Positions 1-60,254 of a stretch of 60,254 nt of DNA are shown piece after piece. Source of the stretch: a virus (lineage: Duplodnaviria > Caudoviricetes). The notes beneath the pieces are model-generated. The model did no database searches and was not told where the DNA came from. It saw nothing but the letters and a program-made list of their open reading frames with translations. Where the stretch lies: positions 1 to 60,254 of IMG/VR virus record IMGVR_UViG_3300045747_000144. The stretch is one strand, 5' to 3'. Position 1 is the stretch's first letter. Every line of letters begins with the position of its first letter. Both the position numbers and the translations under genes were made by a program.

Positions 1-1
1 T

Positions 2-313
2 AGGATTGGTGTGGCCTCTAAAAAGGATAAAAAACTATATCAGTCTTGTCATGTGTTACATAAGCGTGGAAAGTATTACATAACCCATTTTAAAGAAATG
101 TTTATGCTTGATGGTAAGGACTCAACCCTATCTGAGGATGATGTTCTAAGACGAAATACCATAGCTAATCTATTAGAAGAATGGGGTTTGTTGAGGGTTT
201 TAGATACAAGTAAGATTGCAGACAGAATGAATTTGTCTAATATCAAGGTGCTTGCATTTAAAGAAAAGGGGTCTTGGACACTAGAGTCTAAATATAATAT
301 AGGCCGTAAGTAA
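2..313 (+). CDS. regA: Translational repressor RegA, 5'-truncated by window edge
   Basis: Frame open from base 2: RIGVASKKDKKLYQSCHVLHKRGKYYITHFKEMFMLDGK...RRNTIANLLEEWGL...KYNIG matches the T4 RegA signature. Confidence 0.95.
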   Translation, partial: RIGVASKKDKKLYQSCHVLHKRGKYYITHFKEMFMLDGKDSTLSEDDVLRRNTIANLLEEWGLLRVLDTSKIADRMNLSNIKVLAFKEKGSWTLESKYNIGRK

Positions 314-339
314 TTGAATTTAACAATGAAGGAAAAGAA

Positions 340-507
340 ATGAACGAAAAATTGAAATTTGAATTTAGCGTAGAAGAAGCAAATACTGTTCTTAATGCGC
401 TAGCACAACTTCCATATACACAAGTTAGTGCACTCATTGACAATATCCGCACACAAGCTGCACCACAAGTGCAACCAGTTGAAAAAGTGGCAGCGGAACC
501 TGTCTAA
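340..507 (+). CDS. Small hypothetical protein (55 aa, not in ORF track)
   Basis: ATG after AAGGA; MNEKLKFEFSVEEANTVLNALAQLPYTQVSALIDNIRTQA... Confidence 0.7.
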   Translation: MNEKLKFEFSVEEANTVLNALAQLPYTQVSALIDNIRTQAAPQVQPVEKVAAEPV

Positions 508-512
508 AAAGA

Positions 513-589
513 ATTTGGGGTGGTCCCAAATAGTTGATGCCTTCGGGGTCAACTTAATTTAAATCTTGCTTTAATTAGGAGATAATATG
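513..589 (+). promoter_or_regulatory. ROSE-like RNA thermometer in hsp20 5' UTR
   Basis: Three consecutive hairpins; the last has UCUUGCU pairing with the SD AGGAGA with a bulged G, which is the ROSE signature. Confidence 0.7.
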
Positions 590-1057
590 ACATTAAAAGA
601 TCGTTTTACAACTAAAGATCTTCCACAACTTACATCATGGGTTGGTTTTGACCGCATGTGGGATGAATTGGAGAAAATCCAAACTCGTGCCACAAAGATG
701 ATCACTTACCCACCATATAATGTAAAGAAGGTAGATGAAAACCATTTTGTGATTGAGATGGCATTGGCCGGATTCGGCCCCAGTGACATTGATATTACTA
801 CCAAAGATGACCGATTGGTTATTAAGGGTGAAGTTAAACCAGATGATAAGGCACAGTACCTATATAAGGGAATTGCCGAAAGAGCATTTGAGCATAGTTT
901 CACATTGGCGGATTCTGTTGTAGTTAGAGAGGCCACCATGATCAACGGCATGTTGAAATTGTGGTTAGAACATTTTGTACCTGAAGAGAAGAAATCTAAA
1001 AAGATTCAAATAAATGCACAAAGCAGCGCAGGCACAAAACAGTTTATCCAGGACTGA
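587..1057 (+). CDS. hsp20: Small heat shock protein (Hsp20/IbpA family)
   Basis: VGFD...YPPYNV...IEMALAGF...YLYKGIAERAF...F.LAD...NGML...VPEEKK.KKI.I. Confidence 0.95.
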   Translation: MTLKDRFTTKDLPQLTSWVGFDRMWDELEKIQTRATKMITYPPYNVKKVDENHFVIEMALAGFGPSDIDITTKDDRLVIKGEVKPDDKAQYLYKGIAERAFEHSFTLADSVVVREATMINGMLKLWLEHFVPEEKKSKKIQINAQSSAGTKQFIQD

Positions 1058-1063
1058 TAACAA

Positions 1064-1086
1064 GTGGGGTCTATGACCCCATTTCT
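1064..1086 (+). terminator. Rho-independent terminator after hsp20
   Basis: GTGGGGTC-TAT-GACCCCAT stem followed by a short T run. Confidence 0.7.
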
Positions 1087-1092
1087 GTCTAT

Positions 1093-1305
1093 ATGATAGT
1101 CCTAAGCTTACCACACTTTAGTAGAGGCGGCTGGGGATTCAATATATCAGTAGTGGGTGGGGTCATTTTAATTGTTGCACATAATGAAGTTTTCTTTTAT
1201 ACTCAATGCATGTATTTCAAGACACGGGAAACCGCAAGTAATTGGATAAATTCGTTGATTATAGCAGAAAAGATTGGAGATAAACATGATGATGAGACTA
1301 GGTGA
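1093..1305 (+). CDS. Hypothetical protein
   Basis: 70 aa ORF between hsp20 and queE. Confidence 0.5.
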   Translation: MIVLSLPHFSRGGWGFNISVVGGVILIVAHNEVFFYTQCMYFKTRETASNWINSLIIAEKIGDKHDDETR

Positions 1306-2176
1306 ACCGATATTCCGTTCGGTACAAGGTGAAGGTAATAGAGCAGGTGTATTGAGTATTTGGGTCCGTCTATTCGGATGTAATCTCACTTGCGGTGGGT
1401 TTTTTCAGAAGGACCCAACATCACCAACAACATGGGAAGTACCTGTTGCACTAAATAATGGCAAGATATACAAGAACATCAATGATGTTCCCATCCTTCA
1501 TACAGGATGCGATTCTGGGTACAGTTGGCACCCCAATTTTAAACATCTGGCAATAGACACTGAGATGCATGATGCAGTCAATACAATTGACTCACTATTG
1601 TATGAGGGGCAGTGGCAGCACCCGTTGACACATAATTGGATTGACTTGTGCATTACTGGTGGTGAACCAATGATGCAACAACGTAAAATTATGGGGCTAA
1701 TCGCTGAATTGGAAGAACGCTATCATGTATTCTTTGGTGATTCAGGTGCTCCTACAGTCATTCAAATTGAAACCAATGGTACACGGTTACTTGAACCTGG
1801 ATTCCGCAAGTTTATTCGTGATAACTACATTGATATAAACTGGAACATATCACCAAAACTGTTTAATGTTTCGGGTGAGGTGGATAAAGTTGATTATGCA
1901 AACATTCGAGAATATCAAGACACTACACAATTAGGTCATCTTAAGTTTGTAGTTAATGATCGTGATGAGACATGGGATGAATTGAATAAGCATGTTGACA
2001 ATCTAAGGGATGCAGGTGTTCATCTTCCTGTTTATATAATGCCTGTGGGTGCAACTTATGAGCAACAGTCGGATACTAAAACGCTGTCAGCTATTGCAAA
2101 CCGAGCTATAGCGAACGGGTATCATGTTAGTGGCAGGCTTCACGCAATCCTATTTGGGAACGGAATCGGTACCTAA
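1286..2176 (+). CDS. queE: QueE-like radical SAM enzyme (7-carboxy-7-deazaguanine synthase family)
   Basis: F.SVQGEG...G...VRLFGCNLTC...CDS, ITGGEP, IETNGT, ISPKL, LKFVV, MPVG, RLH..LFGN; likely ATG at 1286 after GGAG. Confidence 0.85.
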   Translation: MMMRLGEPIFRSVQGEGNRAGVLSIWVRLFGCNLTCGGFFQKDPTSPTTWEVPVALNNGKIYKNINDVPILHTGCDSGYSWHPNFKHLAIDTEMHDAVNTIDSLLYEGQWQHPLTHNWIDLCITGGEPMMQQRKIMGLIAELEERYHVFFGDSGAPTVIQIETNGTRLLEPGFRKFIRDNYIDINWNISPKLFNVSGEVDKVDYANIREYQDTTQLGHLKFVVNDRDETWDELNKHVDNLRDAGVHLPVYIMPVGATYEQQSDTKTLSAIANRAIANGYHVSGRLHAILFGNGIGT

Positions 2177-2184
2177 CAGTGTAA

Positions 2185-2244
2185 AATCAACAGGTTACAT
2201 GCGCGTTTTGACATCAAAGTCCCCATAGTGCATAATACATCATA
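2185..2244 (+). promoter_or_regulatory. Early promoter cassette copy with upstream IHF-consensus site
   Basis: AATCAACAGGTTA (WATCAANNNNTTR) at 2185; TTGACA-TCAAAGTCCCCATAGTG-CATAAT at 2208. Confidence 0.75.
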
Positions 2245-2266
2245 AATTGAAATTTTAGGAGTTTGA

Positions 2267-3520
2267 ATGAATGATGTTGTGACAAAGGAAGAGATGAAAA
2301 CAAGAGTTTTCAAAGTTCCTGTGGGTTACGTGCAATATCTAGAGGTCAAGATCGCTGAATTGAATAAGAAGGCGGTTAAACTCGGAACAACCGAGAATCG
2401 CATTGTGCTTGGTGATGTTGTCACTATCAAAAACAAAAAAGAGCACGCTAATTCACCTGATACATTTACTGAATATCAGTTGTTGACAGTTGAGGGTGCT
2501 GCTCCCATGTTATCAGGATGGTCATTTATGGGTAAATTAGAACCCCATGAAGCAGGAACCATTGTGAAATCAATTCCCGGCCAAACTATCCCTCACAAGT
2601 TTTTCACATCGAACCCAATGCATTGTGAGCATTGCAAAACTAATCGTTACCGTAAGGAAACCTTTGTAGTTAAAAAGGGTAGTGATTATCTTCAAGTTGG
2701 TCGTGCGTGTCTCAAAGATTTTATGGGTCATGCATCACCTGAAAAGTTTGCAGCATGGGCAGAGATTCTGCAAAACCTCGAAGCTACAATCAGTGATTAT
2801 GAAAATGATAACTGGGGTGGTTCTCGTGTAGATTGGGTAGCAAATACAGTTGAAACAGTTGCATCAGCATTTTCAGCAATTCAACGTGATGGTTTTGTGG
2901 GAACTAATTATGAAGGTAATAAGGAGCCCACAAAGTATACTATGTCAAAGCATTTTAATCCCCCAACAGGATTAGATGCAAAGTATCATACACCATTGGT
3001 CGTAACTGATTCTCATACAGCCAGTGCAAAGTTGTGCATTGTGTGGATTCAGGATAAAGCAAAATCAAATAATGATGAGTTTTGGCAGAATCTTAACAAG
3101 TTTGTTTCTGTGCAAAACAATACTCATAAGGCATTCGGTTATCTTGCAGCAGCAGTTATGATGTATGAAAAGGAACAAGGTAATATTGCAGTTAAAGCAA
3201 AGATAACAGACGGTATTGTTGATTCTGTAATTGCTCCCGAGGGAACTAAAGTTACATTAGATGTGGAAATCATCAGTGCACATAAGTATCAACGCCAGGC
3301 ATATCATTACAATGATTCTGGGGTGAGTCAGATTTTGACAATGAAAACAAAAGGTGGCAATCTTATCAAAATGTTCACCACAAACCTGGTAGTTAAGGTC
3401 GGTGATGTTGTTGGGTTATCTGGAAAATTGGGGCGGTGCGAGAAAGAATCATTTGACAAGTCACCATTTAAAGGGATCTTCATTACAATGATGGCACCCA
3501 GAGCAAGATTACTTGCATAA
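2267..3520 (+). CDS. Conserved phage hypothetical protein (CxxC motif, possible C-terminal OB-like domain)
   Basis: 417 aa; CEHCKTNRYR...QVGRACLKDF. Confidence 0.7.
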   Translation: MNDVVTKEEMKTRVFKVPVGYVQYLEVKIAELNKKAVKLGTTENRIVLGDVVTIKNKKEHANSPDTFTEYQLLTVEGAAPMLSGWSFMGKLEPHEAGTIVKSIPGQTIPHKFFTSNPMHCEHCKTNRYRKETFVVKKGSDYLQVGRACLKDFMGHASPEKFAAWAEILQNLEATISDYENDNWGGSRVDWVANTVETVASAFSAIQRDGFVGTNYEGNKEPTKYTMSKHFNPPTGLDAKYHTPLVVTDSHTASAKLCIVWIQDKAKSNNDEFWQNLNKFVSVQNNTHKAFGYLAAAVMMYEKEQGNIAVKAKITDGIVDSVIAPEGTKVTLDVEIISAHKYQRQAYHYNDSGVSQILTMKTKGGNLIKMFTTNLVVKVGDVVGLSGKLGRCEKESFDKSPFKGIFITMMAPRARLLA

Positions 3521-3568
3521 TAAGGTTAGTTGTGCAATAATTGATTTATACAATGATAGGAATTTATA

Positions 3569-4828
3569 ATGAGCATTTTGCGTATTTTGAATGAGTTGGC
3601 ATCGGATAATTCACGATTAGCCAAAGAGGCTATTCTGAAAAGAGAACAGAATAACAAACTGTTACAGCGAGTAATCAAGGCAGCGTTTGACCCATTCATT
3701 AACTATTATGTCTTGAATGCAGAACCCGTTTCAAGTGCAAGTTCGGACTTATCTCTCGATGATATGTTCGACATTCTTCGTCGATTGTCAACCCGTGAGA
3801 TTACAGGCAATAAGGCTCGGGCACTAATCTGCAATACCAAAACACAATTGTCAGATTCAGATGGTGAAGTATTCTACCGAATCTTGCAACATGATCTTCG
3901 CTGTGGTATTGCAACAGCAACAATCAATAAGATTTGGCCAGGCACCATTCCAGTGTTTGATGTATGTTTGGCGCACAAAGATACGTCAGGGATTAAGTAT
4001 CCTGCATACGCACAAATCAAATATGATGGCGGACGATGCCATTTACATTTCGATGGTGTAAAAGCAACCGCATGGTCTAGGAATGGTAAGCAGATTGAAT
4101 TACATGGTGCATTAGATAATGATGCCAAAACGATCATGTCTACAGGTGATACATGGGATGGTGAGATTGTTTTCCGCAAATCTAATGGTTCATTACATGA
4201 TCGCAAAACCAGTAATGGTTTGTTCAATAAGGGAGTTAAAAACTCCATATCAGAATCAGAAGCAGCATTCGCAACATTCTTTGTGTGGGATAATGTAGAT
4301 TTCACAGAAACTATTCCATACGATAAGCGCCTTGAATCTATGGGTGATGTATCAACAACGACAATTAGAATTGCGGGTACTATCATTGTAAAGAATGAAC
4401 AAGAGGGATTAGATTTTTATGCCAAATGTTTAAGTGAGGGTGAGGAAGGTGCCATTCTAAAGAATAAGACATTTAAATGGCAACCTAAACGGATTAAAGA
4501 TATTGGTAAGATGAAAGCAGAAGAAGAGGCTGATGTTCTAGTTACCGGATGGTTTGCAGGTAAACCAGGTACCAAATATGAAGATGGTTTGGGTGGATTA
4601 GAATACACCACATCAGATAAGGTTATTGAGGGTAATGTGGGTAGTGGGTTTTCAGATGATATTAGGTTCGCAGGTGATTACGATTCATGGGTGGGAAAGA
4701 TTATAACAATTCGATATAATCAACGCATCAAATCATCTACAGATAAGAAAGAATCATTATTCCTGGCAAGGTATATTGAAACACGGTTAGATAAGGATAT
4801 TGCAAATAGTTCGGACGAATTAAAATGA
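3569..4828 (+). CDS. 30: ATP-dependent DNA ligase (gp30)
   Basis: KYDGGR adenylation motif, DGEI, EGAILK, VGSGFSD; T4 gp30-like N-terminus (NSRLAKEAIL). Confidence 0.95.
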   Translation: MSILRILNELASDNSRLAKEAILKREQNNKLLQRVIKAAFDPFINYYVLNAEPVSSASSDLSLDDMFDILRRLSTREITGNKARALICNTKTQLSDSDGEVFYRILQHDLRCGIATATINKIWPGTIPVFDVCLAHKDTSGIKYPAYAQIKYDGGRCHLHFDGVKATAWSRNGKQIELHGALDNDAKTIMSTGDTWDGEIVFRKSNGSLHDRKTSNGLFNKGVKNSISESEAAFATFFVWDNVDFTETIPYDKRLESMGDVSTTTIRIAGTIIVKNEQEGLDFYAKCLSEGEEGAILKNKTFKWQPKRIKDIGKMKAEEEADVLVTGWFAGKPGTKYEDGLGGLEYTTSDKVIEGNVGSGFSDDIRFAGDYDSWVGKIITIRYNQRIKSSTDKKESLFLARYIETRLDKDIANSSDELK

Positions 4829-5130
4829 AGTGTAAACAGGGACAACTGGCATTCATTAATAAGTCGTTGAGGACATCTAATATAGGTAAGATAGTTACCT
4901 GCATTAGGCACATGGGGCACTATTCCATTGGTGATAGGATTGTACTCAATGGTGAGACATGGTTGGCATATGATACTTATGACCATTGGTTAATTGGTGG
5001 CAACATCGAGACACAATATGGTATGTCTAAGGAGGCATATATTATGGATTCTTGATTAACCCCTATTGATCCTGGTGTGTTAGATGAGGAAGATTCGCAT
5101 AGTTTAACCGATGAATTGGAGACTGCATAA
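4825..5130 (+). CDS. Hypothetical protein with in-frame TGA at 5053 (nonsense lesion or read-through)
   Basis: Frame continues past the TGA as LTPIDPG...ETA to a TAA that overlaps the next ATG (TAATG). Confidence 0.55.
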
Positions 5131-5345
5131 TGGAAGTTAGTATTAATGGATTTACAGAGAATCAGGCAAAGCATGCCGATATTATATGGGCAATAGAATC
5201 ACAAGAAGAAGTTCAAGTGTATCTAAATGCTCTAGATGGTATAGATTGGATTGATGCAAACATTGCACTCAATATGATTTGTGCAGAGGCAATGGATTCT
5301 GTGGATAATTTAGAAGATGCCTCTGAGTTATTGGCAAAGTATTGA
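5130..5345 (+). CDS. Acidic hypothetical protein
   Basis: Translationally coupled ORF with GGAG SD. Confidence 0.65.
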   Translation: MEVSINGFTENQAKHADIIWAIESQEEVQVYLNALDGIDWIDANIALNMICAEAMDSVDNLEDASELLAKY

Positions 5346-5357
5346 AAAGGAGAAAGT

Positions 5358-5612
5358 ATGAAACAGATTTTAGTCATTGCGTCTATTTTGTTATTGACCG
5401 CTTGTGGTAAAGTAGATAATTTTGTAAACGGTGTAAAATCAGCAACGGGTAACTTAGATCGAACAGTTACTCTGTATAATGAAACTGGTGGTGTAATTAA
5501 GTCATGGAAGACATCCAATACTGTTGAGTATGTGGGTCCAGTTGCTGGGTTTATTGATAAAGACGGGACTAATGTCCGTGTATCTGGCACATTCATTATT
5601 GAAGGTAAGTAA
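5358..5612 (+). CDS. Putative lipoprotein
   Basis: Signal peptide with lipobox LLTAC. Confidence 0.7.
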   Translation: MKQILVIASILLLTACGKVDNFVNGVKSATGNLDRTVTLYNETGGVIKSWKTSNTVEYVGPVAGFIDKDGTNVRVSGTFIIEGK

Positions 5613-5854
5613 TGGCATACGAAGATATTGTCGTCAAAGTTCAGGAAGAGGTCGATTACATTCTTCCTGCTATTTGTGTTAATGGTATGATGACTATCAT
5701 GTCTGATATTGGTGCAATTTATATCACCAAAGAGCAGGCAATGCAATTCTTTGATCTTGTTGAAAATTCAAAGTATATTGAACAGCAAATGATGATTAGG
5801 ACATTATCTAGGGCTGCTACGATGAATTGGGAAAAGACAGTGCCAATGCATTAA
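5612..5854 (+). CDS. Hypothetical protein
   Basis: TAATG-coupled ORF. Confidence 0.6.
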   Translation: MAYEDIVVKVQEEVDYILPAICVNGMMTIMSDIGAIYITKEQAMQFFDLVENSKYIEQQMMIRTLSRAATMNWEKTVPMH

Positions 5855-5907
5855 AAGCTAAGATTATCAATTTTATTAAAACGGTTAGTTAACTTAAAGA
5901 GGTATAT

Positions 5908-6747
5908 ATGGGATTTTTGTTTATGACGATTGTGGTAGTTCTTATTGTGAGTGCATCACTATGGGTTATGGTTAATAGGAAATTCGGTGTGATTTCACTT
6001 GGTGTGGGAACAGTATTGGCAATTTTATTGAATTCCCTTACTATTATTAGTGCAGGGCATATTGGTGTACAATCAACATTCGGTGAAGTTAATATGGTGC
6101 CCATTCAAGAGGGTATTCATCTAGTTAATCCAATCAGTGCAATTAAGAATGTAGATGTTCGACTTGCAACAGCAACATTAGCTGCAGCTAATGCAGGAAC
6201 TAAAGATTTGCAAGTTGTGCATACTGATATTGTAGTTAACTACCGATTGGATCCTATTAGAGTTCCTTTCATCCTAAAGGAGTTTGGTATTGACGTAGAT
6301 GCAAAGATCCTAGGTCCGTCAATGAATGAGGCATTTAAGTCAGTTACTGGGCATTACAATTCAGAGGAACTAATCACCAAACGTGATGAAGTATCAGCCT
6401 CTATTCTAGAGCATGTTAAGGAAAAGGTTGCCCCATATAGTATCACAATCAATTCAGTTAGTTTAGTTAATTTTGCATTCTCACCAGAGTATCAAAAGGC
6501 AATTGAGTCTAAGGTTATTGCAACCCAGGCTGCATTGAAAGCAGAGCAGGACTTGCGTCGTGTTGAAATCGAAGCAAAGTCACGCATTGCCCAAGCAAAG
6601 GGTGAGGCAGAGGCTATCTCTATACAAGCACAGGCTATTCAAAGCTCAGGTGGGGCGCAGTATGTACAGTTGCAGGCAATTGAGAAGTGGAACGGTGCAT
6701 TGCCCACAATGATGAGTGGTGCAGTTCCATTCGTGAATGTTAAGTAG
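5908..6747 (+). CDS. SPFH/prohibitin (band 7) membrane protein
   Basis: Two N-terminal TM segments; AGHIGV, EGIHLVNP, TKDLQ, ELITKR, AIESK, AKGEAEA, IEKWNG. Confidence 0.9.
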   Translation: MGFLFMTIVVVLIVSASLWVMVNRKFGVISLGVGTVLAILLNSLTIISAGHIGVQSTFGEVNMVPIQEGIHLVNPISAIKNVDVRLATATLAAANAGTKDLQVVHTDIVVNYRLDPIRVPFILKEFGIDVDAKILGPSMNEAFKSVTGHYNSEELITKRDEVSASILEHVKEKVAPYSITINSVSLVNFAFSPEYQKAIESKVIATQAALKAEQDLRRVEIEAKSRIAQAKGEAEAISIQAQAIQSSGGAQYVQLQAIEKWNGALPTMMSGAVPFVNVK

Positions 6748-6755
6748 GATTTAAT

Positions 6756-6971
6756 ATGATGTTATGTAAAGATTGTGCTCATTTTAGAATGAATGATAAG
6801 TCGCTATATGCGTCAACTTGTACTCACCCAATATCTATCATTAGAATTGATGTTATCGACGGAAGGAAAGAATATGCCTTTTGTTATGACATGCGAGCAG
6901 AGGGCGGGCATTGTGACATTCCAGCAAAATTGTTTTTAGTAGATAAAGGAGTAAATATCCATGAACTATAG
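6756..6971 (+). CDS. Cys-rich hypothetical protein
   Basis: CKDCAHF...C...C...C. Confidence 0.6.
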   Translation: MMLCKDCAHFRMNDKSLYASTCTHPISIIRIDVIDGRKEYAFCYDMRAEGGHCDIPAKLFLVDKGVNIHEL

Positions 6972-7275
6972 TATAGAACTAGCAGGTGAAACTTATATCA
7001 GTCTTATGGACATGGATAACGGTGTAGATATCCATTTTTCATTATATCTTGGTGATGCAGAAGATCCTGCAGTATCAGAGTCCATGAGTTTTGGTGAGTT
7101 CCTAGATAAGTGGATTGAGGATACATCTATTCCAAGTAATCCAAGGACAATGAGGCAGATTCATAAAGATGAGGCATCTGCACCTTTATTGAAAATGATT
7201 GAGATCATTAATGAAAAATTGAAACTGATTGAGGATACACCATTGTGGGGAGGTTCGGATGAACAGGCACTATGA
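6961..7275 (+). CDS. Hypothetical protein
   Basis: AAGGAG SD; overlapping ORF. Confidence 0.6.
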   Translation: MNYSIELAGETYISLMDMDNGVDIHFSLYLGDAEDPAVSESMSFGEFLDKWIEDTSIPSNPRTMRQIHKDEASAPLLKMIEIINEKLKLIEDTPLWGGSDEQAL

Positions 7276-7759
7276 CAGATACTTAACTAGAAAGTATGCC
7301 CCTTTGTATAAGGATAGGCATGCGAGTATGTCTCAAACTTGTATGTGTTGGGGATTCTCTTGTGGTGATGGGTGGTTTAATATCATCAATACTTTGAGTG
7401 CTTCCCTATGTAACGACTGGTTAAATGCAAAAGATGCATATGATCTTATCAAAGATAAAGTGGGTGAAGTTAAAAGTCAGTGGTCAAAAGAGATAGTCAC
7501 AACAGAGATGATTGAGGCTGCTAAACTCAAGATGGACACTGAATATGATTTAGTTCCAACTGCAGTACAGGTTAAGGAAAAGTTTGGTGGTCTAAGGTTC
7601 TATACTAATGGAGCCACAGATATTCAGGATGCTTATATTACCTTTGCAGAGATGATTAGTGTTAGAACTTGTGAAGTATGTGGTAAACCAGGTAAGAGAA
7701 CTTCAGATGGCTGGATTAGGACATTGTGCAAAGAGCACATGGTGGGCAATACTGATTGA
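7259..7759 (+). CDS. Conserved phage hypothetical protein with zinc ribbon
   Basis: CGDGW, QVKEKFGGLRFY, TCEVCGKPG...LC..H. Confidence 0.75.
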   Translation: MNRHYDRYLTRKYAPLYKDRHASMSQTCMCWGFSCGDGWFNIINTLSASLCNDWLNAKDAYDLIKDKVGEVKSQWSKEIVTTEMIEAAKLKMDTEYDLVPTAVQVKEKFGGLRFYTNGATDIQDAYITFAEMISVRTCEVCGKPGKRTSDGWIRTLCKEHMVGNTD

Positions 7760-7784
7760 CAATAATAGTGTTTTTACTTATACT
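7756..7784 (+). promoter_or_regulatory. Sigma70-type promoter for the DNA polymerase
   Basis: TTGACA-17 bp-TATACT. Confidence 0.65.
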
Positions 7785-7803
7785 GTAATTACACAATGAA
7801 GGA

Positions 7804-8805
7804 GTGATATTGAAATTTTATACTAGTTGCCTGCCTTGGGGGAATAATATCCTATATCGAGGGATTGAAAATGGACGACATGTTCAGATGAAAGTCCCTT
7901 TCGCACCCACACTGTTTCTTAAATCTAATGACAAGAAATCAGAATGGAAATCATTAGACGGTACTGCAGTTGAACCCATGAGATTCGCTGAGATTCGTGA
8001 AGCCAAAGATTTTATCAAAAGATATGATGGTATTCAGGGATTTGAAGTATATGGTATGAATCAATGGCAATATCAATATCTGGGTGATGAATTCCCAGGT
8101 GATATTGATTATGACCTATCTGCCATGCGTATATGGTCTCTCGATATTGAAACTTGCGTATCTCAAGGATTTCCTGATATTGCAACTGCATCCGAAGAGA
8201 TACTTCTAATCTCAATTCAAGATAAAGCATCAAAAGAATTGATTGTTTTTGGTTCTAGGTCATACGAGAAAACAGAATCAGACAATTTCACATACCGTCT
8301 ATTTAAAGACGAAACTACAATGCTCAAGGCATTTATTGATTATTGGCACGACAATTACCCAGATATTGTTACAGGTTGGAATGTAGATCAGTTTGACTTC
8401 CCTTATATCATCAATAGGGTGATGAGGGTATTGGATGAAGATTGGGTAAAGAGATTGTCACCATGGGGTTTCATTAATGAAAGAAAGATAGAGATTCGTG
8501 GTAAAGATGTGCAAACCTATGACATCATGGGAATTGTTATTCTTGACTATATGGAACTCTATAAGAAGTTTACTCAGGGAACCAAGGAGAGTTATTCCCT
8601 TAAGTTTATATCAGCTGAGGAACTTCCCGCAGAGTCACAAAAACATGAATTATGGGGGTCGTTTAAGGAAAGTTATAATGGGGAATTCAGAGCATCCGCA
8701 GAGATATTTGATAAAAATAAAAATGATGAAATAGTCAAAGAATCATTTGAACGTGAAAAGATAATAAAGGAAATGGAACGTCGTGGTATTAAGTGGAATT
8801 TTTAG
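7804..8805 (+). CDS. 43: DNA polymerase B gp43, N-terminal part (N domain plus most of the 3'-5' exonuclease)
   Basis: ExoI LDIET, ExoII TGWNVDQFDFPY, LDYMELYKKF, ESYSL; ends in a 42 aa tail with no expected gp43 motifs. Confidence 0.92.
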   Translation: MILKFYTSCLPWGNNILYRGIENGRHVQMKVPFAPTLFLKSNDKKSEWKSLDGTAVEPMRFAEIREAKDFIKRYDGIQGFEVYGMNQWQYQYLGDEFPGDIDYDLSAMRIWSLDIETCVSQGFPDIATASEEILLISIQDKASKELIVFGSRSYEKTESDNFTYRLFKDETTMLKAFIDYWHDNYPDIVTGWNVDQFDFPYIINRVMRVLDEDWVKRLSPWGFINERKIEIRGKDVQTYDIMGIVILDYMELYKKFTQGTKESYSLKFISAEELPAESQKHELWGSFKESYNGEFRASAEIFDKNKNDEIVKESFEREKIIKEMERRGIKWNF

Positions 8806-9522
8806 GAACTAATTTCGACCGCATACCAACGTATAAAACACCTTTGTTCATTTTGAACTCTGCAGATGTGACCAGTTCATATGTGTTTTCTATTATGTTA
8901 TAAACGGTCATTGTACCTTTTTTGGATAAACTTATTGCTTTTCTGACGGACTCACGCTTACAATGGTGCGCGTCACCCTTAGACAACATAGTTAATTGAC
9001 GTTTTCTGATGACTTCTTTAGATTTTAGAATAGTAGAAGAAATTAGTTTTCCCTGGTCTGATAATTTTTGTTTATGTGTATCCGATCGGGTCAAACTTAG
9101 TGCTGATACTGACATTTTTTGTTTGGTCTTGTCACTATGCGTTCTTGTACCAACAGATAATTTTCTGGCAACTGAACACATTTTTCTGCCATAATCATAA
9201 AGATGAGAAGTTACTCTATATTGTTTTTCTCTATGATGATTTTTATTTGACATTTGATAAAAAGCATAGTTTGCTTTCATCTTATATAGTTTGTCTTCAA
9301 ACATTTTGGTTAGAAGTAGGTGACATAAGAAATGTTCTTTGGCTGTAAGTTTAACAATATTGTTTTTGTCTGTTTCACCACCCATGTGGAACGATTTAGG
9401 TAATATGTGGTGTAATTCACCGTACCCGTCTTTATATTTTGAATTTTGACATATATTTAAGTACCACTTATAATACTTGTTGTGGGTAGAGATGGAATCT
9501 AGTATAGTTTTGTATTTTGCAT
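8789..9522 (-). mobile_element. Free-standing HNH homing endonuclease between the gp43 halves; probable start ATG is out of frame
   Basis: Frame upstream of the tracked ATG reads KYYKWYLNIC...GYGELHHILPKSFHMGGETDKNNIVKLTAKEHFLCHLLL; NUMOD3-like HSDKTKQKMS repeats; ATG at 9522 is one base out of frame. Confidence 0.85.
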
Positions 9523-9547
9523 GATTTATTAAAATTGTGTTATTGAT

Positions 9548-9555
9548 TATTTATA
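9548..9555 (-). promoter_or_regulatory. T4-type late promoter for the antisense HNH gene
   Basis: TATAAATA on the minus strand, just upstream of the HNH frame. Confidence 0.7.
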
Positions 9556-9562
9556 AAGGTCT

Positions 9563-11272
9563 ATGATGGAATATACACATCTTAGTGATGATGAGTTAAA
9601 AATAGTTTTTCATAAACAAAATGAGAAGGTTAAGGTGTTGGTGTGGCAAACCTTTGTGCAATATAATGCCCGAGATACAGAAGTTGTTGATAAGATGGAC
9701 GATAAGTTGAAGTTCATTGAATTGGTAATGACCATTGCTTATTTGTCAAAGTGCAATTTCAAAGACGTTTATGGTCAAGTTAAAGTATGGGATGTGTTCA
9801 TTTACAATTACCTATTGCATAAGAAGATTGCTGTTCCACAGGCAAAGGGTCATGTAGGTGGGTCTATTGAGGGTGCTTACGTTAAGGCACCATTAATGGG
9901 TATGAAAGGATGGGTTGTGTCATTCGATTATGCATCACTGTATCCTACAATCATGCGGCAATGGAATATCTCACCTGAGATGTTAATGGATAAGGTGCCT
10001 ATGGGAGTTGCCAATATGGTTGACCCCACAGATGCGGAAGAATTATTGTTTAAGTATGCAAAAGAACAAAATTGTACTATTGCAGCTAATGGTACAATGT
10101 TCAAACGGGATAGACAAGGTATTCTACCTGAAGTAGTTGAAGTTATGGTTAATGGACGAAAGTCTATTAAGAAGCATATGTTGGAAATGGAGAAGAAGTA
10201 TCAAGAGACGCATGATGAATCATTAGTTCCTAAGATTGCTGCAGCCAACGGAAAACAACTTGCCTATAAAATTATGGCTAATGCATTGTACGGTGCTGCC
10301 GGTAATGCAGGGTTTAGGTATTATGATTTGAGAATCGCTGAGGCAATTACATTAACAGGTCAAGCATGCGATAAGATGGTTGAGAAGCATGTTAATGTGT
10401 TTATGAATAAGGTTCTCAAAACAGAAGGTAAAGATTATGTATTATACATGGATACTGACTCTTGTTACCTAGATTGCTCTGGTGTGGTTGATTCAGTTTG
10501 TCCAGATAAGACAGATGAAGAAAAGATGAAATTCCTCATTAAGTTCTCTGAGGAGGTGCAGAATAGGCCTATTAAAGGTGCAGATGATATTATGTTTGAT
10601 AGATGCAACTGTTTCCAGATGCATATGAATATGAAGCATGAGGGTATATTCTCTAGGGGATTCTGGACAAGTAAGAAACGATATGCATTGAAAATGATGT
10701 ATTCTGAGGGTGTCACTTATGATCCTCCCAAGATTAAAGTTATGGGATTGGATATCGTCAAGAGTTCTACCCCACAGGTTGTTCGTAAAATGTTGAAAGA
10801 GACACTGCCTGTTATGTTTGATTCTGATGAGGTTACATTGCGTGCTTATGTTACAAAGTGTAGAGAAAAGTATTTCACATTGACACCAGAAGATATTGCA
10901 TTCCCAAGGGGAGTTAATAACCTAATTAAGTACACAGACAAACAATCTGGTAATTATATCAAGGGTACACCAATGCATGTTAGGTCTGCTATTCTATACA
11001 ATAGGCACACAAAACCAATTCGTGAACAGTATCAAGAGATTGGTCATGGGGATAAGATTAAGTTCATTGCATTAATGGTGCCCAATCCAATTCGAGAGGA
11101 TGTTATTGGGTTTCTCAGTTCAGGTAAGTTTCCTAGGGAATTGAATCTAGAGAAATATGTGGATAAAGATATGATGTGGGAAAAATCATTCTTAGTTCCT
11201 TTGCGTGGAATTACTGATGCAATTGGGTGGCAAGTGGAAGAGAAATCGTCATTGGAGTCGTTCTTTGGATAA
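9563..11272 (+). CDS. 43: DNA polymerase B gp43, C-terminal part (ExoIII plus polymerase domain)
   Basis: YNARD (ExoIII), SFDYASLYPTI, KIMANALYG, YMDTDS, KKRYAL, clamp-binding SLESFFG; own SD AAGGT. Confidence 0.95.
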   Translation: MMEYTHLSDDELKIVFHKQNEKVKVLVWQTFVQYNARDTEVVDKMDDKLKFIELVMTIAYLSKCNFKDVYGQVKVWDVFIYNYLLHKKIAVPQAKGHVGGSIEGAYVKAPLMGMKGWVVSFDYASLYPTIMRQWNISPEMLMDKVPMGVANMVDPTDAEELLFKYAKEQNCTIAANGTMFKRDRQGILPEVVEVMVNGRKSIKKHMLEMEKKYQETHDESLVPKIAAANGKQLAYKIMANALYGAAGNAGFRYYDLRIAEAITLTGQACDKMVEKHVNVFMNKVLKTEGKDYVLYMDTDSCYLDCSGVVDSVCPDKTDEEKMKFLIKFSEEVQNRPIKGADDIMFDRCNCFQMHMNMKHEGIFSRGFWTSKKRYALKMMYSEGVTYDPPKIKVMGLDIVKSSTPQVVRKMLKETLPVMFDSDEVTLRAYVTKCREKYFTLTPEDIAFPRGVNNLIKYTDKQSGNYIKGTPMHVRSAILYNRHTKPIREQYQEIGHGDKIKFIALMVPNPIREDVIGFLSSGKFPRELNLEKYVDKDMMWEKSFLVPLRGITDAIGWQVEEKSSLESFFG

Positions 11273-11282
11273 GGTAATATCA

Positions 11283-11645
11283 ATGAGTTACCTACTCTCT
11301 TTAATGGAGAGGCGTAATGGTAAGACATCTGAACTGATTGACACATTAGTTTCACTATTGTATAATGAATCTAATGCTAGATATGCTGTGGTTGTTCCCA
11401 CAAGGGTAGTCGCAGAGATGATAATGGGTGTGGTTTATACTGATGCATTGGTATTAGGTGCAACTTTAACTCATTATACCAATAAGGTATTTAGGTCGAA
11501 AAACGGCATTGAAATTCGGTTCTATTTGGATACGGAGCTAGATTGCCTAAGAGGAATAACCTTTAATGACATATTCTTTGATGACCCAATAAGTTTTATT
11601 AAACCAGAGGTTATGCGCAATTTAATACATAGGATTAAACAATGA
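11283..11645 (+). CDS. Small P-loop/terminase-ATPase-like protein
   Basis: RRNGKTS ... VVVPT ... LRG...IFFDD. Confidence 0.5.
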   Translation: MSYLLSLMERRNGKTSELIDTLVSLLYNESNARYAVVVPTRVVAEMIMGVVYTDALVLGATLTHYTNKVFRSKNGIEIRFYLDTELDCLRGITFNDIFFDDPISFIKPEVMRNLIHRIKQ

Positions 11646-12127
11646 AGATATTTTTAGACGTGGACGGAGTATTCGCAGACTTCAATAAGAGATTAAGCGA
11701 GATACTAACTATAGGTGATAACAGGCATTCAACAAAGATATGGTCACCCATATCAAGAGAATATAGGTTCTTTTGGCATCTTGAACTTATACCAGATTCT
11801 CTCAGGTTGATACATGTATTGGAAAAGGCAGGGCATGACCTGGAATTCTTAACTGCATTGCCATTACCTTCAGGTGGGTTAGTAACTGCAGATGAAGATA
11901 AACGTGAATGGTTAAATTATCATGTTTCTAAAACAATCCCAGTCAACACTATAATCGGTGGCAAGAACAAACCATTATGGTTAAAGAAACACCCAGGGGC
12001 TGTCCTTATTGATGACACCCATCGTAATATTGAACTGTGGAATGCTGCTGGGGGCGTGGGTATACTGCATGAGCAAGGCAATGTTGACGGTACATTGTCA
12101 TACTTAACGGCACTCAGGATTATTTGA
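11642..12127 (+). CDS. HAD-family 5'(3')-deoxyribonucleotidase
   Basis: IFLDVDGVFADF, FLTA, K..W, LIDD...NI..W..AGG.GILH. Confidence 0.85.
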   Translation: MKIFLDVDGVFADFNKRLSEILTIGDNRHSTKIWSPISREYRFFWHLELIPDSLRLIHVLEKAGHDLEFLTALPLPSGGLVTADEDKREWLNYHVSKTIPVNTIIGGKNKPLWLKKHPGAVLIDDTHRNIELWNAAGGVGILHEQGNVDGTLSYLTALRII

Positions 12128-12152
12128 TCATAAATAAACAGTTGTGTATAAT
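12124..12152 (+). promoter_or_regulatory. Overlapping sigma70-like and late promoters
   Basis: TTGATC-17 bp-TATAAT containing CATAAATA (12129-12136). Confidence 0.5.
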
Positions 12153-12212
12153 TGAACAATGATGCACAATAAACCATGGATTTCCCCATGGTAAATCAAT
12201 CAAAGGAATCAA

Positions 12213-12563
12213 ATGGCAACGAGAAAAGTAACTATTCCCAATTGGACACAATTCGGAGTCATGGTAGCTGGAGTAACACTATTCCGGTTTGATGATGAAG
12301 AAAAAACATCCTATCAAGCAGCATTCACTCTTTTCCTAGATGACGGAGAAGAGGTAGATGAAGAAAAGCAAAGAGTAATCACCATTATCACAGAATTAAT
12401 ATCTGATGATAAGATTGAACTCGCCACAATCGCATTCCAACATGCAAGTGATCTATTCACACAAGTAACCTCAACGGTACCCATTATTGATGAAGATGGT
12501 AAAATCTTCGACTCAATTGATCTAAATGACCTAGAACAGGTCAAACCCATTTCCATTCACTAA
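12213..12563 (+). CDS. Acidic hypothetical protein
   Basis: AAGGA SD; 116 aa. Confidence 0.7.
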   Translation: MATRKVTIPNWTQFGVMVAGVTLFRFDDEEKTSYQAAFTLFLDDGEEVDEEKQRVITIITELISDDKIELATIAFQHASDLFTQVTSTVPIIDEDGKIFDSIDLNDLEQVKPISIH

Positions 12564-12573
12564 GGGAGAAATA

Positions 12574-13617
12574 ATGTCACTATTAGACAAACTAAAGGCC
12601 TCAGGCTCTATTAAATCAGCAACGATATTGTCAGAATCAGTATTGTTCAATGAAAAGGAATTAACACCAGTTGATATTCCTATTCTGAATGTAGCATATT
12701 CAGGTAAGTTAAATGGTGGTATAGCACCTGGGTTAACTGTTGTGGCGGGCCCCAGTAAACATTTTAAATCAAATATTGGATTGGTTTCGGTCAAATCATA
12801 TCTAAACGCACATAAGGATGCAATCTGTTTATTCTATGATTCTGAGTTTGGTATTACACCAGAATACATTGCAGCGCACGGTATTGATGCAGATAGGGTA
12901 TTACATATACCAGTAGAACACGTAGAGCAATTAAAATTTGATATTGCAAAGAGATTAGAATCTATTGTTCGTGGTGATAAGGTATTCATTTTCCTAGATT
13001 CATTAGGTAATCTTGCTTCAAAGAAAGAAGTTGAAGATGCTTTAGATGAGAAGTCAGTCGCCGATATGACCCGTGCTAAGCAAATAAAATCACTTTTTCG
13101 GATTGTAACACCACATCTGACAACTAAAGATATTCCAATGTGTGTTGTCAATCATACTTATGAAGAAACAGGTATGTTCCCTAAACAGATTGTATCTGGT
13201 GGAACAGGGGTATACTATTCTGCATCAACTATTTGGATTGTGGGTAGGTCACAAGAGAAAACTGCAGACGGTATCGTGGGATGGAATTTTAATATCAACA
13301 TTGAGAAGTCTCGGTTTGTCAAAGAAAAGTCAAAACTTACATTCCAGGTTACTTATAATGGTGGTATTAACAAATGGTCTGGACTATTGGATTTAGGTAT
13401 TGACTTAGGATTTGTAGTTAAACCCTCGAATGGTTGGTACGCACATAAGGATTCTGATAAGAAATACCGTTTGGATGCCACCAATAGTAAAGAGTTCTGG
13501 ATGCCTATTTTGACTAATGTGGAGTTCCAAGAGGCAGTTGCAGATAAGTATCAACTGGGTTATAGGACATTACTTAACACAGATTTTGATGAGACGGAAG
13601 ATGTTATCGCTGAATAA
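12574..13617 (+). CDS. uvsX: UvsX RecA-like recombinase
   Basis: AGPSKHFKS Walker A, LFYDSEFG, DSLGNLASKKE, DMTRAKQIKSLFR. Confidence 0.96.
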   Translation: MSLLDKLKASGSIKSATILSESVLFNEKELTPVDIPILNVAYSGKLNGGIAPGLTVVAGPSKHFKSNIGLVSVKSYLNAHKDAICLFYDSEFGITPEYIAAHGIDADRVLHIPVEHVEQLKFDIAKRLESIVRGDKVFIFLDSLGNLASKKEVEDALDEKSVADMTRAKQIKSLFRIVTPHLTTKDIPMCVVNHTYEETGMFPKQIVSGGTGVYYSASTIWIVGRSQEKTADGIVGWNFNINIEKSRFVKEKSKLTFQVTYNGGINKWSGLLDLGIDLGFVVKPSNGWYAHKDSDKKYRLDATNSKEFWMPILTNVEFQEAVADKYQLGYRTLLNTDFDETEDVIAE

Positions 13618-13861
13618 GTTATCATTAAGGTGGGCAAAATTCAAATTTGCCCTCAAATTTGCTTATCAACAATTCATCTGGGCATATACGGATGATGTTG
13701 AAAAGGTTAAGGATTTCCTTGACAATCACAAGTTTGAACCTACAATGGAACAGCAGTTTATGCACTGTTGGAGAGTAGATACAGACTATGTTATCTCTTT
13801 ACAAAGAGAACTAATGGCCAAAGAGGGCTTAAACTTAAACGATTATAAGGTGACAAAATGA
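13601..13861 (+). CDS. Hypothetical protein
   Basis: ORF overlapping the uvsX end. Confidence 0.55.
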   Translation: MLSLNKLSLRWAKFKFALKFAYQQFIWAYTDDVEKVKDFLDNHKFEPTMEQQFMHCWRVDTDYVISLQRELMAKEGLNLNDYKVTK

Positions 13862-14214
13862 TCAATAATGAACCAGTAGGATTCTTCAAACAACCCCTAA
13901 AAGAGGGTGACCATGTGGTTATGATGTTAAGATCGGGTCAATCCCATTATCTTAGGGACTGTCATATTCACTCAATAACCTATAACATCACACAGAAAAG
14001 ACTCTGGGATTCAGTCAATCAGAAGTATATGAAGACGAAGACGGGTCAGGACTATTATGTGGATCACAAGTATCCTGTAGTTAAAATTTCGTATGATAAG
14101 GAGTTTAAATCTTTTAAATACGATGAAATAGAGAAAAAGGGGAGTTTCGTTAGTTTAGGAATAAAAAAAAGAATTTCGAGGGTCTATAATTGGGAATCTT
14201 CGATAACTATCTAG
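13858..14214 (+). CDS. Hypothetical protein
   Basis: ATGA-coupled ORF. Confidence 0.6.
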   Translation: MINNEPVGFFKQPLKEGDHVVMMLRSGQSHYLRDCHIHSITYNITQKRLWDSVNQKYMKTKTGQDYYVDHKYPVVKISYDKEFKSFKYDEIEKKGSFVSLGIKKRISRVYNWESSITI

Positions 14215-14223
14215 GAGTTTATT

Positions 14224-14517
14224 ATGGAAAAGGTTAAGTCAACAGGAAAAGTAATCAATGATGTTCATTATGTGTTGGAATGCACAGAGAAACCATTCGA
14301 GGGAATACAGTTTTACTATGAAGGAATGAAGTTTGCTGATGAAGAAAACCCAGATGGTTCTATTATGATGAAGTTTGAGTATACTTTAGTAGAAAGTGGC
14401 AGAGAAAAGATTTCTGTAAAAGAATTTGAACAATATATCGGAGATGCCTTAATATCAATACTTGATGATCAAATGAAGTCAAACGAATTGGTATACAAAG
14501 GAGGATCAGTTGAATGA
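14224..14517 (+). CDS. Conserved T4-like hypothetical protein (gp40 position, between uvsX and 41)
   Basis: Synteny; AGGAG SD. Confidence 0.5.
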   Translation: MEKVKSTGKVINDVHYVLECTEKPFEGIQFYYEGMKFADEENPDGSIMMKFEYTLVESGREKISVKEFEQYIGDALISILDDQMKSNELVYKGGSVE

Positions 14518-14773
14518 CATAAAAGAAGCATTAGAATTGATGGTTGAGGACATCAAGAGGAACAATATGGTAGTAGTTAAGACAAGGGGAGGCACCCCAG
14601 CTATCATATTCACAAGGGAATCAGGTGGTGAGAATCCCTTACTTGGTGCATACTACACTGGAATAGAGTGGATACCAGTTAAATGGACAATAGAAGGTAA
14701 GTTCCCAAGTGTCAATGAAAGCGCACCCCAATCAGGTCTTGATATAGACATAGTCACAAAAAAGGAAGCATAA
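14510..14773 (+). CDS. Hypothetical protein
   Basis: GGAGG SD with TTG start. Confidence 0.6.
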   Translation: MNDIKEALELMVEDIKRNNMVVVKTRGGTPAIIFTRESGGENPLLGAYYTGIEWIPVKWTIEGKFPSVNESAPQSGLDIDIVTKKEA

Positions 14774-14774
14774 A

Positions 14775-16169
14775 GTGTCAGATCGTATAGAAGAAGTCAT
14801 CCTAGAAAACTTATTAACTAATGATGAATATGCAAGAAAAACAGTACCATTCATAGATGAGACATACTTTCAAGACAAAATAGACAAGACAGTATTCAGT
14901 TGCATCAAACAGTTCTACGACCAGTATAATGCAGCCCCAACAAAGGCAGCGCTTAAATTAGCAATAGACGACTCAAAGTCATTAAGACAACAAGAGTATG
15001 AATTAGCGAATACTTTAGTAGACAAACTGGGTCAGTCGGATAAGAATACACAATGGTTATATGACGCAACAGAGAACTTTTGCAAGGACAAAGCAGTCTA
15101 TAACGCTATTATGACATCAATAGGGATACTAGACGGAGGCAATACCAAGTATGACAAGGGAGCAATACCATCAATCCTGAGTGAAGCATTAGCGATATCC
15201 TTTGACAAGACAATAGGACATGATTACTTTGAAGAGTCCGCCCGTAGATATGATTATTATCATTTAAAGGAAGACAGGGTCGCGTTTGACCTAGAGCTGT
15301 TTAACAAGATTACTAAGGGAGGTATTCCGAAGAAGACCTTGAATATAGTGTTAGCAGGCACGAATGTAGGTAAGTCCTTATTCCTGTGCCATCATGCAGC
15401 ATCAGTACTAAAGCAAGGGAAGAACGCTCTCTATATTACGATGGAGATGGCAGAAGAAAGAATAGCAGAGAGGATCGACTGTAACTTACTCGATATTACG
15501 GTCAACGACCTGTATAAGACAGGCAAGAAGGAGTTCACGAGTAAGTTCGAAGATTTGAAAGCAAAGACCCAGGGTAAGTTAGTGGTAAAGGAGTATCCGA
15601 CATCTAGTGCATCAGTGCAGCATTTTAAGTCACTATTGGATGAGTTGAAGTTAAAGAAGAATTTTGTACCAGACATCATTTACGTGGATTATATCAATAT
15701 CTGTTGTTCAGCAAGATTGAAGGGAGATTCTAACTCATACTTCCTAATTAAAGCAATAGCAGAAGAGTTAAGGGGTATGGCAGTGGAGTACGATGTGCCA
15801 GTATTCAGTGCAACTCAAACTACCAGAGGTGGTTTCGATAATACGGATGTCTCATTAACGGATACGTCTGAAAGTTTCGGATTACCAGCAACAGCAGATT
15901 TTATGTTCGCTATGATGCGTACAGAAGAATTAGATAAGATGGGGCAACTTATAGTGAAGCAGTTGAAGTCACGGTATAATGACGTAAACTATTATAAGAG
16001 ATTTGTTATAGGGATAGACATTCAGAAGTTCAAACTGTATGATGTAGAACAGTCAGCACAGGATGACATAGTGGATAAGGGCAAGACGGATGACGATATA
16101 CCACTATTTGATAAGAGCAAGTTTGGCAATAAGCAAAGAGGAGACTTCCAACAGTTGGATTTTACATAG
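14775..16169 (+). CDS. 41: Replicative DnaB-like helicase gp41
   Basis: LAGTNVGKSLFLCH, ITMEMAEERIAERID, VKEYPT, VDYINIC, SATQTTR, SESFGLPATAD, KQLKSRY. Confidence 0.97.
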   Translation: MSDRIEEVILENLLTNDEYARKTVPFIDETYFQDKIDKTVFSCIKQFYDQYNAAPTKAALKLAIDDSKSLRQQEYELANTLVDKLGQSDKNTQWLYDATENFCKDKAVYNAIMTSIGILDGGNTKYDKGAIPSILSEALAISFDKTIGHDYFEESARRYDYYHLKEDRVAFDLELFNKITKGGIPKKTLNIVLAGTNVGKSLFLCHHAASVLKQGKNALYITMEMAEERIAERIDCNLLDITVNDLYKTGKKEFTSKFEDLKAKTQGKLVVKEYPTSSASVQHFKSLLDELKLKKNFVPDIIYVDYINICCSARLKGDSNSYFLIKAIAEELRGMAVEYDVPVFSATQTTRGGFDNTDVSLTDTSESFGLPATADFMFAMMRTEELDKMGQLIVKQLKSRYNDVNYYKRFVIGIDIQKFKLYDVEQSAQDDIVDKGKTDDDIPLFDKSKFGNKQRGDFQQLDFT

Positions 16170-16170
16170 T

Positions 16171-16356
16171 ATGAAAGATACACTATTACTCATATCAGAA
16201 ACAGTAGGGGATATTGAAGTGGCTATACTTAAAGGTGTATTACGTGAAGCATCAGAGTATATAGGAGAACTAGAAGGGGAAGTGCAGCGCTTGCAAGCAA
16301 TGTTTGCTAGTGTACAATGTGTGCTGTATGAAGGTGTCGAACCAGTGCGTGGGTAG
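16171..16356 (+). CDS. Hypothetical protein
   Basis: MKDTLLLISE...; directly follows gp41. Confidence 0.45.
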   Translation: MKDTLLLISETVGDIEVAILKGVLREASEYIGELEGEVQRLQAMFASVQCVLYEGVEPVRG

Positions 16357-16635
16357 TGCTGCATGTTGCTGATGGTGTCCCTGTGTCATGACTCAGCAAA
16401 TTTCCCACAGAGAAAATTCACGGTTTTTTGACAGTTTAAAATCAACTACATAGGAGACCGAATTTCACGTTATAAGCGCCCGTTGCTACCTATGTACACC
16501 AGATGATTTCTTAGTCTGCAAGTACTTGCCTTATTTTTCTAGACTATAGTGCCTGCTAGTTGTGTTCCCCAGAGTGCTTGACATCATAGTGCCTATGGTG
16601 CATAATCATTACATGGAATCAAAGAAAAGGCACAT

Positions 16636-16992
16636 ATGAAGACGCTGTCAAGCACCCCAGTCGTTGATGAGTATTTGGATAATGCTGATACAGTATCCAT
16701 ACTAGGTAAGTATGAAGTGAAAGTTAAGACTTATAGTAAGAGTAGCAGTTCGGGTACATGGGCAACCGGATTTAAATTCAGTGACAATACTTATGGGTAT
16801 CTGGTACGGACATTGAGGGGTACTAATTATTATAAACCCTCACGGTATAGCGCTGATCATGGTGTTACTTGGTATGATACATTAATGGAAGCAACTAAAC
16901 AGCGTGGTGGTAAGGTGAATATTAGTTCCATTAAGTCTAAAGAGTTCGCATATGATGCTATTCAGAAGATTAACAGTGAGTATGCATACTAG
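16636..16992 (+). CDS. Early hypothetical protein
   Basis: Follows promoter cassette and SD. Confidence 0.75.
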   Translation: MKTLSSTPVVDEYLDNADTVSILGKYEVKVKTYSKSSSSGTWATGFKFSDNTYGYLVRTLRGTNYYKPSRYSADHGVTWYDTLMEATKQRGGKVNISSIKSKEFAYDAIQKINSEYAY

Positions 16993-17106
16993 TGATGAAA
17001 GATTGTCGTCGCCTGGTGTGTCTGAATGACAAAGTCAGGATTTGACATCAAAGTGCCGATGGTGCATAATCAATCATAGACTCAAAAATCATCAATAGGA
17101 TCAATC

Positions 17107-17991
17107 ATGTTTAAAGTAGAATTCAACAAGACCCTGGGCAAGTGGGATGGCATCGTTAATGGCAAGGTTGTGTCCCGTGCCTCCAGTAAGGACCGTGTTG
17201 TCTCTACATTACAAAGTAAGTATGGTATGCCTCAGAATGGTATGAGCAATAATCAAGTGCAAGCAGTGTTTGAGGCACCAAAGTGTGAGTTCTCGGTTGA
17301 GGAAAGATTCGATTTCATTCAGGATTTTGTTAAGATGGTGGCTAAGAAATCCATTACATCATTGATTCTGACAGGTGACGGTGGCATTGGCAAGACATAT
17401 ACAGTTATCAATACCCTGAAGAAATTGGGCATGATTGAAGAAGAGATTGGTGATTACGCTCCGGATGCAGATTTTGTTACTATTAAGGGTTTCAGTACCG
17501 CTAAAGCATTATATCGTACATTGTGGGAAAACAATGGTAAGATCATTATATTTGATGATGCAGATTCAGTACACAAAGACCCAATTGGTGCTAATATCCT
17601 GAAAGGTGCATTGGATTCGGATCCTAAACGTGTTATCAGTTGGGGTGCAGATTTCAGTGATAAGGAAGAGTTACCCAATAAGTTTGAGTTCACAGGCCGT
17701 GTTATTTTCATTAGTAACCTCCCATTATCAAAGTTTCCCCAGCCCTTGTTATCTCGTGCTATGAAGGTTGATTTGACTCTTAATGCAGATGAAAAGGTTG
17801 ACCGTATTGCTCATGTATTCAAGGAAGATAATAACAACAAAGAAGAGAAAGCAGAAGTGTTGTCATTTATTAAGAAGAACCTGGATAAGATCACTGATTT
17901 GAATATCCGTTCAGCATTCAGTATCCTTAAACTCAAAATGACAATGGGTGACAAGTGGGAACGAATCAGTTTGTACACAGCCATGGCATGA
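17107..17991 (+). CDS. AAA+/P-loop ATPase
   Basis: Walker A GDGGIGKT, Walker B IIIFDDAD, VIFISN, SR finger. Confidence 0.85.
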   Translation: MFKVEFNKTLGKWDGIVNGKVVSRASSKDRVVSTLQSKYGMPQNGMSNNQVQAVFEAPKCEFSVEERFDFIQDFVKMVAKKSITSLILTGDGGIGKTYTVINTLKKLGMIEEEIGDYAPDADFVTIKGFSTAKALYRTLWENNGKIIIFDDADSVHKDPIGANILKGALDSDPKRVISWGADFSDKEELPNKFEFTGRVIFISNLPLSKFPQPLLSRAMKVDLTLNADEKVDRIAHVFKEDNNNKEEKAEVLSFIKKNLDKITDLNIRSAFSILKLKMTMGDKWERISLYTAMA

Positions 17992-18046
17992 GGTTGACAT
18001 CAAAGTGTGGATCCTCAATAATTGTTTAACAAGTTAGGAACACATC

Positions 18047-18244
18047 ATGCAAATTTTCACAAACACCCCAGTCCAAACGACCTTCCGCTTTGCAGATGAT
18101 TTCACAGTGATGCAATTGTTGGGGTGTGGCATCATCCTCATTCATTCTGATTTTGCATTGCTTGCAGCAAAGAATTTGGGATGCAAGGTCCGTACATTGT
18201 GTGGTAAGCGTTTTGGTTTGTCAGTGTTCACGAAGGCAGTATGA
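18047..18244 (+). CDS. Early hypothetical protein
   Basis: Follows promoter cassette. Confidence 0.55.
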   Translation: MQIFTNTPVQTTFRFADDFTVMQLLGCGIILIHSDFALLAAKNLGCKVRTLCGKRFGLSVFTKAV

Positions 18245-18441
18245 TGTTTACAGTTATCCGTGTGTACAGCAAGACAGAAGACGACAAAGTGTGCGTGGTG
18301 TCAGGCAACGCGTTGCTCCGTACATACTTCAATATGAGTGAGTTTGTGGTGGCAGACATCATGCAGCTCACTGGCACTGATGTGGTCATTGGGTCATCTT
18401 TGTCAAAGACACAGTTCAACCGTACGTACAAACGTGCTTGA
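18241..18441 (+). CDS. Early hypothetical protein
   Basis: ATGA-coupled; stop lies within the next -35 box. Confidence 0.6.
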   Translation: MMFTVIRVYSKTEDDKVCVVSGNALLRTYFNMSEFVVADIMQLTGTDVVIGSSLSKTQFNRTYKRA

Positions 18442-18502
18442 CATCAAAGTCCCTATAGTGCATAATCAATCATAGACTCAAAAATCATCAAAAGGAATCA
18501 AA

Positions 18503-18769
18503 ATGGCTAAAGCAACAACTCTTCAGGTTCGTAGTATCATGCGTGAATCGTTGGGACGCAACGCGACAATCTATACTAATAAGACAACAGGTGACACTTC
18601 TCGCAATCGCCGTGTCAAAGCATATTACAATGGTGATAAGAAATTGGTTAAGAAGTTGCAGAAACTTGCAGGTAAAGATAATGTTTATATCCTGGGTGAG
18701 GGTGTAAAGAATTGTTATGGTCGCTTAATCGAGGCCAGTTTGATTGTGAAGTGTAAGTTGGCTAAGTAG
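18503..18769 (+). CDS. Early basic hypothetical protein
   Basis: Follows promoter cassette and SD. Confidence 0.7.
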   Translation: MAKATTLQVRSIMRESLGRNATIYTNKTTGDTSRNRRVKAYYNGDKKLVKKLQKLAGKDNVYILGEGVKNCYGRLIEASLIVKCKLAK

Positions 18770-18832
18770 GTTGCGAAGCTTGACCTCAAAGTCCCTATAG
18801 TGCATAATCAATCATAGACAATCAACAAAGGA

Positions 18833-19060
18833 ATGAAAATGGATAAGGCTCAAGTGTTTTTGGTTCTCGGTGATAATGGTGGAGGCAACAGTGGCAATTC
18901 AGTGTTCGGTGTGTATCCCACACAAGAGCTTGCAGAGGCACGCGTGGCTAAGCTGGAAGCATTGTATAAAGCAGGTGAAGACGGGTGTGAGTGCATGTGG
19001 GTGGATATGGTCTCAGTGGGTGCAGAAGGTGCTGATTGTCGCATCCCAGTAGAAGGTTGA
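18833..19060 (+). CDS. Early hypothetical protein
   Basis: Follows promoter cassette; stop lies within the next -35 box. Confidence 0.7.
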   Translation: MKMDKAQVFLVLGDNGGGNSGNSVFGVYPTQELAEARVAKLEALYKAGEDGCECMWVDMVSVGAEGADCRIPVEG

Positions 19061-19110
19061 CATTAAAGTCCCCATCCTCAATAATTGATCATCAAATAAG
19101 GAAATCAATC

Positions 19111-19416
19111 ATGCAAGCAGCTAAAAAGATCACAAAGGCAACATTCAAAAGTTTCTTGAAGAAGAACCCTGGCAAGATCTATGTCAAGACGAGGACTCGC
19201 TTTGACGGTATGACGGATGGCATTGAGGATTGTCAAGACCAGGGATGGAGCCTTGCACGTGCAGCAGACCACACGTTTGAGAACAACCTGGGGATCGCTG
19301 GTGTCTGGCTGGTGGGTGGATCAAGGAATTATTTCAGAGAAGTCAAGGAAGAGAACTTCACTGGCATCGACGTCTACAATTGTTGTGGTCATTTCATGGT
19401 TGGGGTTCGTGTTTGA
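19111..19416 (+). CDS. Early conserved hypothetical protein
   Basis: MQAAKKITKATFKSF...FDGMTDG...WLVGGSRNYF...VYNCCG.F. Confidence 0.75.
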   Translation: MQAAKKITKATFKSFLKKNPGKIYVKTRTRFDGMTDGIEDCQDQGWSLARAADHTFENNLGIAGVWLVGGSRNYFREVKEENFTGIDVYNCCGHFMVGVRV

Positions 19417-19920
19417 CATTTAAGTGCCGATGGGTTATCATACATCATAGACAATCAAAAAGGAACATGAAATGACAGAAGCAATGAAGACCCTGGCCCT
19501 TGCATATGCACAATCGCTGGTTGAGTCCATGTGATGAGTGTGCAGAGTGAAACAAGCAACCTCCAAGAAGACAAGGTTGCATTAAAGCAAGCTCGCAACG
19601 CAATGTATGACCTCCAGTATGCATTGGATCAAGAAGCGTGCAAACAGGCAGCGCTTTGACAGTTAAGTCCCTATGGTGCATAATACATCATGGACTCAAA
19701 AATGGAACACAAAATGAATGATTACATCATAAGCGAAATGAATGGCAACTACTGGGACGAGATCCTCAATCAATCATTCTATGCAGGTGTTGGTATGTCC
19801 GACAATGCTACATTTTATGATTTTGTTTATATGTACTGTGGAGCATAAGATGATTATATCTGTTCTGATTGGTGTGGCGGTTATTGGCGCTATTATGCAT
19901 TTTCAACGTATTGATGGTGA

Positions 19921-20124
19921 GTGGCTATGAAAAGTGTTATTATGATTGAGCATGGTCGCAGGACCTGTGCAGTTCGTCCTGGTGAGCATTGCATCATGTT
20001 GGGGGAAAGAGCCCTGGGCACTATCCCGGTGTGCCTGATGTTCCCAGGGACTGACCTTAAGGAAGAAGCAGGGTGGCTCATCCGTTGTGATGCCTGCATT
20101 AAGATGTTCGTACCAGTGCCTTGA
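19921..20124 (+). CDS. Cys-rich hypothetical protein
   Basis: C..C..C..RCDAC. Confidence 0.5.
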   Translation: MAMKSVIMIEHGRRTCAVRPGEHCIMLGERALGTIPVCLMFPGTDLKEEAGWLIRCDACIKMFVPVP

Positions 20125-20339
20125 CGCAGTTTGACATTAAAGTTCCTATCCTCAATAATACATCATAGAGTGAAAAGGAACACAAAATGTTAGTAAAAGA
20201 GTTGATAGAGGTTTTGAAGTCAATGGATCAGGACAAAGACGTGGTGTTGTGGAATGAAGAGTATGATTGTAAGGAGTCCATCCAGCAGATCGAAGAATTG
20301 ACAGAAGACGAAGTGGTAATGATCTGGTAACAAAGGAAC

Positions 20340-20504
20340 ATGATGAGAACATACAAAGCATTCTACCGCGGCAAGACATGCATTGTCATTGCCGAGACAT
20401 CCTACTCTGCACAGGAACAAGCAGCATCCTTCTTCAAAGCGAAGAAGTCATATGATGTTGCCATTGTGTTGGCAGACGTCCCAGTGGATACGGCATCACT
20501 ATGA
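20340..20504 (+). CDS. Small hypothetical protein (not in ORF track)
   Basis: AAGGA SD; MMRTYKAFYRGK...AQEQAASFFKAKKSYDV. Confidence 0.6.
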   Translation: MMRTYKAFYRGKTCIVIAETSYSAQEQAASFFKAKKSYDVAIVLADVPVDTASL

Positions 20505-20682
20505 GGCCCGTCAATACACCAACCTGCTCTTAGAGATGATTGAGGAAGGTTGCCTCAGTAAGGATGTGGTCATCGCTGCATGTTTGGACTATATGAGTGA
20601 GATTGATGTCCAGGTTATGATGGAAGACAATGAGTTTGTGGAGGATGAGGAGGACATGTTCTTTCGTGAGGCTACACGATGA
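20501..20682 (+). CDS. Hypothetical protein with uncertain or frameshifted start
   Basis: RQYTNLLLEMIEEG...ACLDYMSE; the coupled ATG at 20501 is out of frame. Confidence 0.45.
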
Positions 20683-20900
20683 GTAAGTACACACTGAAAC
20701 GTCCTACCCGTGCATCAGGTGACTATGGGCCTTACGAACAGGGATATGACCATGGTGCCGCTGGTGATGCATACGAGAATATCTATGACCAGCCTGGCGA
20801 AGAGTGTGATCACGCATCATACCAATATGGGTGGATAGACGGCTCAGTGGCTATGTTCAGGGCATGGGAGGCAGTCAATTTGACATCAAAGTCCCTATAG
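20679..20900 (+). CDS. Hypothetical protein
   Basis: YEQGY...YQYGW motifs. Confidence 0.6.
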   Translation: MSKYTLKRPTRASGDYGPYEQGYDHGAAGDAYENIYDQPGEECDHASYQYGWIDGSVAMFRAWEAVNLTSKSL

Positions 20901-20935
20901 TGCATAATACATCATAGCATCAAAAAAGGAACAGT

Positions 20936-21274
20936 ATGTCAATGAACCTAAACATCCAGGCAGTCCGTAAGGTCATGGTTATCAAGACGGGCAAAGTCCG
21001 TAACCAATCATTGGATTTTGACTGTGTGCAGACCCCTACTAGGGTGTCATATGAGATCATGGAGATGGCAGACAAGATCGCTGGGTATAAGGCATACGTC
21101 ATGAGCATCAGTCAGGATGAGGAAGAAGAATTGTACGCAGATGATGACTATATGTGTGAGGAACCAATTGGTACACGCACAGTCAATCGTGGTGCAGATC
21201 ATTGCAGGGACCTAGACATGTTCCTTTCAACATGCGCTGACGAAGGGTACGACATTGAAGTTTATGTAATGTAA
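20936..21274 (+). CDS. Early hypothetical protein
   Basis: Follows promoter cassette. Confidence 0.7.
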   Translation: MSMNLNIQAVRKVMVIKTGKVRNQSLDFDCVQTPTRVSYEIMEMADKIAGYKAYVMSISQDEEEELYADDDYMCEEPIGTRTVNRGADHCRDLDMFLSTCADEGYDIEVYVM

Positions 21275-21283
21275 GGAACCACC

Positions 21284-21481
21284 ATGTATTGTATTGTAGA
21301 GAAGATCACCGTGGACAACGTGTCCTGGACTGAGTGTATTGAGAAGTGCGAGTCTATCAAGGAAGCCAATGTGTTGTATGAGAAGTATGATGCAATGGGT
21401 AAACACTGTTGGGTAGAGTCAATCCGTGACCCTCTGGAGACCTTAGAGGACGTTGATGATGAGTTAGGATGCTGCCCTTGA
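21284..21481 (+). CDS. Hypothetical protein
   Basis: AAGGA SD; stop lies within the next -35 box. Confidence 0.6.
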   Translation: MYCIVEKITVDNVSWTECIEKCESIKEANVLYEKYDAMGKHCWVESIRDPLETLEDVDDELGCCP

Positions 21482-21529
21482 CATTAAAGTGCCTATCCTC
21501 AATAATTAATCATCAAAAAGGAACACATC

Positions 21530-21736
21530 ATGCCGAGAATCAATGCCCCTCAAGTCGCTTACCGTGTTGACATCATCGAATCTGAACGTGGATGGGGTCA
21601 AAAGGTTGATGAAACCATATACTTTGACAATGAAGCAGAAGCAAAGGAATATGTCCGTGCTTATAACTTGCAGCATAATACAGCAGATAGTGCACCTGAT
21701 TGGTACATGCGTGCTGACTATGTGGGGAAGAGATAA
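21530..21736 (+). CDS. Conserved phage hypothetical protein
   Basis: ESERGWGQK...F..E.EA......YN.......APDWY. Confidence 0.75.
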   Translation: MPRINAPQVAYRVDIIESERGWGQKVDETIYFDNEAEAKEYVRAYNLQHNTADSAPDWYMRADYVGKR

Positions 21737-22140
21737 TGGACTTCACTATTGCAGGCTATAGCAAACGTGACAAGTTCATTGCTAGCATGCTCCCTTCTAT
21801 GTTGTCACAGTTGAAGTTGGGCAGTAGCAAACGTTCCCTCATGGTTAAGGTCACCGTGGAATGTGAACATGAGGGTAGCACCACTTGTGTGCCAGAGATC
21901 AACGCATACTTGGTCCTACTGAAACCTGCTACCTATGTGCAAATGGCGCTCACCCTAGCGCATGAACTAGTGCATGTTAAACAGTTCGCTACAGGCAAAC
22001 TCAAGGCCTATGATGGAGGGCACGTGTGGAGTGGTTCGACATACCCGGACTCTACTCCCTACTTGGATCAACCATGGGAAGTGCAAGCCTATGCTAAACA
22101 AGAGATTATCATGCGAAGGTCATTCGAGCTTGACACTTAA
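21736..22140 (+). CDS. Putative zinc metallopeptidase
   Basis: LAHELVHVKQ (HExxH) ... PWEVQA. Confidence 0.75.
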   Translation: MDFTIAGYSKRDKFIASMLPSMLSQLKLGSSKRSLMVKVTVECEHEGSTTCVPEINAYLVLLKPATYVQMALTLAHELVHVKQFATGKLKAYDGGHVWSGSTYPDSTPYLDQPWEVQAYAKQEIIMRRSFELDT

Positions 22141-22183
22141 GTCCCCATAGTGCATAATACATCATAGAGAATCAAAAAGGAAC

Positions 22184-23207
22184 ATGATGTCAAAACGTAA
22201 AACAGTGAATGTGACCGACATGGTTACCATAGTGAATGATATGTGCAAACGGTCTGGCGCTGATGCCTCTGGTATCCGTCAGGGTATGATGTTTATGTTG
22301 GAGCACTTCTTGCATGATACCTGGAACTATAAAGGGTATCGCTACTTGCTAGCGAATGAAGTAGAGGATGGACTTCCTGGGGTTAACTATGATGTGAACA
22401 TGGATGGTGTGATGATACCCCACCCTGATTATGAGAAACGATTCGCTAACACCGACAAGACACGAGTGGAGTATTTTAAATGAAACGATTTGAACTTGAC
22501 TGTTATGAGGTCCGTGAGTCTGACGGTGGAGGTATGTCTGATTATCATATAGCATACTGCAGCACATTGATGCTTGCACAGAAGCTCGCTGATCAGGTTA
22601 AAGGGTGGCGTAATGTGCATCCGTATAAGAAGGTGTTCACTGTGTTTGATGATATGGAAGAAGTGGAAGCCAATAGTAAGGCAAATCTCCGTAAATCCGG
22701 ACTAGCTAAACTAAGTGCCGCAGAGAAGGGTGCGTTAGGTATTAAGGAGTGAATCATGGAACCGGAAATCAAAGTAACAAAAATTAATGACCGTTGGCAT
22801 GCACGTCTGACCGTTGAGGGTAAAGTGTATGGTGAGATGGCATGCTCCGCTAGGGTTGATGTGGGATACATCTGCAGGCAACTAATGCGATGGCATGATA
22901 AGTGCGGGTGGGAGGGTATTGTTGCTCATCACTCTAGGAACCGTCTTAACATGAAGGAAACCAATCACCGTGGCCCTATGGGAACAGTGTGGTATATAAA
23001 CAAATGATCAAAGCATTAGTGAAACGTGTTGACCGTATCTCTGACCTATATGATGTAGGTCCAGCGCACCGAGCAGCAGTTGAAGACTTCGTGGACATTG
23101 TATTGAGTGAATGTTGCCAAGTGGTGTATGAGCATGCTGACACCTATGCTAATGCTGAATTGATTACAACTGCAATAAGGAAACGCTTTGAATATCCGAA
23201 TGAATAG
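22184..23207 (+). CDS. Four coupled hypothetical ORFs (22184-22483, 22480-22752, 22756-23007, 23004-23207)
   Basis: Overlapping start/stop codons downstream of a promoter cassette. Confidence 0.65.
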
Positions 23208-23412
23208 TTATGAACGCATTGCCCAAGGGCTGTTGAGGGAACACAAGTCCCGTCCCTTTGCAATGTTCCGTCATGGGAAGTTGCATACGGGCATTGCCAG
23301 TTCACACCGTCTCCCTGATGCCCGTATGTGGAGAACATTCTGGCGCATCAAGAATGTGGGACGCTAGTTGGTGTAGGTTGACATTAAAGTTGCCGTGATG
23401 TATCATTGATGC

Positions 23413-25078
23413 ATGAAGAATGAAAAAGGAAATCAGTCAATGTATACAGAATCACAAATAAACCTCATTCGAGACGCACAGGCAATGCAGATCAGTAATC
23501 CGAACCGTGCAGTTGTCAATTCAGAGAGTTCATTCGCGGCACAGAGGATTCGTTCTGTTGATGCAGAATTAGCAGATGAATATTGGTCGTGGGCCCGTTC
23601 ATTCTCACCTGATTGGAAGAATGCGGGGAAGTATGGTGATGTTGTAAAGGAACAACAAATCAAGATGAATGAGATTGATCAAGAGCAAACAATGCCTTCT
23701 TGGGGCTATGCGGGAACCTAACATGAATGAACATATACACGAAGATCTATTGCGGCTTAGGGATGAATTGGTGCCGCGCGCATTCTTTGCAGATAATACA
23801 GTGAAGAATGCAGAGCTTGCAGAAGTGGTGTGGAAAATAAACAGTTGCTTGTTTAGGGGATATCCTAGGAGAGCACAATGATACATAACATTACTATAGG
23901 GTACTTAACTGTTCTAGGCCTTATTTTCACAATATACGGATCTAATGTAAGATCCCGAATCGTTGGGTTATTGTCCCTTATTATAGCAATTCTAAACTTT
24001 GGTGTCTTATGATTAAATTACAAAAAATCGCTGTTGGTGTATTCATTGTGGTGCAAATATTGGTTATTGTGTATTTTGCGTTAGAATGGTTTAAGGAACC
24101 ATTTATGATTGAGGTGATGGAACATGCAGGATAAGGATGACATAATCTTTGAGCAGAGTCAGCAGATAAACCGTCTTAGTTCTCGTATAACATATTTGCA
24201 AGAGGAACTTGCCTCTGCAGAAGATGAAATTGATTCTCAGCGCGTTAAGTATGAACAAACTATATCTATGTTAGAGCATGATCTTGGGGAAGCATTATAT
24301 GGACACTAAAGAAAAACGTATCGAACTGAACATCGCTGCTATTAAGATACCTGCAGTTGGTGACTATTGGCATGAGATGTACTGTCCCTATTTTGTCATT
24401 GTGAATATTCAGGATGACAAGTACACAATATTGTGTGCCGTAACAATTGAGGGTGCCACTAATGCTATTGTTCGGCACCGTGATTATTGTGAGTTTGATT
24501 ACTCTAAACACTCAGTAGTGTCTATAGAGTGGATTAAGGATATAGTATCTTATAAGAATGCACCCGGATTTGTTGCAGATGTCCGTAGAGGGTGGCGCCC
24601 TTCTCTTATCAATGAATGGCAGGCAGCTAATCCGAACTATGTTGCAGAATGGGCAAAGAAACCTTTGTATGAAGATTGGTTCCTAGGAGTATGAACCCTT
24701 GGTCACATTACCGGTGGGGTGCGTTGATGCGTATGAATCATTATGTTAAATGGAAACAGCGAGTGGCTGATGACATTAAGCTTATGAAACTCAATAATAT
24801 GCATAAACGCATGAAACGAAACTATAGCATGTTGTGTTTACCCGAATTTAAATTGGAAGTTAAAAATGTTAAAAGATAGACTAGTGTTGGTTGAGGAAGA
24901 TATTGTTAAATTGAAAACAAGGTGTAGTAAACTGTACGGGCAGATTGCCTTTAGTGGTGACCACTTCGCGCAAGAGCACATTAAACGATTAGAGTATGAC
25001 AACGTGTTGCAGGAATTACAAACGAGACTCACTGAAAAGATGCTGATTGACGAAATGATAGCGAATGGACATCCTTGA
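23413..25078 (+). CDS. Run of small hypothetical ORFs (about 23440-23721, 24124-24309, 24299-24694, 24866-25078, plus tiny hydrophobic ORFs)
   Basis: Co-oriented, closely packed ORFs with SD sequences. Confidence 0.55.
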
Positions 25079-25090
25079 GGAAATGATGAT

Positions 25091-26336
25091 ATGAAAGAAC
25101 GAATTGAAGAACTTGCAGAGCTAGCCGGATATCAACCAGAAGTATTTGAAATTTGCAAGCTATGCATGGAAAAATTTGCCGAATTGATTATCAAAGAATG
25201 TGCAAACGTTTGCAAAGAAACAGCAGAAAAACAATTTAGCCCACTATACTCTCGTGAGAGTGATGGTGCTATCGTATGTTTTTCCAATATTAATAAACAT
25301 TTCGGAATTAAATAATGAACAAACGAATTAAAGAACTTGCCGAACAAGCAACTAACATAGTGATTGAACAGGCTAAAACAGTTGAAAGTGTTGATTGGCA
25401 ATGTGTTTTTGCCGAGTTAATTATCAAGGAATGCCTTACAGCAGTACGTGAGGAAATTGGGTCTGACTATAATTGGGACCTAGCTGGTGACATATTAAAT
25501 GAACGAATATTTAAACATTTTGGGGTAGAGAATGAATAAATTTGGACAACTACGAGACAAGTGGAGTGATGCTGTGCAACAGGCAGATGATGCCCGTACA
25601 GAACTTGAGAATTTTGTATACCCTATTATTAGAATACTTGAGGGTATTGACTACTGTTATACAATTACAAGTATCTCTCGTGGTAAAACCTCGTATCGCA
25701 TTGAGACAGTTGGTGAAGATCGTGATGCGTGGAGAGATCACCATATTCCAACTTGGATTATTGAGGCAGATGATCCACTGCTTGCTGCAACAAATCATGT
25801 TAAAACTGAACAAGCGGAAAAAGAAAAAGTTAGGCAGCACCAAATTCGTGCAGAAATTGAGCGATTACAGGGTTTGGTAAAATGAACACACGAATTAGAA
25901 AATTAGCACAAGATGCTGGCATCAAGATGGCGCATGATGATACTCTGGCACTAGGATACTTAGACACAGCACACAAAAAGTTCGCTGAGTTAATTATTAA
26001 TGAGTGCATTGGGGTTATTCACAAAGAACACGACCAAGGCGTGAACAGACATGATGATTACTGCCTGGCGCTATACGAGGTGTATCGTGAGATCAAGCAA
26101 CACTTTGGGGTAGAATAATGAACAAGTTGCTCGAGCAACTAGCATTAATGTCAGATTTTGGATACATTGATGACAATCACCATGGTGGAATAGAAAATGA
26201 TGATCAAGAGAGACTCACCGGATTCGCTCACCGTATCATAAAAGAATGCTTGAATGAATGTTGGTATGATGCGACACCGAAAGAAATTGCGGATAATATA
26301 AGAATGAAATTTAGTATTACAGAATTGGACCTATAA
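25091..26336 (+). repeat. Tandem paralog family MNxRIxELA / FAELIIxEC / KHFGVE (25091-25315, 25315-25539, 25882-26118, 26118-26336), with unrelated ORF 25532-25885 inserted
   Basis: Three conserved blocks separated by unrelated segments. Confidence 0.85.
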
Positions 26337-27253
26337 TGGCAAAAGATCACTACTCTTGGGAATACCTATTGTGGCGAAGGTGGAAATTAAAATTCATAAA
26401 TTGGACTAGGAAGAGCTCCACGCACGATGAGTTTGAATTGTGGTATGCCACCCGTCGATATAAAGAGAATTGTCTCTGGCATCCAGAATTGAATAGGTAC
26501 ACAGTATTAACTGATAAACAGAATCTGTGGGAATGTTGGAATGCTGCTAGAGGAATTAAATACGTCTACATTACAGGATATCCAACGGCATAATATGAGT
26601 AAGTATACACCAGATAAGTGGGCAATCGTCAAAGTGGTTACTGAGGACTACACTGTACTTAGAATTATAGCGTCGTGGTATGGAGGTTTTGCTGGATCTA
26701 ATTCTTGGAAATTGAGTTCTGGAATAACAGGTATGACAATCAATGGAGATTGGTATGAGTTCACCAATGAGTCCGGATCGTTGTATTTTTGCAACAAGAA
26801 CTGTTATGGTATGTCGTCATATACTACTTCAATATACGGTGGGTTCCAGCGTGATTTTGATTCTATTCCGGGTTCTTCTATAGAGTTTTTAAACTGTGAA
26901 GATATTGAATCAGAGGTGGCTAAATGGACGACCTAATATATAGGTTGCGGAAGAGAGCAGAAATACGTCGGCAGATTAAAACAAGAAAGAGTGTGCAAGA
27001 AGGAGCACCAGATCGTATTTCAGATCTTCTAGAGGAAGCTGCAAATGAAATATCACTATTGCGTGCAGTAGGACCAAGTATGCTGCGTGGCACTAGCACT
27101 GACGGTTCAGAGTGGTGGGGAACAATGCTTGATGTCCTGAACGATTATAAAGATGCTGCTGATTGTGAGGCCGCAGAGGTAGACAGAATTAACAAGAGTA
27201 TCGACGAGTTTTACAAAGCCATATCTTATATTATGTCCAAGTATCATAAATAA
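26336..27253 (+). CDS. Three hypothetical ORFs (26336-26593, 26595-26936, 26924-27253)
   Basis: YTPDKW...SWYGGFAGSNSWKLSSGI and LRKRAEIRRQI..RKSVQEG.PDRISDLLEEAA resemble recurrent phage families. Confidence 0.7.
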
Positions 27254-27271
27254 TCCAATAATGGAGGATTT

Positions 27272-27583
27272 ATGAAAAAAGACATATTAGGCTTAATCCC
27301 AAAGGAACTAAAGGGGAACGAGAAGCTAGAAATGTATAGAGATGGGCGTCTGGGTAAAGAGGGTAATGTCGGTATCCACAAAATTGATATTCATAATGGA
27401 AAACGACACTATTCCATTTCCCACCTAACCACTATTAACACCAAGTATAATATGGCGGGTGAATTGGTTGACGAACAGGGCAACACTATTGACCAGCTTC
27501 GTCATAAATATGACATCAAACGCACACCAAAGGCAATGCGCGAATCTAAAATAATGTCGTTTAAGGAATACTTAGAACAATGA
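27272..27583 (+). CDS. Late hypothetical protein with C-terminal SFKEYLE motif
   Basis: CATAAATA at 27245; GGAGG SD. Confidence 0.7.
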   Translation: MKKDILGLIPKELKGNEKLEMYRDGRLGKEGNVGIHKIDIHNGKRHYSISHLTTINTKYNMAGELVDEQGNTIDQLRHKYDIKRTPKAMRESKIMSFKEYLEQ

Positions 27584-27594
27584 AGAGGCAAATC

Positions 27595-27640
27595 ATTTCC
27601 TTATAAATATATCATCATTGATGGTTTATATGGGGAAAAT
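27595..27640 (+). promoter_or_regulatory. Late promoter within an RBS-sequestering hairpin
   Basis: TATAAATA at 27602; TTTCCTTATAAA can pair with TTTATATGGGGAAA. Confidence 0.6.
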
Positions 27641-29002
27641 ATGCAGCATTCGTTTAAAAATTGGTTGTTGGAGAATTTTGGGTCTGATTATGACTACTCT
27701 AGTTTGACTCCACATCACACGTACAAAACAAAAGACGGGCATGAAGTCAATATTCATGTATTCAACAACCCAAACGGCAAGCACGCAGTATTTCACAATA
27801 AATCCCTTGGTGGCGTTGTGACAAAAATAGTTCACTGGAACCACACTGCAGAGAGACCTTCCATGGAAGAGTTGGTCGCTATGGGTAAGGAAGACGAAGA
27901 ATTAAATGAGGAAGCCAAAGCGCTTACTGGCGATTCAGCAGGCAGAATAACAGAACATTCTGCCATTATTCATATGATTGGGCATAAGCATGCTCAAAAT
28001 AAAACCCACGGATCACCAGAGCATCAAGCTGAAATTGCTCACCATGAGGAAGCAATTAAAAAATTAGGTGGAGGCGCACATCCGCATCAAGTTGAAACAC
28101 GAGTAGAGCACGGCAAGGCGGCAGCAGCTGCAGCATTGGCATCAATCAAGTCAATACATGGGCCTCACGCAAAAATAGAATCGGTTGCTCATACATCAAA
28201 ACGTGGTGATATAGAAAAATTCACAAAGGGTGTTCACAAAGACACCCAAGAAAACCCATCAGATATGGGTGTTGAAGTATCAAACTCCGATAACCATAAA
28301 AATAAAAATAAGAGATTCTATCACGGTTATTCACTTAAGTCATCTGCCAAGGCCAGTAACATCACAGCGAAAAATCCAGGTATTCATATGCATGGTATTT
28401 TGGATGTTCCAAGTCGCAAATTGAATGCAGAAAAAGTATCCAGAGATGGTATCAAAGATGTGGTCAAAAAAATGGGGCATGAAGGTGTATCCGCTGCAGA
28501 TCGAGGCAGGATGATATCCAAATCCAGGGAAGAAGAGGGGACACACCCCAAACACGCAGATGCAAATAAAAGACTAACAAAAATTGAAGCAGAAGCAAAC
28601 GTCCATGGTAGAACAGCCAGAGAAAATGTTGCGACTGAATTACACGACCATATTCACCATCTAGTGAAGAATGGTCATCACGATAAGATATCTGGTATGC
28701 TTAAGTCGCACCTAACAGCAGAAACTAGTATGCGTTGGGATAAGATTCATGTTAAAGGTGACAACCCAGCTAAGGTTAAGGCTAGTGTTACCCCAGGAAG
28801 CGAATCCCCTCTATCCAAAATATTCAATGACCCTAAATCTAAATACGCAGTATCACGCAAAGGGTCCAGAGTGACTGTTCACCATGTCGATCCCACTACA
28901 GGTGATCATACAGACTTGGCGCACTATAGTCCAAAGACGAAAAGCAACATATTTAAGTCAGATGTTCATAATTGGAATGTTATGCCTGGGCATACGCACT
29001 AA
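27641..29002 (+). CDS. His-rich putative internal head protein with PD-(D/E)xK-like nuclease motif
   Basis: N-terminal SFKNWLLE; ENPSD...GYSLKS. Confidence 0.55.
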   Translation: MQHSFKNWLLENFGSDYDYSSLTPHHTYKTKDGHEVNIHVFNNPNGKHAVFHNKSLGGVVTKIVHWNHTAERPSMEELVAMGKEDEELNEEAKALTGDSAGRITEHSAIIHMIGHKHAQNKTHGSPEHQAEIAHHEEAIKKLGGGAHPHQVETRVEHGKAAAAAALASIKSIHGPHAKIESVAHTSKRGDIEKFTKGVHKDTQENPSDMGVEVSNSDNHKNKNKRFYHGYSLKSSAKASNITAKNPGIHMHGILDVPSRKLNAEKVSRDGIKDVVKKMGHEGVSAADRGRMISKSREEEGTHPKHADANKRLTKIEAEANVHGRTARENVATELHDHIHHLVKNGHHDKISGMLKSHLTAETSMRWDKIHVKGDNPAKVKASVTPGSESPLSKIFNDPKSKYAVSRKGSRVTVHHVDPTTGDHTDLAHYSPKTKSNIFKSDVHNWNVMPGHTH

Positions 29003-29032
29003 TAAATACAACATAATATTGATGGGAAACAC

Positions 29033-29632
29033 ATGCTAACATTTAAAGAATTCATAACAGAAGCACCCGCTGGTGACCACGCTCATCAATTGGGGCTAAG
29101 TCATATGGGATATGGGAGATACGGTAGAGATGGTAAAGTATCTCACGTTTCTAGAAACGATAAGTTGACCCATGTATCTAAGGTCAAAGACTTTAGCACA
29201 CTGCACGGTGGGCAATTAAAGCACTTAGAGCACGCTGATGATGAGGTATTTAATCATGGTTCCCATGGTGTCAGAAACATTGTTGACCATGTAAATGCAT
29301 TACGACATGGTGATGATAGAGTTAAAGTGTCCCAAAAGATTGATGGTTGTGTGCACGAAGATACTATTATCATGACTAATATGGGTGAGATTAAGATTAA
29401 GGATGTTACTACACAAACTACTGTTATGGGGCATGATTTTGGTGACGGGTTGGATAAAATGATTGATATAATAAACAAAACACAATCACCCTCCAATAAA
29501 CAGTGGGTTGAGGTATTCTTTGAAAATGAACAGTCCGTCAAGGTTACAGAAGATCATGAGATATTCACAACCAATCGTGGGTGGGTAGAGGCAGGACAAT
29601 TAACCGAAGCTGATAACGTACAAACAATGTAG
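29033..29632 (+). CDS. Ligase-like (KxDG) nucleotidyltransferase N-extein fused to split intein N-half
   Basis: MLTFKEFITE; HLEH; SQKIDG|CVHEDT (intein block A, Cys at 29348); VTEDHEIFT (block B); RGWVEAGQL. Confidence 0.9.
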   Translation: MLTFKEFITEAPAGDHAHQLGLSHMGYGRYGRDGKVSHVSRNDKLTHVSKVKDFSTLHGGQLKHLEHADDEVFNHGSHGVRNIVDHVNALRHGDDRVKVSQKIDGCVHEDTIIMTNMGEIKIKDVTTQTTVMGHDFGDGLDKMIDIINKTQSPSNKQWVEVFFENEQSVKVTEDHEIFTTNRGWVEAGQLTEADNVQTM

Positions 29633-29681
29633 ATGGGGTAAGGTGTCTTATTTGATAAATACATGTATAATCAAGGAGACG

Positions 29682-30449
29682 ATGATGAAATGCCCATATT
29701 GTAATATAGAAACAAGAAACCTAGGTAATCACACTAAGGGGTGCAACAACTACAAAAATCAAATTATAGCTGTTACATCATTCATGGATAAAAATATAGA
29801 AGAAATAAAACATCTATATATTGACGATGAATTTTCAGTTTCAGAAGTTGGAAACTGGATAAATGAAAAGTTAGGTACATCACTGACTGCCACATTCTTC
29901 TTTGATGAAAAAAGGGGGATTAAGTGGTGGATGACGAAACATAGTATATATCGCGGGGTAAGATTCACGAAACGTAGGTCCAAAAAAACTCGTGATACCA
30001 CATTAGAACGACATGGTGTAATGAATATTGGTTGCACCAAACAATATGGATGGAATAATACAAATAAAATAGAGTACGACAAGATATCGTACTTGACAGA
30101 CAAATTTTATGAATATGAAAATCTAGTAAAACGATTTACCAATAGGTCAGCAAAATTAAAAGATAAACCAGCTTATTGTGAATATACTGGTATCATGTTC
30201 ATTGATACAGAATTAGGTAGAGAAGTTAACCCAAATGACCCAAGGAAAAGGTCTATAGACCATAAGATACCTACTATATGGGGATATTTAAATCATATTT
30301 CACCTGAAGTTATAGGTGGAATAAATAACTTAGCATATGTGTTACGTTATGTCAATACAATTAAAGCAAATACTTTGTATGAATCTTTCATACCTATGGC
30401 AATTAAAATGAGGGAAGTTTTCAAAAATGAAGGTTACAAAAGTAATTAA
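29682..30449 (+). mobile_element. Free-standing HNH-type endonuclease between the split-intein halves
   Basis: CPYC...H...C zinc finger; RSIDHKIP...NNL...N..K; AAGGAG SD; late promoter GATAAATA at 29654. Confidence 0.8.
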
Positions 30450-31506
30450 ACTCGACTGTGGATATGATCAACATGACATATCCACAGCAACGGAGAACTT
30501 CTATACTAAAGTGGGAGATTCATGGGTTCTCATTCATAATTCACCATCAGTGGTTCTTGGAACTCACCCAGAAACTAAAAAATTCTTTGTTGCATCTAAA
30601 TCTGCTTTCAACAAAGACCCAAAAATCAATTACACCGATGAAGATATTGACCGCAACCATGGTCATGCTCCTGGTCTAGCTAAGAAACTAAAATCACTTC
30701 TAAAACACGGACACAAGCTGGGTATTAAAGGTGTTGCGCAGGGTGATATGCTTTATGATGAATCAGATAAGCACGAACACGAAGGCAAGATTCATTTTAA
30801 ACCAAACACTATCAAGTATTCTATTGATAAGAAGCATCCTGAGGGCAAGAAGGTAGCTAGATCAAAAATCGGTGTTGCGTTGCATACAGAGTATGATGAA
30901 AAGGGTAATGCTGTACTAAACCCACACATTAAAGTTAAAGAACATCCAGATGTTTATAATATGCCAGTGGCTGTGCATAAAGATAAGATGAAATTTGATC
31001 ATGCTAAACTGAAACATCATGCTTCTGAAATTGGTAAGAAGATGAAGGAAATTCCTAAAGAGGGATGGGATGCAGTATCACACCCTGCAGCGGCAGAGCA
31101 TGTCAAGACTTACATCAACCAAAAAGTCCGTAAAGGTGAAACGGATTATAATGTAGATGAACTCCAGAAGCACATTCATGGTAAGTATCAGAAAGAAATT
31201 GATAAAGTAAAATCTGATAAAGCGAAGAGTGCTAAGGCCCAAGAAAGAGATACCATATCAGGTCATGTTAATATCCATGCTCACCATTACAAGAAAGCAT
31301 TTGAAATTCAACATCACATTAACGCGGCAAAGCACCATGTTATTGATAGTTTAAACCACAACCAGACATTTGATCATCACTATGAAAATGGTGAAAAGGC
31401 ATCACCAGAAGGTTATGTAAGCATTGGTCACCACGGTCCAGTTAAATTTGTCAATCGTGGTGATTTTAGTCGTGCCAATTTTGCGATGTCAGCAAACAGG
31501 AAATAA
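30427..31506 (+). CDS. Split intein C-half (38 aa) fused to C-extein of the ligase-like protein
   Basis: MKVTKV...HDIST.TENF...VLIHN|SPS; extein KFFVASKSAFNK.PKIN, QGD, FKPNTI.Y, EGYV, VKFVNR..FS.ANF. Confidence 0.9.
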   Translation: MKVTKVIKLDCGYDQHDISTATENFYTKVGDSWVLIHNSPSVVLGTHPETKKFFVASKSAFNKDPKINYTDEDIDRNHGHAPGLAKKLKSLLKHGHKLGIKGVAQGDMLYDESDKHEHEGKIHFKPNTIKYSIDKKHPEGKKVARSKIGVALHTEYDEKGNAVLNPHIKVKEHPDVYNMPVAVHKDKMKFDHAKLKHHASEIGKKMKEIPKEGWDAVSHPAAAEHVKTYINQKVRKGETDYNVDELQKHIHGKYQKEIDKVKSDKAKSAKAQERDTISGHVNIHAHHYKKAFEIQHHINAAKHHVIDSLNHNQTFDHHYENGEKASPEGYVSIGHHGPVKFVNRGDFSRANFAMSANRK

Positions 31507-31507
31507 T

Positions 31508-32104
31508 ATGCTATCATTTAAAGAATTCATCTCAGAGTCGGAAAAAGAGAAACATTTTGCAATGACATACATGCGGGCTAATCCGCCGACTGTGGGTCAT
31601 TCTAAGGTAATTGCTGCAGTGGCAAAACATCCCGGAACACATAGGATTGTTGTTTCGCATTCTCAGGATGCAAAGAAGAACCCTTTGACTGGGGAGGAGA
31701 AGGCCACGTTTTTGCGGGTAGCACACCCAGAACACCATGACAATATACAAGCAGCAAGTACTGAGTCGCCCACCATACTTCACCACTTGGCAAAGTTGCA
31801 TTCTGAAGGTCACACCCACGGAAAGGTGATTGTTGGAGAGGATAGAATTAAGGAAATGAGTTCTCTGGTTAGCAAATATAATGGCGTCAAGGCAGGTCAT
31901 GGATATTACAACTTTAAGAAAGTAGATGTGGAATCTGCTGGGCACCGTGATCCTGATGCAGAAGGTGTTGAAGGCATGAGCGCAACCAAGATGAGAGATG
32001 CTGCTAAGACCGGTGACACCGAGAAGTTCAAATCTGGGTTACATCCAAACCTACACAAACATGCCACAGAAATCATGAGTAAAATTAAAGACAGATTAAA
32101 ATGA
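31508..32104 (+). CDS. Cytidyltransferase-like (HIGH superfamily) nucleotidyltransferase
   Basis: RANPPTVGH, SHSQD.KKNPL, VGEDR, SAG.RDPDAEGVEGMSATKMR; MLSFKEFISE N-terminus. Confidence 0.85.
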   Translation: MLSFKEFISESEKEKHFAMTYMRANPPTVGHSKVIAAVAKHPGTHRIVVSHSQDAKKNPLTGEEKATFLRVAHPEHHDNIQAASTESPTILHHLAKLHSEGHTHGKVIVGEDRIKEMSSLVSKYNGVKAGHGYYNFKKVDVESAGHRDPDAEGVEGMSATKMRDAAKTGDTEKFKSGLHPNLHKHATEIMSKIKDRLK

Positions 32105-32631
32105 TAACATTCAAAGAGTTTATATCTTCGACAACCGTTCGAAGATATACAGGTAAGAATGGGTTCTACGCATGGTTAAATGTTGCTCAAGACTCTTTAG
32201 AGGATATTCTAAAATATTTTTCTGATATAAAATTCACAACTGAGCAACTAGTTGACCTACATGTAACAGTCATGTATAGCAACACTCCCATTCCAGTATC
32301 TTGTGTGAACGAGAATAAAAAGATGCCGGATGCTACATTTATTCAATCGGTGCGGGCAAAAGAACTTGAATTTTGGGGTGGGCATTCCGGAAAGGGGTTC
32401 CTTGTTCTTAAATTGGATGCCAGTTATATCAAGCATTTGCACGAAAAATGGGTCAAATGTGGTGCAAAACCGACATTTCCTGAGTACACACCACATATGA
32501 CAATGATCACACCTTGCGATGATACATCAACATTGAAGAAGTTAATTGAGAAGTACAACGAGAAGTTAAATAAAGAACCGTTGCAGATTACATTGATACA
32601 AGAACAATGTGAAGATGTGAACGAAGATTAA
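32101..32631 (+). CDS. acb1: 2H phosphoesterase, T4 57B/Acb1-like (anti-CBASS candidate)
   Basis: Two HxT motifs (LHVTVMYS, YTPHMTM), LVLKL, GAKPTFPEY; MITFKEFIS N-terminus. Confidence 0.75.
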   Translation: MITFKEFISSTTVRRYTGKNGFYAWLNVAQDSLEDILKYFSDIKFTTEQLVDLHVTVMYSNTPIPVSCVNENKKMPDATFIQSVRAKELEFWGGHSGKGFLVLKLDASYIKHLHEKWVKCGAKPTFPEYTPHMTMITPCDDTSTLKKLIEKYNEKLNKEPLQITLIQEQCEDVNED

Positions 32632-32660
32632 TAAATACAATAAACACATAGGAATTAGCC

Positions 32661-34448
32661 ATGACCATTAAATCTCTCATCTCTGCAGACTTGTTGAATA
32701 CAGTTGAATCATACAATGAAACATTGCCTCAGCCGGAAGAACCTAATACTGATTATTCATACATTAAAACCGAGGGGTTGAATACATTAGCTGCATGGGG
32801 CGATAAAGAAGTAAATGAAGCAACTGGTCTAAGCCCAGCGCTACTATCAAGATATAAAAAAGGTGCGGGTGAATATGCATCATCTGCCGATAGTTTATCT
32901 AGCACATTCCACAAAATCGGTGACCATGAAACAGCCAAAAAATTTACAGACAAGTCCAACAAGAGATTTAGTGGTATTCTAAAAGCAACAAGAAAGCAAT
33001 TTGATAACGATAGTAACGGTATCAAAGAAGGTTTAGCAGATGACTTTTTATCTATGGCTAAGGGCATGAAGAATCCAAACGGTTCCCCGCGGTTCGCAAA
33101 TGCTAGAATTGTGACGCCAGAAGAGAAGATTAAAGAACGCCAAGCATTGGACGCTAAACGTGCTGAAGAGTTAAAAAATAACCCCCCAAAACCTAGAGTG
33201 TATGCAGATGATGAAAAAGATGACAATTCCAGAGGATATGGCAAGGGCCGTTATATGGGTGATTCTGTTGAATACGCAGGATTGGATAGTATAATTGAAG
33301 GTAGAATGGTTCCCACGCACAACGCATCAGGCAAACCAAATCCAAACCACCCTGCATACTCTAAACACAAAGCTGCTTATGATTCAGAACAAGCTGAAGT
33401 TGAGGCATCAACATTTTCACTCAAAAATCAAGATGCACGCAACAAAGCCGCCAAAAAACCAACAGAGAATCCAGTCAAGATGTCTCATATTGATGATGCT
33501 ATTGGTTCATCATATCCAGATGTAGAACCATATGATCATCTATCAAGGCAGTTTCCAGAATTACATAAACAGAATAAGTTGTCAGATATGGCAGACAAAG
33601 CAATACGTGCAAATACAAAACACAAGTCATTCTCACATTATACTGACGATATGTATAAGCAATTTAAAGCTGACTCTGATCACGACGAGAAAATGATGGG
33701 TGAAGACACAGTCCTAGATGAACAATCCGCACAAGAATTCATGGCTAATGCAATGAATAGCATTGATCCTCAACACAGGTCTGCAGCGAGAAAGACATAC
33801 CGCGATGCCAGAAACCGGGGAATGACACACGCATCAGCATTGACAAATATGTACAATAAGCATAGAAAGGTAAATGAATCTGTATCACAATTAGATGAAG
33901 TTCGCATGCCGCTGCAAGGTCATCCTTATCACGACAAAACAGATGACCAACTTAAGTATATTATTAAGGATGCAGGAGAGGCAGCTAGAGCACAAAAGGG
34001 TATGTCCTCAGAGGGAAAGTATTTAGACCAAGTTAATGATGCCACAACTGTATTGTATCATAGAAAAAAACAACAAGTTAAAGAAGCATTCCAGGCAGTT
34101 ATGCCACAACCTCAACGTGGTCCAACACAAGTAGAGATGGACAAAGCCCAAGCTCATGTCAAGAAGGCACACCCAGGAATGAAGTTAAATGGTGTGGCTA
34201 TTGGAATGGATGGCAAGGTTAATGTAAAGGCAGTTAAAACAGCAAGTTCAGTGGTCGAAGAATCTGAACTGACAGAACTAGACACTTCAACATACAAAGA
34301 ATATTTGCAAGGAAGAAAACAGTCGGGCAAACCAAACTCCATCCACAAGGCAGTTAAACAGGCTCTTGGCGTCAGAATTGCAAAAGAAAAACTCCAAGCT
34401 AAAGAGGCCAAGGCAAAAGCTGATTCAATGGGCAAAGTTTATCAATAA
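32661..34448 (+). CDS. Putative internal head polyprotein
   Basis: Late promoter at 32630; many (L/I/V)xE sites; charged, low-complexity blocks. Confidence 0.6.
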   Translation: MTIKSLISADLLNTVESYNETLPQPEEPNTDYSYIKTEGLNTLAAWGDKEVNEATGLSPALLSRYKKGAGEYASSADSLSSTFHKIGDHETAKKFTDKSNKRFSGILKATRKQFDNDSNGIKEGLADDFLSMAKGMKNPNGSPRFANARIVTPEEKIKERQALDAKRAEELKNNPPKPRVYADDEKDDNSRGYGKGRYMGDSVEYAGLDSIIEGRMVPTHNASGKPNPNHPAYSKHKAAYDSEQAEVEASTFSLKNQDARNKAAKKPTENPVKMSHIDDAIGSSYPDVEPYDHLSRQFPELHKQNKLSDMADKAIRANTKHKSFSHYTDDMYKQFKADSDHDEKMMGEDTVLDEQSAQEFMANAMNSIDPQHRSAARKTYRDARNRGMTHASALTNMYNKHRKVNESVSQLDEVRMPLQGHPYHDKTDDQLKYIIKDAGEAARAQKGMSSEGKYLDQVNDATTVLYHRKKQQVKEAFQAVMPQPQRGPTQVEMDKAQAHVKKAHPGMKLNGVAIGMDGKVNVKAVKTASSVVEESELTELDTSTYKEYLQGRKQSGKPNSIHKAVKQALGVRIAKEKLQAKEAKAKADSMGKVYQ

Positions 34449-34488
34449 TATTTCCTGATAAATATATCACAAAACATTGATGGGCACC

Positions 34489-35286
34489 ATGAAGAAATTT
34501 ACACAACTATTGAACGAAGTCAAAACTGCTCCTGAGCAGCTTAATGGGGCAACTGCCCTGCGAGAATCTTACGTTAACGGTGATATATTTCAAATTGGTG
34601 CGCTTGTCAAAACCAACAAAGGTATTGCTGAAATTATAAACCGTGGCCCTAATTATGTAACATTAGTTAAAGAGGGTGCAATATTCAAACGGTGGATAAC
34701 AGACATTTCAGAGACAGATTCCCAGTCTACCAAACAATCCAAAATATACAAAGAGTCATTTGTAGTTAATGGATATAAAACGGTCAACTTCTCAAAACAA
34801 TTAGCAGAAAAATTCAATGAGGTTGCCAAAGTGCACCCAGACAAATTTGCACTTTTCACCTGCGCAGTATGCTGTGATAAATTACTTGGTGCGTCTGCAG
34901 AAGAATTAGTAGAGAACTTCGACAAGTTTAGAATTGAATTTGATAGGGCAAGTAAATATCTATCAAAATTTGATATAGTGGTTGAGGAAATGGGCGCTAT
35001 AGAAGACAAGCTACTAGAATATGCTCTATTTGAAGGTGTTAAATTTTCAGCCACAAACAAACACAAAGTGGCCACCATTATTTCTGGGGCTGTTGGTCAC
35101 AAGTCAACAAGTAGAGACCCAACAGATATCATTCACGGTTCAATAGATCATGTTAAGAAGAACAGATACTCTGAAGAGCAATGGAAAATATTAGGCAAGA
35201 TGCTAAATAAAGCAACTGAGGCTGGTATTAAATGGGACAAGGCCAGGTTACACGCAATCACACAACAATTTATGGGGTTAAAATAA
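34489..35286 (+). CDS. Putative internal protein; resembles the C-terminal domain of T4-like phage cytidyltransferases
   Basis: MKKFTQLLNE; LRESYVNGDIFQIG...EIINRGPNYV...KRWITD. Confidence 0.6.
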   Translation: MKKFTQLLNEVKTAPEQLNGATALRESYVNGDIFQIGALVKTNKGIAEIINRGPNYVTLVKEGAIFKRWITDISETDSQSTKQSKIYKESFVVNGYKTVNFSKQLAEKFNEVAKVHPDKFALFTCAVCCDKLLGASAEELVENFDKFRIEFDRASKYLSKFDIVVEEMGAIEDKLLEYALFEGVKFSATNKHKVATIISGAVGHKSTSRDPTDIIHGSIDHVKKNRYSEEQWKILGKMLNKATEAGIKWDKARLHAITQQFMGLK

Positions 35287-35546
35287 TGTCAGATCAAATC
35301 AAACGTGCTGCTGAATTAATGATCAGCGAAGGTGTTTTAGATACCATCAAAGGTGCATATATTGTCGAATCAAAAGATACAGTCACTATTCATCATCCAG
35401 GTCACAGACTACACGGTAAAAGCGCCAGTGTTTTCTTTAGACATCCTGATGGTGCAGTAAACTCTCAAGTTACCAATTCATCCAGAAAAGGTGACGTGAC
35501 AAATTTGACATTGAAACCTGGTCAATTTAAAGAATCAGCAGAATAA
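35286..35546 (+). CDS. Hypothetical protein (possible internal protein)
   Basis: TAATG-coupled; ISE/IVE sites. Confidence 0.6.
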   Translation: MSDQIKRAAELMISEGVLDTIKGAYIVESKDTVTIHHPGHRLHGKSASVFFRHPDGAVNSQVTNSSRKGDVTNLTLKPGQFKESAE

Positions 35547-35561
35547 TAAGAAGGAAATATA

Positions 35562-35843
35562 ATGGATCATAAAGAAAAAGCAGCGACAAAATGGGCAGCG
35601 TATAAGAACGGTGGATGGAACGTCACCGACGTTGTAAGCACAGAAGATAACTCCGTATTCTTCTCTGAAAAAGATAATGTGTATAGGAAACATGAATTTA
35701 CATTTAACGACGCAGTTGTTACATTGTCTGCTCCTATTAATTTCAAAGTACCTGTAGTAATTATTGCAGAAGTTGAACCGGAACCTATTGTAGTCGTTCA
35801 ACAACCAGTCACCAAAGTATCAAAGAAAAAGGGAGCAAAATAA
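35562..35843 (+). CDS. Hypothetical protein
   Basis: AAGGA SD. Confidence 0.65.
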   Translation: MDHKEKAATKWAAYKNGGWNVTDVVSTEDNSVFFSEKDNVYRKHEFTFNDAVVTLSAPINFKVPVVIIAEVEPEPIVVVQQPVTKVSKKKGAK

Positions 35844-37009
35844 TGGGTCTAAAATCAGTAATCACTAGCGAATTGTTAGAATCGGTATTGGCATACAATT
35901 CTATACAAGAGTCGTTTGAAGTTAAGAACTCCGAAGGTAAGGTTGTTCATACTGCGTTCTCGCAATCAGCGGCAGAGAAAAAGGCAGCTGAACTAACTAC
36001 AGAAGGCAATAAACATTCTGTGGCATTCAATAGAACAGCTGCAGTGACAGAGGGTACCATGCACCCGGCCGGCGCAACTCTGTTAAAACATATCAAACCA
36101 GAGCATCACGAGAAGTACAAGAAATTTTTGCAAAAAGGCACATTCAATGGGTCTTACAGTGATCGTGCATCAGTATTGAATGCAGCTAAAAGCGCAGGAC
36201 ACCTTATCTCTGAAAGTGTAGAAGAAGATGATGCTACACCTACAGGATATTCTGGTAGCCGTCACACACCTGAAGAGATTGAAAATGGCAAGAAGAGAAA
36301 GAAAGAGAACGAGCGAAATGAATGGGCAGCAAAGAATGGTCGCAAAGTTCAAGGAAATTATGGTAAAGCATTTGACACGAATATCGAAGGTGATGAGATC
36401 AAACCCCGTGCAAAGGTTGACCCAAATAGACGCCGTGGACGTCCTAGCAAGGCCGAGTCTAATACAGGCGAAACATTTGACTCCACAGGATTGGCAAAGG
36501 TATCCTGGTTGAATATGGGTAAGACTACTTTACCTAAAGGTAAGGGTAGAAAAATTACACCAATGGCAACTGGTGACAAAAATGAATTGCCAGAAGCAGT
36601 TAAAATGGGTGGTGCTGAACTAGACGGTTCCGCCGATAACGCTAGACAATTTGCCAAAAAGGGAACAGGCGACACCAAAGTGTCAGCAGCATCTAAATTT
36701 TATCAGATGCAAACATCAATAAGTGATGAGGACATTAATAAGTTGCAAGCAACTCTAGGTGCAGGCGCAACCAATATCCCTCAGCATTCTAAACATGGTG
36801 TGTCATTGTGTATGCAAAAAGAAGGATACCAATACTCTTATGATATTTCTGTTGCAGGTAATATCCTAAAAGAAGGCGTTGGTATCACAGAATCAGGTAT
36901 TCTAGCAGAAGCAACAAGATTCATGGAATCTGTACTAGCAGAAGCAGAGAGAATTGATAGTCAATCCGATCGTATCAAAGATATTATTAGAACAGCTGTC
37001 AATAAATAA
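35843..37009 (+). CDS. Putative internal head polyprotein with AT-hook-like motif
   Basis: N-terminus resembles ORF 32661; RRRGRPSK; xxE sites. Confidence 0.6.
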   Translation: MGLKSVITSELLESVLAYNSIQESFEVKNSEGKVVHTAFSQSAAEKKAAELTTEGNKHSVAFNRTAAVTEGTMHPAGATLLKHIKPEHHEKYKKFLQKGTFNGSYSDRASVLNAAKSAGHLISESVEEDDATPTGYSGSRHTPEEIENGKKRKKENERNEWAAKNGRKVQGNYGKAFDTNIEGDEIKPRAKVDPNRRRGRPSKAESNTGETFDSTGLAKVSWLNMGKTTLPKGKGRKITPMATGDKNELPEAVKMGGAELDGSADNARQFAKKGTGDTKVSAASKFYQMQTSISDEDINKLQATLGAGATNIPQHSKHGVSLCMQKEGYQYSYDISVAGNILKEGVGITESGILAEATRFMESVLAEAERIDSQSDRIKDIIRTAVNK

Positions 37010-37033
37010 TAAAGAACATTCAAGGAGAAGGTA

Positions 37034-38098
37034 ATGTCAAATTTAGGTTTTCAAACAGCCAATTTAAAATTGGTCCCAGTGTCGACAGCGGATTTCGGTG
37101 TATTGACATTCGCATCTGGCACACTTACGGGTTTCAAGACAGGTGAAAAGATTTCTGGCGGCACTTCAGGTGCTACAGCAAGAGTATCCGGTGTCATTTC
37201 AGCAACAGAACTTCGTATCAAGGCCGTTAAGCCAAATGGTACTACGGGTGCGTTGTTTGTAGCAGGTGAAACAATTACTGGCGCAACAAGCACAGTAACA
37301 GGTATTCTGAATGCAACACAAGCAACAGCTTATGCACAAAAACGTAAGCAGTTGCGTTATGACAGCACAGCGCCAACATTGGCAACGGGCAATGTGACTT
37401 TTGCATTGACTGGCAATCATATCACATTTACCACAGCAAATTCAACTGGCACAACTGGGATGGCTCCTGGTGCACAATTTATTGTATCCGGTGCGAATGC
37501 TGCAAACAATCAAGTTTATACTGTATTGTCAGTGGTTTCAGGTGTTGCTCTGACCGTCACACCTGCTCCAGGTGCTGCCGAGGGTCCTATTGCAGCGGTT
37601 GCTAAGGGATTGCGATATTTGGTTTCGTTTAATTCTGTGTCCGCAGATGACAAGGGATTGAGCAAAACTGGTTCTCATGGTTTGCAAGAAGTTACAGTTG
37701 CAGCAAGAATGATGATGTCTAAGTCACAAGTGACAGATACGTCAGTTGCTCCAGTATACGCATGGACTATCCCAGCGGCAGGTAACTATTCTGTTGCAGG
37801 TGCAGGTACAATGAGATTTACAATGGCATTAAATGAGTCAGTTACAGTAGTGGGTGCACCGAGAGTAGCGATCGTAGACGTAGGTTCAGCACACACTGTA
37901 TATGCTACATATAACCCAATTGCATCTGATGCAGACACACTAGTGTTTGATTATGTGTTAGGTTCATCGTTGACATCAGCTGGCCAAATTGTGTCAGTTG
38001 CATACAACGCAAACGGTGCAACAATTACAGATATCGGCGGTGCAGCTCTAGTGCCAACAATCTCCAACTCTGTAACTGGTATCCTGATTACAGCGTAA
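37034..38098 (+). CDS. Virion structural/decoration protein
   Basis: Late promoter at 37001; AAGGAG SD; F..GE.I.G.TS repeats; Ala/Gly/Thr-rich. Confidence 0.65.
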   Translation: MSNLGFQTANLKLVPVSTADFGVLTFASGTLTGFKTGEKISGGTSGATARVSGVISATELRIKAVKPNGTTGALFVAGETITGATSTVTGILNATQATAYAQKRKQLRYDSTAPTLATGNVTFALTGNHITFTTANSTGTTGMAPGAQFIVSGANAANNQVYTVLSVVSGVALTVTPAPGAAEGPIAAVAKGLRYLVSFNSVSADDKGLSKTGSHGLQEVTVAARMMMSKSQVTDTSVAPVYAWTIPAAGNYSVAGAGTMRFTMALNESVTVVGAPRVAIVDVGSAHTVYATYNPIASDADTLVFDYVLGSSLTSAGQIVSVAYNANGATITDIGGAALVPTISNSVTGILITA

Positions 38099-38105
38099 TT
38101 GAATA

Positions 38106-38552
38106 ATGGCTGATAAAAAAATATCAGGACTAACAGTAGTAACATCCGTCACACCGACGGATGTTTTGCCTATTGTCCAAAGTTCAAACACCAAAAAGGT
38201 TTCAATAACTACGTTGTTTGGTGACATCCCAGTTGATATGAAATATAGTGGATTGTTGCAGTCATCTGTTCAACCAGAGACTATTACTTCAGGTAATCTA
38301 TCTGTTCTTGTACCAATATCATTTATAGTTAATCAGACAGGTGCGGATTCAAGTTTAATCTTGCCAGCAGGATCATTGAATTTAGAGAAAACTATATTGG
38401 CCACAGATTTAACAACCAATAAAGTTGTAGTTAGTATTACCGGTCAATCATTCACTGCTTTAACTTTTAATTCAACTGGGTCTAGTGCTAGGTTGATATA
38501 TACAAACAATAAATGGTTTATATTATCCCTATATAATGTAACTGCATCGTAA
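38106..38552 (+). CDS. Virion structural protein
   Basis: MADKKISGL N-terminal motif shared with the next gene. Confidence 0.6.
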   Translation: MADKKISGLTVVTSVTPTDVLPIVQSSNTKKVSITTLFGDIPVDMKYSGLLQSSVQPETITSGNLSVLVPISFIVNQTGADSSLILPAGSLNLEKTILATDLTTNKVVVSITGQSFTALTFNSTGSSARLIYTNNKWFILSLYNVTAS

Positions 38553-38562
38553 AGAGAAAACT

Positions 38563-39465
38563 ATGTCAAATCTTAAAATTAGTCAGCTCCAAGAGGCAAC
38601 AACCACAAATGCTGCTGACTCATTTATGGTCATTCAGGGAAATTCAAACAAGAGGTTGACTCTAGCTTCATTGCTTGGTCATATGGATTCCCCAGTAACT
38701 GTCAACAGCAAATTACTAAATTTAAATTTTGCAGTAAATGGTGTTAGCCCTAATCTATTGTGTACCGATGCACAATCAAACACAGTGGGAATTCGGACAA
38801 ATATTGCAGAGAATGCTGCTCTACAAGTGGTTGGTGACATTAGGGTAGGTGGTACTAAGGTTGTCAATAAAATCATTTCTGCTGTTACAATGGGTGCAGT
38901 GGGTTCTGGCGGTTCTGGCAAAAAATTGGTCACAATAACAGTTTCAGAAAATCACGGGTTTGTTGCTGGTGATAATATCAATATAACTGGTGTAGTTAAT
39001 GTGGTGTCATTAAATGGTCTTAAGAAGATATCCGTCCCATCTCTTAATGAATTTACATTTACTGTGGTAGATGACACAACCGGCACCCCTGCTCTCGGGG
39101 TTACCCCAAGGGCAACAAGAACAACGTATTATCCTGGTGTCTATAAGGGGTCATACGAAGGATATTTAGTTCCTCCTGATGAGGTAAGTTCTACCCATGC
39201 GCTAGATGCATCATATGCTATTACTGCACTTTTGGTGTCAGGTTCTTGCAATTTCATTTTATCATCAGGATCACAAGGTCAAGAGAAGTACATTTACCTT
39301 AAGAGTATAGTCAACACGGGTGACAAAGCAACAATTAGGGTCGGCGGTGGTCTTGGGTTCAATAGAATTCAATTTCAAAGGGTTGGAGACGGTGTTCAGA
39401 TGGTGTTCGATGGAGATGTTTGGATTGTAACTGGCGTGAATGGCGCAATTGTTTCGACAATATGA
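38563..39465 (+). CDS. Virion structural/fibre protein
   Basis: MSNLKISQL; VGIRT; HGF.AGD.I.I.G; GQEK. Confidence 0.6.
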   Translation: MSNLKISQLQEATTTNAADSFMVIQGNSNKRLTLASLLGHMDSPVTVNSKLLNLNFAVNGVSPNLLCTDAQSNTVGIRTNIAENAALQVVGDIRVGGTKVVNKIISAVTMGAVGSGGSGKKLVTITVSENHGFVAGDNINITGVVNVVSLNGLKKISVPSLNEFTFTVVDDTTGTPALGVTPRATRTTYYPGVYKGSYEGYLVPPDEVSSTHALDASYAITALLVSGSCNFILSSGSQGQEKYIYLKSIVNTGDKATIRVGGGLGFNRIQFQRVGDGVQMVFDGDVWIVTGVNGAIVSTI

Positions 39466-39827
39466 TAGATAACTTTACGTCGTATGCTATGAAGGCATAT
39501 GATAACCCATCATGTACTACTATCAATGATTTTAGACATGATATGACTAGAATAACCCACTTAAATAGGTTATTCAATAGGTATTATGAGAAAGATGATC
39601 TGCAGGTTAGGCTTATACTAAATCACATGATTGTGATGTATAATGTATTTAAACCAGACATGTTAACAGAGATGCTTTTCTCCAAAGTTAAGCCTGAGTA
39701 TTGGTCTGGGGTTAAAACTATTTTGACATACTTAAGTTATATGCCAGAAAAGGTATCATCTATCAATAAATTAGATTCTGATATTGCAGTAGATACAAAC
39801 ATAGCAAAAGAATTGAGGCAAATTTAA
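39462..39827 (+). CDS. Conserved T4-like hypothetical protein
   Basis: NF..YAMKAYDNPSC...RLILNHMIVMYNVF. Confidence 0.8.
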   Translation: MIDNFTSYAMKAYDNPSCTTINDFRHDMTRITHLNRLFNRYYEKDDLQVRLILNHMIVMYNVFKPDMLTEMLFSKVKPEYWSGVKTILTYLSYMPEKVSSINKLDSDIAVDTNIAKELRQI

Positions 39828-40357
39828 TGGGACAGATTGTTGATAACGCTATAGCATTGAGAATAATATATCTATTGGTTAGAGACTTCAAAAAATGGGA
39901 CTCTTACAAATTAGGTATGATGGACGCTGATGGTAAGGCCACAGACAAACGTGCATCAAATCAAGATGAGAGAGATTCATGGACAATGCTACACAGACTA
40001 GTCGCCAGATTAAAGCGCATAATAGGTCTGGCCCCAGGAGGAAAGACTCTACTGGGTAGATTAACTGCTTCATATCTATTAGTTAGAGAAAGTTATAACT
40101 TGGAATATGAATTGACAGACGATCAACTAACAGAATGTTTCATTTCTATACTGGAAACAATAACAGATTCTGACGTGGATAATGTGATGCATATTTTTGA
40201 AGAAATTGCCAACACAACTGTCGCTATACCAGTATCTAGAGACAATCAACCGTCAACACTTCTCGGTGGCAATAAGCCAAAAAAGAAAAAATCATATCGT
40301 GAACTAAATTTGAGTATGGTTCGTAGACCTCAACTGGACAATTTCACTGGTGTATAA
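39827..40357 (+). CDS. Conserved T4-like hypothetical protein
   Basis: F.KWDSYKLG..D.DGK...HRLV..LKR. Confidence 0.75.
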   Translation: MGQIVDNAIALRIIYLLVRDFKKWDSYKLGMMDADGKATDKRASNQDERDSWTMLHRLVARLKRIIGLAPGGKTLLGRLTASYLLVRESYNLEYELTDDQLTECFISILETITDSDVDNVMHIFEEIANTTVAIPVSRDNQPSTLLGGNKPKKKKSYRELNLSMVRRPQLDNFTGV

Positions 40358-41100
40358 TGACAGCTAGCAATTCATACTCTGTTGCATCTAATGCAGTAAA
40401 CCCATATTTTCAAAAGGGCATAGCATCCGAGATTAACTTATTTCAGGGGTTAGTGTCCGAATCTATACAAGTTATAGGGCACAATATACACTATCTTCCT
40501 AGGAAACTCCAGAAGTTAGATTTGATATTGGGTGAGGATACATTAAGCAAGTTCGACCTGGCTATTCCAATTGAGATGTATCTTAAGAAGGATCAGTGGG
40601 TTGATGATAAAGATATAATGAGTAAGTTTGGTCTTATGGCAGACGACAACGTAAAGTTTAGCGTTTCAAAAGCCAGATGGGAAACTGTAATATCAAAATA
40701 CCCAGGTAGAGTGATGTATTTCAATCGACCTCAAGAGGGTGATTTGATTTATGAATCTATCAATAAGAATCTTTACGAAATAACATTCGTGGATAGGGAT
40801 GCTCCATACTACCAGATGGGCACAAATCTTATGTATGTTTTGTCTTGCAGGCCGTATGTGTATTCATCCGAGAGAATTAATACTGGCATCACTGAAATTG
40901 ATGACGTGGGATTTGAGGAAGTTACCGCAGATCTATTTGAGTATCAGGTCGTTCAGGAAGATGGAACTGGATTGTTGCAGGAAAATGGGTCATCTATCAT
41001 AATAGATGGTGATCAAGCGAACGACAATTTCGACAAAACAGAAGCATTCAACGCTGCAGCTATAGCAGAAGAGTGGGATAAAAGTAACCCTTTCGGGTGA
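40357..41100 (+). CDS. 14: Neck protein gp14
   Basis: ESIQVIG...YLPR...GED..SKF...IEMY...SKFG...RPQEGDLIY...NPFG. Confidence 0.92.
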   Translation: MTASNSYSVASNAVNPYFQKGIASEINLFQGLVSESIQVIGHNIHYLPRKLQKLDLILGEDTLSKFDLAIPIEMYLKKDQWVDDKDIMSKFGLMADDNVKFSVSKARWETVISKYPGRVMYFNRPQEGDLIYESINKNLYEITFVDRDAPYYQMGTNLMYVLSCRPYVYSSERINTGITEIDDVGFEEVTADLFEYQVVQEDGTGLLQENGSSIIIDGDQANDNFDKTEAFNAAAIAEEWDKSNPFG

Positions 41101-41115
41101 TAATAGGAGTATGTA

Positions 41116-41835
41116 ATGGCACTAGGTGATCCGTATTATCATGGTATAATAAGAAAAACAATTGTTGCATTTGGTGAATTGTTCTCAGATGTACGAATTG
41201 AAAGAAAAGATTCTGTTGGTGTAACTCAGCAATTGGTTAGGGTTCCAATTGGATATGGGCCCAAAGAAAAGTGGTTAAGAAGAGTTCAAGAAAATCCAGA
41301 CTTGCAAAAAAGCGTCAAGATAACCGTGCCCCGCATGGCGTTTGAAATAACCGGTTATCAATATGACCCCTCAAGAAGGATGTCTAGTGGTTATGTGTCG
41401 ACTGAAGGGCATGATAAAGTAAACACCCCAGTCCCATATACATTAACTATAAATCTATATGTTATAACTAGGACCCAAGAAGATTCTCTTAATATTCTAG
41501 AGCAGATACTCCCTTATTTTGCCCCTAATATAGATTTAAGTATAGTTGTGTTAGATGACCCAAAGCTAACATCGTCGTTTCCAGTGTCTTTATCCACAGT
41601 TAGTCAGAATGACAATTACGACACAGATTTAGATGATAATAGAATGATCATAAACACACTTTCATTCACTGCTAAGATTAATCTGTATGGCCCAATGATT
41701 AAACCTAAGGTCATCAAGACATCTATAGCGAATATAAACACCGGTGCATTGGTATACACTGCTGCAGTTAACCCACAAGAGGCAACGGTTGCAGATACAT
41801 ATACTATATTGGACAACTGGGAAATTGGTGCATGA
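41116..41835 (+). CDS. 15: Tail sheath stabilizer/terminator gp15
   Basis: YH..IRK.IVAFG.LF, VPIGYGPKEKW, PRMAFEI, PVPY, EQILPYF.P. Confidence 0.93.
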   Translation: MALGDPYYHGIIRKTIVAFGELFSDVRIERKDSVGVTQQLVRVPIGYGPKEKWLRRVQENPDLQKSVKITVPRMAFEITGYQYDPSRRMSSGYVSTEGHDKVNTPVPYTLTINLYVITRTQEDSLNILEQILPYFAPNIDLSIVVLDDPKLTSSFPVSLSTVSQNDNYDTDLDDNRMIINTLSFTAKINLYGPMIKPKVIKTSIANINTGALVYTAAVNPQEATVADTYTILDNWEIGA

Positions 41836-42272
41836 ACAAACTAAATGATGTATTTGATATTGAGGACGTTTCTCCTCCTTTGACGTTGGATGTAATATCT
41901 ACGCCAGTAATTGATAAGGTTGAAAACTCAGAAGATGTGGATTTTGAAGCAGCAAGAACTAATGTGTATCAAATCATTGATCAGTTCAAAGCTGCCATAG
42001 AAACTGGAATGCTAATCGCCTCAGAAACACAAAACCCAAGAGCACTAGAGGTATTAAGCGGCCTATTGAAAAATGCTGCAGATACAAACAAGCAGTTGAT
42101 ACAGATGTCTAAGGATAAGCAAGACGTCAAAGTAACAAAGATTCAAGCATCAGTCAAGGGTGCAGTTCAACAAGCGCCAACAATAGGCACACAACAGAAT
42201 GTGACATTCGTCGGGTCATCATCACAACTTAATCAACTGATCGCTGACAGACTAGCATCAATGAACACATGA
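41832..42272 (+). CDS. 16: Terminase small subunit gp16
   Basis: DFE.AR.N, PRALEV, FVGS. Confidence 0.9.
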   Translation: MNKLNDVFDIEDVSPPLTLDVISTPVIDKVENSEDVDFEAARTNVYQIIDQFKAAIETGMLIASETQNPRALEVLSGLLKNAADTNKQLIQMSKDKQDVKVTKIQASVKGAVQQAPTIGTQQNVTFVGSSSQLNQLIADRLASMNT

Positions 42273-43876
42273 ATCCTGTAGACGTCGTTGACTATTTGCA
42301 GGGCCTAACCTTTAGGTCTAATCCGAACCTTCGCCCAAAAGGAGCACAGATAACATATACTGAGGACATGATATCCGAGTATATTAAGTGTAAGGCAGAC
42401 CCAGTATACTTCATCAGTAACTATGTTAAGGTTGTGCATCCTGACCGTGGTATCGTTCTTATGGAATTATACGATTATCAGAAACGAATGGTTAGGGCAT
42501 ATCACGAAAACCGTAGGGTTATTTTCCTAACTGCCAGGCAACAAGGAAAAACTACTGTATCAGCAGCGTACTTTGTTTGGTATGTACTGTTCAATGATCA
42601 AAAGTCAGTTGCTATCATGGCAAACAAACAAGCAACAGCTTATGAAATCATGGATAGGTTCCGTCTTGCATATGAGAACTTACCAAAGTGGATGCAACAG
42701 GGTGTGGATGTATGGAATAGAGGATCTGTCACTCTAGAGAATGGGTCAAAGGTATTTGGGTCAGCAACAACAGCATCTGGTACCCGTGGTAAAACAGTTA
42801 ATATTTTGTACTTAGATGAATTTGCATTCGTTGAGAACAACCTGGCCGAGGCATTCTTTACCGCTGTATACCCAACAATTACCGCTGGTAAAGACACAAA
42901 AGTTCTTATGACATCCACCCCAAATGGGTTTAACCACTTCTATAAATTCTGGAATGAGGCAGTTAAAGGTGTTAATGGTTTTCATCATCTAAGAGTGCAT
43001 TGGTATGAAACACCAGGTAGAGATCAAAAATGGTACGATGAACAGAAAGCTGTTTTGGGAGAATTGAAATCTGCTCAAGAATTGGACGCAGAGTTCTTAG
43101 GGTCAAGTTTGCAACTATTAACATCTGCAACTATGGCAAGACTGACATACAGTACACCAATAAAAGAATACACGGATGAATACAAGGGCCTCAGCGTATA
43201 TGAAGGCCCGGTAGAAAATCGAGCGTATATTATGACAGTTGACGTGTCCCGTGGACGGCATCTGGACTCATCTGCTTTTATTATTTTTGATGTCACACAA
43301 CCACCATTTAGAATAGTTGCCACTTATAATAATAATGAAGTTGCGCCAATGATGTATGGTGGTATTTGCCACAAGATGGCGTCTAACTATAATAATGCAT
43401 TTATATTAGTCGAAATTAATGATGTTGGTGCTCAGGTGGCTGACAACTTATATTATGAGTTTGAATATGAAAACTTATTTTGGACAAAGGGTGGCGAGGA
43501 ACTTGGTAAAAAGGGAACAGACCCATTCCCTGGAATTAGAACGACTAAAAAAACAAAACGAATAGGTTGTGCTAATCTTAAGGATGTTGTGGAAAAACAA
43601 CAACTATTAATCAACGACTTTAAACTAATAACAGAACTTAGTACATTCGTTCAATCCAAAGCTGGGTCTTATGAGGCTGATGAAGGTTTCCATGACGATA
43701 TGGTAATGTGCGCTGTGATGTTCGCATGGCTATTAACTCAGTCTTGGTTTAAAGACTTGACTGACGTAGACATAAGAAATAAAATGTATGCTCAGAAATT
43801 GATAGAGATGGACGATGAATTGACACCATTCGGATTTATGCCGGACTATTATGAAACCGTAGATGAGGCATTATGA
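42269..43876 (+). CDS. 17: Terminase large subunit gp17
   Basis: ARQQGKTT, YENLPKW, LDEFAFV, STPNG.NHFY, VDVSRG, HDD.VM. Confidence 0.97.
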   Translation: MNPVDVVDYLQGLTFRSNPNLRPKGAQITYTEDMISEYIKCKADPVYFISNYVKVVHPDRGIVLMELYDYQKRMVRAYHENRRVIFLTARQQGKTTVSAAYFVWYVLFNDQKSVAIMANKQATAYEIMDRFRLAYENLPKWMQQGVDVWNRGSVTLENGSKVFGSATTASGTRGKTVNILYLDEFAFVENNLAEAFFTAVYPTITAGKDTKVLMTSTPNGFNHFYKFWNEAVKGVNGFHHLRVHWYETPGRDQKWYDEQKAVLGELKSAQELDAEFLGSSLQLLTSATMARLTYSTPIKEYTDEYKGLSVYEGPVENRAYIMTVDVSRGRHLDSSAFIIFDVTQPPFRIVATYNNNEVAPMMYGGICHKMASNYNNAFILVEINDVGAQVADNLYYEFEYENLFWTKGGEELGKKGTDPFPGIRTTKKTKRIGCANLKDVVEKQQLLINDFKLITELSTFVQSKAGSYEADEGFHDDMVMCAVMFAWLLTQSWFKDLTDVDIRNKMYAQKLIEMDDELTPFGFMPDYYETVDEAL

Positions 43877-45491
43877 TAAATATTAGATTTGGTGATATGT
43901 TTTATAAATTAGCTAGTATTTTTTTCACTTCAGATCTGCATGGGACTAGAGTTATTCTATCCATATCAGAAATGGTGTGGGCATTAACACTATTTTGGCC
44001 AGGTGTGACGTTTGATAGGCCAACATATAAAATTATGGCAGAGATTTGCTCCGAGGAATATTGGGCATTTGCATTCTTAGTGTCGTCAATTATACAATTT
44101 TACTTGGTTATCAAAAATAAATATCACAGCAAGTTCGCTCAAATATTCGCAGGTGCAAACTCCCTATTTTGGTGGTTTGTTGTTATAGCCATGTATAATT
44201 CTGTCAGTCCTCCTCCAGCTGCAATATCTGGAGAATTGGGATTGGCTATTGGTGCGTCTTGGATATTCATTAGGTCTGGTTACAAAACAAGAATAATAAG
44301 AGGCAACGAATATGTTTGATTGGGGCTCACTGACCTTTGCAACACTAGTTGCATCACTTGCAACTTTTTTGTTTTTGTGGCTATTGCAAGTTACAATAAA
44401 AACATTGTTTATAAACTACACAAACAATCTGGTTGATGAGAGAAACTATACCTGTTTGCGGTGTGTAGATATAGAAATGATAAAAACAGATATTAGGTTA
44501 TTAAAAACCGAAGTTATCGTTATACAAGAAATAATTGATCGTGGGAGTATATGATGAAATCATGGTTCATTAAAATAGTAGGTGTTTTGGTGTTCATGTT
44601 ATCTTTTATGATAGGCATGATAATATATCAGTCGGCAATTCCTACTCACCCACCCATAAAAGACAATCTTATATCTTATAATGTTACCAAAACCTCTGAA
44701 TTTATTATGGTTGAGGTGTCAGTGGATGCCATTGTGGAAAGTTCGTTCTCTGCTAAATTGAGTAGGTTATTGGTTCACGAATCTGGGTATCAACTGGAAA
44801 TTCAGGCAGTTGATGTAAATTATTCTGAAGGTGCGAATGATGTCCATAGAATATTTTACTTACCTAAAAATATGAGACCAGGTAAATATTGTGTTAGTAC
44901 TATACTAGAATGGCGTCCGATGTTTTCTCTTACCGATAAGATAAACACAATAGATCAGGGGTGCTTCGAACTATGAGCAACAATAACATACACATACCTG
45001 CTGCGCCGGCAACGCGCAATATTTGGCAAGGTGAGGAAAGAAGGGGGACTCCACTTAACCCGTCAGATCACACTTTGTATCTGCATCTAAAGGACGAAAT
45101 TAAAAGCCATCAAGAAATTATATTCAATGAACTCCGTGAGCATACGGTAGATGAGATGGGTAGGTTTAAGGACATATTAGATGAAATCAGAGCAACGTCA
45201 GACCACACCCGGATTCAGCATTCTAAATTGTCAGAAATGATCTCTGAAACTATAAAAGAAATAAACAAGCTTTCTGATGTTCAAAAGACTATTGTGTCTG
45301 CTTTCCCTAGGGGCATCGAGGGGTTACAAACACACAGTTTGTATCATCAGGAGGAAGAGGATGCAAAAAAGGGAAAAATAGAGATAATCAATGAGATAAA
45401 GAAGAAAGTTATGGCAGGTGCAGTTTGGGCAGCAATAAGTTTATTTGGATATGTTATAATAGATTGGTTCAAGACCCAGTTGCATAAATAA
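43873..45491 (+). CDS. Four membrane-anchored proteins (43873-44319, 44312-44554, 44551-44976, 44973-45491), possible lysis or holin-like cluster
   Basis: Multiple or single hydrophobic segments; overlapping start/stop codons. Confidence 0.5.
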
Positions 45492-45516
45492 TACTAACAT
45501 TTAGATTGGATTAATA

Positions 45517-45897
45517 ATGTCTTGGTATATTTTGCATAAAAATGGTGAACTTGTAGGTGTAGTTAATACCCCTACATGGGTATCCCTCGAAGGTGTTTCA
45601 GTTATATCTAAAGAAGGAAGTATCCCTGATTTAAATAACTATATATGGGATACCGAAGCCATGGATCTATTACCCTCTAGTAATAGGTTATCTAGACTAG
45701 AATTTATGTCTAGATTTACTCCTGAAGAGCGTATAGGTATTAGATCATCTAGTAATCCAGTAGTACAGGATATTATGAAACTATTAGAATTAGCAGAATT
45801 TGTTAGTACAAGCGATCCTGCTACCCAACAAGGTGTGGGGTACTTAGTATACTCGGGTATTCTTACTAATGCAAGAGCAGCGGAGGTACTTCAATAA
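45517..45897 (+). CDS. Tail fibre-associated (assembly chaperone-like) protein
   Basis: SRLEFMSRFT.EER..I...L.LA...D......G..YL...G.LT..RA..VL; late promoter at 45483. Confidence 0.55.
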   Translation: MSWYILHKNGELVGVVNTPTWVSLEGVSVISKEGSIPDLNNYIWDTEAMDLLPSSNRLSRLEFMSRFTPEERIGIRSSSNPVVQDIMKLLELAEFVSTSDPATQQGVGYLVYSGILTNARAAEVLQ

Positions 45898-48800
45898 TGC
45901 CTGCAATTCGTGACTGGTCATATAATTATCTATCTACCGCAGCTACCTCAGTAATATGTGACGCTCCTGAAACACAAGCTGGTGACTTAATTATAGCAGC
46001 TCTTACATGTAAGACTGCTCCAAATACCGCTGCTGCTCCTGCTGCAGCGTTTGATGATTTTAATTCAATTCAAACATATTGGCAAGAGACAGGTTTTGGT
46101 GCAGTTACAATGTACCTTAATCCGTCTTCCGGTATATCTACAGGCACCGCAGATGGTGCGACAAATCTTCCTTCTGGTGTCCCTTCTGCTACCACTACAT
46201 TCCCAGTAAAGAGTTTGATGGGTTTCATCAATGGTGCAACTGGTTCTTATTACGCTCCGGCTACTCTTACGGTAGCAACAACAATTATTATTAAGTCATA
46301 TTCAAAGACATATATAACTGCAACAGATTTGTCAGCTATCACCTTCAGTATGGGTGCTAGACTTTATAATGCAACTGACCAATGGCAAGTATCTCTTTAC
46401 TCGCATGATCCAGTAGGAGCTGCAGGTAACAAAACTATTGTAGCTACTGGTATTGCTAAGTTCTCGGGTACTGTTGTAGCTGGTGCTGGTACAACTTCTG
46501 CTATTACTCAGGTTCAGACTCAGTGGTTAGCAGCAGACTTTACTATTACGGGTACTGGTAGAATTCCTGCTGGCAATAAAATATTAGCTGAAGTATCTAT
46601 TATCCGTGTAGGTGCAACAACTACTGCACCTCGTATCTATTTTGACACAACTGGTGTCACTACTTCTACAACACTCATATTTACTTCCACTGCTGTTGGA
46701 ACACCCGGGTTGATATATGATAATATTACTGCCGCAGCTATCAATGCTACTGCTTCTGACTGGTGGCCAATTTCTGCTTTAACTCCAACAATACAAGAAT
46801 GTATATATTTTGGTAAGACTACAACATTCACTAATTTTGCTTTTACTGTTGCTACTGCCGGTGCTGGTGGTACTGCTGTTGCTACGTGGGAATATTGGAA
46901 CGGAACAGCTTGGGCAACACTTACAACTTTAACTGATACTACAGTTAGCTGGAGAACACCTACTGGTGCTCAGTCTGCAACTTGGACTGCTCCTGCTAAT
47001 TGGGCTACTACTGCGGTTAATGGTTCAACATACTACTGGATAAGAATAAGAGTATCTACTGTAGGTACATTTACTACTAGACCAGTATTCACTAGAGTTA
47101 CTCAAGGTACTTCTGTTTCATGGACTCAGCTATATAACGTAGTTAATACAACTACACCTGCTCAAATAGTGTTCTATAGATACGCTAGAGCAACAGAAGA
47201 CGCTACATTTACATTTACTATAACGTCATCTATTATGTCTATGGCGATTATATCTATAAGAGATGTACATCCAACAACACCGTTTAATAATGGTACTGGG
47301 TACGCTACAGCACTTAATGCTTTGATCAAAGCAAATATGCCTACTAGAACTACGACGGTTAACAACTGTCTAAATCTTCACTTAGTTTCTACATCCGTTG
47401 CTACTGTTCCTTCTATCATTGAAGGTCCTGTAACCATGCTATATGCTAAAGACGGGGGTACGTGCTCTGATGGTTGCGGATGGTCAATTACTCCTATTGC
47501 TGGAACTACACCTACTGTAGGTATGTCTCGTATCGCTGCATCAGCAGACGTACTGGCAACTATATCTATTCAGCCACCTACAGAAGGTGCTTCTGTAGTT
47601 CCTACCTATTGTGCATCAGATCTATCACAATATTTGGACCCAATCAACGGCACAACTGCATATAATGGTAATACTGCTTTTGCCGCAACCGCAGTTACTC
47701 ACTACGGCACACTTCTAAATACTAAGACTCTGGCTAATGGAACTGCGGCTGCATATGCTGACTCGGGTATTAACTCATACCACTCAATGGGTCAAGTTAC
47801 GTCAGGTACTACAAAAGGTACTTGGTCAGGCAATACTTTAGTATTTGCAGTAGCTAATAAACCAAATGTTACTGGTGAGAATATTCTTATTCATGCAAAG
47901 CCCATGTTGGCAGTTGATTTGCAAACAACCGTTGGTATTGGTGGTACTGGTGTATGTGGTGTTGCTATTGGACTTGGTTCTACTGCAAATGTTGATTATA
48001 AAGTCTATCACGTATCTGGTGGTGGAACACCATGGGGTGCAAATTATCAGCCCACTATTATTAATACTAACTATACAGGTGCAGGGCTAATACAGAACAC
48101 TGGGACGCTGAATCCAGCGTCCATAAACTCAATTGGTTTCTTTGTTGCAGGATTCTTGACAGCAGCGGATTGGATTTTTGGTTCTGCGTGGTCATTAGAT
48201 GTAACTACGGTTGCTGGTGGAAATGCTGCAGAGCCTGTAACACCAGCCGAAGTAGCTAGGGCTGCAGCAGATGGACATGAAAGAATGTCTATTACTCGGC
48301 AGGGTACTAACCAGATCTTGGTTTTTCAACCAATTCAGTTTGGTAATGGCGGTACTAATCCAATCTATCTAGACTTCACTAATGCTGCTACCGAGTTCCC
48401 TAAGCAGTACGATCAAGCATCAAAAACTACTAACTACTGTGCTCCTGATGACGTTTGTGGTTATACATTCTACCCAGGTGCTGGTGATGTAATTAATATA
48501 TCAGGTGCTTCATTCTCATCACCTTCTAAGTTTCACTGGAAATTCCACGCTTCTTCAAATGTATCAACATCAGTAATTACAACTACTGGGGCTGCAGTAA
48601 CAGGAGCAGGAACTGTTCAATTAATACCTGGTATTACTTTTAGTAACATTGCATTTTCTAAGTGTAATGAAATAGCCTCTAATGGGGCTACTATTACGGG
48701 TACATCATTTACTAGTACTGTAGGTACAGGAGCCCTATCTATTGCATCCTCTGCCCACATGACCCTAGTATCGAACTGTAGTTTTAGTAGTAATAGTACC

Positions 48801-49313
48801 TATGGTATACTCCTTACAAATACTACAGCTGAGTCTTATAACTTTGTAGGTATTAAGTTCTCTGGTAATACAAAAGATATCTATGTGGCAGCAACAACCG
48901 GAACTGTGACCATCAATATCTCCGGTGGAGGTGGAGTACCAACATACACATCTGCTGGTGCTACAGTTGTTTCTAGTCAATCGAATAGTTTCTCTATATC
49001 CAATATAGTGTATAATTCGGAAGTTCGGATTTTCAACTCTGCAGATTCTGTTGAAATTGCAGGTGTAGAAAATATTGGTGTAACCGCTGCTACAGGTGGC
49101 ACTGTATCTGGTCCTGATGCTAATGGTCGGTATACATTCACAATTTCGCATCCATACTCGAGTAACCCAGTATTCATAGTTGTGAATTGTATCACAGATT
49201 TGGCAACCGTACCCAATAGATACAATTTCCTAAGACAAGACTATACGATCAATAACTCTACACAGAATCTTCCTGTCGTACAAATTCTAGATCGTAATTT
49301 CAGTAACCCTTAA
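45897..49313 (+). CDS. Large Thr/Gly-rich virion appendage or fibre protein (1138 aa)
   Basis: WEYWNGT.W, YYWIRIR; beta-helix-like C-terminal region. Confidence 0.65.
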   Translation: MPAIRDWSYNYLSTAATSVICDAPETQAGDLIIAALTCKTAPNTAAAPAAAFDDFNSIQTYWQETGFGAVTMYLNPSSGISTGTADGATNLPSGVPSATTTFPVKSLMGFINGATGSYYAPATLTVATTIIIKSYSKTYITATDLSAITFSMGARLYNATDQWQVSLYSHDPVGAAGNKTIVATGIAKFSGTVVAGAGTTSAITQVQTQWLAADFTITGTGRIPAGNKILAEVSIIRVGATTTAPRIYFDTTGVTTSTTLIFTSTAVGTPGLIYDNITAAAINATASDWWPISALTPTIQECIYFGKTTTFTNFAFTVATAGAGGTAVATWEYWNGTAWATLTTLTDTTVSWRTPTGAQSATWTAPANWATTAVNGSTYYWIRIRVSTVGTFTTRPVFTRVTQGTSVSWTQLYNVVNTTTPAQIVFYRYARATEDATFTFTITSSIMSMAIISIRDVHPTTPFNNGTGYATALNALIKANMPTRTTTVNNCLNLHLVSTSVATVPSIIEGPVTMLYAKDGGTCSDGCGWSITPIAGTTPTVGMSRIAASADVLATISIQPPTEGASVVPTYCASDLSQYLDPINGTTAYNGNTAFAATAVTHYGTLLNTKTLANGTAAAYADSGINSYHSMGQVTSGTTKGTWSGNTLVFAVANKPNVTGENILIHAKPMLAVDLQTTVGIGGTGVCGVAIGLGSTANVDYKVYHVSGGGTPWGANYQPTIINTNYTGAGLIQNTGTLNPASINSIGFFVAGFLTAADWIFGSAWSLDVTTVAGGNAAEPVTPAEVARAAADGHERMSITRQGTNQILVFQPIQFGNGGTNPIYLDFTNAATEFPKQYDQASKTTNYCAPDDVCGYTFYPGAGDVINISGASFSSPSKFHWKFHASSNVSTSVITTTGAAVTGAGTVQLIPGITFSNIAFSKCNEIASNGATITGTSFTSTVGTGALSIASSAHMTLVSNCSFSSNSTYGILLTNTTAESYNFVGIKFSGNTKDIYVAATTGTVTINISGGGGVPTYTSAGATVVSSQSNSFSISNIVYNSEVRIFNSADSVEIAGVENIGVTAATGGTVSGPDANGRYTFTISHPYSSNPVFIVVNCITDLATVPNRYNFLRQDYTINNSTQNLPVVQILDRNFSNP

Positions 49314-49353
49314 AAACATAAATAATCAATAGACCTAATAAACAGGAGTTCAA

Positions 49354-51300
49354 ATGGCAATTATTATAGACCCAACAACGCTAATATCTGGTGGTGATAC
49401 CGGAACTGCTTTTGCAGCACCGATTTCATTAGATACAACGCTAAAGACAATTACAATTACACCAGGATCAGGTATCCTTGCAACGGCAGCCGATGGTGTA
49501 ACAGGTCAAGCACTTTATTCTGCACTTAAACTGTTGTGGAAAAACAACGCCACATATATTAAATTTCCATTCCCAATGGAAGCTATCACCCCAGAAGAGT
49601 TTGAATTTATTAATGGTTGGCAATTAGCTAATAACATTACTAGAAAATCGCTTAGAACATGCGGATTCGTTGAACGTGATGCTTCTGGGGTAATCGTTCG
49701 TACATATGCTGGTATTGTGTCATTGGGTTCATTGGGTGCAACAGATCAACCATATTACCAACAAGTGTCAACAACTGGTGCACCCGTTAACTTCAGTTTT
49801 CAGGGACCAGTTAATGAACCAGTATCGGTTAAAGTAGTAGCGGATATTACTGCAGCTAATGTTAATGCCACATCGGATACATTTACACTACTAAATAACG
49901 GTTTGGTAAACGGTGACTATGTTAAGTACACACAGGGTGGTATTGCTCTTACTGGTTTGACCAATAATTCTTACTACTATGTTGTGAACGCAGTTGAAGC
50001 TACTGGTGTATTCCAAGTATCTGCAACTCTAGGTGGTTCTCCTATTCTATGGACAGAAACTGCTACAGGAACTACAACATTCACCAAGGATTCGACGACT
50101 TACATGAAGTTGTTTGCCCGTGAATATCAAAAGACATATTCGGCCGCTCAGTTAAGTGACATCGGTGTATCGGTTATGACATACATTGTATATCGGTTCC
50201 CATTGGCCAATGCAGACGATTCGATTAAGGTAACTGCTTCTGGTACCGGTGGTAATTACAATTTGGTTCAGATCTCTTATCTAAGAGATACAGTTAACAA
50301 CGCTGGTGCATTCTTTAATGTTCGCGGTGCATATTCTACTGGTGCAGTTGCATATGCTTTATCTGATGTTGTTATGGCTACAAATAACCGTTGGTATCAG
50401 TGTAAACTGGCTTATACATCAAATGCAACTCAGCCAAGTGCTAATGTGACCAATTGGTCAGCATTCATTGGTGAACGTACATTGGATGGCGGCGCAACAT
50501 ATTATCCATATACAGTTATTATTGATGGTGATAATACAGTAGTTGCTACAGCATCTGGTATTAATACAACCACCAAATTATATGAACGCATTCAGTATCA
50601 ATTACGTCAAAACGTGGATATTGATGATGGTACTTATGGTTCTGGTGTTATGATTGGTAAAACAGCGGATTCATTATTGAAATTCGTTGGTGACACATTA
50701 GTTACATCAACTGGTGTTTTCATCGAATCTGTTAACGCTAATGACAAGAATAGTATTGATTTCTATGATGGTATTATCACAAAACGTACGTACCCATACA
50801 CAGCTGGTGGTGAATTCAATTTCAACCCTAACTTGGTGTCAGATGCATCCTCTATCTACAGAATGTATTTTACACAGTTACAAGGTGCCGCTGTTAAATT
50901 TGGTGCATCTGGCGCGGTTCTAGTTAAAGATGATTCGCTTGCTGATCTATCCGGTACTGTTTCAGGTGCAACAGTAGGTTGGTCATTTGCATATGACGGT
51001 AATACTCAAACAGAAACACAATGGAAAGCAACAACAGCATATGCTATTGGTGATGAGTATAAAAATGGTACAACTTGGTATCGTGTAGCTACTGGGTATA
51101 CATCATTAGGTACCTTTGGCGCAACAGATACTACAAATTCTACCGTATTGAACGGTTCAACGGATGGCCCTTCGGCTACAGTGGTTGCTATTGGTTTGAA
51201 TACAGGTCAGTATGTGTCGGCAACAACAAAGTTACTTCGTGCAACTGGTCAGAAGATTGGTCTTGTTGCTGCATTGGAAAGAAATTACACGAATCCTTAA
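49354..51300 (+). CDS. Virion structural protein
   Basis: Late promoter at 49317; CBM-like WYQC/WYRV modules; ends RNYTNP, like RNFSNP of the preceding gene. Confidence 0.65.
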   Translation: MAIIIDPTTLISGGDTGTAFAAPISLDTTLKTITITPGSGILATAADGVTGQALYSALKLLWKNNATYIKFPFPMEAITPEEFEFINGWQLANNITRKSLRTCGFVERDASGVIVRTYAGIVSLGSLGATDQPYYQQVSTTGAPVNFSFQGPVNEPVSVKVVADITAANVNATSDTFTLLNNGLVNGDYVKYTQGGIALTGLTNNSYYYVVNAVEATGVFQVSATLGGSPILWTETATGTTTFTKDSTTYMKLFAREYQKTYSAAQLSDIGVSVMTYIVYRFPLANADDSIKVTASGTGGNYNLVQISYLRDTVNNAGAFFNVRGAYSTGAVAYALSDVVMATNNRWYQCKLAYTSNATQPSANVTNWSAFIGERTLDGGATYYPYTVIIDGDNTVVATASGINTTTKLYERIQYQLRQNVDIDDGTYGSGVMIGKTADSLLKFVGDTLVTSTGVFIESVNANDKNSIDFYDGIITKRTYPYTAGGEFNFNPNLVSDASSIYRMYFTQLQGAAVKFGASGAVLVKDDSLADLSGTVSGATVGWSFAYDGNTQTETQWKATTAYAIGDEYKNGTTWYRVATGYTSLGTFGATDTTNSTVLNGSTDGPSATVVAIGLNTGQYVSATTKLLRATGQKIGLVAALERNYTNP

Positions 51301-51315
51301 TTTTATATAAACTCT

Positions 51316-51351
51316 AAATATCCCCTTATAAATATGATACAGGGGATATTT
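51316..51351 (+). promoter_or_regulatory. Late promoter in the loop of an 11 bp inverted repeat
   Basis: AAATATCCCCT-[TATAAATA TGATAC]-AGGGGATATTT. Confidence 0.7.
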
Positions 51352-51367
51352 TAATTTATGGGGAATT

Positions 51368-52435
51368 ATGGCATATACGTTCGATGGGCCTAACAAGTTA
51401 ATAATTCTATCGGCTGGTACCACAGTATTAGACGTTAAGGATTTGTACTCTAGATGGAAAGATTGGGTTGCAGTATCAGACAACTCGAAATATCTGCCTG
51501 CCGTAGTAGTTCTTGGCGGTGACCCATTACCTGGTGGTAGATATCTAGGTACCACATACTTCATCGAAAATGGGTGGAAGATTAGACCATATGAAGGTAA
51601 TCATACACTAGTCGTCTCTGGAAACATGTATTCCAGAGACGGTTCTGATCCATTTGTTAACACAATTGGGTCGTACAATGTAAGAATTATGATTACAGTT
51701 TCCAACCTAGTAGATACAGTGGCAACCGGTGGTGGTGTCGGTACAGTTGCTGAAGTTAGGGATGCAGTGTGGAACGCTACACAGGCATCATACACTGCAG
51801 CAGGCTCTATGGGTGAAGCTGTATCTGCAGCAGGCTCGGCGGGTAATCCATGGATTGGGGATCTGACAACATACAACACCCCAGGTACTGCTGGAAAAAT
51901 TCTAAAAGATATTGGACTGGATGTTGCAACAGTCAAAACACAAACAGATACCGTAGAAACCACTTTATCATCTGTACAAACAGACTTAACAACGATTAAG
52001 AGTTACACAGATACCGTAGAGAGTAGTTTGACTGCAGTTCAGACAGATCTTACAACAATCAAGTCATACACAGATACGTTAGAGACGTCTGCAACATCAC
52101 TACAAACTACAGCAAACACCATAGCTGGCTACACAGACACATTAGAATCCAGTGTCAGCGCAATCCAAACAGTTACAGATACTATGCCAACTGCTGCAAA
52201 TGTAGCATCTGCAGTACGAACAGAATTGACCAACGAATTGGCTCACATATTGACATTAGCAAACAACCCAGGACTAACCACAAATCAAGCAACTATGCTT
52301 CTAGAGATATACAAACTCTATGGTCTAGACCCAACAGCACCGCTAGTTGTGACAAACAATAATAGAACCGCTGGCGCAGGGGTGGTACAAACAGTACAAA
52401 CCAGCGATACACAAACAGTAATAACAAGAGTGTAA
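51368..52435 (+). CDS. Structural protein with 21-residue coiled-coil repeats
   Basis: Repeats of TDT(V/L)E..L..VQTDLTTIKSY. Confidence 0.7.
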   Translation: MAYTFDGPNKLIILSAGTTVLDVKDLYSRWKDWVAVSDNSKYLPAVVVLGGDPLPGGRYLGTTYFIENGWKIRPYEGNHTLVVSGNMYSRDGSDPFVNTIGSYNVRIMITVSNLVDTVATGGGVGTVAEVRDAVWNATQASYTAAGSMGEAVSAAGSAGNPWIGDLTTYNTPGTAGKILKDIGLDVATVKTQTDTVETTLSSVQTDLTTIKSYTDTVESSLTAVQTDLTTIKSYTDTLETSATSLQTTANTIAGYTDTLESSVSAIQTVTDTMPTAANVASAVRTELTNELAHILTLANNPGLTTNQATMLLEIYKLYGLDPTAPLVVTNNNRTAGAGVVQTVQTSDTQTVITRV

Positions 52436-52438
52436 TTT

Positions 52439-52789
52439 ATGTTCAACCATAAAGCACTTGCTCTAGAGGGGGTGGGTTTCGGGCACAGAGTTTTAGCTAT
52501 TCTAGGGACAAGATGGTTTGATGTTCAGGTAATAGTTACCCCTCCGCCACAAACTGGCGGCTCTGTTTGGTATCCCATAGAGGATTATCTAATAACAGTT
52601 AGGGTCACAACAAAATCTGGTAAAACTTACGAGTCATCATATAGAGCAACAGATCATGGATTAAGTAGTATCCTTAGGATAACTGCTGTATTTAATAAGG
52701 TTATAGAGTTCACTGGTGTCATAAATATTGCTATAACATCTAGTGTGTTGAAAGTTAAAAAGATAATAACGTCTGTGTTCGTAAAGTGA
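52439..52789 (+). CDS. Hypothetical protein
   Basis: ORF in the structural operon. Confidence 0.6.
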   Translation: MFNHKALALEGVGFGHRVLAILGTRWFDVQVIVTPPPQTGGSVWYPIEDYLITVRVTTKSGKTYESSYRATDHGLSSILRITAVFNKVIEFTGVINIAITSSVLKVKKIITSVFVK

Positions 52790-52823
52790 TAAATACATAG
52801 ACAAATTGATATTTGGAGATCAA

Positions 52824-53381
52824 ATGATATTAGGTAAAATAGAACTAACAGAACAATCGGACTTGGAATTCGGATTAGAAATCCAAGGGACTATAGAGAA
52901 AACATCATCTATTCGTTTCGTCATTGAAGGCCCAGATTTTGACGTATCTTGTAAATGTAAAGAAAATTCAGGTACAGTTACAGCAATTATTCCTAAATTA
53001 AAAGGGATTTTGCCTTCTGGTGTATATGAGTCTAGATTGGAAATTATCATTGATGGTAAAATTTTCACTCCATTGAGAGAGTCAATCGAGCTAAACCCTC
53101 TAGTCGAATTCGGTTTATCTAAACCTGCACTGACACAAGTAAAAGAGGGAGTAAAGTTCAAGGTCAAGACTCCTATTGTTGCTAAAGAATCACACGTTTC
53201 TTCTAGGGATAAGCAAATTCAATTAGCTATAGCTGAGGGTTTTGAATTAGTTAAAGTCAAGAACTTTGATGTCCTTAAGAAGGATAATATGTATCATGGC
53301 ATAGTTAGTGAATCAAATGTAGTGTTTTCGGATAGAGGGTTTGACTCGTTGAGTTCTCTAGTTGAAGAATTAAGCAAATAA
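52824..53381 (+). CDS. Conserved hypothetical protein
   Basis: Late promoter at 52788; GGAG SD. Confidence 0.65.
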   Translation: MILGKIELTEQSDLEFGLEIQGTIEKTSSIRFVIEGPDFDVSCKCKENSGTVTAIIPKLKGILPSGVYESRLEIIIDGKIFTPLRESIELNPLVEFGLSKPALTQVKEGVKFKVKTPIVAKESHVSSRDKQIQLAIAEGFELVKVKNFDVLKKDNMYHGIVSESNVVFSDRGFDSLSSLVEELSK

Positions 53382-53382
53382 A

Positions 53383-54624
53383 ATGACTAGGACATTCAAA
53401 GAGATAGGCCCAACAGCGGTAGCCAACACCAATGTTGCCGTAAATGAAGTTCTTCGTGGGGCAACCCTCGTAGAGCAGCAAGAAACAATCATCGCACATC
53501 CCAGCAATGATAATGTTCTTCTGCCCAACTCTGACGGTTCTATTAATGTAAACATCAATAATCCTACAGGGACAGTAGAGCTTGGGTCTACATCATTAAA
53601 TGCACTTGAGAATATTACCGTCCATGTAGACAACATTGCCAGTACTGTAACTGTAACAAATTTCACAGACAACGGATTAACTGATACGCAATTAAGGGCG
53701 AGTGCAGTGCCAGTTACGGGAACCGTCATTGCTGACACAGGATTGGTACAACCACTGACTGATACACAATTGCGGGCTACTGCGTTACCTGTGTCAGTTG
53801 CCTCACTTCCATCACATCCAGTAACTGGTACATTCTGGCAGGCAACACAACCAGTTTCCGGAACTGTTACTGTGTCAAATCCGACTGCTGTTGGTCTTAC
53901 CGATACCGAATTAAGAGCAACAGCTGTTCCAGTATCTATTGCTTCTGTACCATCTCATGCTGTAACTAATGCTGGTACATTCTCGGTACAAGTAACTTCT
54001 GCTCCTACCACTACTGTTACGGCAACTGCTTTGCCGCTCCCAACTGGTGCTGCAACAGAAACTACCCTGTCTGCACTAAACACCAAAGTTACTGCTGTAA
54101 ACACAGGTGCTGTCACAATTAGTTCTGCTCTACCTACCGGTGGAAATGTGATCGGTATCGTTCGTTCTGCTGGCCAAACTACACCTGGATTTTCAGTAAC
54201 TGGTCTTTCTCCTGTGCTTACCGGTGGTGCCGATGATGCAGGAAATATGCAAGCACTATCTCTTGATACTTCTGGTAAGCAGAATGTCAATGTAGCTGCT
54301 TCTGTACTTCCCACTGGCGCTTCAACTGATGCAACTCTTGCTGCTCTAAAGTCCGTTCAAGATACTATTCAATCTCAGACTGAAATTATCGAATATGCAC
54401 TGATGGCTCTTCTAGATAAGATTGCTATGCCAGACCGTTTTGATCGGTCCCGTGTTGTAATTGGTGACACAACGGGCAATGAAATAAATGGGCCGTATTA
54501 CGGCGTAAATGTTGCTATAGTTGGAGATTCTAACTTGGGTAAATCTTATGCTCGAGTCAATGAAATCTGGAACATGCATGATGCCGGATCAACTAGAATC
54601 TATAATAATATAACGGTGGTCTAA
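53383..54624 (+). CDS. Fibre-like protein with LTDTQLRA repeats
   Basis: Three LTDT(Q/E)LRA..(V/L)PV and two LPTGA.T..TL.AL repeats. Confidence 0.7.
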   Translation: MTRTFKEIGPTAVANTNVAVNEVLRGATLVEQQETIIAHPSNDNVLLPNSDGSINVNINNPTGTVELGSTSLNALENITVHVDNIASTVTVTNFTDNGLTDTQLRASAVPVTGTVIADTGLVQPLTDTQLRATALPVSVASLPSHPVTGTFWQATQPVSGTVTVSNPTAVGLTDTELRATAVPVSIASVPSHAVTNAGTFSVQVTSAPTTTVTATALPLPTGAATETTLSALNTKVTAVNTGAVTISSALPTGGNVIGIVRSAGQTTPGFSVTGLSPVLTGGADDAGNMQALSLDTSGKQNVNVAASVLPTGASTDATLAALKSVQDTIQSQTEIIEYALMALLDKIAMPDRFDRSRVVIGDTTGNEINGPYYGVNVAIVGDSNLGKSYARVNEIWNMHDAGSTRIYNNITVV

Positions 54625-57600
54625 ATGGCTTTAAAGCAGATTCTCCATAAGAAGACTTGGGAGCCTACTTCTATACATTATAACAACTCTGTATATGCCG
54701 CAGGCGGCTCTACTATTTGTTGGGATACGTATGATGAAACTGGTGATACCAAGATATTCATGTATCGTGGCGGCAATCAGGTAGCTACATTGTGGATGTA
54801 TGACTCTGTAGAAGATTCTTGGTCAGAATCAAGAGGTACTACAAACCCGAGCGGTAATCAATCTAACGAGTATGCCGGCAATGCTTTAGCATATACTTCT
54901 CTTGGTACTCCCAATGGAACTACTTCTAATTTCTGTACCTCAAACTCTACCACATTTCTTACAACAACTTTAAATCTAGTCAAAGATATTTCTGGTTCTA
55001 AAATTAGAATCATAGGTGGTGAAAATGCTGGCTATGAAGGCACGATAGTATCAAACACACTTGGGTTCAATGCGAGTATTGAGATAGATCCACCAACTGC
55101 ACTTCCAAACTATACAGCTTGGGTAGAAATATTCTCCGGTTCGGTGTATGCAGTCTGGTCTACCAGTTCAACCACAACTCCTTTGTTTAATGTATATGAT
55201 ATTGCAACAAATACTTGGAGCACCAGAACCTCGCCTTCTACGAACACATATGTTCAGTATTCTGTAAAACTTACTAGTCTTCCACAGATCGGTTCAGATT
55301 TAGACACAGGCACAATTAGTTCGGTACTGACAAATTGGCTTCCATCAAATCTAAGATATGGCTCCTGGAATTTTAGAGCAGGTTCAGTTGCCTATACGGA
55401 TGGTACAGTTGCTCAAGGCAGCCCAGATCAGTACTCTACTAGAATAGATTATACTTCTGGGGACGGGTATTGTTGGATCACACCCAATGTTCTAACGGCA
55501 AATACTACCTATACATTTTCTCTCTGGGTAAAAACACCTAGTATTACGAGTACTATTAGGTTCAATGTTTATATGCAAGGTGGTTGGACAACAAGTTTAA
55601 CAGTTCCCACATCTGGTGTTTGGACTAGACAAAGTATGACTTTCACCACAGATGCCGTAAGTACTATAGTTCAAGAAATTGGATTTTTCAATCTAAATCC
55701 CATAGTTTATATAGACACAGTTCAGTTGGAAGAGGCCGCTAGTCCCGGCACTTTTCTAAATACTACATACAACCAAAGATGGGGTACTAGTAATCTTATT
55801 CCCAATACAAATTTATCTACATGGCTACTGCAAACGGGTAACACCATAACACCAAATCAGACTGATCCATTTGGTGGCACCACAGCAGTTTTATATGAAT
55901 CTGGTTCTACAATATATTCATCTATAACGACTACTCTGAGTATTAACATATACAACAAACCCTTGATCTTGTCGGTCTATATGAAAGCCGGCACAACAAC
56001 CGCGGCACAACTTTATATAGAAAATACGACCGCCGGTTCTCCGATGGTTGCTTCACATGCGGTCGTACTAACTACTGAATGGGTAAGATATACATGTGCT
56101 TTTAACACAAACACTTCTACTTCGGGTGTCAAAATCATACTTGATACTGGTATCTATGGTGCAATCAATACTGGCAATATCTATATTTCTTCACCTCAAC
56201 TAGAATATGGCTCAGTTCCAACAGAATTTATTGCAACTACAGGTTCTGGTGCTAAAATTAGACAAATTACTGGTGGCCCACTTTCGCAACTCACATTCAC
56301 GGGTAAAGACTGGTCACCAGGTTCTCTTAAAAACTATAGAATAAAATTCACTCGTCCATCAGTAGTGAATCTATTAGCATACTCTACTAACTTTGCTAAT
56401 AATCTAACTTGGACTACTACTGGTGGAGCAACAAAGACAGGTAATGTTCTTAATTGCGGTACTGATTCTATGAGAGTTGATGTCAGACCACTTGGGCAAT
56501 TGGCATTTCTTAAAGCAGGAACTTACACCTTCTACATAATTGCATCGGGCACTGGTACATTTAGAATGTACTCATATAATCAAATTTCTCTAAGTTCAAA
56601 TGCTGGGGTAGATTATACTCTTACATCTACTCCAACTAGGTTTGTACATACTTTCACATATGCCGTTGATGGAGCGTTCCCAGTTTTCGGAAGAATGGTT
56701 GGAAATACTGCTACTGCTATTACTGTATATGCAGGTCAACTTGAGTACGGTTCGGTTGCTCATGACCTAGTCTATACTGATTCCAATTTAGATTATACTG
56801 CCGGCACACAATATCTTCCAATTATAGACAATGATGCCAATACCATAACGGTTCCCATTACTCTTGGTGATGAGCCAAGAACAGGGGATACTATTACCAT
56901 TGAACCAAATGGCGATGACATCTATCTCTCTGGCAATAATGAGAATGCTTTATATTGTTACAACCAACGAGCAAATACTTGGCTTCCACAAGAAGTGATA
57001 CCCACAAGAAATAGAGGATCGGCGCCAGGCTGGGAACATTCAGCAATTTTTGTGAATAAGATTGACGGTTGGTCCCTACCAAAATCTGTACCACTAAAAC
57101 AGCTCAATACTGCGTATACCTATGGTGACAAAATCCAGCCAAATGTGCCTACCATTTCTTATGACTACATAAAATCTGGTGTGTTTGAGTGTACGGTACC
57201 TGGTACTTCAGCTGGGAGTACTATGACTGGGTGGCAATATGTAATGATCATCAATGTAGAAAATCACGTCGACGGTACTGCTACATTCATGCAAAGATTG
57301 GTGGAACAACCAGGCAGATATATTTACTCTTTTCGTGGTAATAGTACCGCCACACTACACATTTTTGACATCACAACTCAGATGTGGCATTCGTGTGATT
57401 CTACTATCACTTTCAAATATGCGGGCTGTGGTACAGCACTGATGTCGGGCGGCACTTCTTATTGCCAGACTGGAAACTATATATATATTGATGTGCCGAC
57501 TAGCTATCAAGGTGGCAATAGATTTTATAGATTTGACATCAAAAATTATCTAATGGAACCATTCAAAACTTTAAGATCTGCAGCTAATGGCTTGGCACAA

Positions 57601-57711
57601 TCCGGCCAGAGAATTTGGCCGTCTTACAAAACAGTTGGATCTGAGAAGTACACATTCATTAACTCTATGGCTACTAATACTTACAACATAAGACGGTGCC
57701 GAGTGAATTAA
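54625..57711 (+). CDS. Large receptor-binding-like protein (propeller-like with CBM-like inserts)
   Basis: Paralog of the next gene; QLE.G/QLEE-ending modules; GRYIYSFRG. Confidence 0.65.
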   Translation: MALKQILHKKTWEPTSIHYNNSVYAAGGSTICWDTYDETGDTKIFMYRGGNQVATLWMYDSVEDSWSESRGTTNPSGNQSNEYAGNALAYTSLGTPNGTTSNFCTSNSTTFLTTTLNLVKDISGSKIRIIGGENAGYEGTIVSNTLGFNASIEIDPPTALPNYTAWVEIFSGSVYAVWSTSSTTTPLFNVYDIATNTWSTRTSPSTNTYVQYSVKLTSLPQIGSDLDTGTISSVLTNWLPSNLRYGSWNFRAGSVAYTDGTVAQGSPDQYSTRIDYTSGDGYCWITPNVLTANTTYTFSLWVKTPSITSTIRFNVYMQGGWTTSLTVPTSGVWTRQSMTFTTDAVSTIVQEIGFFNLNPIVYIDTVQLEEAASPGTFLNTTYNQRWGTSNLIPNTNLSTWLLQTGNTITPNQTDPFGGTTAVLYESGSTIYSSITTTLSINIYNKPLILSVYMKAGTTTAAQLYIENTTAGSPMVASHAVVLTTEWVRYTCAFNTNTSTSGVKIILDTGIYGAINTGNIYISSPQLEYGSVPTEFIATTGSGAKIRQITGGPLSQLTFTGKDWSPGSLKNYRIKFTRPSVVNLLAYSTNFANNLTWTTTGGATKTGNVLNCGTDSMRVDVRPLGQLAFLKAGTYTFYIIASGTGTFRMYSYNQISLSSNAGVDYTLTSTPTRFVHTFTYAVDGAFPVFGRMVGNTATAITVYAGQLEYGSVAHDLVYTDSNLDYTAGTQYLPIIDNDANTITVPITLGDEPRTGDTITIEPNGDDIYLSGNNENALYCYNQRANTWLPQEVIPTRNRGSAPGWEHSAIFVNKIDGWSLPKSVPLKQLNTAYTYGDKIQPNVPTISYDYIKSGVFECTVPGTSAGSTMTGWQYVMIINVENHVDGTATFMQRLVEQPGRYIYSFRGNSTATLHIFDITTQMWHSCDSTITFKYAGCGTALMSGGTSYCQTGNYIYIDVPTSYQGGNRFYRFDIKNYLMEPFKTLRSAANGLAQSGQRIWPSYKTVGSEKYTFINSMATNTYNIRRCRVN

Positions 57712-57733
57712 ATAAGACAAATAGGAAAGAAAC

Positions 57734-59401
57734 ATGACAACAACAGTAAATCTTCGAAAACTTCTCCATCGTAAAGCATGGGAAATGTGCACGCCAAACC
57801 CAGTTGTTACTTGGGGTCAGGGTTCTATTCTTGCTTTTGATGAGAATGCAATTCTTCCAGTATCAGAAAATGCCACCTATATGTTTTCCGGCGGTGGTTT
57901 GGGTGCGCTCTATAACTACAATGCCGAACAAGATTCTTGGCTTCAGGTAATCTCTGGTGGTCCAACACCGGTTAACTCGGCCGGTTCGATGTCCGTGCTG
58001 CATCCACTGGGTATGTGGGGCGGCACAAAAACACAAACTGCTCTTGCTGGAACTACTACTACTCTTATTACTTCTAGAAATTTAGTTCGTAAACTCGCAG
58101 GCCTCAAGATCAGGGTCACTGGTGGTACTGGTGCTGGGTATGAAGGTACTATTTCTGACAATACAGTTGGTCCTAACTCAGTGCTTACAGTAACTCCTGC
58201 TTCCGGTATTGCATTCTCTGCCACTACAACTTTTGAAGTATATTCAGGAACTGTGTGGCTTATGCCTTCAGTCGCCTCTACTACCGGCACAATCTATTAT
58301 TTTGATCGTGCAACAAATGCTTGGGGTACTAAAGCTACTGTTACTCTTGCTGCCAACTTAGCTAACCATGGTAAGTTTGTAATTACCCCAAGTCTTGAGG
58401 CAACATTTGACTCTGGTACAGCTACCGCTGGGGCGGGCAATGGAGCTTTGATCAGTGGAACTAAGAATTGGCTCACAAATTGCTGGACTAATTATCAAGT
58501 CCGTATTATCAGTGGAACTGGAGCAGGCCAATATCGCACTATTTCTTCAAATACTGCAACGACACTCATAGTATCTGCAATATGGACGACGTCTCCAGAC
58601 GCTACATCAACATTTGAAATTACAGGTGATGACGATAAAATTTATCTAATTGGTAATGCTGGTGTCAATATCTATCAATATTCCCTGTCTGCTAATACTT
58701 GGACTGCAGCAATGACAGTGAACGTTGCACGTGCCGCAGTTACTGGGGCAGGCGTTACTGCTAATTGGATTGCTAACGTATCCGGATGGACTGTACCACA
58801 AACTGCTGCGGTGCGAGCCAACTCCACCCCGTATGTTCTTGGTCAAATTATTACTCCCGTTGGTGGCACAGATGTGAATGCATCTTGGTATGAATGTACT
58901 ACGGCTGGTACTACGGCCGTAGCTGAAGTTGCTGTTGCTCTTTGGAGAGTCAACATTGGTGCGGCCGTAACTGACGGTACTGCCGTCTTTACAAGAAGAA
59001 TGGTCCCACAAAATGGTAGATATATCTATTCATTTAGAGGAGCAGCATCTGCAGCTCTAGACATTCTTGATCTTGCTGCAATGTCTTGGAATCAATGTAC
59101 TTCAGGTACCAACTTTGCATACGGCCATGCTGGCGCAGAAACATTCTCCACCGGCACTTCTGCCACAGATGGAAATGGCGCAATTTATATCTATAAAGCA
59201 GGTGATGCACAAAAACTACTTAAATTTGATGTAGCTACACATACACTGTTACCATTGGCACTAGGCACATATTCAGGTTCAACTGTGTACGATGGACAGA
59301 AACTTTGGTCACAATTCTACAAAGATGGTGCAACGACAATTAGATTCTTCTACATTGGTGTGCCCTCCAAATATGAAGTACTTAGAATGATGGAGATCTA
59401 A
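57734..59401 (+). CDS. Propeller-like virion protein
   Basis: LRKLLHRKAWE; Y..S.NTW repeats; GTGAGQYR.I; GRYIYSFRG. Confidence 0.65.
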   Translation: MTTTVNLRKLLHRKAWEMCTPNPVVTWGQGSILAFDENAILPVSENATYMFSGGGLGALYNYNAEQDSWLQVISGGPTPVNSAGSMSVLHPLGMWGGTKTQTALAGTTTTLITSRNLVRKLAGLKIRVTGGTGAGYEGTISDNTVGPNSVLTVTPASGIAFSATTTFEVYSGTVWLMPSVASTTGTIYYFDRATNAWGTKATVTLAANLANHGKFVITPSLEATFDSGTATAGAGNGALISGTKNWLTNCWTNYQVRIISGTGAGQYRTISSNTATTLIVSAIWTTSPDATSTFEITGDDDKIYLIGNAGVNIYQYSLSANTWTAAMTVNVARAAVTGAGVTANWIANVSGWTVPQTAAVRANSTPYVLGQIITPVGGTDVNASWYECTTAGTTAVAEVAVALWRVNIGAAVTDGTAVFTRRMVPQNGRYIYSFRGAASAALDILDLAAMSWNQCTSGTNFAYGHAGAETFSTGTSATDGNGAIYIYKAGDAQKLLKFDVATHTLLPLALGTYSGSTVYDGQKLWSQFYKDGATTIRFFYIGVPSKYEVLRMMEI

Positions 59402-59403
59402 AC

Positions 59404-59568
59404 ATGGACTATAGAGTTTTTGAAGTAGCCCCAGGTCGGTGGGCATATGCAATTTCTGGTATCTATCAAGAATGGAAACCAGGTGTCGAAGGTTTCGAGC
59501 CTATGACCGAACAAGAGGCAACAGATTTTGTTCTCAAAGAAAAGTATAGATTAGAAAATGGTGTTTAA
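59404..59568 (+). CDS. Small hypothetical protein (not in ORF track)
   Basis: MDYRVFEVAPGRWAY...QEW.P..EGF.PMTE.EA; GGAG SD. Confidence 0.55.
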   Translation: MDYRVFEVAPGRWAYAISGIYQEWKPGVEGFEPMTEQEATDFVLKEKYRLENGV

Positions 59569-59570
59569 TC

Positions 59571-60111
59571 ATGTTATTAACATTTTTTAATAACACGATT
59601 AGGCGGATACTTGCTATATCGTCTATTAGTGCAATTTTTTCACGAAACAATGTATCTGATTTTATAAACCAGGCAATAATAAATAATAGTTTTTCCCAAA
59701 ACACACTTATTAACTCGTATGAGCATGGTTATATTGATGTTTCTTTTGATATAAATATTATCACAACATCATTAGGCAGCAATACTTGCACAGCCCAATT
59801 CTTAACATAGGCACTCACATATGGCAACCAAATATATCGAGGGAACGACAATCAGGGCGTATGCCGAATTTAGAAACGATAGTAATGTTCTAGTAGACCC
59901 CTTGACCGTTACTCTCAAATATAAACAACCGGACAACGTCCTGATGACGAAGACGAGCCCATTAGAAGTCCTTAAGGTATCAACCGGTATATATGAGATT
60001 TATTTAATTCTATCCCAGGCAGGAAAGTATGCATTTCGCTGGGAAGGATCTGGTAACAATGGGTCTGTTTCAGAAACAGTTATTACAGTTCAAGCTTCAC
60101 AGGTGCTATAA
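59571..60111 (+). CDS. Two hypothetical ORFs (59571-59810, 59821-60111); the second is Ig-like
   Basis: DP..VTL...PD...STG.Y....G.Y..RW.G.G. Confidence 0.55.
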
Positions 60112-60254
60112 TGGGAACTAGACAAGATTTAGCAGACTTTGCACTTAGACAACTTGGCGGCGGTGTCGTTAATGTTGAAATATCAGACGATCAGATTGAA
60201 GACAACATTAAATTGGCAGTTCATTACTACCAAGAATTTCACTTTGATGGGACA
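60111..60254 (+). CDS. 13: Neck protein gp13, 3'-truncated by window edge
   Basis: MGTRQDLADFALRQLGGGVVNVEISDDQIED.I..A..YY.EFHFDG. Confidence 0.9.
   Translation, partial: MGTRQDLADFALRQLGGGVVNVEISDDQIEDNIKLAVHYYQEFHFDGT

Follow-up and report, generated by a model that had tools for sequence, protein, structure and literature searches.

A gp43 DNA polymerase divided within its exonuclease domain in a T4-like phage, with a candidate tail/head adaptor encoded by the insertion

The window is the whole 60,254-nucleotide stretch of the Caudoviricetes record IMGVR_UViG_3300045747_000144 and corresponds to about 27% of a genome. Its gp43 gene, of the T4-like phage type, consists of two ORFs on the plus strand separated by 757 bp: part A (7804-8805), with a GTG start and 333 aa, and part B (9563-11272), with 569 aa, neither of which reaches the ~830-900 aa of a single-chain gp43. 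The GTG start is backed by a conserved N-terminus that can be aligned from residue 3-5. Part A matches Pfam PF03104 (E 1.5e-25) and positions 8-306 of phrog_262, part B matches PF00136 (E 9.7e-33) and positions 302-852 of the same profile, and the RB69 and T4 gp43 structures are structural matches of the window's polymerase. The core of A (residues 1-294; 7804..8685) holds the N-terminal domain, ExoI (D114, E116) and ExoII (N193, D198); the core of B (residues 28-569; 9644..11272, including the stop codon) holds ExoIII (Y34, D38), the palm, fingers and thumb, and motifs A, B and C (D122, Y127, K236, N240, Y243, G244 and D297-T298-D299). All of these residues are invariant columns, which we presume to be the motifs named, and all six motifs of a T4-type family-B polymerase are present across A and B. 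Residue 317 of RB69 gp43 aligns with B28, and residues 323 and 327 with Y34 and D38. The break lies at RB69 residues about 316/317, six residues ahead of the ExoIII tyrosine, and at profile position 294, between ExoII and ExoIII; the fingertip split known from other gp43 genes lies at about 485. Because ExoI and ExoII are on A and ExoIII is on B, the break divides the exonuclease domain and, judging from motif positions, the proofreading site must be composed of two chains. The original prediction, of two genes and a composite exonuclease site, is borne out by the ORFs, the profiles and the invariant columns.

The nearest unsplit relatives, seven in number (L002-L008; 53%/46% identity), continue from A294 straight into the residue corresponding to B28 without a change of frame, and a MAFFT alignment with 46 distinct unsplit homologs shows a junction without loss or gain of a residue. 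The 958 bp inserted between these positions (8686..9643), missing in unsplit relatives, are hereafter called the cassette. G+C content in the cassette region is lower (0.30-0.31 over 9000-9749) than in the flanks (0.36-0.41), and a megablast comparison with GenBank phages found no nearby DNA. Since unsplit homologs join A294 to B28, the last 39 residues of A (A295-333; plus strand, 8686..8805 with the stop codon) constitute an insert-encoded tail, and the first 27 residues of B (9563..9643, plus strand) an insert-encoded head. The head length agrees with that originally proposed; the 42 aa first given for the tail had been counted from ...KESY. The predicted distal helix of the tail (residues 309-326) ends in the motif E-M-x-R-R-G-I, and the acidic head contains L-S-D-D-E-L. 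Overall, the insert supplies the stop codon of A, an antisense HNH gene, a perfect sigma-70 promoter, and a Shine-Dalgarno (SD) sequence and ATG for B. Alignments by tblastn that continued from the tail into the ExoIII region, and from the head into the pre-junction region, of unsplit homologs raised the suspicion that the tail and head are an overlapping duplication, which was rejected as alignment over-extension: the score of the window's tail against a post-junction HMM is reached by 1947 of 3000 shuffles, and that of the head against a pre-junction HMM by 1481 of 3000. With the full-length profile, the corresponding counts are 1473 and 414 of 2000, and no significant match emerged when all six tails and all three heads were compared, the best score being reached by 199 of 2000 shuffles. 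The tail and head are without homology to the unsplit polymerase.

Part A is preceded by a sigma-70-like promoter, TTGACA-17-TATACT (7756..7784, plus strand), identified only by its match to 11 of 12 consensus positions. Within the insert, 89 nt before the ATG of B, lies a perfect consensus promoter, TTGACA-17-TATAAT (9446..9474, plus strand); 60 kb contain two such perfect sites against 0.17 expected, and two or more sites occurred in 0 of 100 shuffles. The SD-like AAAGG (9555..9559, plus strand) precedes two ATGs of B (9563 and 9566), of which the second begins the source's gene call (P0121, 568 aa), and an SD precedes the ATG of B in the window and in two further split loci, L116 and L084. 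B is equipped with what read as expression signals of its own: promoter, SD and ATG.

The antisense frame in the gap (8789..9550, minus strand) overlaps the last codons of A by 17 nt at its 3' end and matches homing-endonuclease phrog_655 (E 1e-34), in agreement with the HNH assignment made from the sequence at the outset. It is not an intact ORF of that family. The probable start ATG (9522-9520) misses the HNH frame by 1 nt, and no in-frame ATG, GTG or TTG precedes the HNH motif, the first (9385) coming after the motif's His-His. The homolog in the unsplit L002 starts two residues ahead of the position at which the ATG of the window (9522) leaves the frame. The window's HNH gene is apparently decaying and looks inactive. 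Just upstream of the frame is TATAAATA (9548..9555, minus strand), which we take to be the T4 late-promoter consensus; it was dismissed as a late promoter, as the window shows no enrichment of this sequence, with 4 matches against 5.9 expected.

Splicing might restore a single polypeptide, if the insert were a degenerate split intein or a group I intron whose ORF, oddly, is antisense. Introns occur in gene 43 of T4-like phages (phage 25, JSE; PMC2993671), and metagenomic fractured genes described by Dassa et al. 2009, which likewise are environmental phage-like DNA with a gene in two and an endonuclease gene between, use split inteins around free-standing endonucleases (PMC2677866). In those genes the intein halves splice the protein; in A and B, Pfam at E<=0.01 finds only polB families and no intein or Hint family. 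To our knowledge, extensions of 39 and 27 aa are far below the size of any intein. Rfam at E<=10 finds no intron family in window positions 7600-11500, in L084, or in L116, which has no endonuclease gene to disrupt the fold, although a divergent intron could escape Rfam. The endonuclease ORF is antisense, B is furnished with a separate promoter, SD and ATG, and the fused in-frame forms described below translate the insert. We regard splicing as highly improbable, in keeping with the earlier observation that intron and intein signatures are missing.

The architecture was classified at 356 stored loci, including 244 unsplit relatives. In L084 the window's tail/head pair flanks an antisense GIY-YIG gene, and in L116 it encloses nothing but a 54-bp gap, with no endonuclease gene. 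In contigs X2 and X3, from two other studies, there are no differences over 9523-9674; X2 lacks 8268-8969, and the tail junction is without independent cover. Because L116 and L084 have the same architecture, and X2 and X3 agree over 9523-9674, the split is no assembly oddity. A gene broken beyond function, with replication by another phage-encoded or host polymerase, is a very unlikely explanation: the ORFs are intact over 333 and 569 codons, every catalytic motif is invariant, the two-ORF form is kept in divergent phages, and the two halves of phage 25 gp43, which is split at the fingertip, co-purify and have activity (PMC2988022). What speaks for it is that the endonuclease is itself decaying, and that a second polymerase may lie elsewhere, because the contig covers only about 27% of the genome.

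Of 1.84 billion representatives searched with a tail profile, 21 matched at E<=0.001, 17 of which are N-terminal polB fragments that carry the tail at their C-terminal end and come from clusters below 50% identity. Outside polymerases the profile found only two unrelated proteins, the rest being polB fragments. In a tree of 83 N-core rows, five of the six type-1 splits fall in one clade (node value 99) together with the unsplit L002, while P0033 is sister to the unsplit L085 (96). The distribution of the cassette on the polymerase tree is patchy, with split forms among unsplit relatives. Because the tail/head pair is found in different polymerase lineages with HNH, GIY-YIG or no endonuclease, and its end motifs also at the fingertip split, the cassette looks portable. 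This much of the proposal of a portable way for endonucleases to invade genes is upheld by the comparison; the extension to other genes finds no support in the profile search. A second tail type, ending ...EFEKW.LLKNKLKK, occurs in six proteins. No type-2 exo-site split locus came from viral scans with P0066 or P0089 or from a metagenome scan with P0089, nor from a viral scan with P0180, which returned 66 unsplit loci, 10 cut, 3 split elsewhere and 1 without the C part. A related-locus search with P0007 confirmed no relative, and a search with residues 1-45 of B matched only the window's own protein.

Two polymerases unsplit at the exonuclease site, P0135 and P0139, carry a shortened, in-frame insertion in which tail and head are fused, six residues linking the proximal tail to the distal head. 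Such a short link is as expected if the tail and head run side by side, and our reading is that the fused insertion represents the same hairpin, covalently closed. The original prediction had named the same insertion in unsplit homologs as evidence against itself. That situation exists in part in these two proteins, and we interpret it as the closed hairpin, not as a refutation. Tail plus head may also be SAP/HeH-like; Pfam finds no such family in P0130 or P0141, which have the motif in one chain.

Both peptide motifs, that of the distal tail and that of the head, are found again at the fingertip split. Among A fragments split at the fingertip, 53 of 74 have the tail motif within their last 14 aa, as do 18 of 34 exo-site fragments (the 34 include cut genes and the second tail type), compared with 0 of 14 palm-site fragments and 2 of 1958 other ORF ends. 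The head motif is present in six of ten exo-site and seven of 18 fingertip B fragments, and in 0 of 1449 other N-termini. With an HMM of fingertip tails, 18 of 20 exo-site tails score at a level reached by at most 3 of 500 shuffles; all ten heads score against a fingertip-head HMM at a level reached by at most 8 of 500. The window's own tail (12.2 bits) and head (13.6 bits) are each matched by 0 of 500 shuffles. The motifs are short, about seven and five residues, and could be convergent. Because the Arg-Arg-Gly codons differ between loci (CGT CGT GGT, AGA CGT GGT and AGA CGC GGA), the peptide rather than the DNA appears to be kept. The last 20 aa of the tail have a pI of 9.7-11.6 in five of six sequences, and the first 14 aa of the head a net charge of -3 to -7 in all three. 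Taken whole, the window's tail has a net charge of 0 and its head of -1; opposite charge is confined to the distal part of the tail (pI 9.7) and the head's first 14 aa (net -3), and L116 and L084 show a clearer contrast.

Conserved coding DNA is a common target of homing endonucleases, and the motifs might be kept as a cassette signal, such as a ribosome-binding site or an endonuclease recognition or regulatory site, or through contact with another replisome protein. At the fingertip loci L011 and L035 the Arg-Gly codons double as SD sequences, GGAGGGG and AGGGGA, directly before the ATG of the next gene, which could explain part of the motif conservation at that site. In the window, L116 and L084, however, the peptide persists although no same-strand gene starts after the tail; the window's tail codons (CGT CGT GGT) are not SD-like, and the head motif lies well within the coding frame of B. 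Conservation for such other reasons is improbable.

AlphaFold2 models a distal tail helix at residues 309-326, with low confidence (pLDDT 40-64 over residues 277-333), and a head helix from residue 9 that is continuous with the ExoIII helix, as a predicted N-terminal extension of it. When tail and head alone were predicted as a complex, they scored 0.42 (median) and the best of three controls 0.00; contact agreement between runs was at least 89% and the partner pLDDT at least 74. This lies in the range marked as weak support, a mark that in calibration was attained by 116 of 157 solved complexes but also by 2 of 215 mismatched pairs; scores no higher than 0.60 came from only 18 of the passing solved complexes and from both passing mismatches. 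Binding of tail to head, the originally proposed dimerisation adaptor, is thus predicted with weak support. If the native polymerase interface alone assembled the halves, the tail and head would be passive insertion scars, arising from read-through and a chance start codon. The low confidence of the tail model and the weak tail-head prediction fit such scars, as do engineered fingertip-split Pfu PolB, which behaves like wild type without added tails (PMC3061061), and Aeh1 NrdA, whose tails are not needed for the a/b heterodimer (PMC3045599). Neutral scars would not be expected to preserve peptide motifs among clusters that share less than 50% identity (17 representatives with the tail), despite synonymous codon changes, at two split sites when compared with composition-matched shuffles, and with the basic/acidic polarity retained. 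We consider the scar explanation unlikely, although less so than conservation for other reasons.

The account that we favour, and hold to be probably correct, is that a mobile cassette split the gene into a polymerase of two polypeptides that reassemble noncovalently through a tail/head adaptor. The cassette extends A by 39 in-frame codons and then stops it, has an antisense gene for a free-standing homing endonuclease, and furnishes B with a ribosome-binding site and an ATG downstream of a strong sigma-70 promoter, followed by 27 in-frame codons into B, so that both halves would be kept expressed by the cassette's own parts. Reassembly of A with B would bring ExoI and ExoII together with ExoIII as one proofreading site. 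The basic distal tail helix (...E-[LIM]-x-x-[KR]-G-[ILV]) may pack antiparallel to the acidic head helix (...S-[DN]-x-[DE]-L...), resembling a helical hairpin whose tip is cut open at the endonuclease gene, and tail and head probably hold the halves together. Such packing would add binding energy at the break, an effect that insertion-derived tails have in Aeh1 NrdA. The endonuclease would either move the whole cassette or colonise an already split gene, a putative activity for the window's copy, and after its decay and loss a tail, a short gap and a head would be left.

Among the closest known systems is Aeh1 NrdA-a/mobE/NrdA-b, in which a free-standing HNH-family endonuclease cuts an essential gene, active-site residues lie on both ORFs, and there is no RNA or protein splicing (PMC3045599). 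Its tails exist only in the split form, were brought by the insertion, and show the polarity described above for the distal tail and the first residues of the head, C-terminal basic and N-terminal acidic (pI 10.4 and 3.8). The window shares with it a gene continuous in relatives without residue loss, a free-standing endonuclease in the gap, and non-homologous tails. The enzyme and site differ (the polB exonuclease domain), the endonuclease here is on the opposite strand, and the tail and head here form a conserved family found in many phages, at a second site, and with different endonucleases or none, whereas the NrdA tails are described in that account as unique. The idea itself is not new, since Crona et al. 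2011 had already proposed insertion-derived tails as a general neutraliser of gene fragmentation that is hard to find by similarity (PMC3045599). T4 topoisomerase gp39/gp60, a different enzyme split by mobA, likewise has oppositely charged, tail-like extensions at a homing-endonuclease insertion (PMC3045599).

Within gp43 itself, the fingertip split into gp43A and gp43B in T4-like phages 133, 44RR, 31, 25 and 65 is likewise a two-gene form with an untranslated spacer, with an endonuclease (seg in phage 25) or without one (44RR) (PMC2988022, PMC3061061, PMC2677866). As originally stated for Aeromonas and Acinetobacter T4-like phages, the published natural gp43 splits are in the fingers (PMC3061061), at profile position about 485 instead of about 294, and the window's form divides the proofreading site. 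In the phage 133 record the end of gp43A is basic and the start of gp43B acidic, but gp43A lacks the R-G-[ILV] ending of the window's tail. Engineered Pfu PolB (Hansen et al. 2011) demonstrates that a family-B enzyme can withstand being broken and come together again from two chains; unlike that of the window, its break is artificial, at the fingertip and without added tails (PMC3061061). An exonuclease-domain break is not among the seven natural PolB splits reviewed in PMC3061061.

More speculatively, T4-like phages may host gene-splitting cassettes that encode a reusable two-helix zipper (basic tail E-L-x-x-R-G-L, acidic head S-D-x-E-L), with unrelated free-standing endonucleases using the cassette as a landing pad. 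The exo-site copy would have arisen at the hairpin-shaped fingertip and moved with its flanks, the split hairpin serving as a ready-made adaptor, and the tip would later have been resealed, as in the fused forms, or the endonuclease lost. We offer this origin tentatively, as possible but doubtful. Here an essential replicase has a catalytic site shared between two chains, one with ExoI/II and one with ExoIII, and the tails are a recognisable family, the motif pair being present in dozens of protein clusters, at two split sites and with two endonuclease types or none. Such a family makes the prediction of Crona et al. testable, and natural resealed forms also exist. As a small tag of natural origin, the tail/head pair may prove useful for putting split proteins back together. 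Annotators of aquatic viromes would do better to read polB fragments of 320-340 aa and 560-575 aa as halves of one enzyme than as truncated genes.

In the window, gp43, the T4-type family-B DNA polymerase gene, is present as two plus-strand ORFs, part A (7804-8805; 333 aa) and part B (9563-11272; 569 aa). Part A matches PF03104 (PolB exonuclease family; E 1.5e-25), and part B matches PF00136 (E 9.7e-33); in phrog_262 they correspond to positions 8-306 and 302-852, respectively. The original prediction that the gene is cut inside the proofreading domain describes a real feature: part A contributes the ExoI and ExoII residues and part B contributes ExoIII plus polymerase motifs A, B, and C, each in invariant alignment columns. 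In alignment with RB69 gp43, A281 is equivalent to residue 305, B28 to residue 317, and Tyr34 and Asp38 of B to residues 323 and 327. Since ExoI/ExoII and ExoIII are on different polypeptides, we infer from the motif positions that the proofreading site must be assembled from two chains. The gap is filled, as predicted, by an antisense HNH gene, an open frame on the minus strand (8789-9550) that matches the homing endonuclease family phrog_655 (E 1e-34). The window corresponds to an entire IMG/VR virus contig (60,254 bases; an estimated ~27% of a genome), and its gene order, regA, Hsp20, ligase, gp43, UvsX, gp41-type helicase, then head, tail, and terminase genes, is that of T4-like cyanophage genomes. 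Auxiliary genes flank the replication module at 1274-2173 and 31424-35283, and include a QueE-like radical SAM gene and several cytidyltransferase-like genes, all by PHROG names only.

The junction was compared across 80 related viral loci. In L002-L008, the seven closest to the window (53% identity to A and 46% to B), the polymerase is one uninterrupted gene in which A is matched up to residue 294 and B from residue 28 onward, starting in the very next codon, and an alignment of 46 distinct unsplit homologs contained no gap or residue loss at the junction. Because A294 and B28 adjoin in unsplit relatives without a gap, the inserted cassette is delimited to 8686-9643 (958 bp). It encodes a 39-aa C-terminal tail on A and a 27-aa N-terminal head on B, and its G+C content is 0.30-0.31, compared with 0.36-0.41 for the flanks. 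A hidden duplication of polymerase sequence was considered as the source of the tail and head: tblastn alignments of the tail tended to continue into the ExoIII region of unsplit proteins, and those of the head into their pre-junction region. This candidate was rejected, its profile scores being no better than those of shuffles, and the tail and head are foreign rather than copies of polymerase sequence.

A search for fragments, limited to proteins of 183-583 aa so that unsplit forms were left out, identified A-like fragments of 323-338 aa with 98-99% query cover including the tail. Two of their loci were readable. L116 encodes an A of 327 aa and a B of 572 aa with 54 bp between them and no endonuclease gene. 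L084 has an antisense GIY-YIG gene in the gap, the 3' end of which overlaps the end of A, as the HNH gene does in the window. The tails are alignable with one another, as are the heads. A 46-position tail profile, run against 1.84 billion representatives, gave 21 matches at E≤0.001, of which 17 are PolB N-terminal fragments, or pieces thereof, with the tail at the very end, two (P0135 and P0139) are polymerases with no split at the exonuclease site, and two are unrelated proteins bearing the short tail motif. In P0135 and P0139 the proximal tail is linked in frame via six residues to the distal head. The expectation that the tail pair would recur elsewhere was therefore upheld for other PolB splits, but for other genes the profile search found only the two unrelated proteins. 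A search for B-like proteins (220-700 aa) identified ten exonuclease-site B fragments with heads. Six further A fragments, cut ~ten residues earlier, end in a different basic helix (type 2, the window-like tail being type 1); several locus scans recovered no locus for this second type.

Besides the fused tail and head, P0135 and P0139 contain a large additional insertion in the N-terminal region, and both end at the fingertip with the same R-G motif, so that a resealed and an open cassette would be present in one gene. The 675-aa repeat protein P0130 contains a ~70-aa unit in nine copies, the unit bearing the tail-like motif ...RRELEKRGVDV..., and its Pfam matches look like repeat artefacts. 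Downstream of the split polymerase, region 4534-5795 of L084 has a UvsX-like ORF whose C-terminal end is unusual and, after it, an HNH-like ORF extending past the contig edge; this region may represent an intein or another endonuclease insertion.

A phylogenetic tree was constructed from 83 N-terminal cores, 12 of them from split polymerases and 71 from unsplit ones, the latter being what remained of 191 once near-copies at 90% were removed (286 columns; quick IQ-TREE search, LG+G4; some long branches). Five of the six type-1 splits, including that of the window, are found in one clade (SH-aLRT 99), which also contains the unsplit L002, sister to the protein P0003 (98). The sixth, P0033, is sister to the unsplit L085 (96) outside the main clade. 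Type 1 needs three state changes and the six type-2 splits need six, and two type-2 splits are 89-90% identical to unsplit relatives. The cassettes are thus frequently gained or lost, gain and loss being indistinguishable on the tree.

Intron or intein signatures had not been seen originally, and none was found here: Rfam (E≤10) detected no intron family in window 7600-11500, L116, or L084, and there was no Pfam match to an intein family at the split gp43. The gap of L116 has no endonuclease gene that might disrupt an intron fold. The gp43 halves thus appear not to be rejoined by splicing. Part B has its own expression signals, a perfect sigma-70 consensus promoter (TTGACA-17-TATAAT) at 9446-9474 inside the insert and a Shine-Dalgarno-like AAAGG before its ATG pair at 9563/9566; GGAG and AGGAG precede the ATG of B in L116 and L084, respectively. 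There are two such perfect promoter sites in 60 kb versus 0.17 expected, a number reached in 0 of 100 shuffles. The second (11338-11366, plus strand) is directly after part B, before the next genes.

The HNH endonuclease of the window appears to be decaying. Its minus-strand frame has no in-frame ATG, GTG, or TTG upstream of the HNH motif. The relative in L002 begins M-Y-K-S-I-L, and the window counterpart, Y-K-T-I-L, is two codons past an ATG at 9522-9520 (minus strand), the place matching the L002 start. This ATG, beside a run of A, is one base off the HNH reading frame, and a 7-codon stub in the same stretch (9480-9556, minus strand) ends at a TAG. The segment 9523-9674 is also present, with 0 differences, in one contig from each of two other studies, X2 and X3, whose records list wetland and riverine metagenomes, and X2 additionally spans 9377-9544. 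Given the identical letters in both, the out-of-frame start is probably not a one-off assembly error, at what is a low depth of coverage.

AlphaFold2 predicts a helix at A309-326 (pLDDT ~60) and a helix running from B residue 9 straight into the ExoIII helix (pLDDT 67-77). The distal part of the tail is basic, the head begins with an acidic stretch, and the exit point of the tail and the re-entry point of the head are adjacent residues in the fold. Together with the six-residue bridge of the fused forms, these features suggest a model in which the tail and head would form an antiparallel two-helix hairpin, its tip open where the endonuclease gene sits. The predicted complex of tail (49 residues) and head (36 residues) had a median score of 0.42, versus 0.00 for the best of three controls, a result graded by the method as weak support. 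When the method was calibrated, 116 of 157 solved complexes and 2 of 215 mismatched pairs attained the mark; of those that passed, just 18 solved complexes scored ≤0.60, as did both mismatches. At least 89% of contacts are common to the runs, with partner pLDDT of at least 74. The prediction is compatible with binding rather than proof of it, and the dimerisation adaptor originally proposed is a plausible function.

The nearest precedent is the Aeh1 NrdA gene, split by mobE, in which insertion-derived basic and acidic tails are essential; such tails were proposed there as a general mechanism that is hard to detect by similarity (PMC3045599). Fingertip splits of gp43 are described for phages 133, 44RR, 31, 25, and 65, in which the spacer is untranslated and sometimes accompanied by a seg endonuclease; the two halves from phage 25 are active and co-purify (PMC2988022). 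In contrast, the window gene is cut inside the exonuclease domain. A 2011 paper gives seven natural PolB splits, none inside that domain (PMC3061061). The "fractured genes" joined by split inteins (PMC2677866) are a different solution. No report of an ExoII/ExoIII split or of conserved gp43 tails was found in the literature searched, and the priority of both holds within it. The window gp43 is best filed as an endonuclease-associated gene-splitting cassette at a new, more invasive site.

What appears to be new is that the tail and head are members of a recognisable family of motifs that recurs across lineages, endonuclease types, and split sites. Among relatives of similar length to A, most are ~486-500 aa fragments ending at the fingertip, as in the published splits, and their final residues have the same ending as the window tail. 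The tail pattern [EQD][ILMV]xx[KR]G[ILMV] was present in the last 14 residues of 53/74 fingertip-split A fragments, 18/34 exonuclease-site fragments (cut genes and type 2 counted in), 0/14 palm-site fragments, and 2/1958 other ORF ends of the same loci; anywhere in the sequence, it was found in 12/162 unsplit polymerases. The head pattern S[DN]x[DE]L was found in 6/10 exonuclease-site and 7/18 fingertip B fragments and 0/1449 other N-termini. With a profile built from fingertip tails only, 18 of 20 exonuclease-site tails reached a score that no more than 3 of 500 shuffles of the tail itself attained, and with a fingertip head profile all ten exonuclease-site heads reached a score met by at most 8 of 500. 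The window tail scored 12.2 bits and the window head 13.6 bits, each with 0/500 shuffles as high. The Arg-Arg-Gly codons of the tail vary from locus to locus. At two fingertip loci the Arg-Gly codons double as the ribosome-binding site of the following gene, a possible additional cause of motif conservation there. In phage 133, gp43A is basic at its end and gp43B acidic at its start, the same polarity as the window pair, and gp43A has no R-G-[ILV] ending.

Other split polymerases were observed among these loci. In L011, a 317-aa same-strand ORF (2768-3718, plus strand), the ATG of which overlaps the end of the A fragment, lies between the halves of a fingertip-split gp43; by eye it is PurM-like (purine synthesis) and does not look like an endonuclease. 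A 368-aa PolB N-terminal fragment in L281 (1079-2182) extends only to profile position 328, has a hydrophobic, unrelated end close to that of the contig, and may reflect a frameshift or another insertion just past ExoIII. A third split site, after polymerase motif A at profile position ~415, is represented by the A fragments of L034, L224, and L278, whose tails end ...ELEK.L....; the gap in L224 contains a same-strand GIY-YIG-like ORF (5291-5977, plus strand).

What the first reader, a model, noticed from the sequence alone, without database searches (positions are those of the whole stretch)
27272..37009. Cluster of enzymes tagged for capsid packaging: a putative injected toolkit
Seen: consecutive late genes start MQHSFKNWLLE, MLTFKEFITE, MLSFKEFISE, MITFKEFIS and MKKFTQLLNE. 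Established: T4 internal proteins use a 10 aa capsid-targeting sequence (IPIII MKTYQEFIAE) that gp21 removes, and they are injected with the DNA. The tagged cargo here is catalytic: a nuclease-like protein, a KxDG ligase-like transferase, a HIGH nucleotidyltransferase and a 2H phosphoesterase. Inference: a pre-made nucleotide/nucleic-acid processing or counter-defence system acting before phage transcription begins.
Basis: partly seen in the sequence, partly recalled or inferred. Interest (0 to 1): 0.82.

Follow-up and report, generated by a model that had tools for sequence, protein, structure and literature searches.

The report
Capsid-address tags on phage enzymes
A water-dwelling relative of phage T4 puts the short tag that T4 uses to load proteins into its head onto several enzymes, including one of a family that destroys bacterial alarm signals, so they are probably carried inside the virus particle, though this phage has never been tested.

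Summary
Observation confirmed. ORFs at 27641, 29033, 31508 and 34489 start with M-x(2-3)-[FY]-x2-hydrophobic-[ILV]-x-E, the pattern of the T4 IPII/IPIII capsid targeting sequence (CTS). ORF 32101 starts MITFKEFISS, closest to the T4 IPI leader. The window is a 27%-complete contig of a T4-like aquatic myovirus.

The leader is conserved on orthologues (DUF6267: 73 of 76) and sits on about 12 unrelated families. Four of 5 relatives encode the gp21-type protease. Published virion proteomes (S-SM1, S-CREM2) contain the leader-bearing 'cytidylyltransferase'.

Cargo here:
- a weakly PD-(D/E)xK-like protein;
- an RNA-ligase-fold DUF6267 enzyme;
- an HxGH nucleotidyltransferase and its split-off C-terminal domain;
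- an Acb1-family (anti-CBASS) phosphodiesterase with both HxT motifs.

Packaging is likely (about 0.7). Injection and counter-defence are inferred. One coordinated toolkit is not supported: only DUF6267 plus the nucleotidyltransferase recur together. This scan noted the same leader phenomenon before on other genomes. A sequence look-up in the scan's notes found no Acb1 look-alike; the split-intein cargo I saw in no listed note.

The parts
27272..27583 (+). 103-aa basic ORF. Its last nine residues (27554-27580, MSFKEYLEQ) are a leader-like motif followed directly by a stop. Possibly a relic of a cargo-gene junction. ATAAATA lies 26 nt upstream (27246-27252).
   Evidence: No family in Pfam, PHROGs or NCBIfam. 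No relatives by the search for related loci.
27641..29002 (+). 453-aa His/Lys-rich protein with leader MQHSFKNWLLE. Candidate PD-(D/E)xK-type nuclease with an 'SD...SxK' motif (E105, D208, S231, K233 invariant).
   Evidence: 78 homologues. In 35 aligned sequences F5 and E11 are at least 90% conserved. Model pLDDT 87.5, leader residues 1-16 below 50. Best fold matches are MspI Z 5.7 and HinP1I Z 5.3, both under the reliable range. Foldseek found nothing at E <= 0.001.
29033..29347 (+). N-extein of the DUF6267 RNA-ligase-like enzyme. It holds leader MLTFKEFITE, then a ~45-aa 'GYGRY' module, then motif I KIDG (residues 102-105).
   Evidence: The intein-less close relative P0240 reads QKIDG-SPSVVFGTHPETKKFF across the junction.
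29348..29632 (+). N-terminal half of a split intein, starting at Cys106 and ending in a stop codon.
   Evidence: TIGR01445 intein_Nterm 25.9 bits against a cut-off of 24.5. Pfam Intein_splicing E 5.5e-4, below its cut-off. Best solved relative is the NrdJ-1 intein, E 5.2e-5. The same KxDG|C junction occurs in 10 other sequences of the 13 read.
29643..30449 (+). Free-standing ORF between the intein halves, in a different frame (probable start ATG 29682, with ATAAATA at 29655-29661). It has a Cys cluster and a DHKIP...N...N motif, so it is probably an HNH-type homing endonuclease.
   Evidence: No Pfam, PHROGs or NCBIfam family at threshold. Atlas feature hits are all below 0.9, several of them HNH clusters, so a lead only.
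30427..30540 (+). C-terminal half of the split intein (38 aa), ending in ...VLIHN.
30541..31506 (+). C-extein of the DUF6267 enzyme, starting at Ser39 (SPSVV...). It carries no leader of its own.
   Evidence: Pfam DUF6267 245 bits, residues 39-354. Alignment to 21 uninterrupted orthologues. Fold of orthologue L046: NgrRnl 5cot Z 9.1, Trl1 Z 8.2, T4 Rnl2 Z 7.9.
31508..32104 (+). 198-aa HxGH-class nucleotidyltransferase (the cyanophage 'cytidylyltransferase', T4-GC190) with leader MLSFKEFISE. TVGH at residue 28, MSATKMR at residue 157.
   Evidence: PHROG 3041 at 5e-53. Pfam CTP_transf_like 18.5 bits, below its cut-off of 21. Profile against PDB gave only weak PPAT/NMNAT/MJ0951 hits. Orthologue leaders. 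Virion MS of homologues.
32101..32631 (+). 176-aa Acb1-family 2H phosphodiesterase. It starts MITFKEFISS (no Glu at position 10). HxT motifs at H54 and H132.
   Evidence: Pfam Acb1 66.9 bits against a cut-off of 27. Solved Acb1 chains 9q2g at 4e-15 and 7t26 at 3.5e-5, with both HxT motifs aligned. Nearest homologues carry full leaders. T4 IPI comparison.
32661..34448 (+). 595-aa Lys/Glu-rich protein of no known family. Its first ~20 residues (MTIKSLISADLLNTVESYN) are shared only with ORF 35843. ATAAATA lies 30 nt upstream.
34489..35286 (+). 265-aa protein with leader MKKFTQLLNE. Residues ~6-90 are homologous to the domain that follows the nucleotidyltransferase domain in longer relatives, so this is a separated domain with its own leader. 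ATAAATA lies 31 nt upstream.
   Evidence: PHROG 395 at 1.4e-7. 12 blastp hits, 9 of them in the same ORF as the nucleotidyltransferase hit. Syn19_174 C-terminal part.
35286..35843 (+). Two small ORFs (86 and 93 aa) of unknown function, without the leader.
35843..37009 (+). 388-aa protein of no known family. It shares the second N-terminal motif (MGLKSVITSELLESVLAYN) with ORF 32661.
   Evidence: (pairwise E 0.002 over residues 1-37 only)

Best explanation
The region is a late-expressed 'head cargo island' of a T4-like aquatic myovirus.

Five of its proteins begin with a T4-type capsid targeting sequence. This is a ~10-residue, probably helical leader with an aromatic residue at position 4 and a hydrophobic one at position 7 (the targeting determinants in T4), followed by [ILV]-x-Glu at positions 8-10 (the gp21 cleavage determinants in T4).

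Inferred steps:
1. The leader binds the scaffolding core while the prohead assembles, so the proteins are enclosed.
2. The gp21-type prohead protease then cuts after Glu10 in four of them. The Acb1-like protein has Ser at position 10 and, like an Asp10 mutant of T4 IPIII, would be loaded but not trimmed there.
3. The mature proteins stay in the DNA-filled head and, by analogy with T4 IPI-III and Alt, leave with the DNA.

The cargo is a collection, not one pathway:
- A conserved pair: an RNA-ligase-fold DUF6267 enzyme and an HxGH nucleotidyltransferase, fused in some phages. Their substrate is unknown; strand sealing or nucleotide activation is most likely.
- Variable additions: here a restriction-enzyme-like protein, the separated C-terminal domain of the nucleotidyltransferase, and an Acb1-family phosphodiesterase that would degrade cyclic-oligonucleotide defence signals from the first moment of infection.

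The DUF6267 gene is broken at its catalytic KxDG motif by a split intein with an inserted endonuclease-like gene. The leader sits on the N piece only, so the full enzyme can be loaded only after protein trans-splicing.
For: Shown here:
- The leaders are present and match T4 IPII/IPIII, read from NC_000866.
- The codons differ between leaders while the residues are kept.
- The leader is kept on orthologues: DUF6267 73 of 76, with the other 3 starting MRHIFTLLRE; the nucleotidyltransferase family in 76 of 81 sources, which are 80 loci plus the window; and F5 and E11 at 90% or more in 35 aligned sequences of the 453-aa family.
- An orthologue of the 453-aa protein in complete relative G002 sits at a different genome place and still carries the leader.
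- About a dozen mutually unrelated families carry it.
- In both AlphaFold models the leader is a low-confidence short helix outside the folded domain.
- A Peptidase_S77 (gp21) gene is present in 4 of 5 relatives searched, including both complete ones.
- The window holds T4-type gp13/14, gp15, gp16, gp17, gp43, UvsX and gp41.
- ATAAATA (the T4 late-promoter core) lies 17-40 nt before 10 + strand start codons, including 27272, 27641, 29033, 32661, 34489 and 37034.

From papers:
- CTS residues 4 and 7 target, residues 8 and 10 direct processing, Asp10 blocks processing but not loading, and CTS fusions are delivered into cells (PMC9026906, passages).
- T-even internal proteins are diverse defence blockers that share only the CTS (PMC3012670, passages; PMC12373910, abstract).
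- T4-GC190 'cytidylyltransferase' was detected in S-SM1 virions (PMC3037559, section 26 passage and supplement rows). Its sequence starts MKKFSAFLNE (supplement file 3).
- S-CREM2 ORF154 was detected in virions (PMC10665884, Table 3 passage and section 19) and starts MKNFSSFLTE.

A natural contrast:
- The cyanophage DUF6267 homologue I read (Syn19_173) has no leader, and its cluster T4-GC71 carries no proteomic flag in the same table.

Acb1 branch:
- Of the window protein's 10 nearest homologues, 4 have the leader with Glu10 at the start. The other 6 carry a leader-like motif ending in Glu at residues ~36-45, or ~84-93 in P0088.
Against: - No virion of this phage or of a close relative has been analysed.
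- The window holds no head protease, scaffold or major capsid gene (the contig is 27% complete), so the protease is inferred from relatives.
- Enrichment inside the window alone is not significant (p = 0.079).
- The S-CREM2 authors themselves warn that abundant non-structural proteins may co-purify with virions.
- No paper I saw maps an N-terminus cut after the leader.
- Five of the 17 T4-GC190 entries printed in the supplement lack the leader: P-HM1, P-HM2, Syn1, S-PM2p139 and the small S-ShM2_072. The tag is therefore not obligatory for the family.
- The Acb1-like leader lacks Glu10, and most Acb1-family proteins have no leader at all (strict pattern in 6 of 158).
- Injection is untested for any of these proteins.
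- The nuclease assignment rests on Z 5-6 matches, which the tool marks as within the range of chance arrangements.
Confidence: 0.68

Rival explanations
1. The proteins are loaded into the prohead through the leader, but they work inside the capsid or during assembly. They might be scaffold-core accessories, DNA-condensing proteins, or enzymes that seal or process nicks in packaged DNA. They are degraded or retained rather than delivered as effectors.
For: - Most are basic (pI 8.9-9.4 for 27641, 30427, 31508, 32661, 34489 and 35843), like DNA-associated internal proteins.
- A ligase-fold enzyme could act on packaged DNA.
- T4 core proteins are also gp21 substrates (PMC9026906 passages).
Against: - An Acb1-family cyclic-nucleotide phosphodiesterase has no obvious substrate in a capsid.
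- In T4, proteins carrying a CTS are delivered into the cell.
- Enzymes are needed in few copies, unlike scaffolds.
Confidence: 0.14
2. The ligase-like enzyme, the 2H phosphoesterase and the nucleotidyltransferase form one RNA healing-and-sealing pathway, as in fungal or plant tRNA ligase. It would be pre-loaded to undo tRNA or mRNA cleavage by host anticodon nucleases.
For: - The DUF6267 fold matches RNA ligases, including the Trl1 ligase domain (Z 8.2) and NgrRnl (Z 9.1).
- Trl1-type repair uses a 2H cyclic phosphodiesterase (established knowledge, recalled).
- The 2H protein has a weak 2_5_RNA_ligase2 hit, 4.3e-4.
Against: - The 2H protein matches Acb1 far better than RNA-repair 2H families: 66.9 bits, and 4e-15 to solved Acb1.
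- At blastp E 1e-5 it had no match in any of the 81 loci that hold the ligase-like and nucleotidyltransferase pair, so it is not a conserved partner.
- No polynucleotide kinase is present in the cluster.
Confidence: 0.1
3. The shared N-terminus is not a protein address. It is a by-product of a mobile DNA cassette (late promoter, ribosome site, first codons) that spreads by recombination and drives gene shuffling or expression.
For: - Three leader genes share ATAAATA-N-CATTGATGG upstream of the ATG.
- A relic leader sits at the end of ORF 27272.
- Modular shuffling through promoter cassettes is described for T4-like phages (PMC2839356 and PMC4122927, search listing only).
Against: - The leaders differ at synonymous sites while the residues at positions 4, 7, 8 and 10 are kept.
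- The same residue pattern holds over orthologues 30-60% identical.
- Some Acb1-like homologues have the motif internally, after an N-terminal extension, where no promoter is involved.
- A cassette may well explain how the tag spreads, but it does not explain why it is conserved.
Confidence: 0.06

Closest known systems
Capsid targeting sequence of phage T4 internal proteins IPI, IPII and IPIII (Mullaney and Black 1996, as described in reviews PMC9026906 and PMC3012670)
   Same: - A ten-residue N-terminal leader with an aromatic residue at 4, Phe or another hydrophobic at 7, Ile/Leu at 8 and Glu at 10. T4 IPII/IPIII read MKTYQEFIAE; the window has MLTFKEFITE and MLSFKEFISE.
- It sits on otherwise unrelated proteins.
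- The phage lineage has the gp21-type protease.
- The window's Acb1-like leader MITFKEFISSTT matches T4 IPI MKTFKEFTSTTT in 9 of 12 positions (my count). IPI also lacks Glu10.
   Different: - The cargo here is mostly predicted enzymes of 176-453 aa, not small inhibitor proteins.
- The genes lie in one late cluster next to head-completion genes.
- One cargo gene is split by an intein.
- Loading, cleavage and injection are untested.
T4 Alt (ADP-ribosyltransferase packaged in the head and processed by gp21)
   Same: An enzyme carried in a T4-type head and trimmed by the prohead protease (PMC9026906 passages).
   Different: Different enzyme families. The Alt propeptides were not compared here.
Acb1 anti-CBASS phosphodiesterase (T4 gene 57B; solved chains 7t26 and 9q2g)
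   Same: Pfam Acb1 above its cut-off. Both catalytic HxT motifs align to solved Acb1.
   Different: - The window protein and its nearest relatives carry a CTS-type leader, which most of the family lacks (strict pattern in 6 of 158).
- Activity and substrate range are untested.
- T4 57B lies next to ipI and starts MMEFKDFST, with Phe at 4 and 7. I found no statement that it is packaged (listing and abstracts only).
Cyanophage core 'cytidylyltransferase' T4-GC190 (Sullivan et al. 2010, PMC3037559; S-CREM2 ORF154, PMC10665884)
   Same: The same family as ORF 31508 (42-48% identity over the listed cyanophage hits), with the same leader. It is known from virion proteomes.
   Different: - The window version is the short 198-aa form.
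- The C-terminal domain found in the 386-aa cyanophage form is a separate gene here (34489) with its own leader.
- In the parts of these two papers that I read, the protein's presence in virions is not tied to a CTS.
Fractured genes: split intein plus free-standing homing endonuclease (Dassa et al. 2009, PMC2677866)
   Same: [quoted passage not shown]
- A late-promoter-like element lies before the inserted gene.
- The arrangement occurs mainly in phages (abstract and passages).
- The nearest solved intein is NrdJ-1.
   Different: - The host protein is DUF6267. It is not named among the host enzyme types in the passages I read, though one host of unknown function is mentioned there.
- The inserted ORF looks HNH-like, not GIY-YIG or Vsr-like, on weak evidence.
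- The broken gene encodes a leader-tagged head cargo.
ATP-dependent RNA ligases (Naegleria NgrRnl/Rnl5, fungal Trl1 ligase domain, T4 Rnl2 and Rnl1)
   Same: - Fold match of the DUF6267 model: 5cot Z 9.1 (185 aligned, rmsd 3.9), 9r3w Z 8.2, 2hvq Z 7.9, 9do4 Z 7.3.
- Nearly invariant K62-x-D64-G65, E367-G368 and K379.
   Different: - No sequence-level match to any solved ligase, and no Foldseek match at E <= 0.001.
- A large helical insert separates the N-terminal motifs from the EG and K motifs.
- No OB or other known C-terminal domain was recognised.

Membership tests
T4-type CTS-directed head cargo (internal proteins) | N-terminal ~10-residue leader with the targeting residues (aromatic at 4, hydrophobic at 7) | tested here: met
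   Five ORFs have it. The T4 reference sequences were read. The roles of the residues come from PMC9026906.
T4-type CTS-directed head cargo (internal proteins) | Prohead-protease motif [I/L]-x-Glu at positions 8-10 | tested here: met
   Met for 27641 (LLE), 29033 (ITE), 31508 (ISE) and 34489 (LNE). Not met for 32101 (ISS).
T4-type CTS-directed head cargo (internal proteins) | The phage encodes a gp21-type (Peptidase_S77) prohead protease | tested here: inconclusive
   No match in the window, which is only a 27%-complete contig. Found in 4 of 5 relatives that carry the same cargo genes.
T4-type CTS-directed head cargo (internal proteins) | The same leader on mutually unrelated proteins | tested here: met
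   219 leader-bearing ORFs fall into about 12 unrelated clusters plus singletons.
T4-type CTS-directed head cargo (internal proteins) | Protein present in purified virions with the leader removed, and delivered into the host | not testable with these tools
   Only homologues of the nucleotidyltransferase are reported in virions. No N-terminal mapping or injection data were seen.
Acb1 (PF23474), 2H phosphoesterase | Profile match above the curated cut-off | tested here: met
   66.9 bits against a cut-off of 27. 4e-15 to solved Acb1 chain 9q2g.
Acb1 (PF23474), 2H phosphoesterase | Two catalytic H-x-T motifs | tested here: met
   HVTV at 54 and HMTM at 132, aligned to HVTV and HLTL of solved Acb1. 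Entry 9q2y has Ala in place of the first His.
Acb1 (PF23474), 2H phosphoesterase | Hydrolysis of CBASS cyclic oligonucleotides | not testable with these tools
   Needs an enzyme assay.
Covalent nucleotidyltransferases (ATP-dependent RNA/DNA ligases) and Pfam DUF6267 | Motif I KxDG with the catalytic lysine | tested here: met
   KIDG at residues 102-105 of the N piece. K62, D64 and G65 are nearly invariant in 24 aligned sequences. DUF6267 scores 245 bits.
Covalent nucleotidyltransferases (ATP-dependent RNA/DNA ligases) and Pfam DUF6267 | Adenylyltransferase fold | tested here: met
   The model of orthologue L046 (pLDDT 87.8) matches NgrRnl at Z 9.1 and Trl1 at Z 8.2, followed by many ligases at Z 6-8. 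A majority of the top 50 Foldseek rows are ligases, though none reaches E <= 0.001. The fold was predicted for an uninterrupted orthologue, not for the window's two pieces.
Covalent nucleotidyltransferases (ATP-dependent RNA/DNA ligases) and Pfam DUF6267 | Self-adenylylation and strand joining | not testable with these tools
   Needs an enzyme assay.
HxGH (HIGH) nucleotidyltransferases | (H/T)xGH and SxTxxR signature motifs | tested here: met
   TVGH at 28 and MSATKMR at 157. G30, H31, S158, K161 and R163 are invariant or nearly so.
HxGH (HIGH) nucleotidyltransferases | Profile match above a curated cut-off | tested here: inconclusive
   Pfam CTP_transf_like 18.5 bits against a cut-off of 21. 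TIGR00482 NMNAT 17.3 bits against 112. PHROG 3041 at 5e-53, which has no curated cut-off. Profile against PDB gave E 3.7e-4 to 0.6.
PD-(D/E)xK nucleases (MspI/HinP1I-like) | Restriction-endonuclease-like core fold | tested here: inconclusive
   MspI Z 5.7 (172 aligned, rmsd 5.7) and HinP1I Z 5.3 (209 aligned), then Cas4-family, Dna2 and SwaI at Z 4-5. All are under the tool's reliable range. The Foldseek best is HinP1I at E 0.53.
PD-(D/E)xK nucleases (MspI/HinP1I-like) | Acidic and lysine catalytic residues | tested here: inconclusive
   E105, D208, S231 and K233 are invariant in 35 sequences. Their equivalence to the MspI/HinP1I 'SD...QxK' motif is recalled, not aligned here.
Split intein in a fractured gene | Intein N-terminal splicing region starting with Cys directly after the N-extein | tested here: met
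   TIGR01445 25.9 bits against a cut-off of 24.5, residues 106-179. Cys106.
Split intein in a fractured gene | C-terminal His-Asn followed by a Ser/Thr/Cys that is the first extein residue, restoring the uninterrupted protein | tested here: met
   ...LIHN|SPSVV at residues 37-39. Orthologues read K-x-D-G-S-P-S/A without a gap. P0240 is the intein-less allele.
Split intein in a fractured gene | [quoted passage not shown] | tested here: inconclusive
   Three ORFs in three different frames are shown. The endonuclease nature of the middle ORF rests on a sequence motif and on Atlas leads below 0.9.

The most novel reading that the evidence does not exclude
This lineage carries an Acb1-family cyclic-oligonucleotide phosphodiesterase pre-made in its capsid and releases it with the DNA. 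CBASS-type signalling would then be blunted before any phage gene is expressed. This would be the first enzyme of the signal-degrading anti-defence class shown to be virion-delivered. In parallel, the universally paired RNA-ligase-fold DUF6267 enzyme and HxGH nucleotidyltransferase would be an injected repair or nucleotide-restoring module common to aquatic T4-like phages. The leader would also let a phage's injected proteome be read from sequence alone.
Probability: 0.3. Interest if true: 0.75.

Novelty: new member of a known kind. Interest (0 to 1): 0.55.

Why it matters
T4-like phages are among the most abundant viruses in water. What they carry into the cell besides DNA decides the first minutes of infection.

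If the leader is a dependable address tag, several things follow:
- The packaged proteome of uncultured phages can be predicted from sequence.
- The long-noted but unexplained presence of a 'cytidylyltransferase' in cyanophage particles gets a mechanism.
- A new question becomes testable with existing T4 tools: do phages pre-load signal-degrading anti-defence enzymes such as Acb1?

The intein-split cargo gene adds a natural case in which protein splicing must precede head loading.

Tried and rejected
- Megablast of the whole region against 50,697 phage records: no match.
- Peptidase_S77 in the window: none, which is uninformative on a 27% fragment.
- TATAAATA (4 sites against 5.9 expected) and ATAAATA (20 against 22 expected) are not enriched as plain counts. 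Only their strand and their distance to start codons are suggestive.
- phmmer of single sequences against PDB found nothing for DUF6267 or the nucleotidyltransferase, and only chance rows for the 453-aa protein.
- Foldseek against PDB gave no match at E <= 0.001 for either model.
- The search for related loci with the Acb1-like protein and with ORF 27272 found no relatives.
- The second shared N-terminus (32661 and 35843) was sought in the 80 loci, G001 and G002. It was found only in the window, plus one unrelated-looking hit, so nothing can be said about its spread.
- The idea that T4's own Acb1 (57B) is CTS-tagged was considered. It has Phe at 4 and 7 but fails the strict pattern, and the loose pattern occurs in 21 of 158 family members. 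It stays a lead only.
- The hit at 45156 is an internal Met (residue 72 of ORF 44961-45491) and was treated as chance.
- No complex prediction, read mapping or RNA search was run. None bears on the main claim.

Full report
**What the window is.** The window is a whole IMG/VR virus record of 60,254 bases, estimated 27% complete. PHROG matches identify a T4-like myovirus. They include:
- a split gp43 DNA polymerase, UvsX and the gp41 helicase;
- head-completion gp13/14, the gp15 tail-sheath stabiliser and the gp16/gp17 terminase;
- Hsp20 and a QueE-like protein.

The large terminase is about 46% identical to those of Methylophilales phage Melnitz, marine cyanophages and Pelagibacter phage HTVC008M. 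The region itself has no nucleotide match in 50,697 phage records. No tRNA genes were found.

**The observation.** All five quoted N-termini are present at ATG codons on the + strand.
- A tight pattern scanned over six frames hit five times, all on the + strand between 27554 and 32101.
- A broader pattern, M-x(2-3)-[FY]-x2-[FYLIVMW]-[LIVMT]-x-E, also accepts T4 IPII and IPIII as read from the T4 record. It hit 27641, 29033, 31508, 34489 and one internal Met at 45156.
- Twenty mononucleotide shuffles gave a mean of 0.05. That is a weak control, because shuffling removes ORFs.
- Inside the window alone, first-Met against later-Met enrichment is not significant: 3 of 72 against 2 of 246, p = 0.079.

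The weight of the evidence therefore comes from relatives, described next.

**Conservation of the leader.**
- *Nucleotidyltransferase.* The query found 505 related stretches in IMG/VR, and 80 loci were kept. Nearly all orthologues start with MKSFLEIIEE, MKSFLELVEE, MLSFNKFLAE, MKSFTQYLVE and the like, at the Met aligned to the query's Met1.
- *DUF6267.* Of 76 full-length orthologues, 73 match the pattern. The other three start MRHIFTLLRE.
- *The 453-aa protein.* It has 78 homologues. In 35 aligned sequences F5 and E11 are conserved at 90% or more.
- *Position in the genome.* In the complete relative G002, the orthologue of the 453-aa protein lies about 137 kb away from the other cargo genes and still has the leader MRNFKNWLTE.
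- *Overall count.* Over the 80 loci plus the window, 207 of 1412 first-Met positions match, against 12 of 5701 later ones. Of the 219 hits, 218 are on the gene strand. This figure is biased, since the loci were chosen through a tagged gene.
- *Range of cargo.* The 219 tagged ORFs fall into about a dozen mutually unrelated clusters. These include a HAD-motif protein, a 260-aa family, 92-aa basic proteins and another 453-aa family.
- *Protein-level selection.* The leaders in the window differ at synonymous sites while keeping the residues.
- *Structure.* In both structure models the leader is a low-confidence short helix outside the fold.

**Comparison with T4.**
- T4 IPII and IPIII start MKTYQEFIAE, and IPI starts MKTFKEFTSTTTPVSTITE.
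- According to the review PMC9026906 (passages read), only the first 10 residues of IPIII are needed for loading. Residues 4 and 7 carry targeting, residues 8 and 10 carry processing, and Asp at position 10 blocks cleavage but not loading.
- The same review says CTS fusions to foreign proteins are packaged at 20-200 copies and delivered into the host.
- PMC3012670 (passages) describes the T-even internal proteins as diverse anti-restriction proteins that share only the CTS. PMC12373910 (abstract) shows that Ip2 and Ip3 block Type IV restriction enzymes.
- The window's leaders keep exactly these four positions.
- The Acb1-like protein's MITFKEFISSTT matches the IPI leader in 9 of 12 positions (my count). 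Like IPI it lacks Glu10. It has no later [ILV]-x-E before the folded domain, so I expect loading without trimming.
- The gp21-type protease (Pfam Peptidase_S77) is absent from this fragment. It is present in 4 of 5 relatives searched, including both complete ones.

**Experimental support from papers.**
- Sullivan et al. 2010 (PMC3037559; the section 26 passage, supplement file 2 rows and supplement file 3 entries were read) list T4-GC190 'cytitidyltransferase' as a cyanophage core gene detected in purified S-SM1 virions.
- The S-SM1 protein starts MKKFSAFLNE. Twelve of the 17 GC190 entries printed carry such a leader. P-HM1, P-HM2, Syn1, the fusion protein S-PM2p139 and the small S-ShM2_072 do not.
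- The S-CREM2 paper (PMC10665884; Table 3 passage and section 19 read) detects its cytidylyltransferase ORF154 in virions. It remarks that such enzymes are frequently found in cyanophage virion proteomes, and it warns of possible co-purification. ORF154 starts MKNFSSFLTE.
- Conversely, Syn19_173, the cyanophage DUF6267 homologue I read, starts without a leader. Its cluster T4-GC71 has no proteomic flag in the same table.
- A full-text search for 'capsid targeting sequence' together with 'cyanophage' found one paper, the T4 review. In the parts of the two cyanophage papers that I read, no CTS is mentioned.

**The cargo proteins.**
1. *ORF 27641.* The model is confident (pLDDT 87.5). Its best structural matches are the restriction enzymes MspI (Z 5.7) and HinP1I (Z 5.3), followed by other PD-(D/E)xK nucleases. 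All are below the range the tool calls reliable. E105, D208, S231 and K233 are invariant. 'Nuclease-like' is a reasonable but weak call.
2. *DUF6267.* Pfam gives 245 bits on the C piece. An uninterrupted orthologue (model pLDDT 87.8) matches NgrRnl (Z 9.1), the Trl1 ligase domain (Z 8.2), T4 Rnl2 (Z 7.9), Rnl1 (Z 7.3) and DNA ligases. K-x-D-G, E-G and a later Lys are nearly invariant.
3. *ORF 31508.* This is an HxGH-class nucleotidyltransferase. PHROG 3041 matches at 5e-53, and the TVGH and MSATKMR signatures are present. Curated profiles stay below their cut-offs, and the links to PPAT, NMNAT and MJ0951 are weak. Its substrate is unknown.
4. *ORF 34489.* Its first ~90 residues are homologous to the domain that follows the nucleotidyltransferase domain in longer relatives. 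Nine of its 12 blastp hits lie in the same ORF as the nucleotidyltransferase hit (see also Syn19_174). It is a separated domain that has its own leader.
5. *ORF 32101.* This is Acb1 family: 66.9 bits against a cut-off of 27, and 4e-15 to solved Acb1. Both HxT motifs align.

**The Acb1 branch.**
- Among the 10 nearest homologues of the window protein, four start with a full leader: MKTFRQFLNE, MKTFKQYLNE, MISFKQWLFE and MITFKQFLIE.
- The other six carry a leader-like motif ending in Glu after an N-terminal extension of about 35 residues, or about 85 in one case.
- Across 158 family members examined, only six fit the strict pattern, with a few near variants. Most start without any leader.
- The tag therefore defines a small sub-branch.
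- In T4 the Acb1 gene 57B lies directly beside ipI.

**Is it one system?**
- DUF6267 and the nucleotidyltransferase are a true pair. Both occur in all 81 loci. The gap between them is at most 100 nt in 57 loci, and one inserted gene accounts for most of the rest.
- They are fused in PHROG 455 and in S-PM2p139.
- The Acb1-like protein and the 453-aa protein had no match at E 1e-5 in any of those loci.
- I therefore read the cluster as a variable cargo island built around a conserved pair, not as one pathway.

**The fractured ligase-like gene.**
- The N piece ends ...VSQKIDG, followed by Cys106 and an intein N-terminal region. TIGR01445 scores 25.9 bits against a cut-off of 24.5. The nearest solved relative is the NrdJ-1 intein at 5.2e-5. 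A stop codon follows.
- ORF 29643-30449 comes next, in another frame. Its probable start is at 29682, with ATAAATA 27 nt upstream. It has a Cys cluster and a DHKIP...N...N motif. Only sub-threshold leads point to HNH endonucleases.
- The C piece, in the third frame, begins with 38 intein residues ending in ...LIHN. It then continues SPSVV..., exactly where uninterrupted orthologues read K-x-D-G-S-P-S.
- P0240, 65% identical over the N-extein, is the intein-less allele. Of the 13 homologous sequences I read, 10 have the same KxDG|C junction and end after the N-terminal intein half.
- This is the 'fractured gene' arrangement of Dassa et al. 2009 (PMC2677866; abstract and passages read).
- Only the N piece carries the leader, so the complete enzyme can be loaded only after trans-splicing. 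This is an inference.
I did not re-test that.

**Expression.** ATAAATA, the core of the T4 late promoter, is not enriched as a plain count: 20 sites against 22 expected. However, 19 of the 20 sites are on the + strand. Ten lie 17-40 nt upstream of + strand start codons, including 27272, 27641, 29033, 32661, 34489 and 37034. Late expression is therefore likely but not shown.

**Relation to earlier notes of this scan.** The same leader phenomenon, the ligase fold of DUF6267 and the link to cyanophage virion proteomes were noted before on other genomes. One such note carries the flag that part of it fell on a later check. I reached the S-CREM2 paper before reading these notes, and I re-tested the fold and the leader conservation here.

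**Verdict.** The best reading is a T4-type capsid-address tag on a set of mostly enzymatic cargo proteins. Packaging is likely. Cleavage after Glu10 is likely for four of the five. Injection and counter-defence are plausible by analogy but untested. This is a known mechanism with new cargo. The Acb1-family member and the intein-split cargo gene are the points worth an experiment.

Noticed in passing
window 32661-32720 and 35843-35902: Two otherwise unrelated proteins (595 and 388 aa) share a second N-terminal motif, MTIKSLISADLLNTVESYN and MGLKSVITSELLESVLAYN (pairwise E 0.002 over residues 1-37 only). Some Acb1-like homologues from other samples start MTIKSDILP... before an internal leader-like motif. 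This may be a second kind of address or pro-region.
   Followed up: partly
window 29063-29200; also L001 5788-5920 (Syn19_174): A ~35-45-aa module (consensus roughly L-x-L-x-H-x-G-Y-G-R-Y...G-x-V-x-H-x-S...L) follows the leader in the window's DUF6267 N piece. In cyanophages it follows the leader of the nucleotidyltransferase instead. The transferable N-terminal unit may therefore be longer than ten residues.
   Followed up: no
window 27554-27583: ORF 27272 ends with a leader-like MSFKEYLEQ directly before its stop codon, 58 nt upstream of the next leader-bearing gene. It looks like a relic of recombination between leader-coding sequences, or a C-terminal copy of the tag.
   Followed up: partly
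window 27596-27640, 28996-29032, 34452-34488: Three leader genes share the upstream string ATAAATA-(12-17 nt)-(C/T)ATTGATGG before the start codon. This suggests a promoter, ribosome-site and leader cassette that may move as a unit.
   Followed up: partly
L105 (T4 NC_000866) 9592-10411: In T4 the internal protein gene ipI lies directly next to 57B (Acb1). 57B starts MMEFKDFST, with Phe at positions 4 and 7 as in a CTS. It fails the strict pattern, and I found no report that it is packaged.
   Followed up: partly
window 7804-11272: The gp43 DNA polymerase is in two ORFs (7804-8805 and 9563-11272) with a reverse-strand ORF (8789-9385) between them. It is a second broken gene on the same contig as the fractured ligase-like gene.
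   Followed up: no
L054, L067, L068 (IMG/VR loci): In three related loci the DUF6267 gene is in two ORFs (118 and 251 aa) without an intein, split at a different place from the window's.
   Followed up: no
window 45156-45491: An internal Met of ORF 44961-45491 is followed by MGRFKDILDE, which fits the leader pattern. It was treated as chance, but the true start of this gene was not examined.
   Followed up: no
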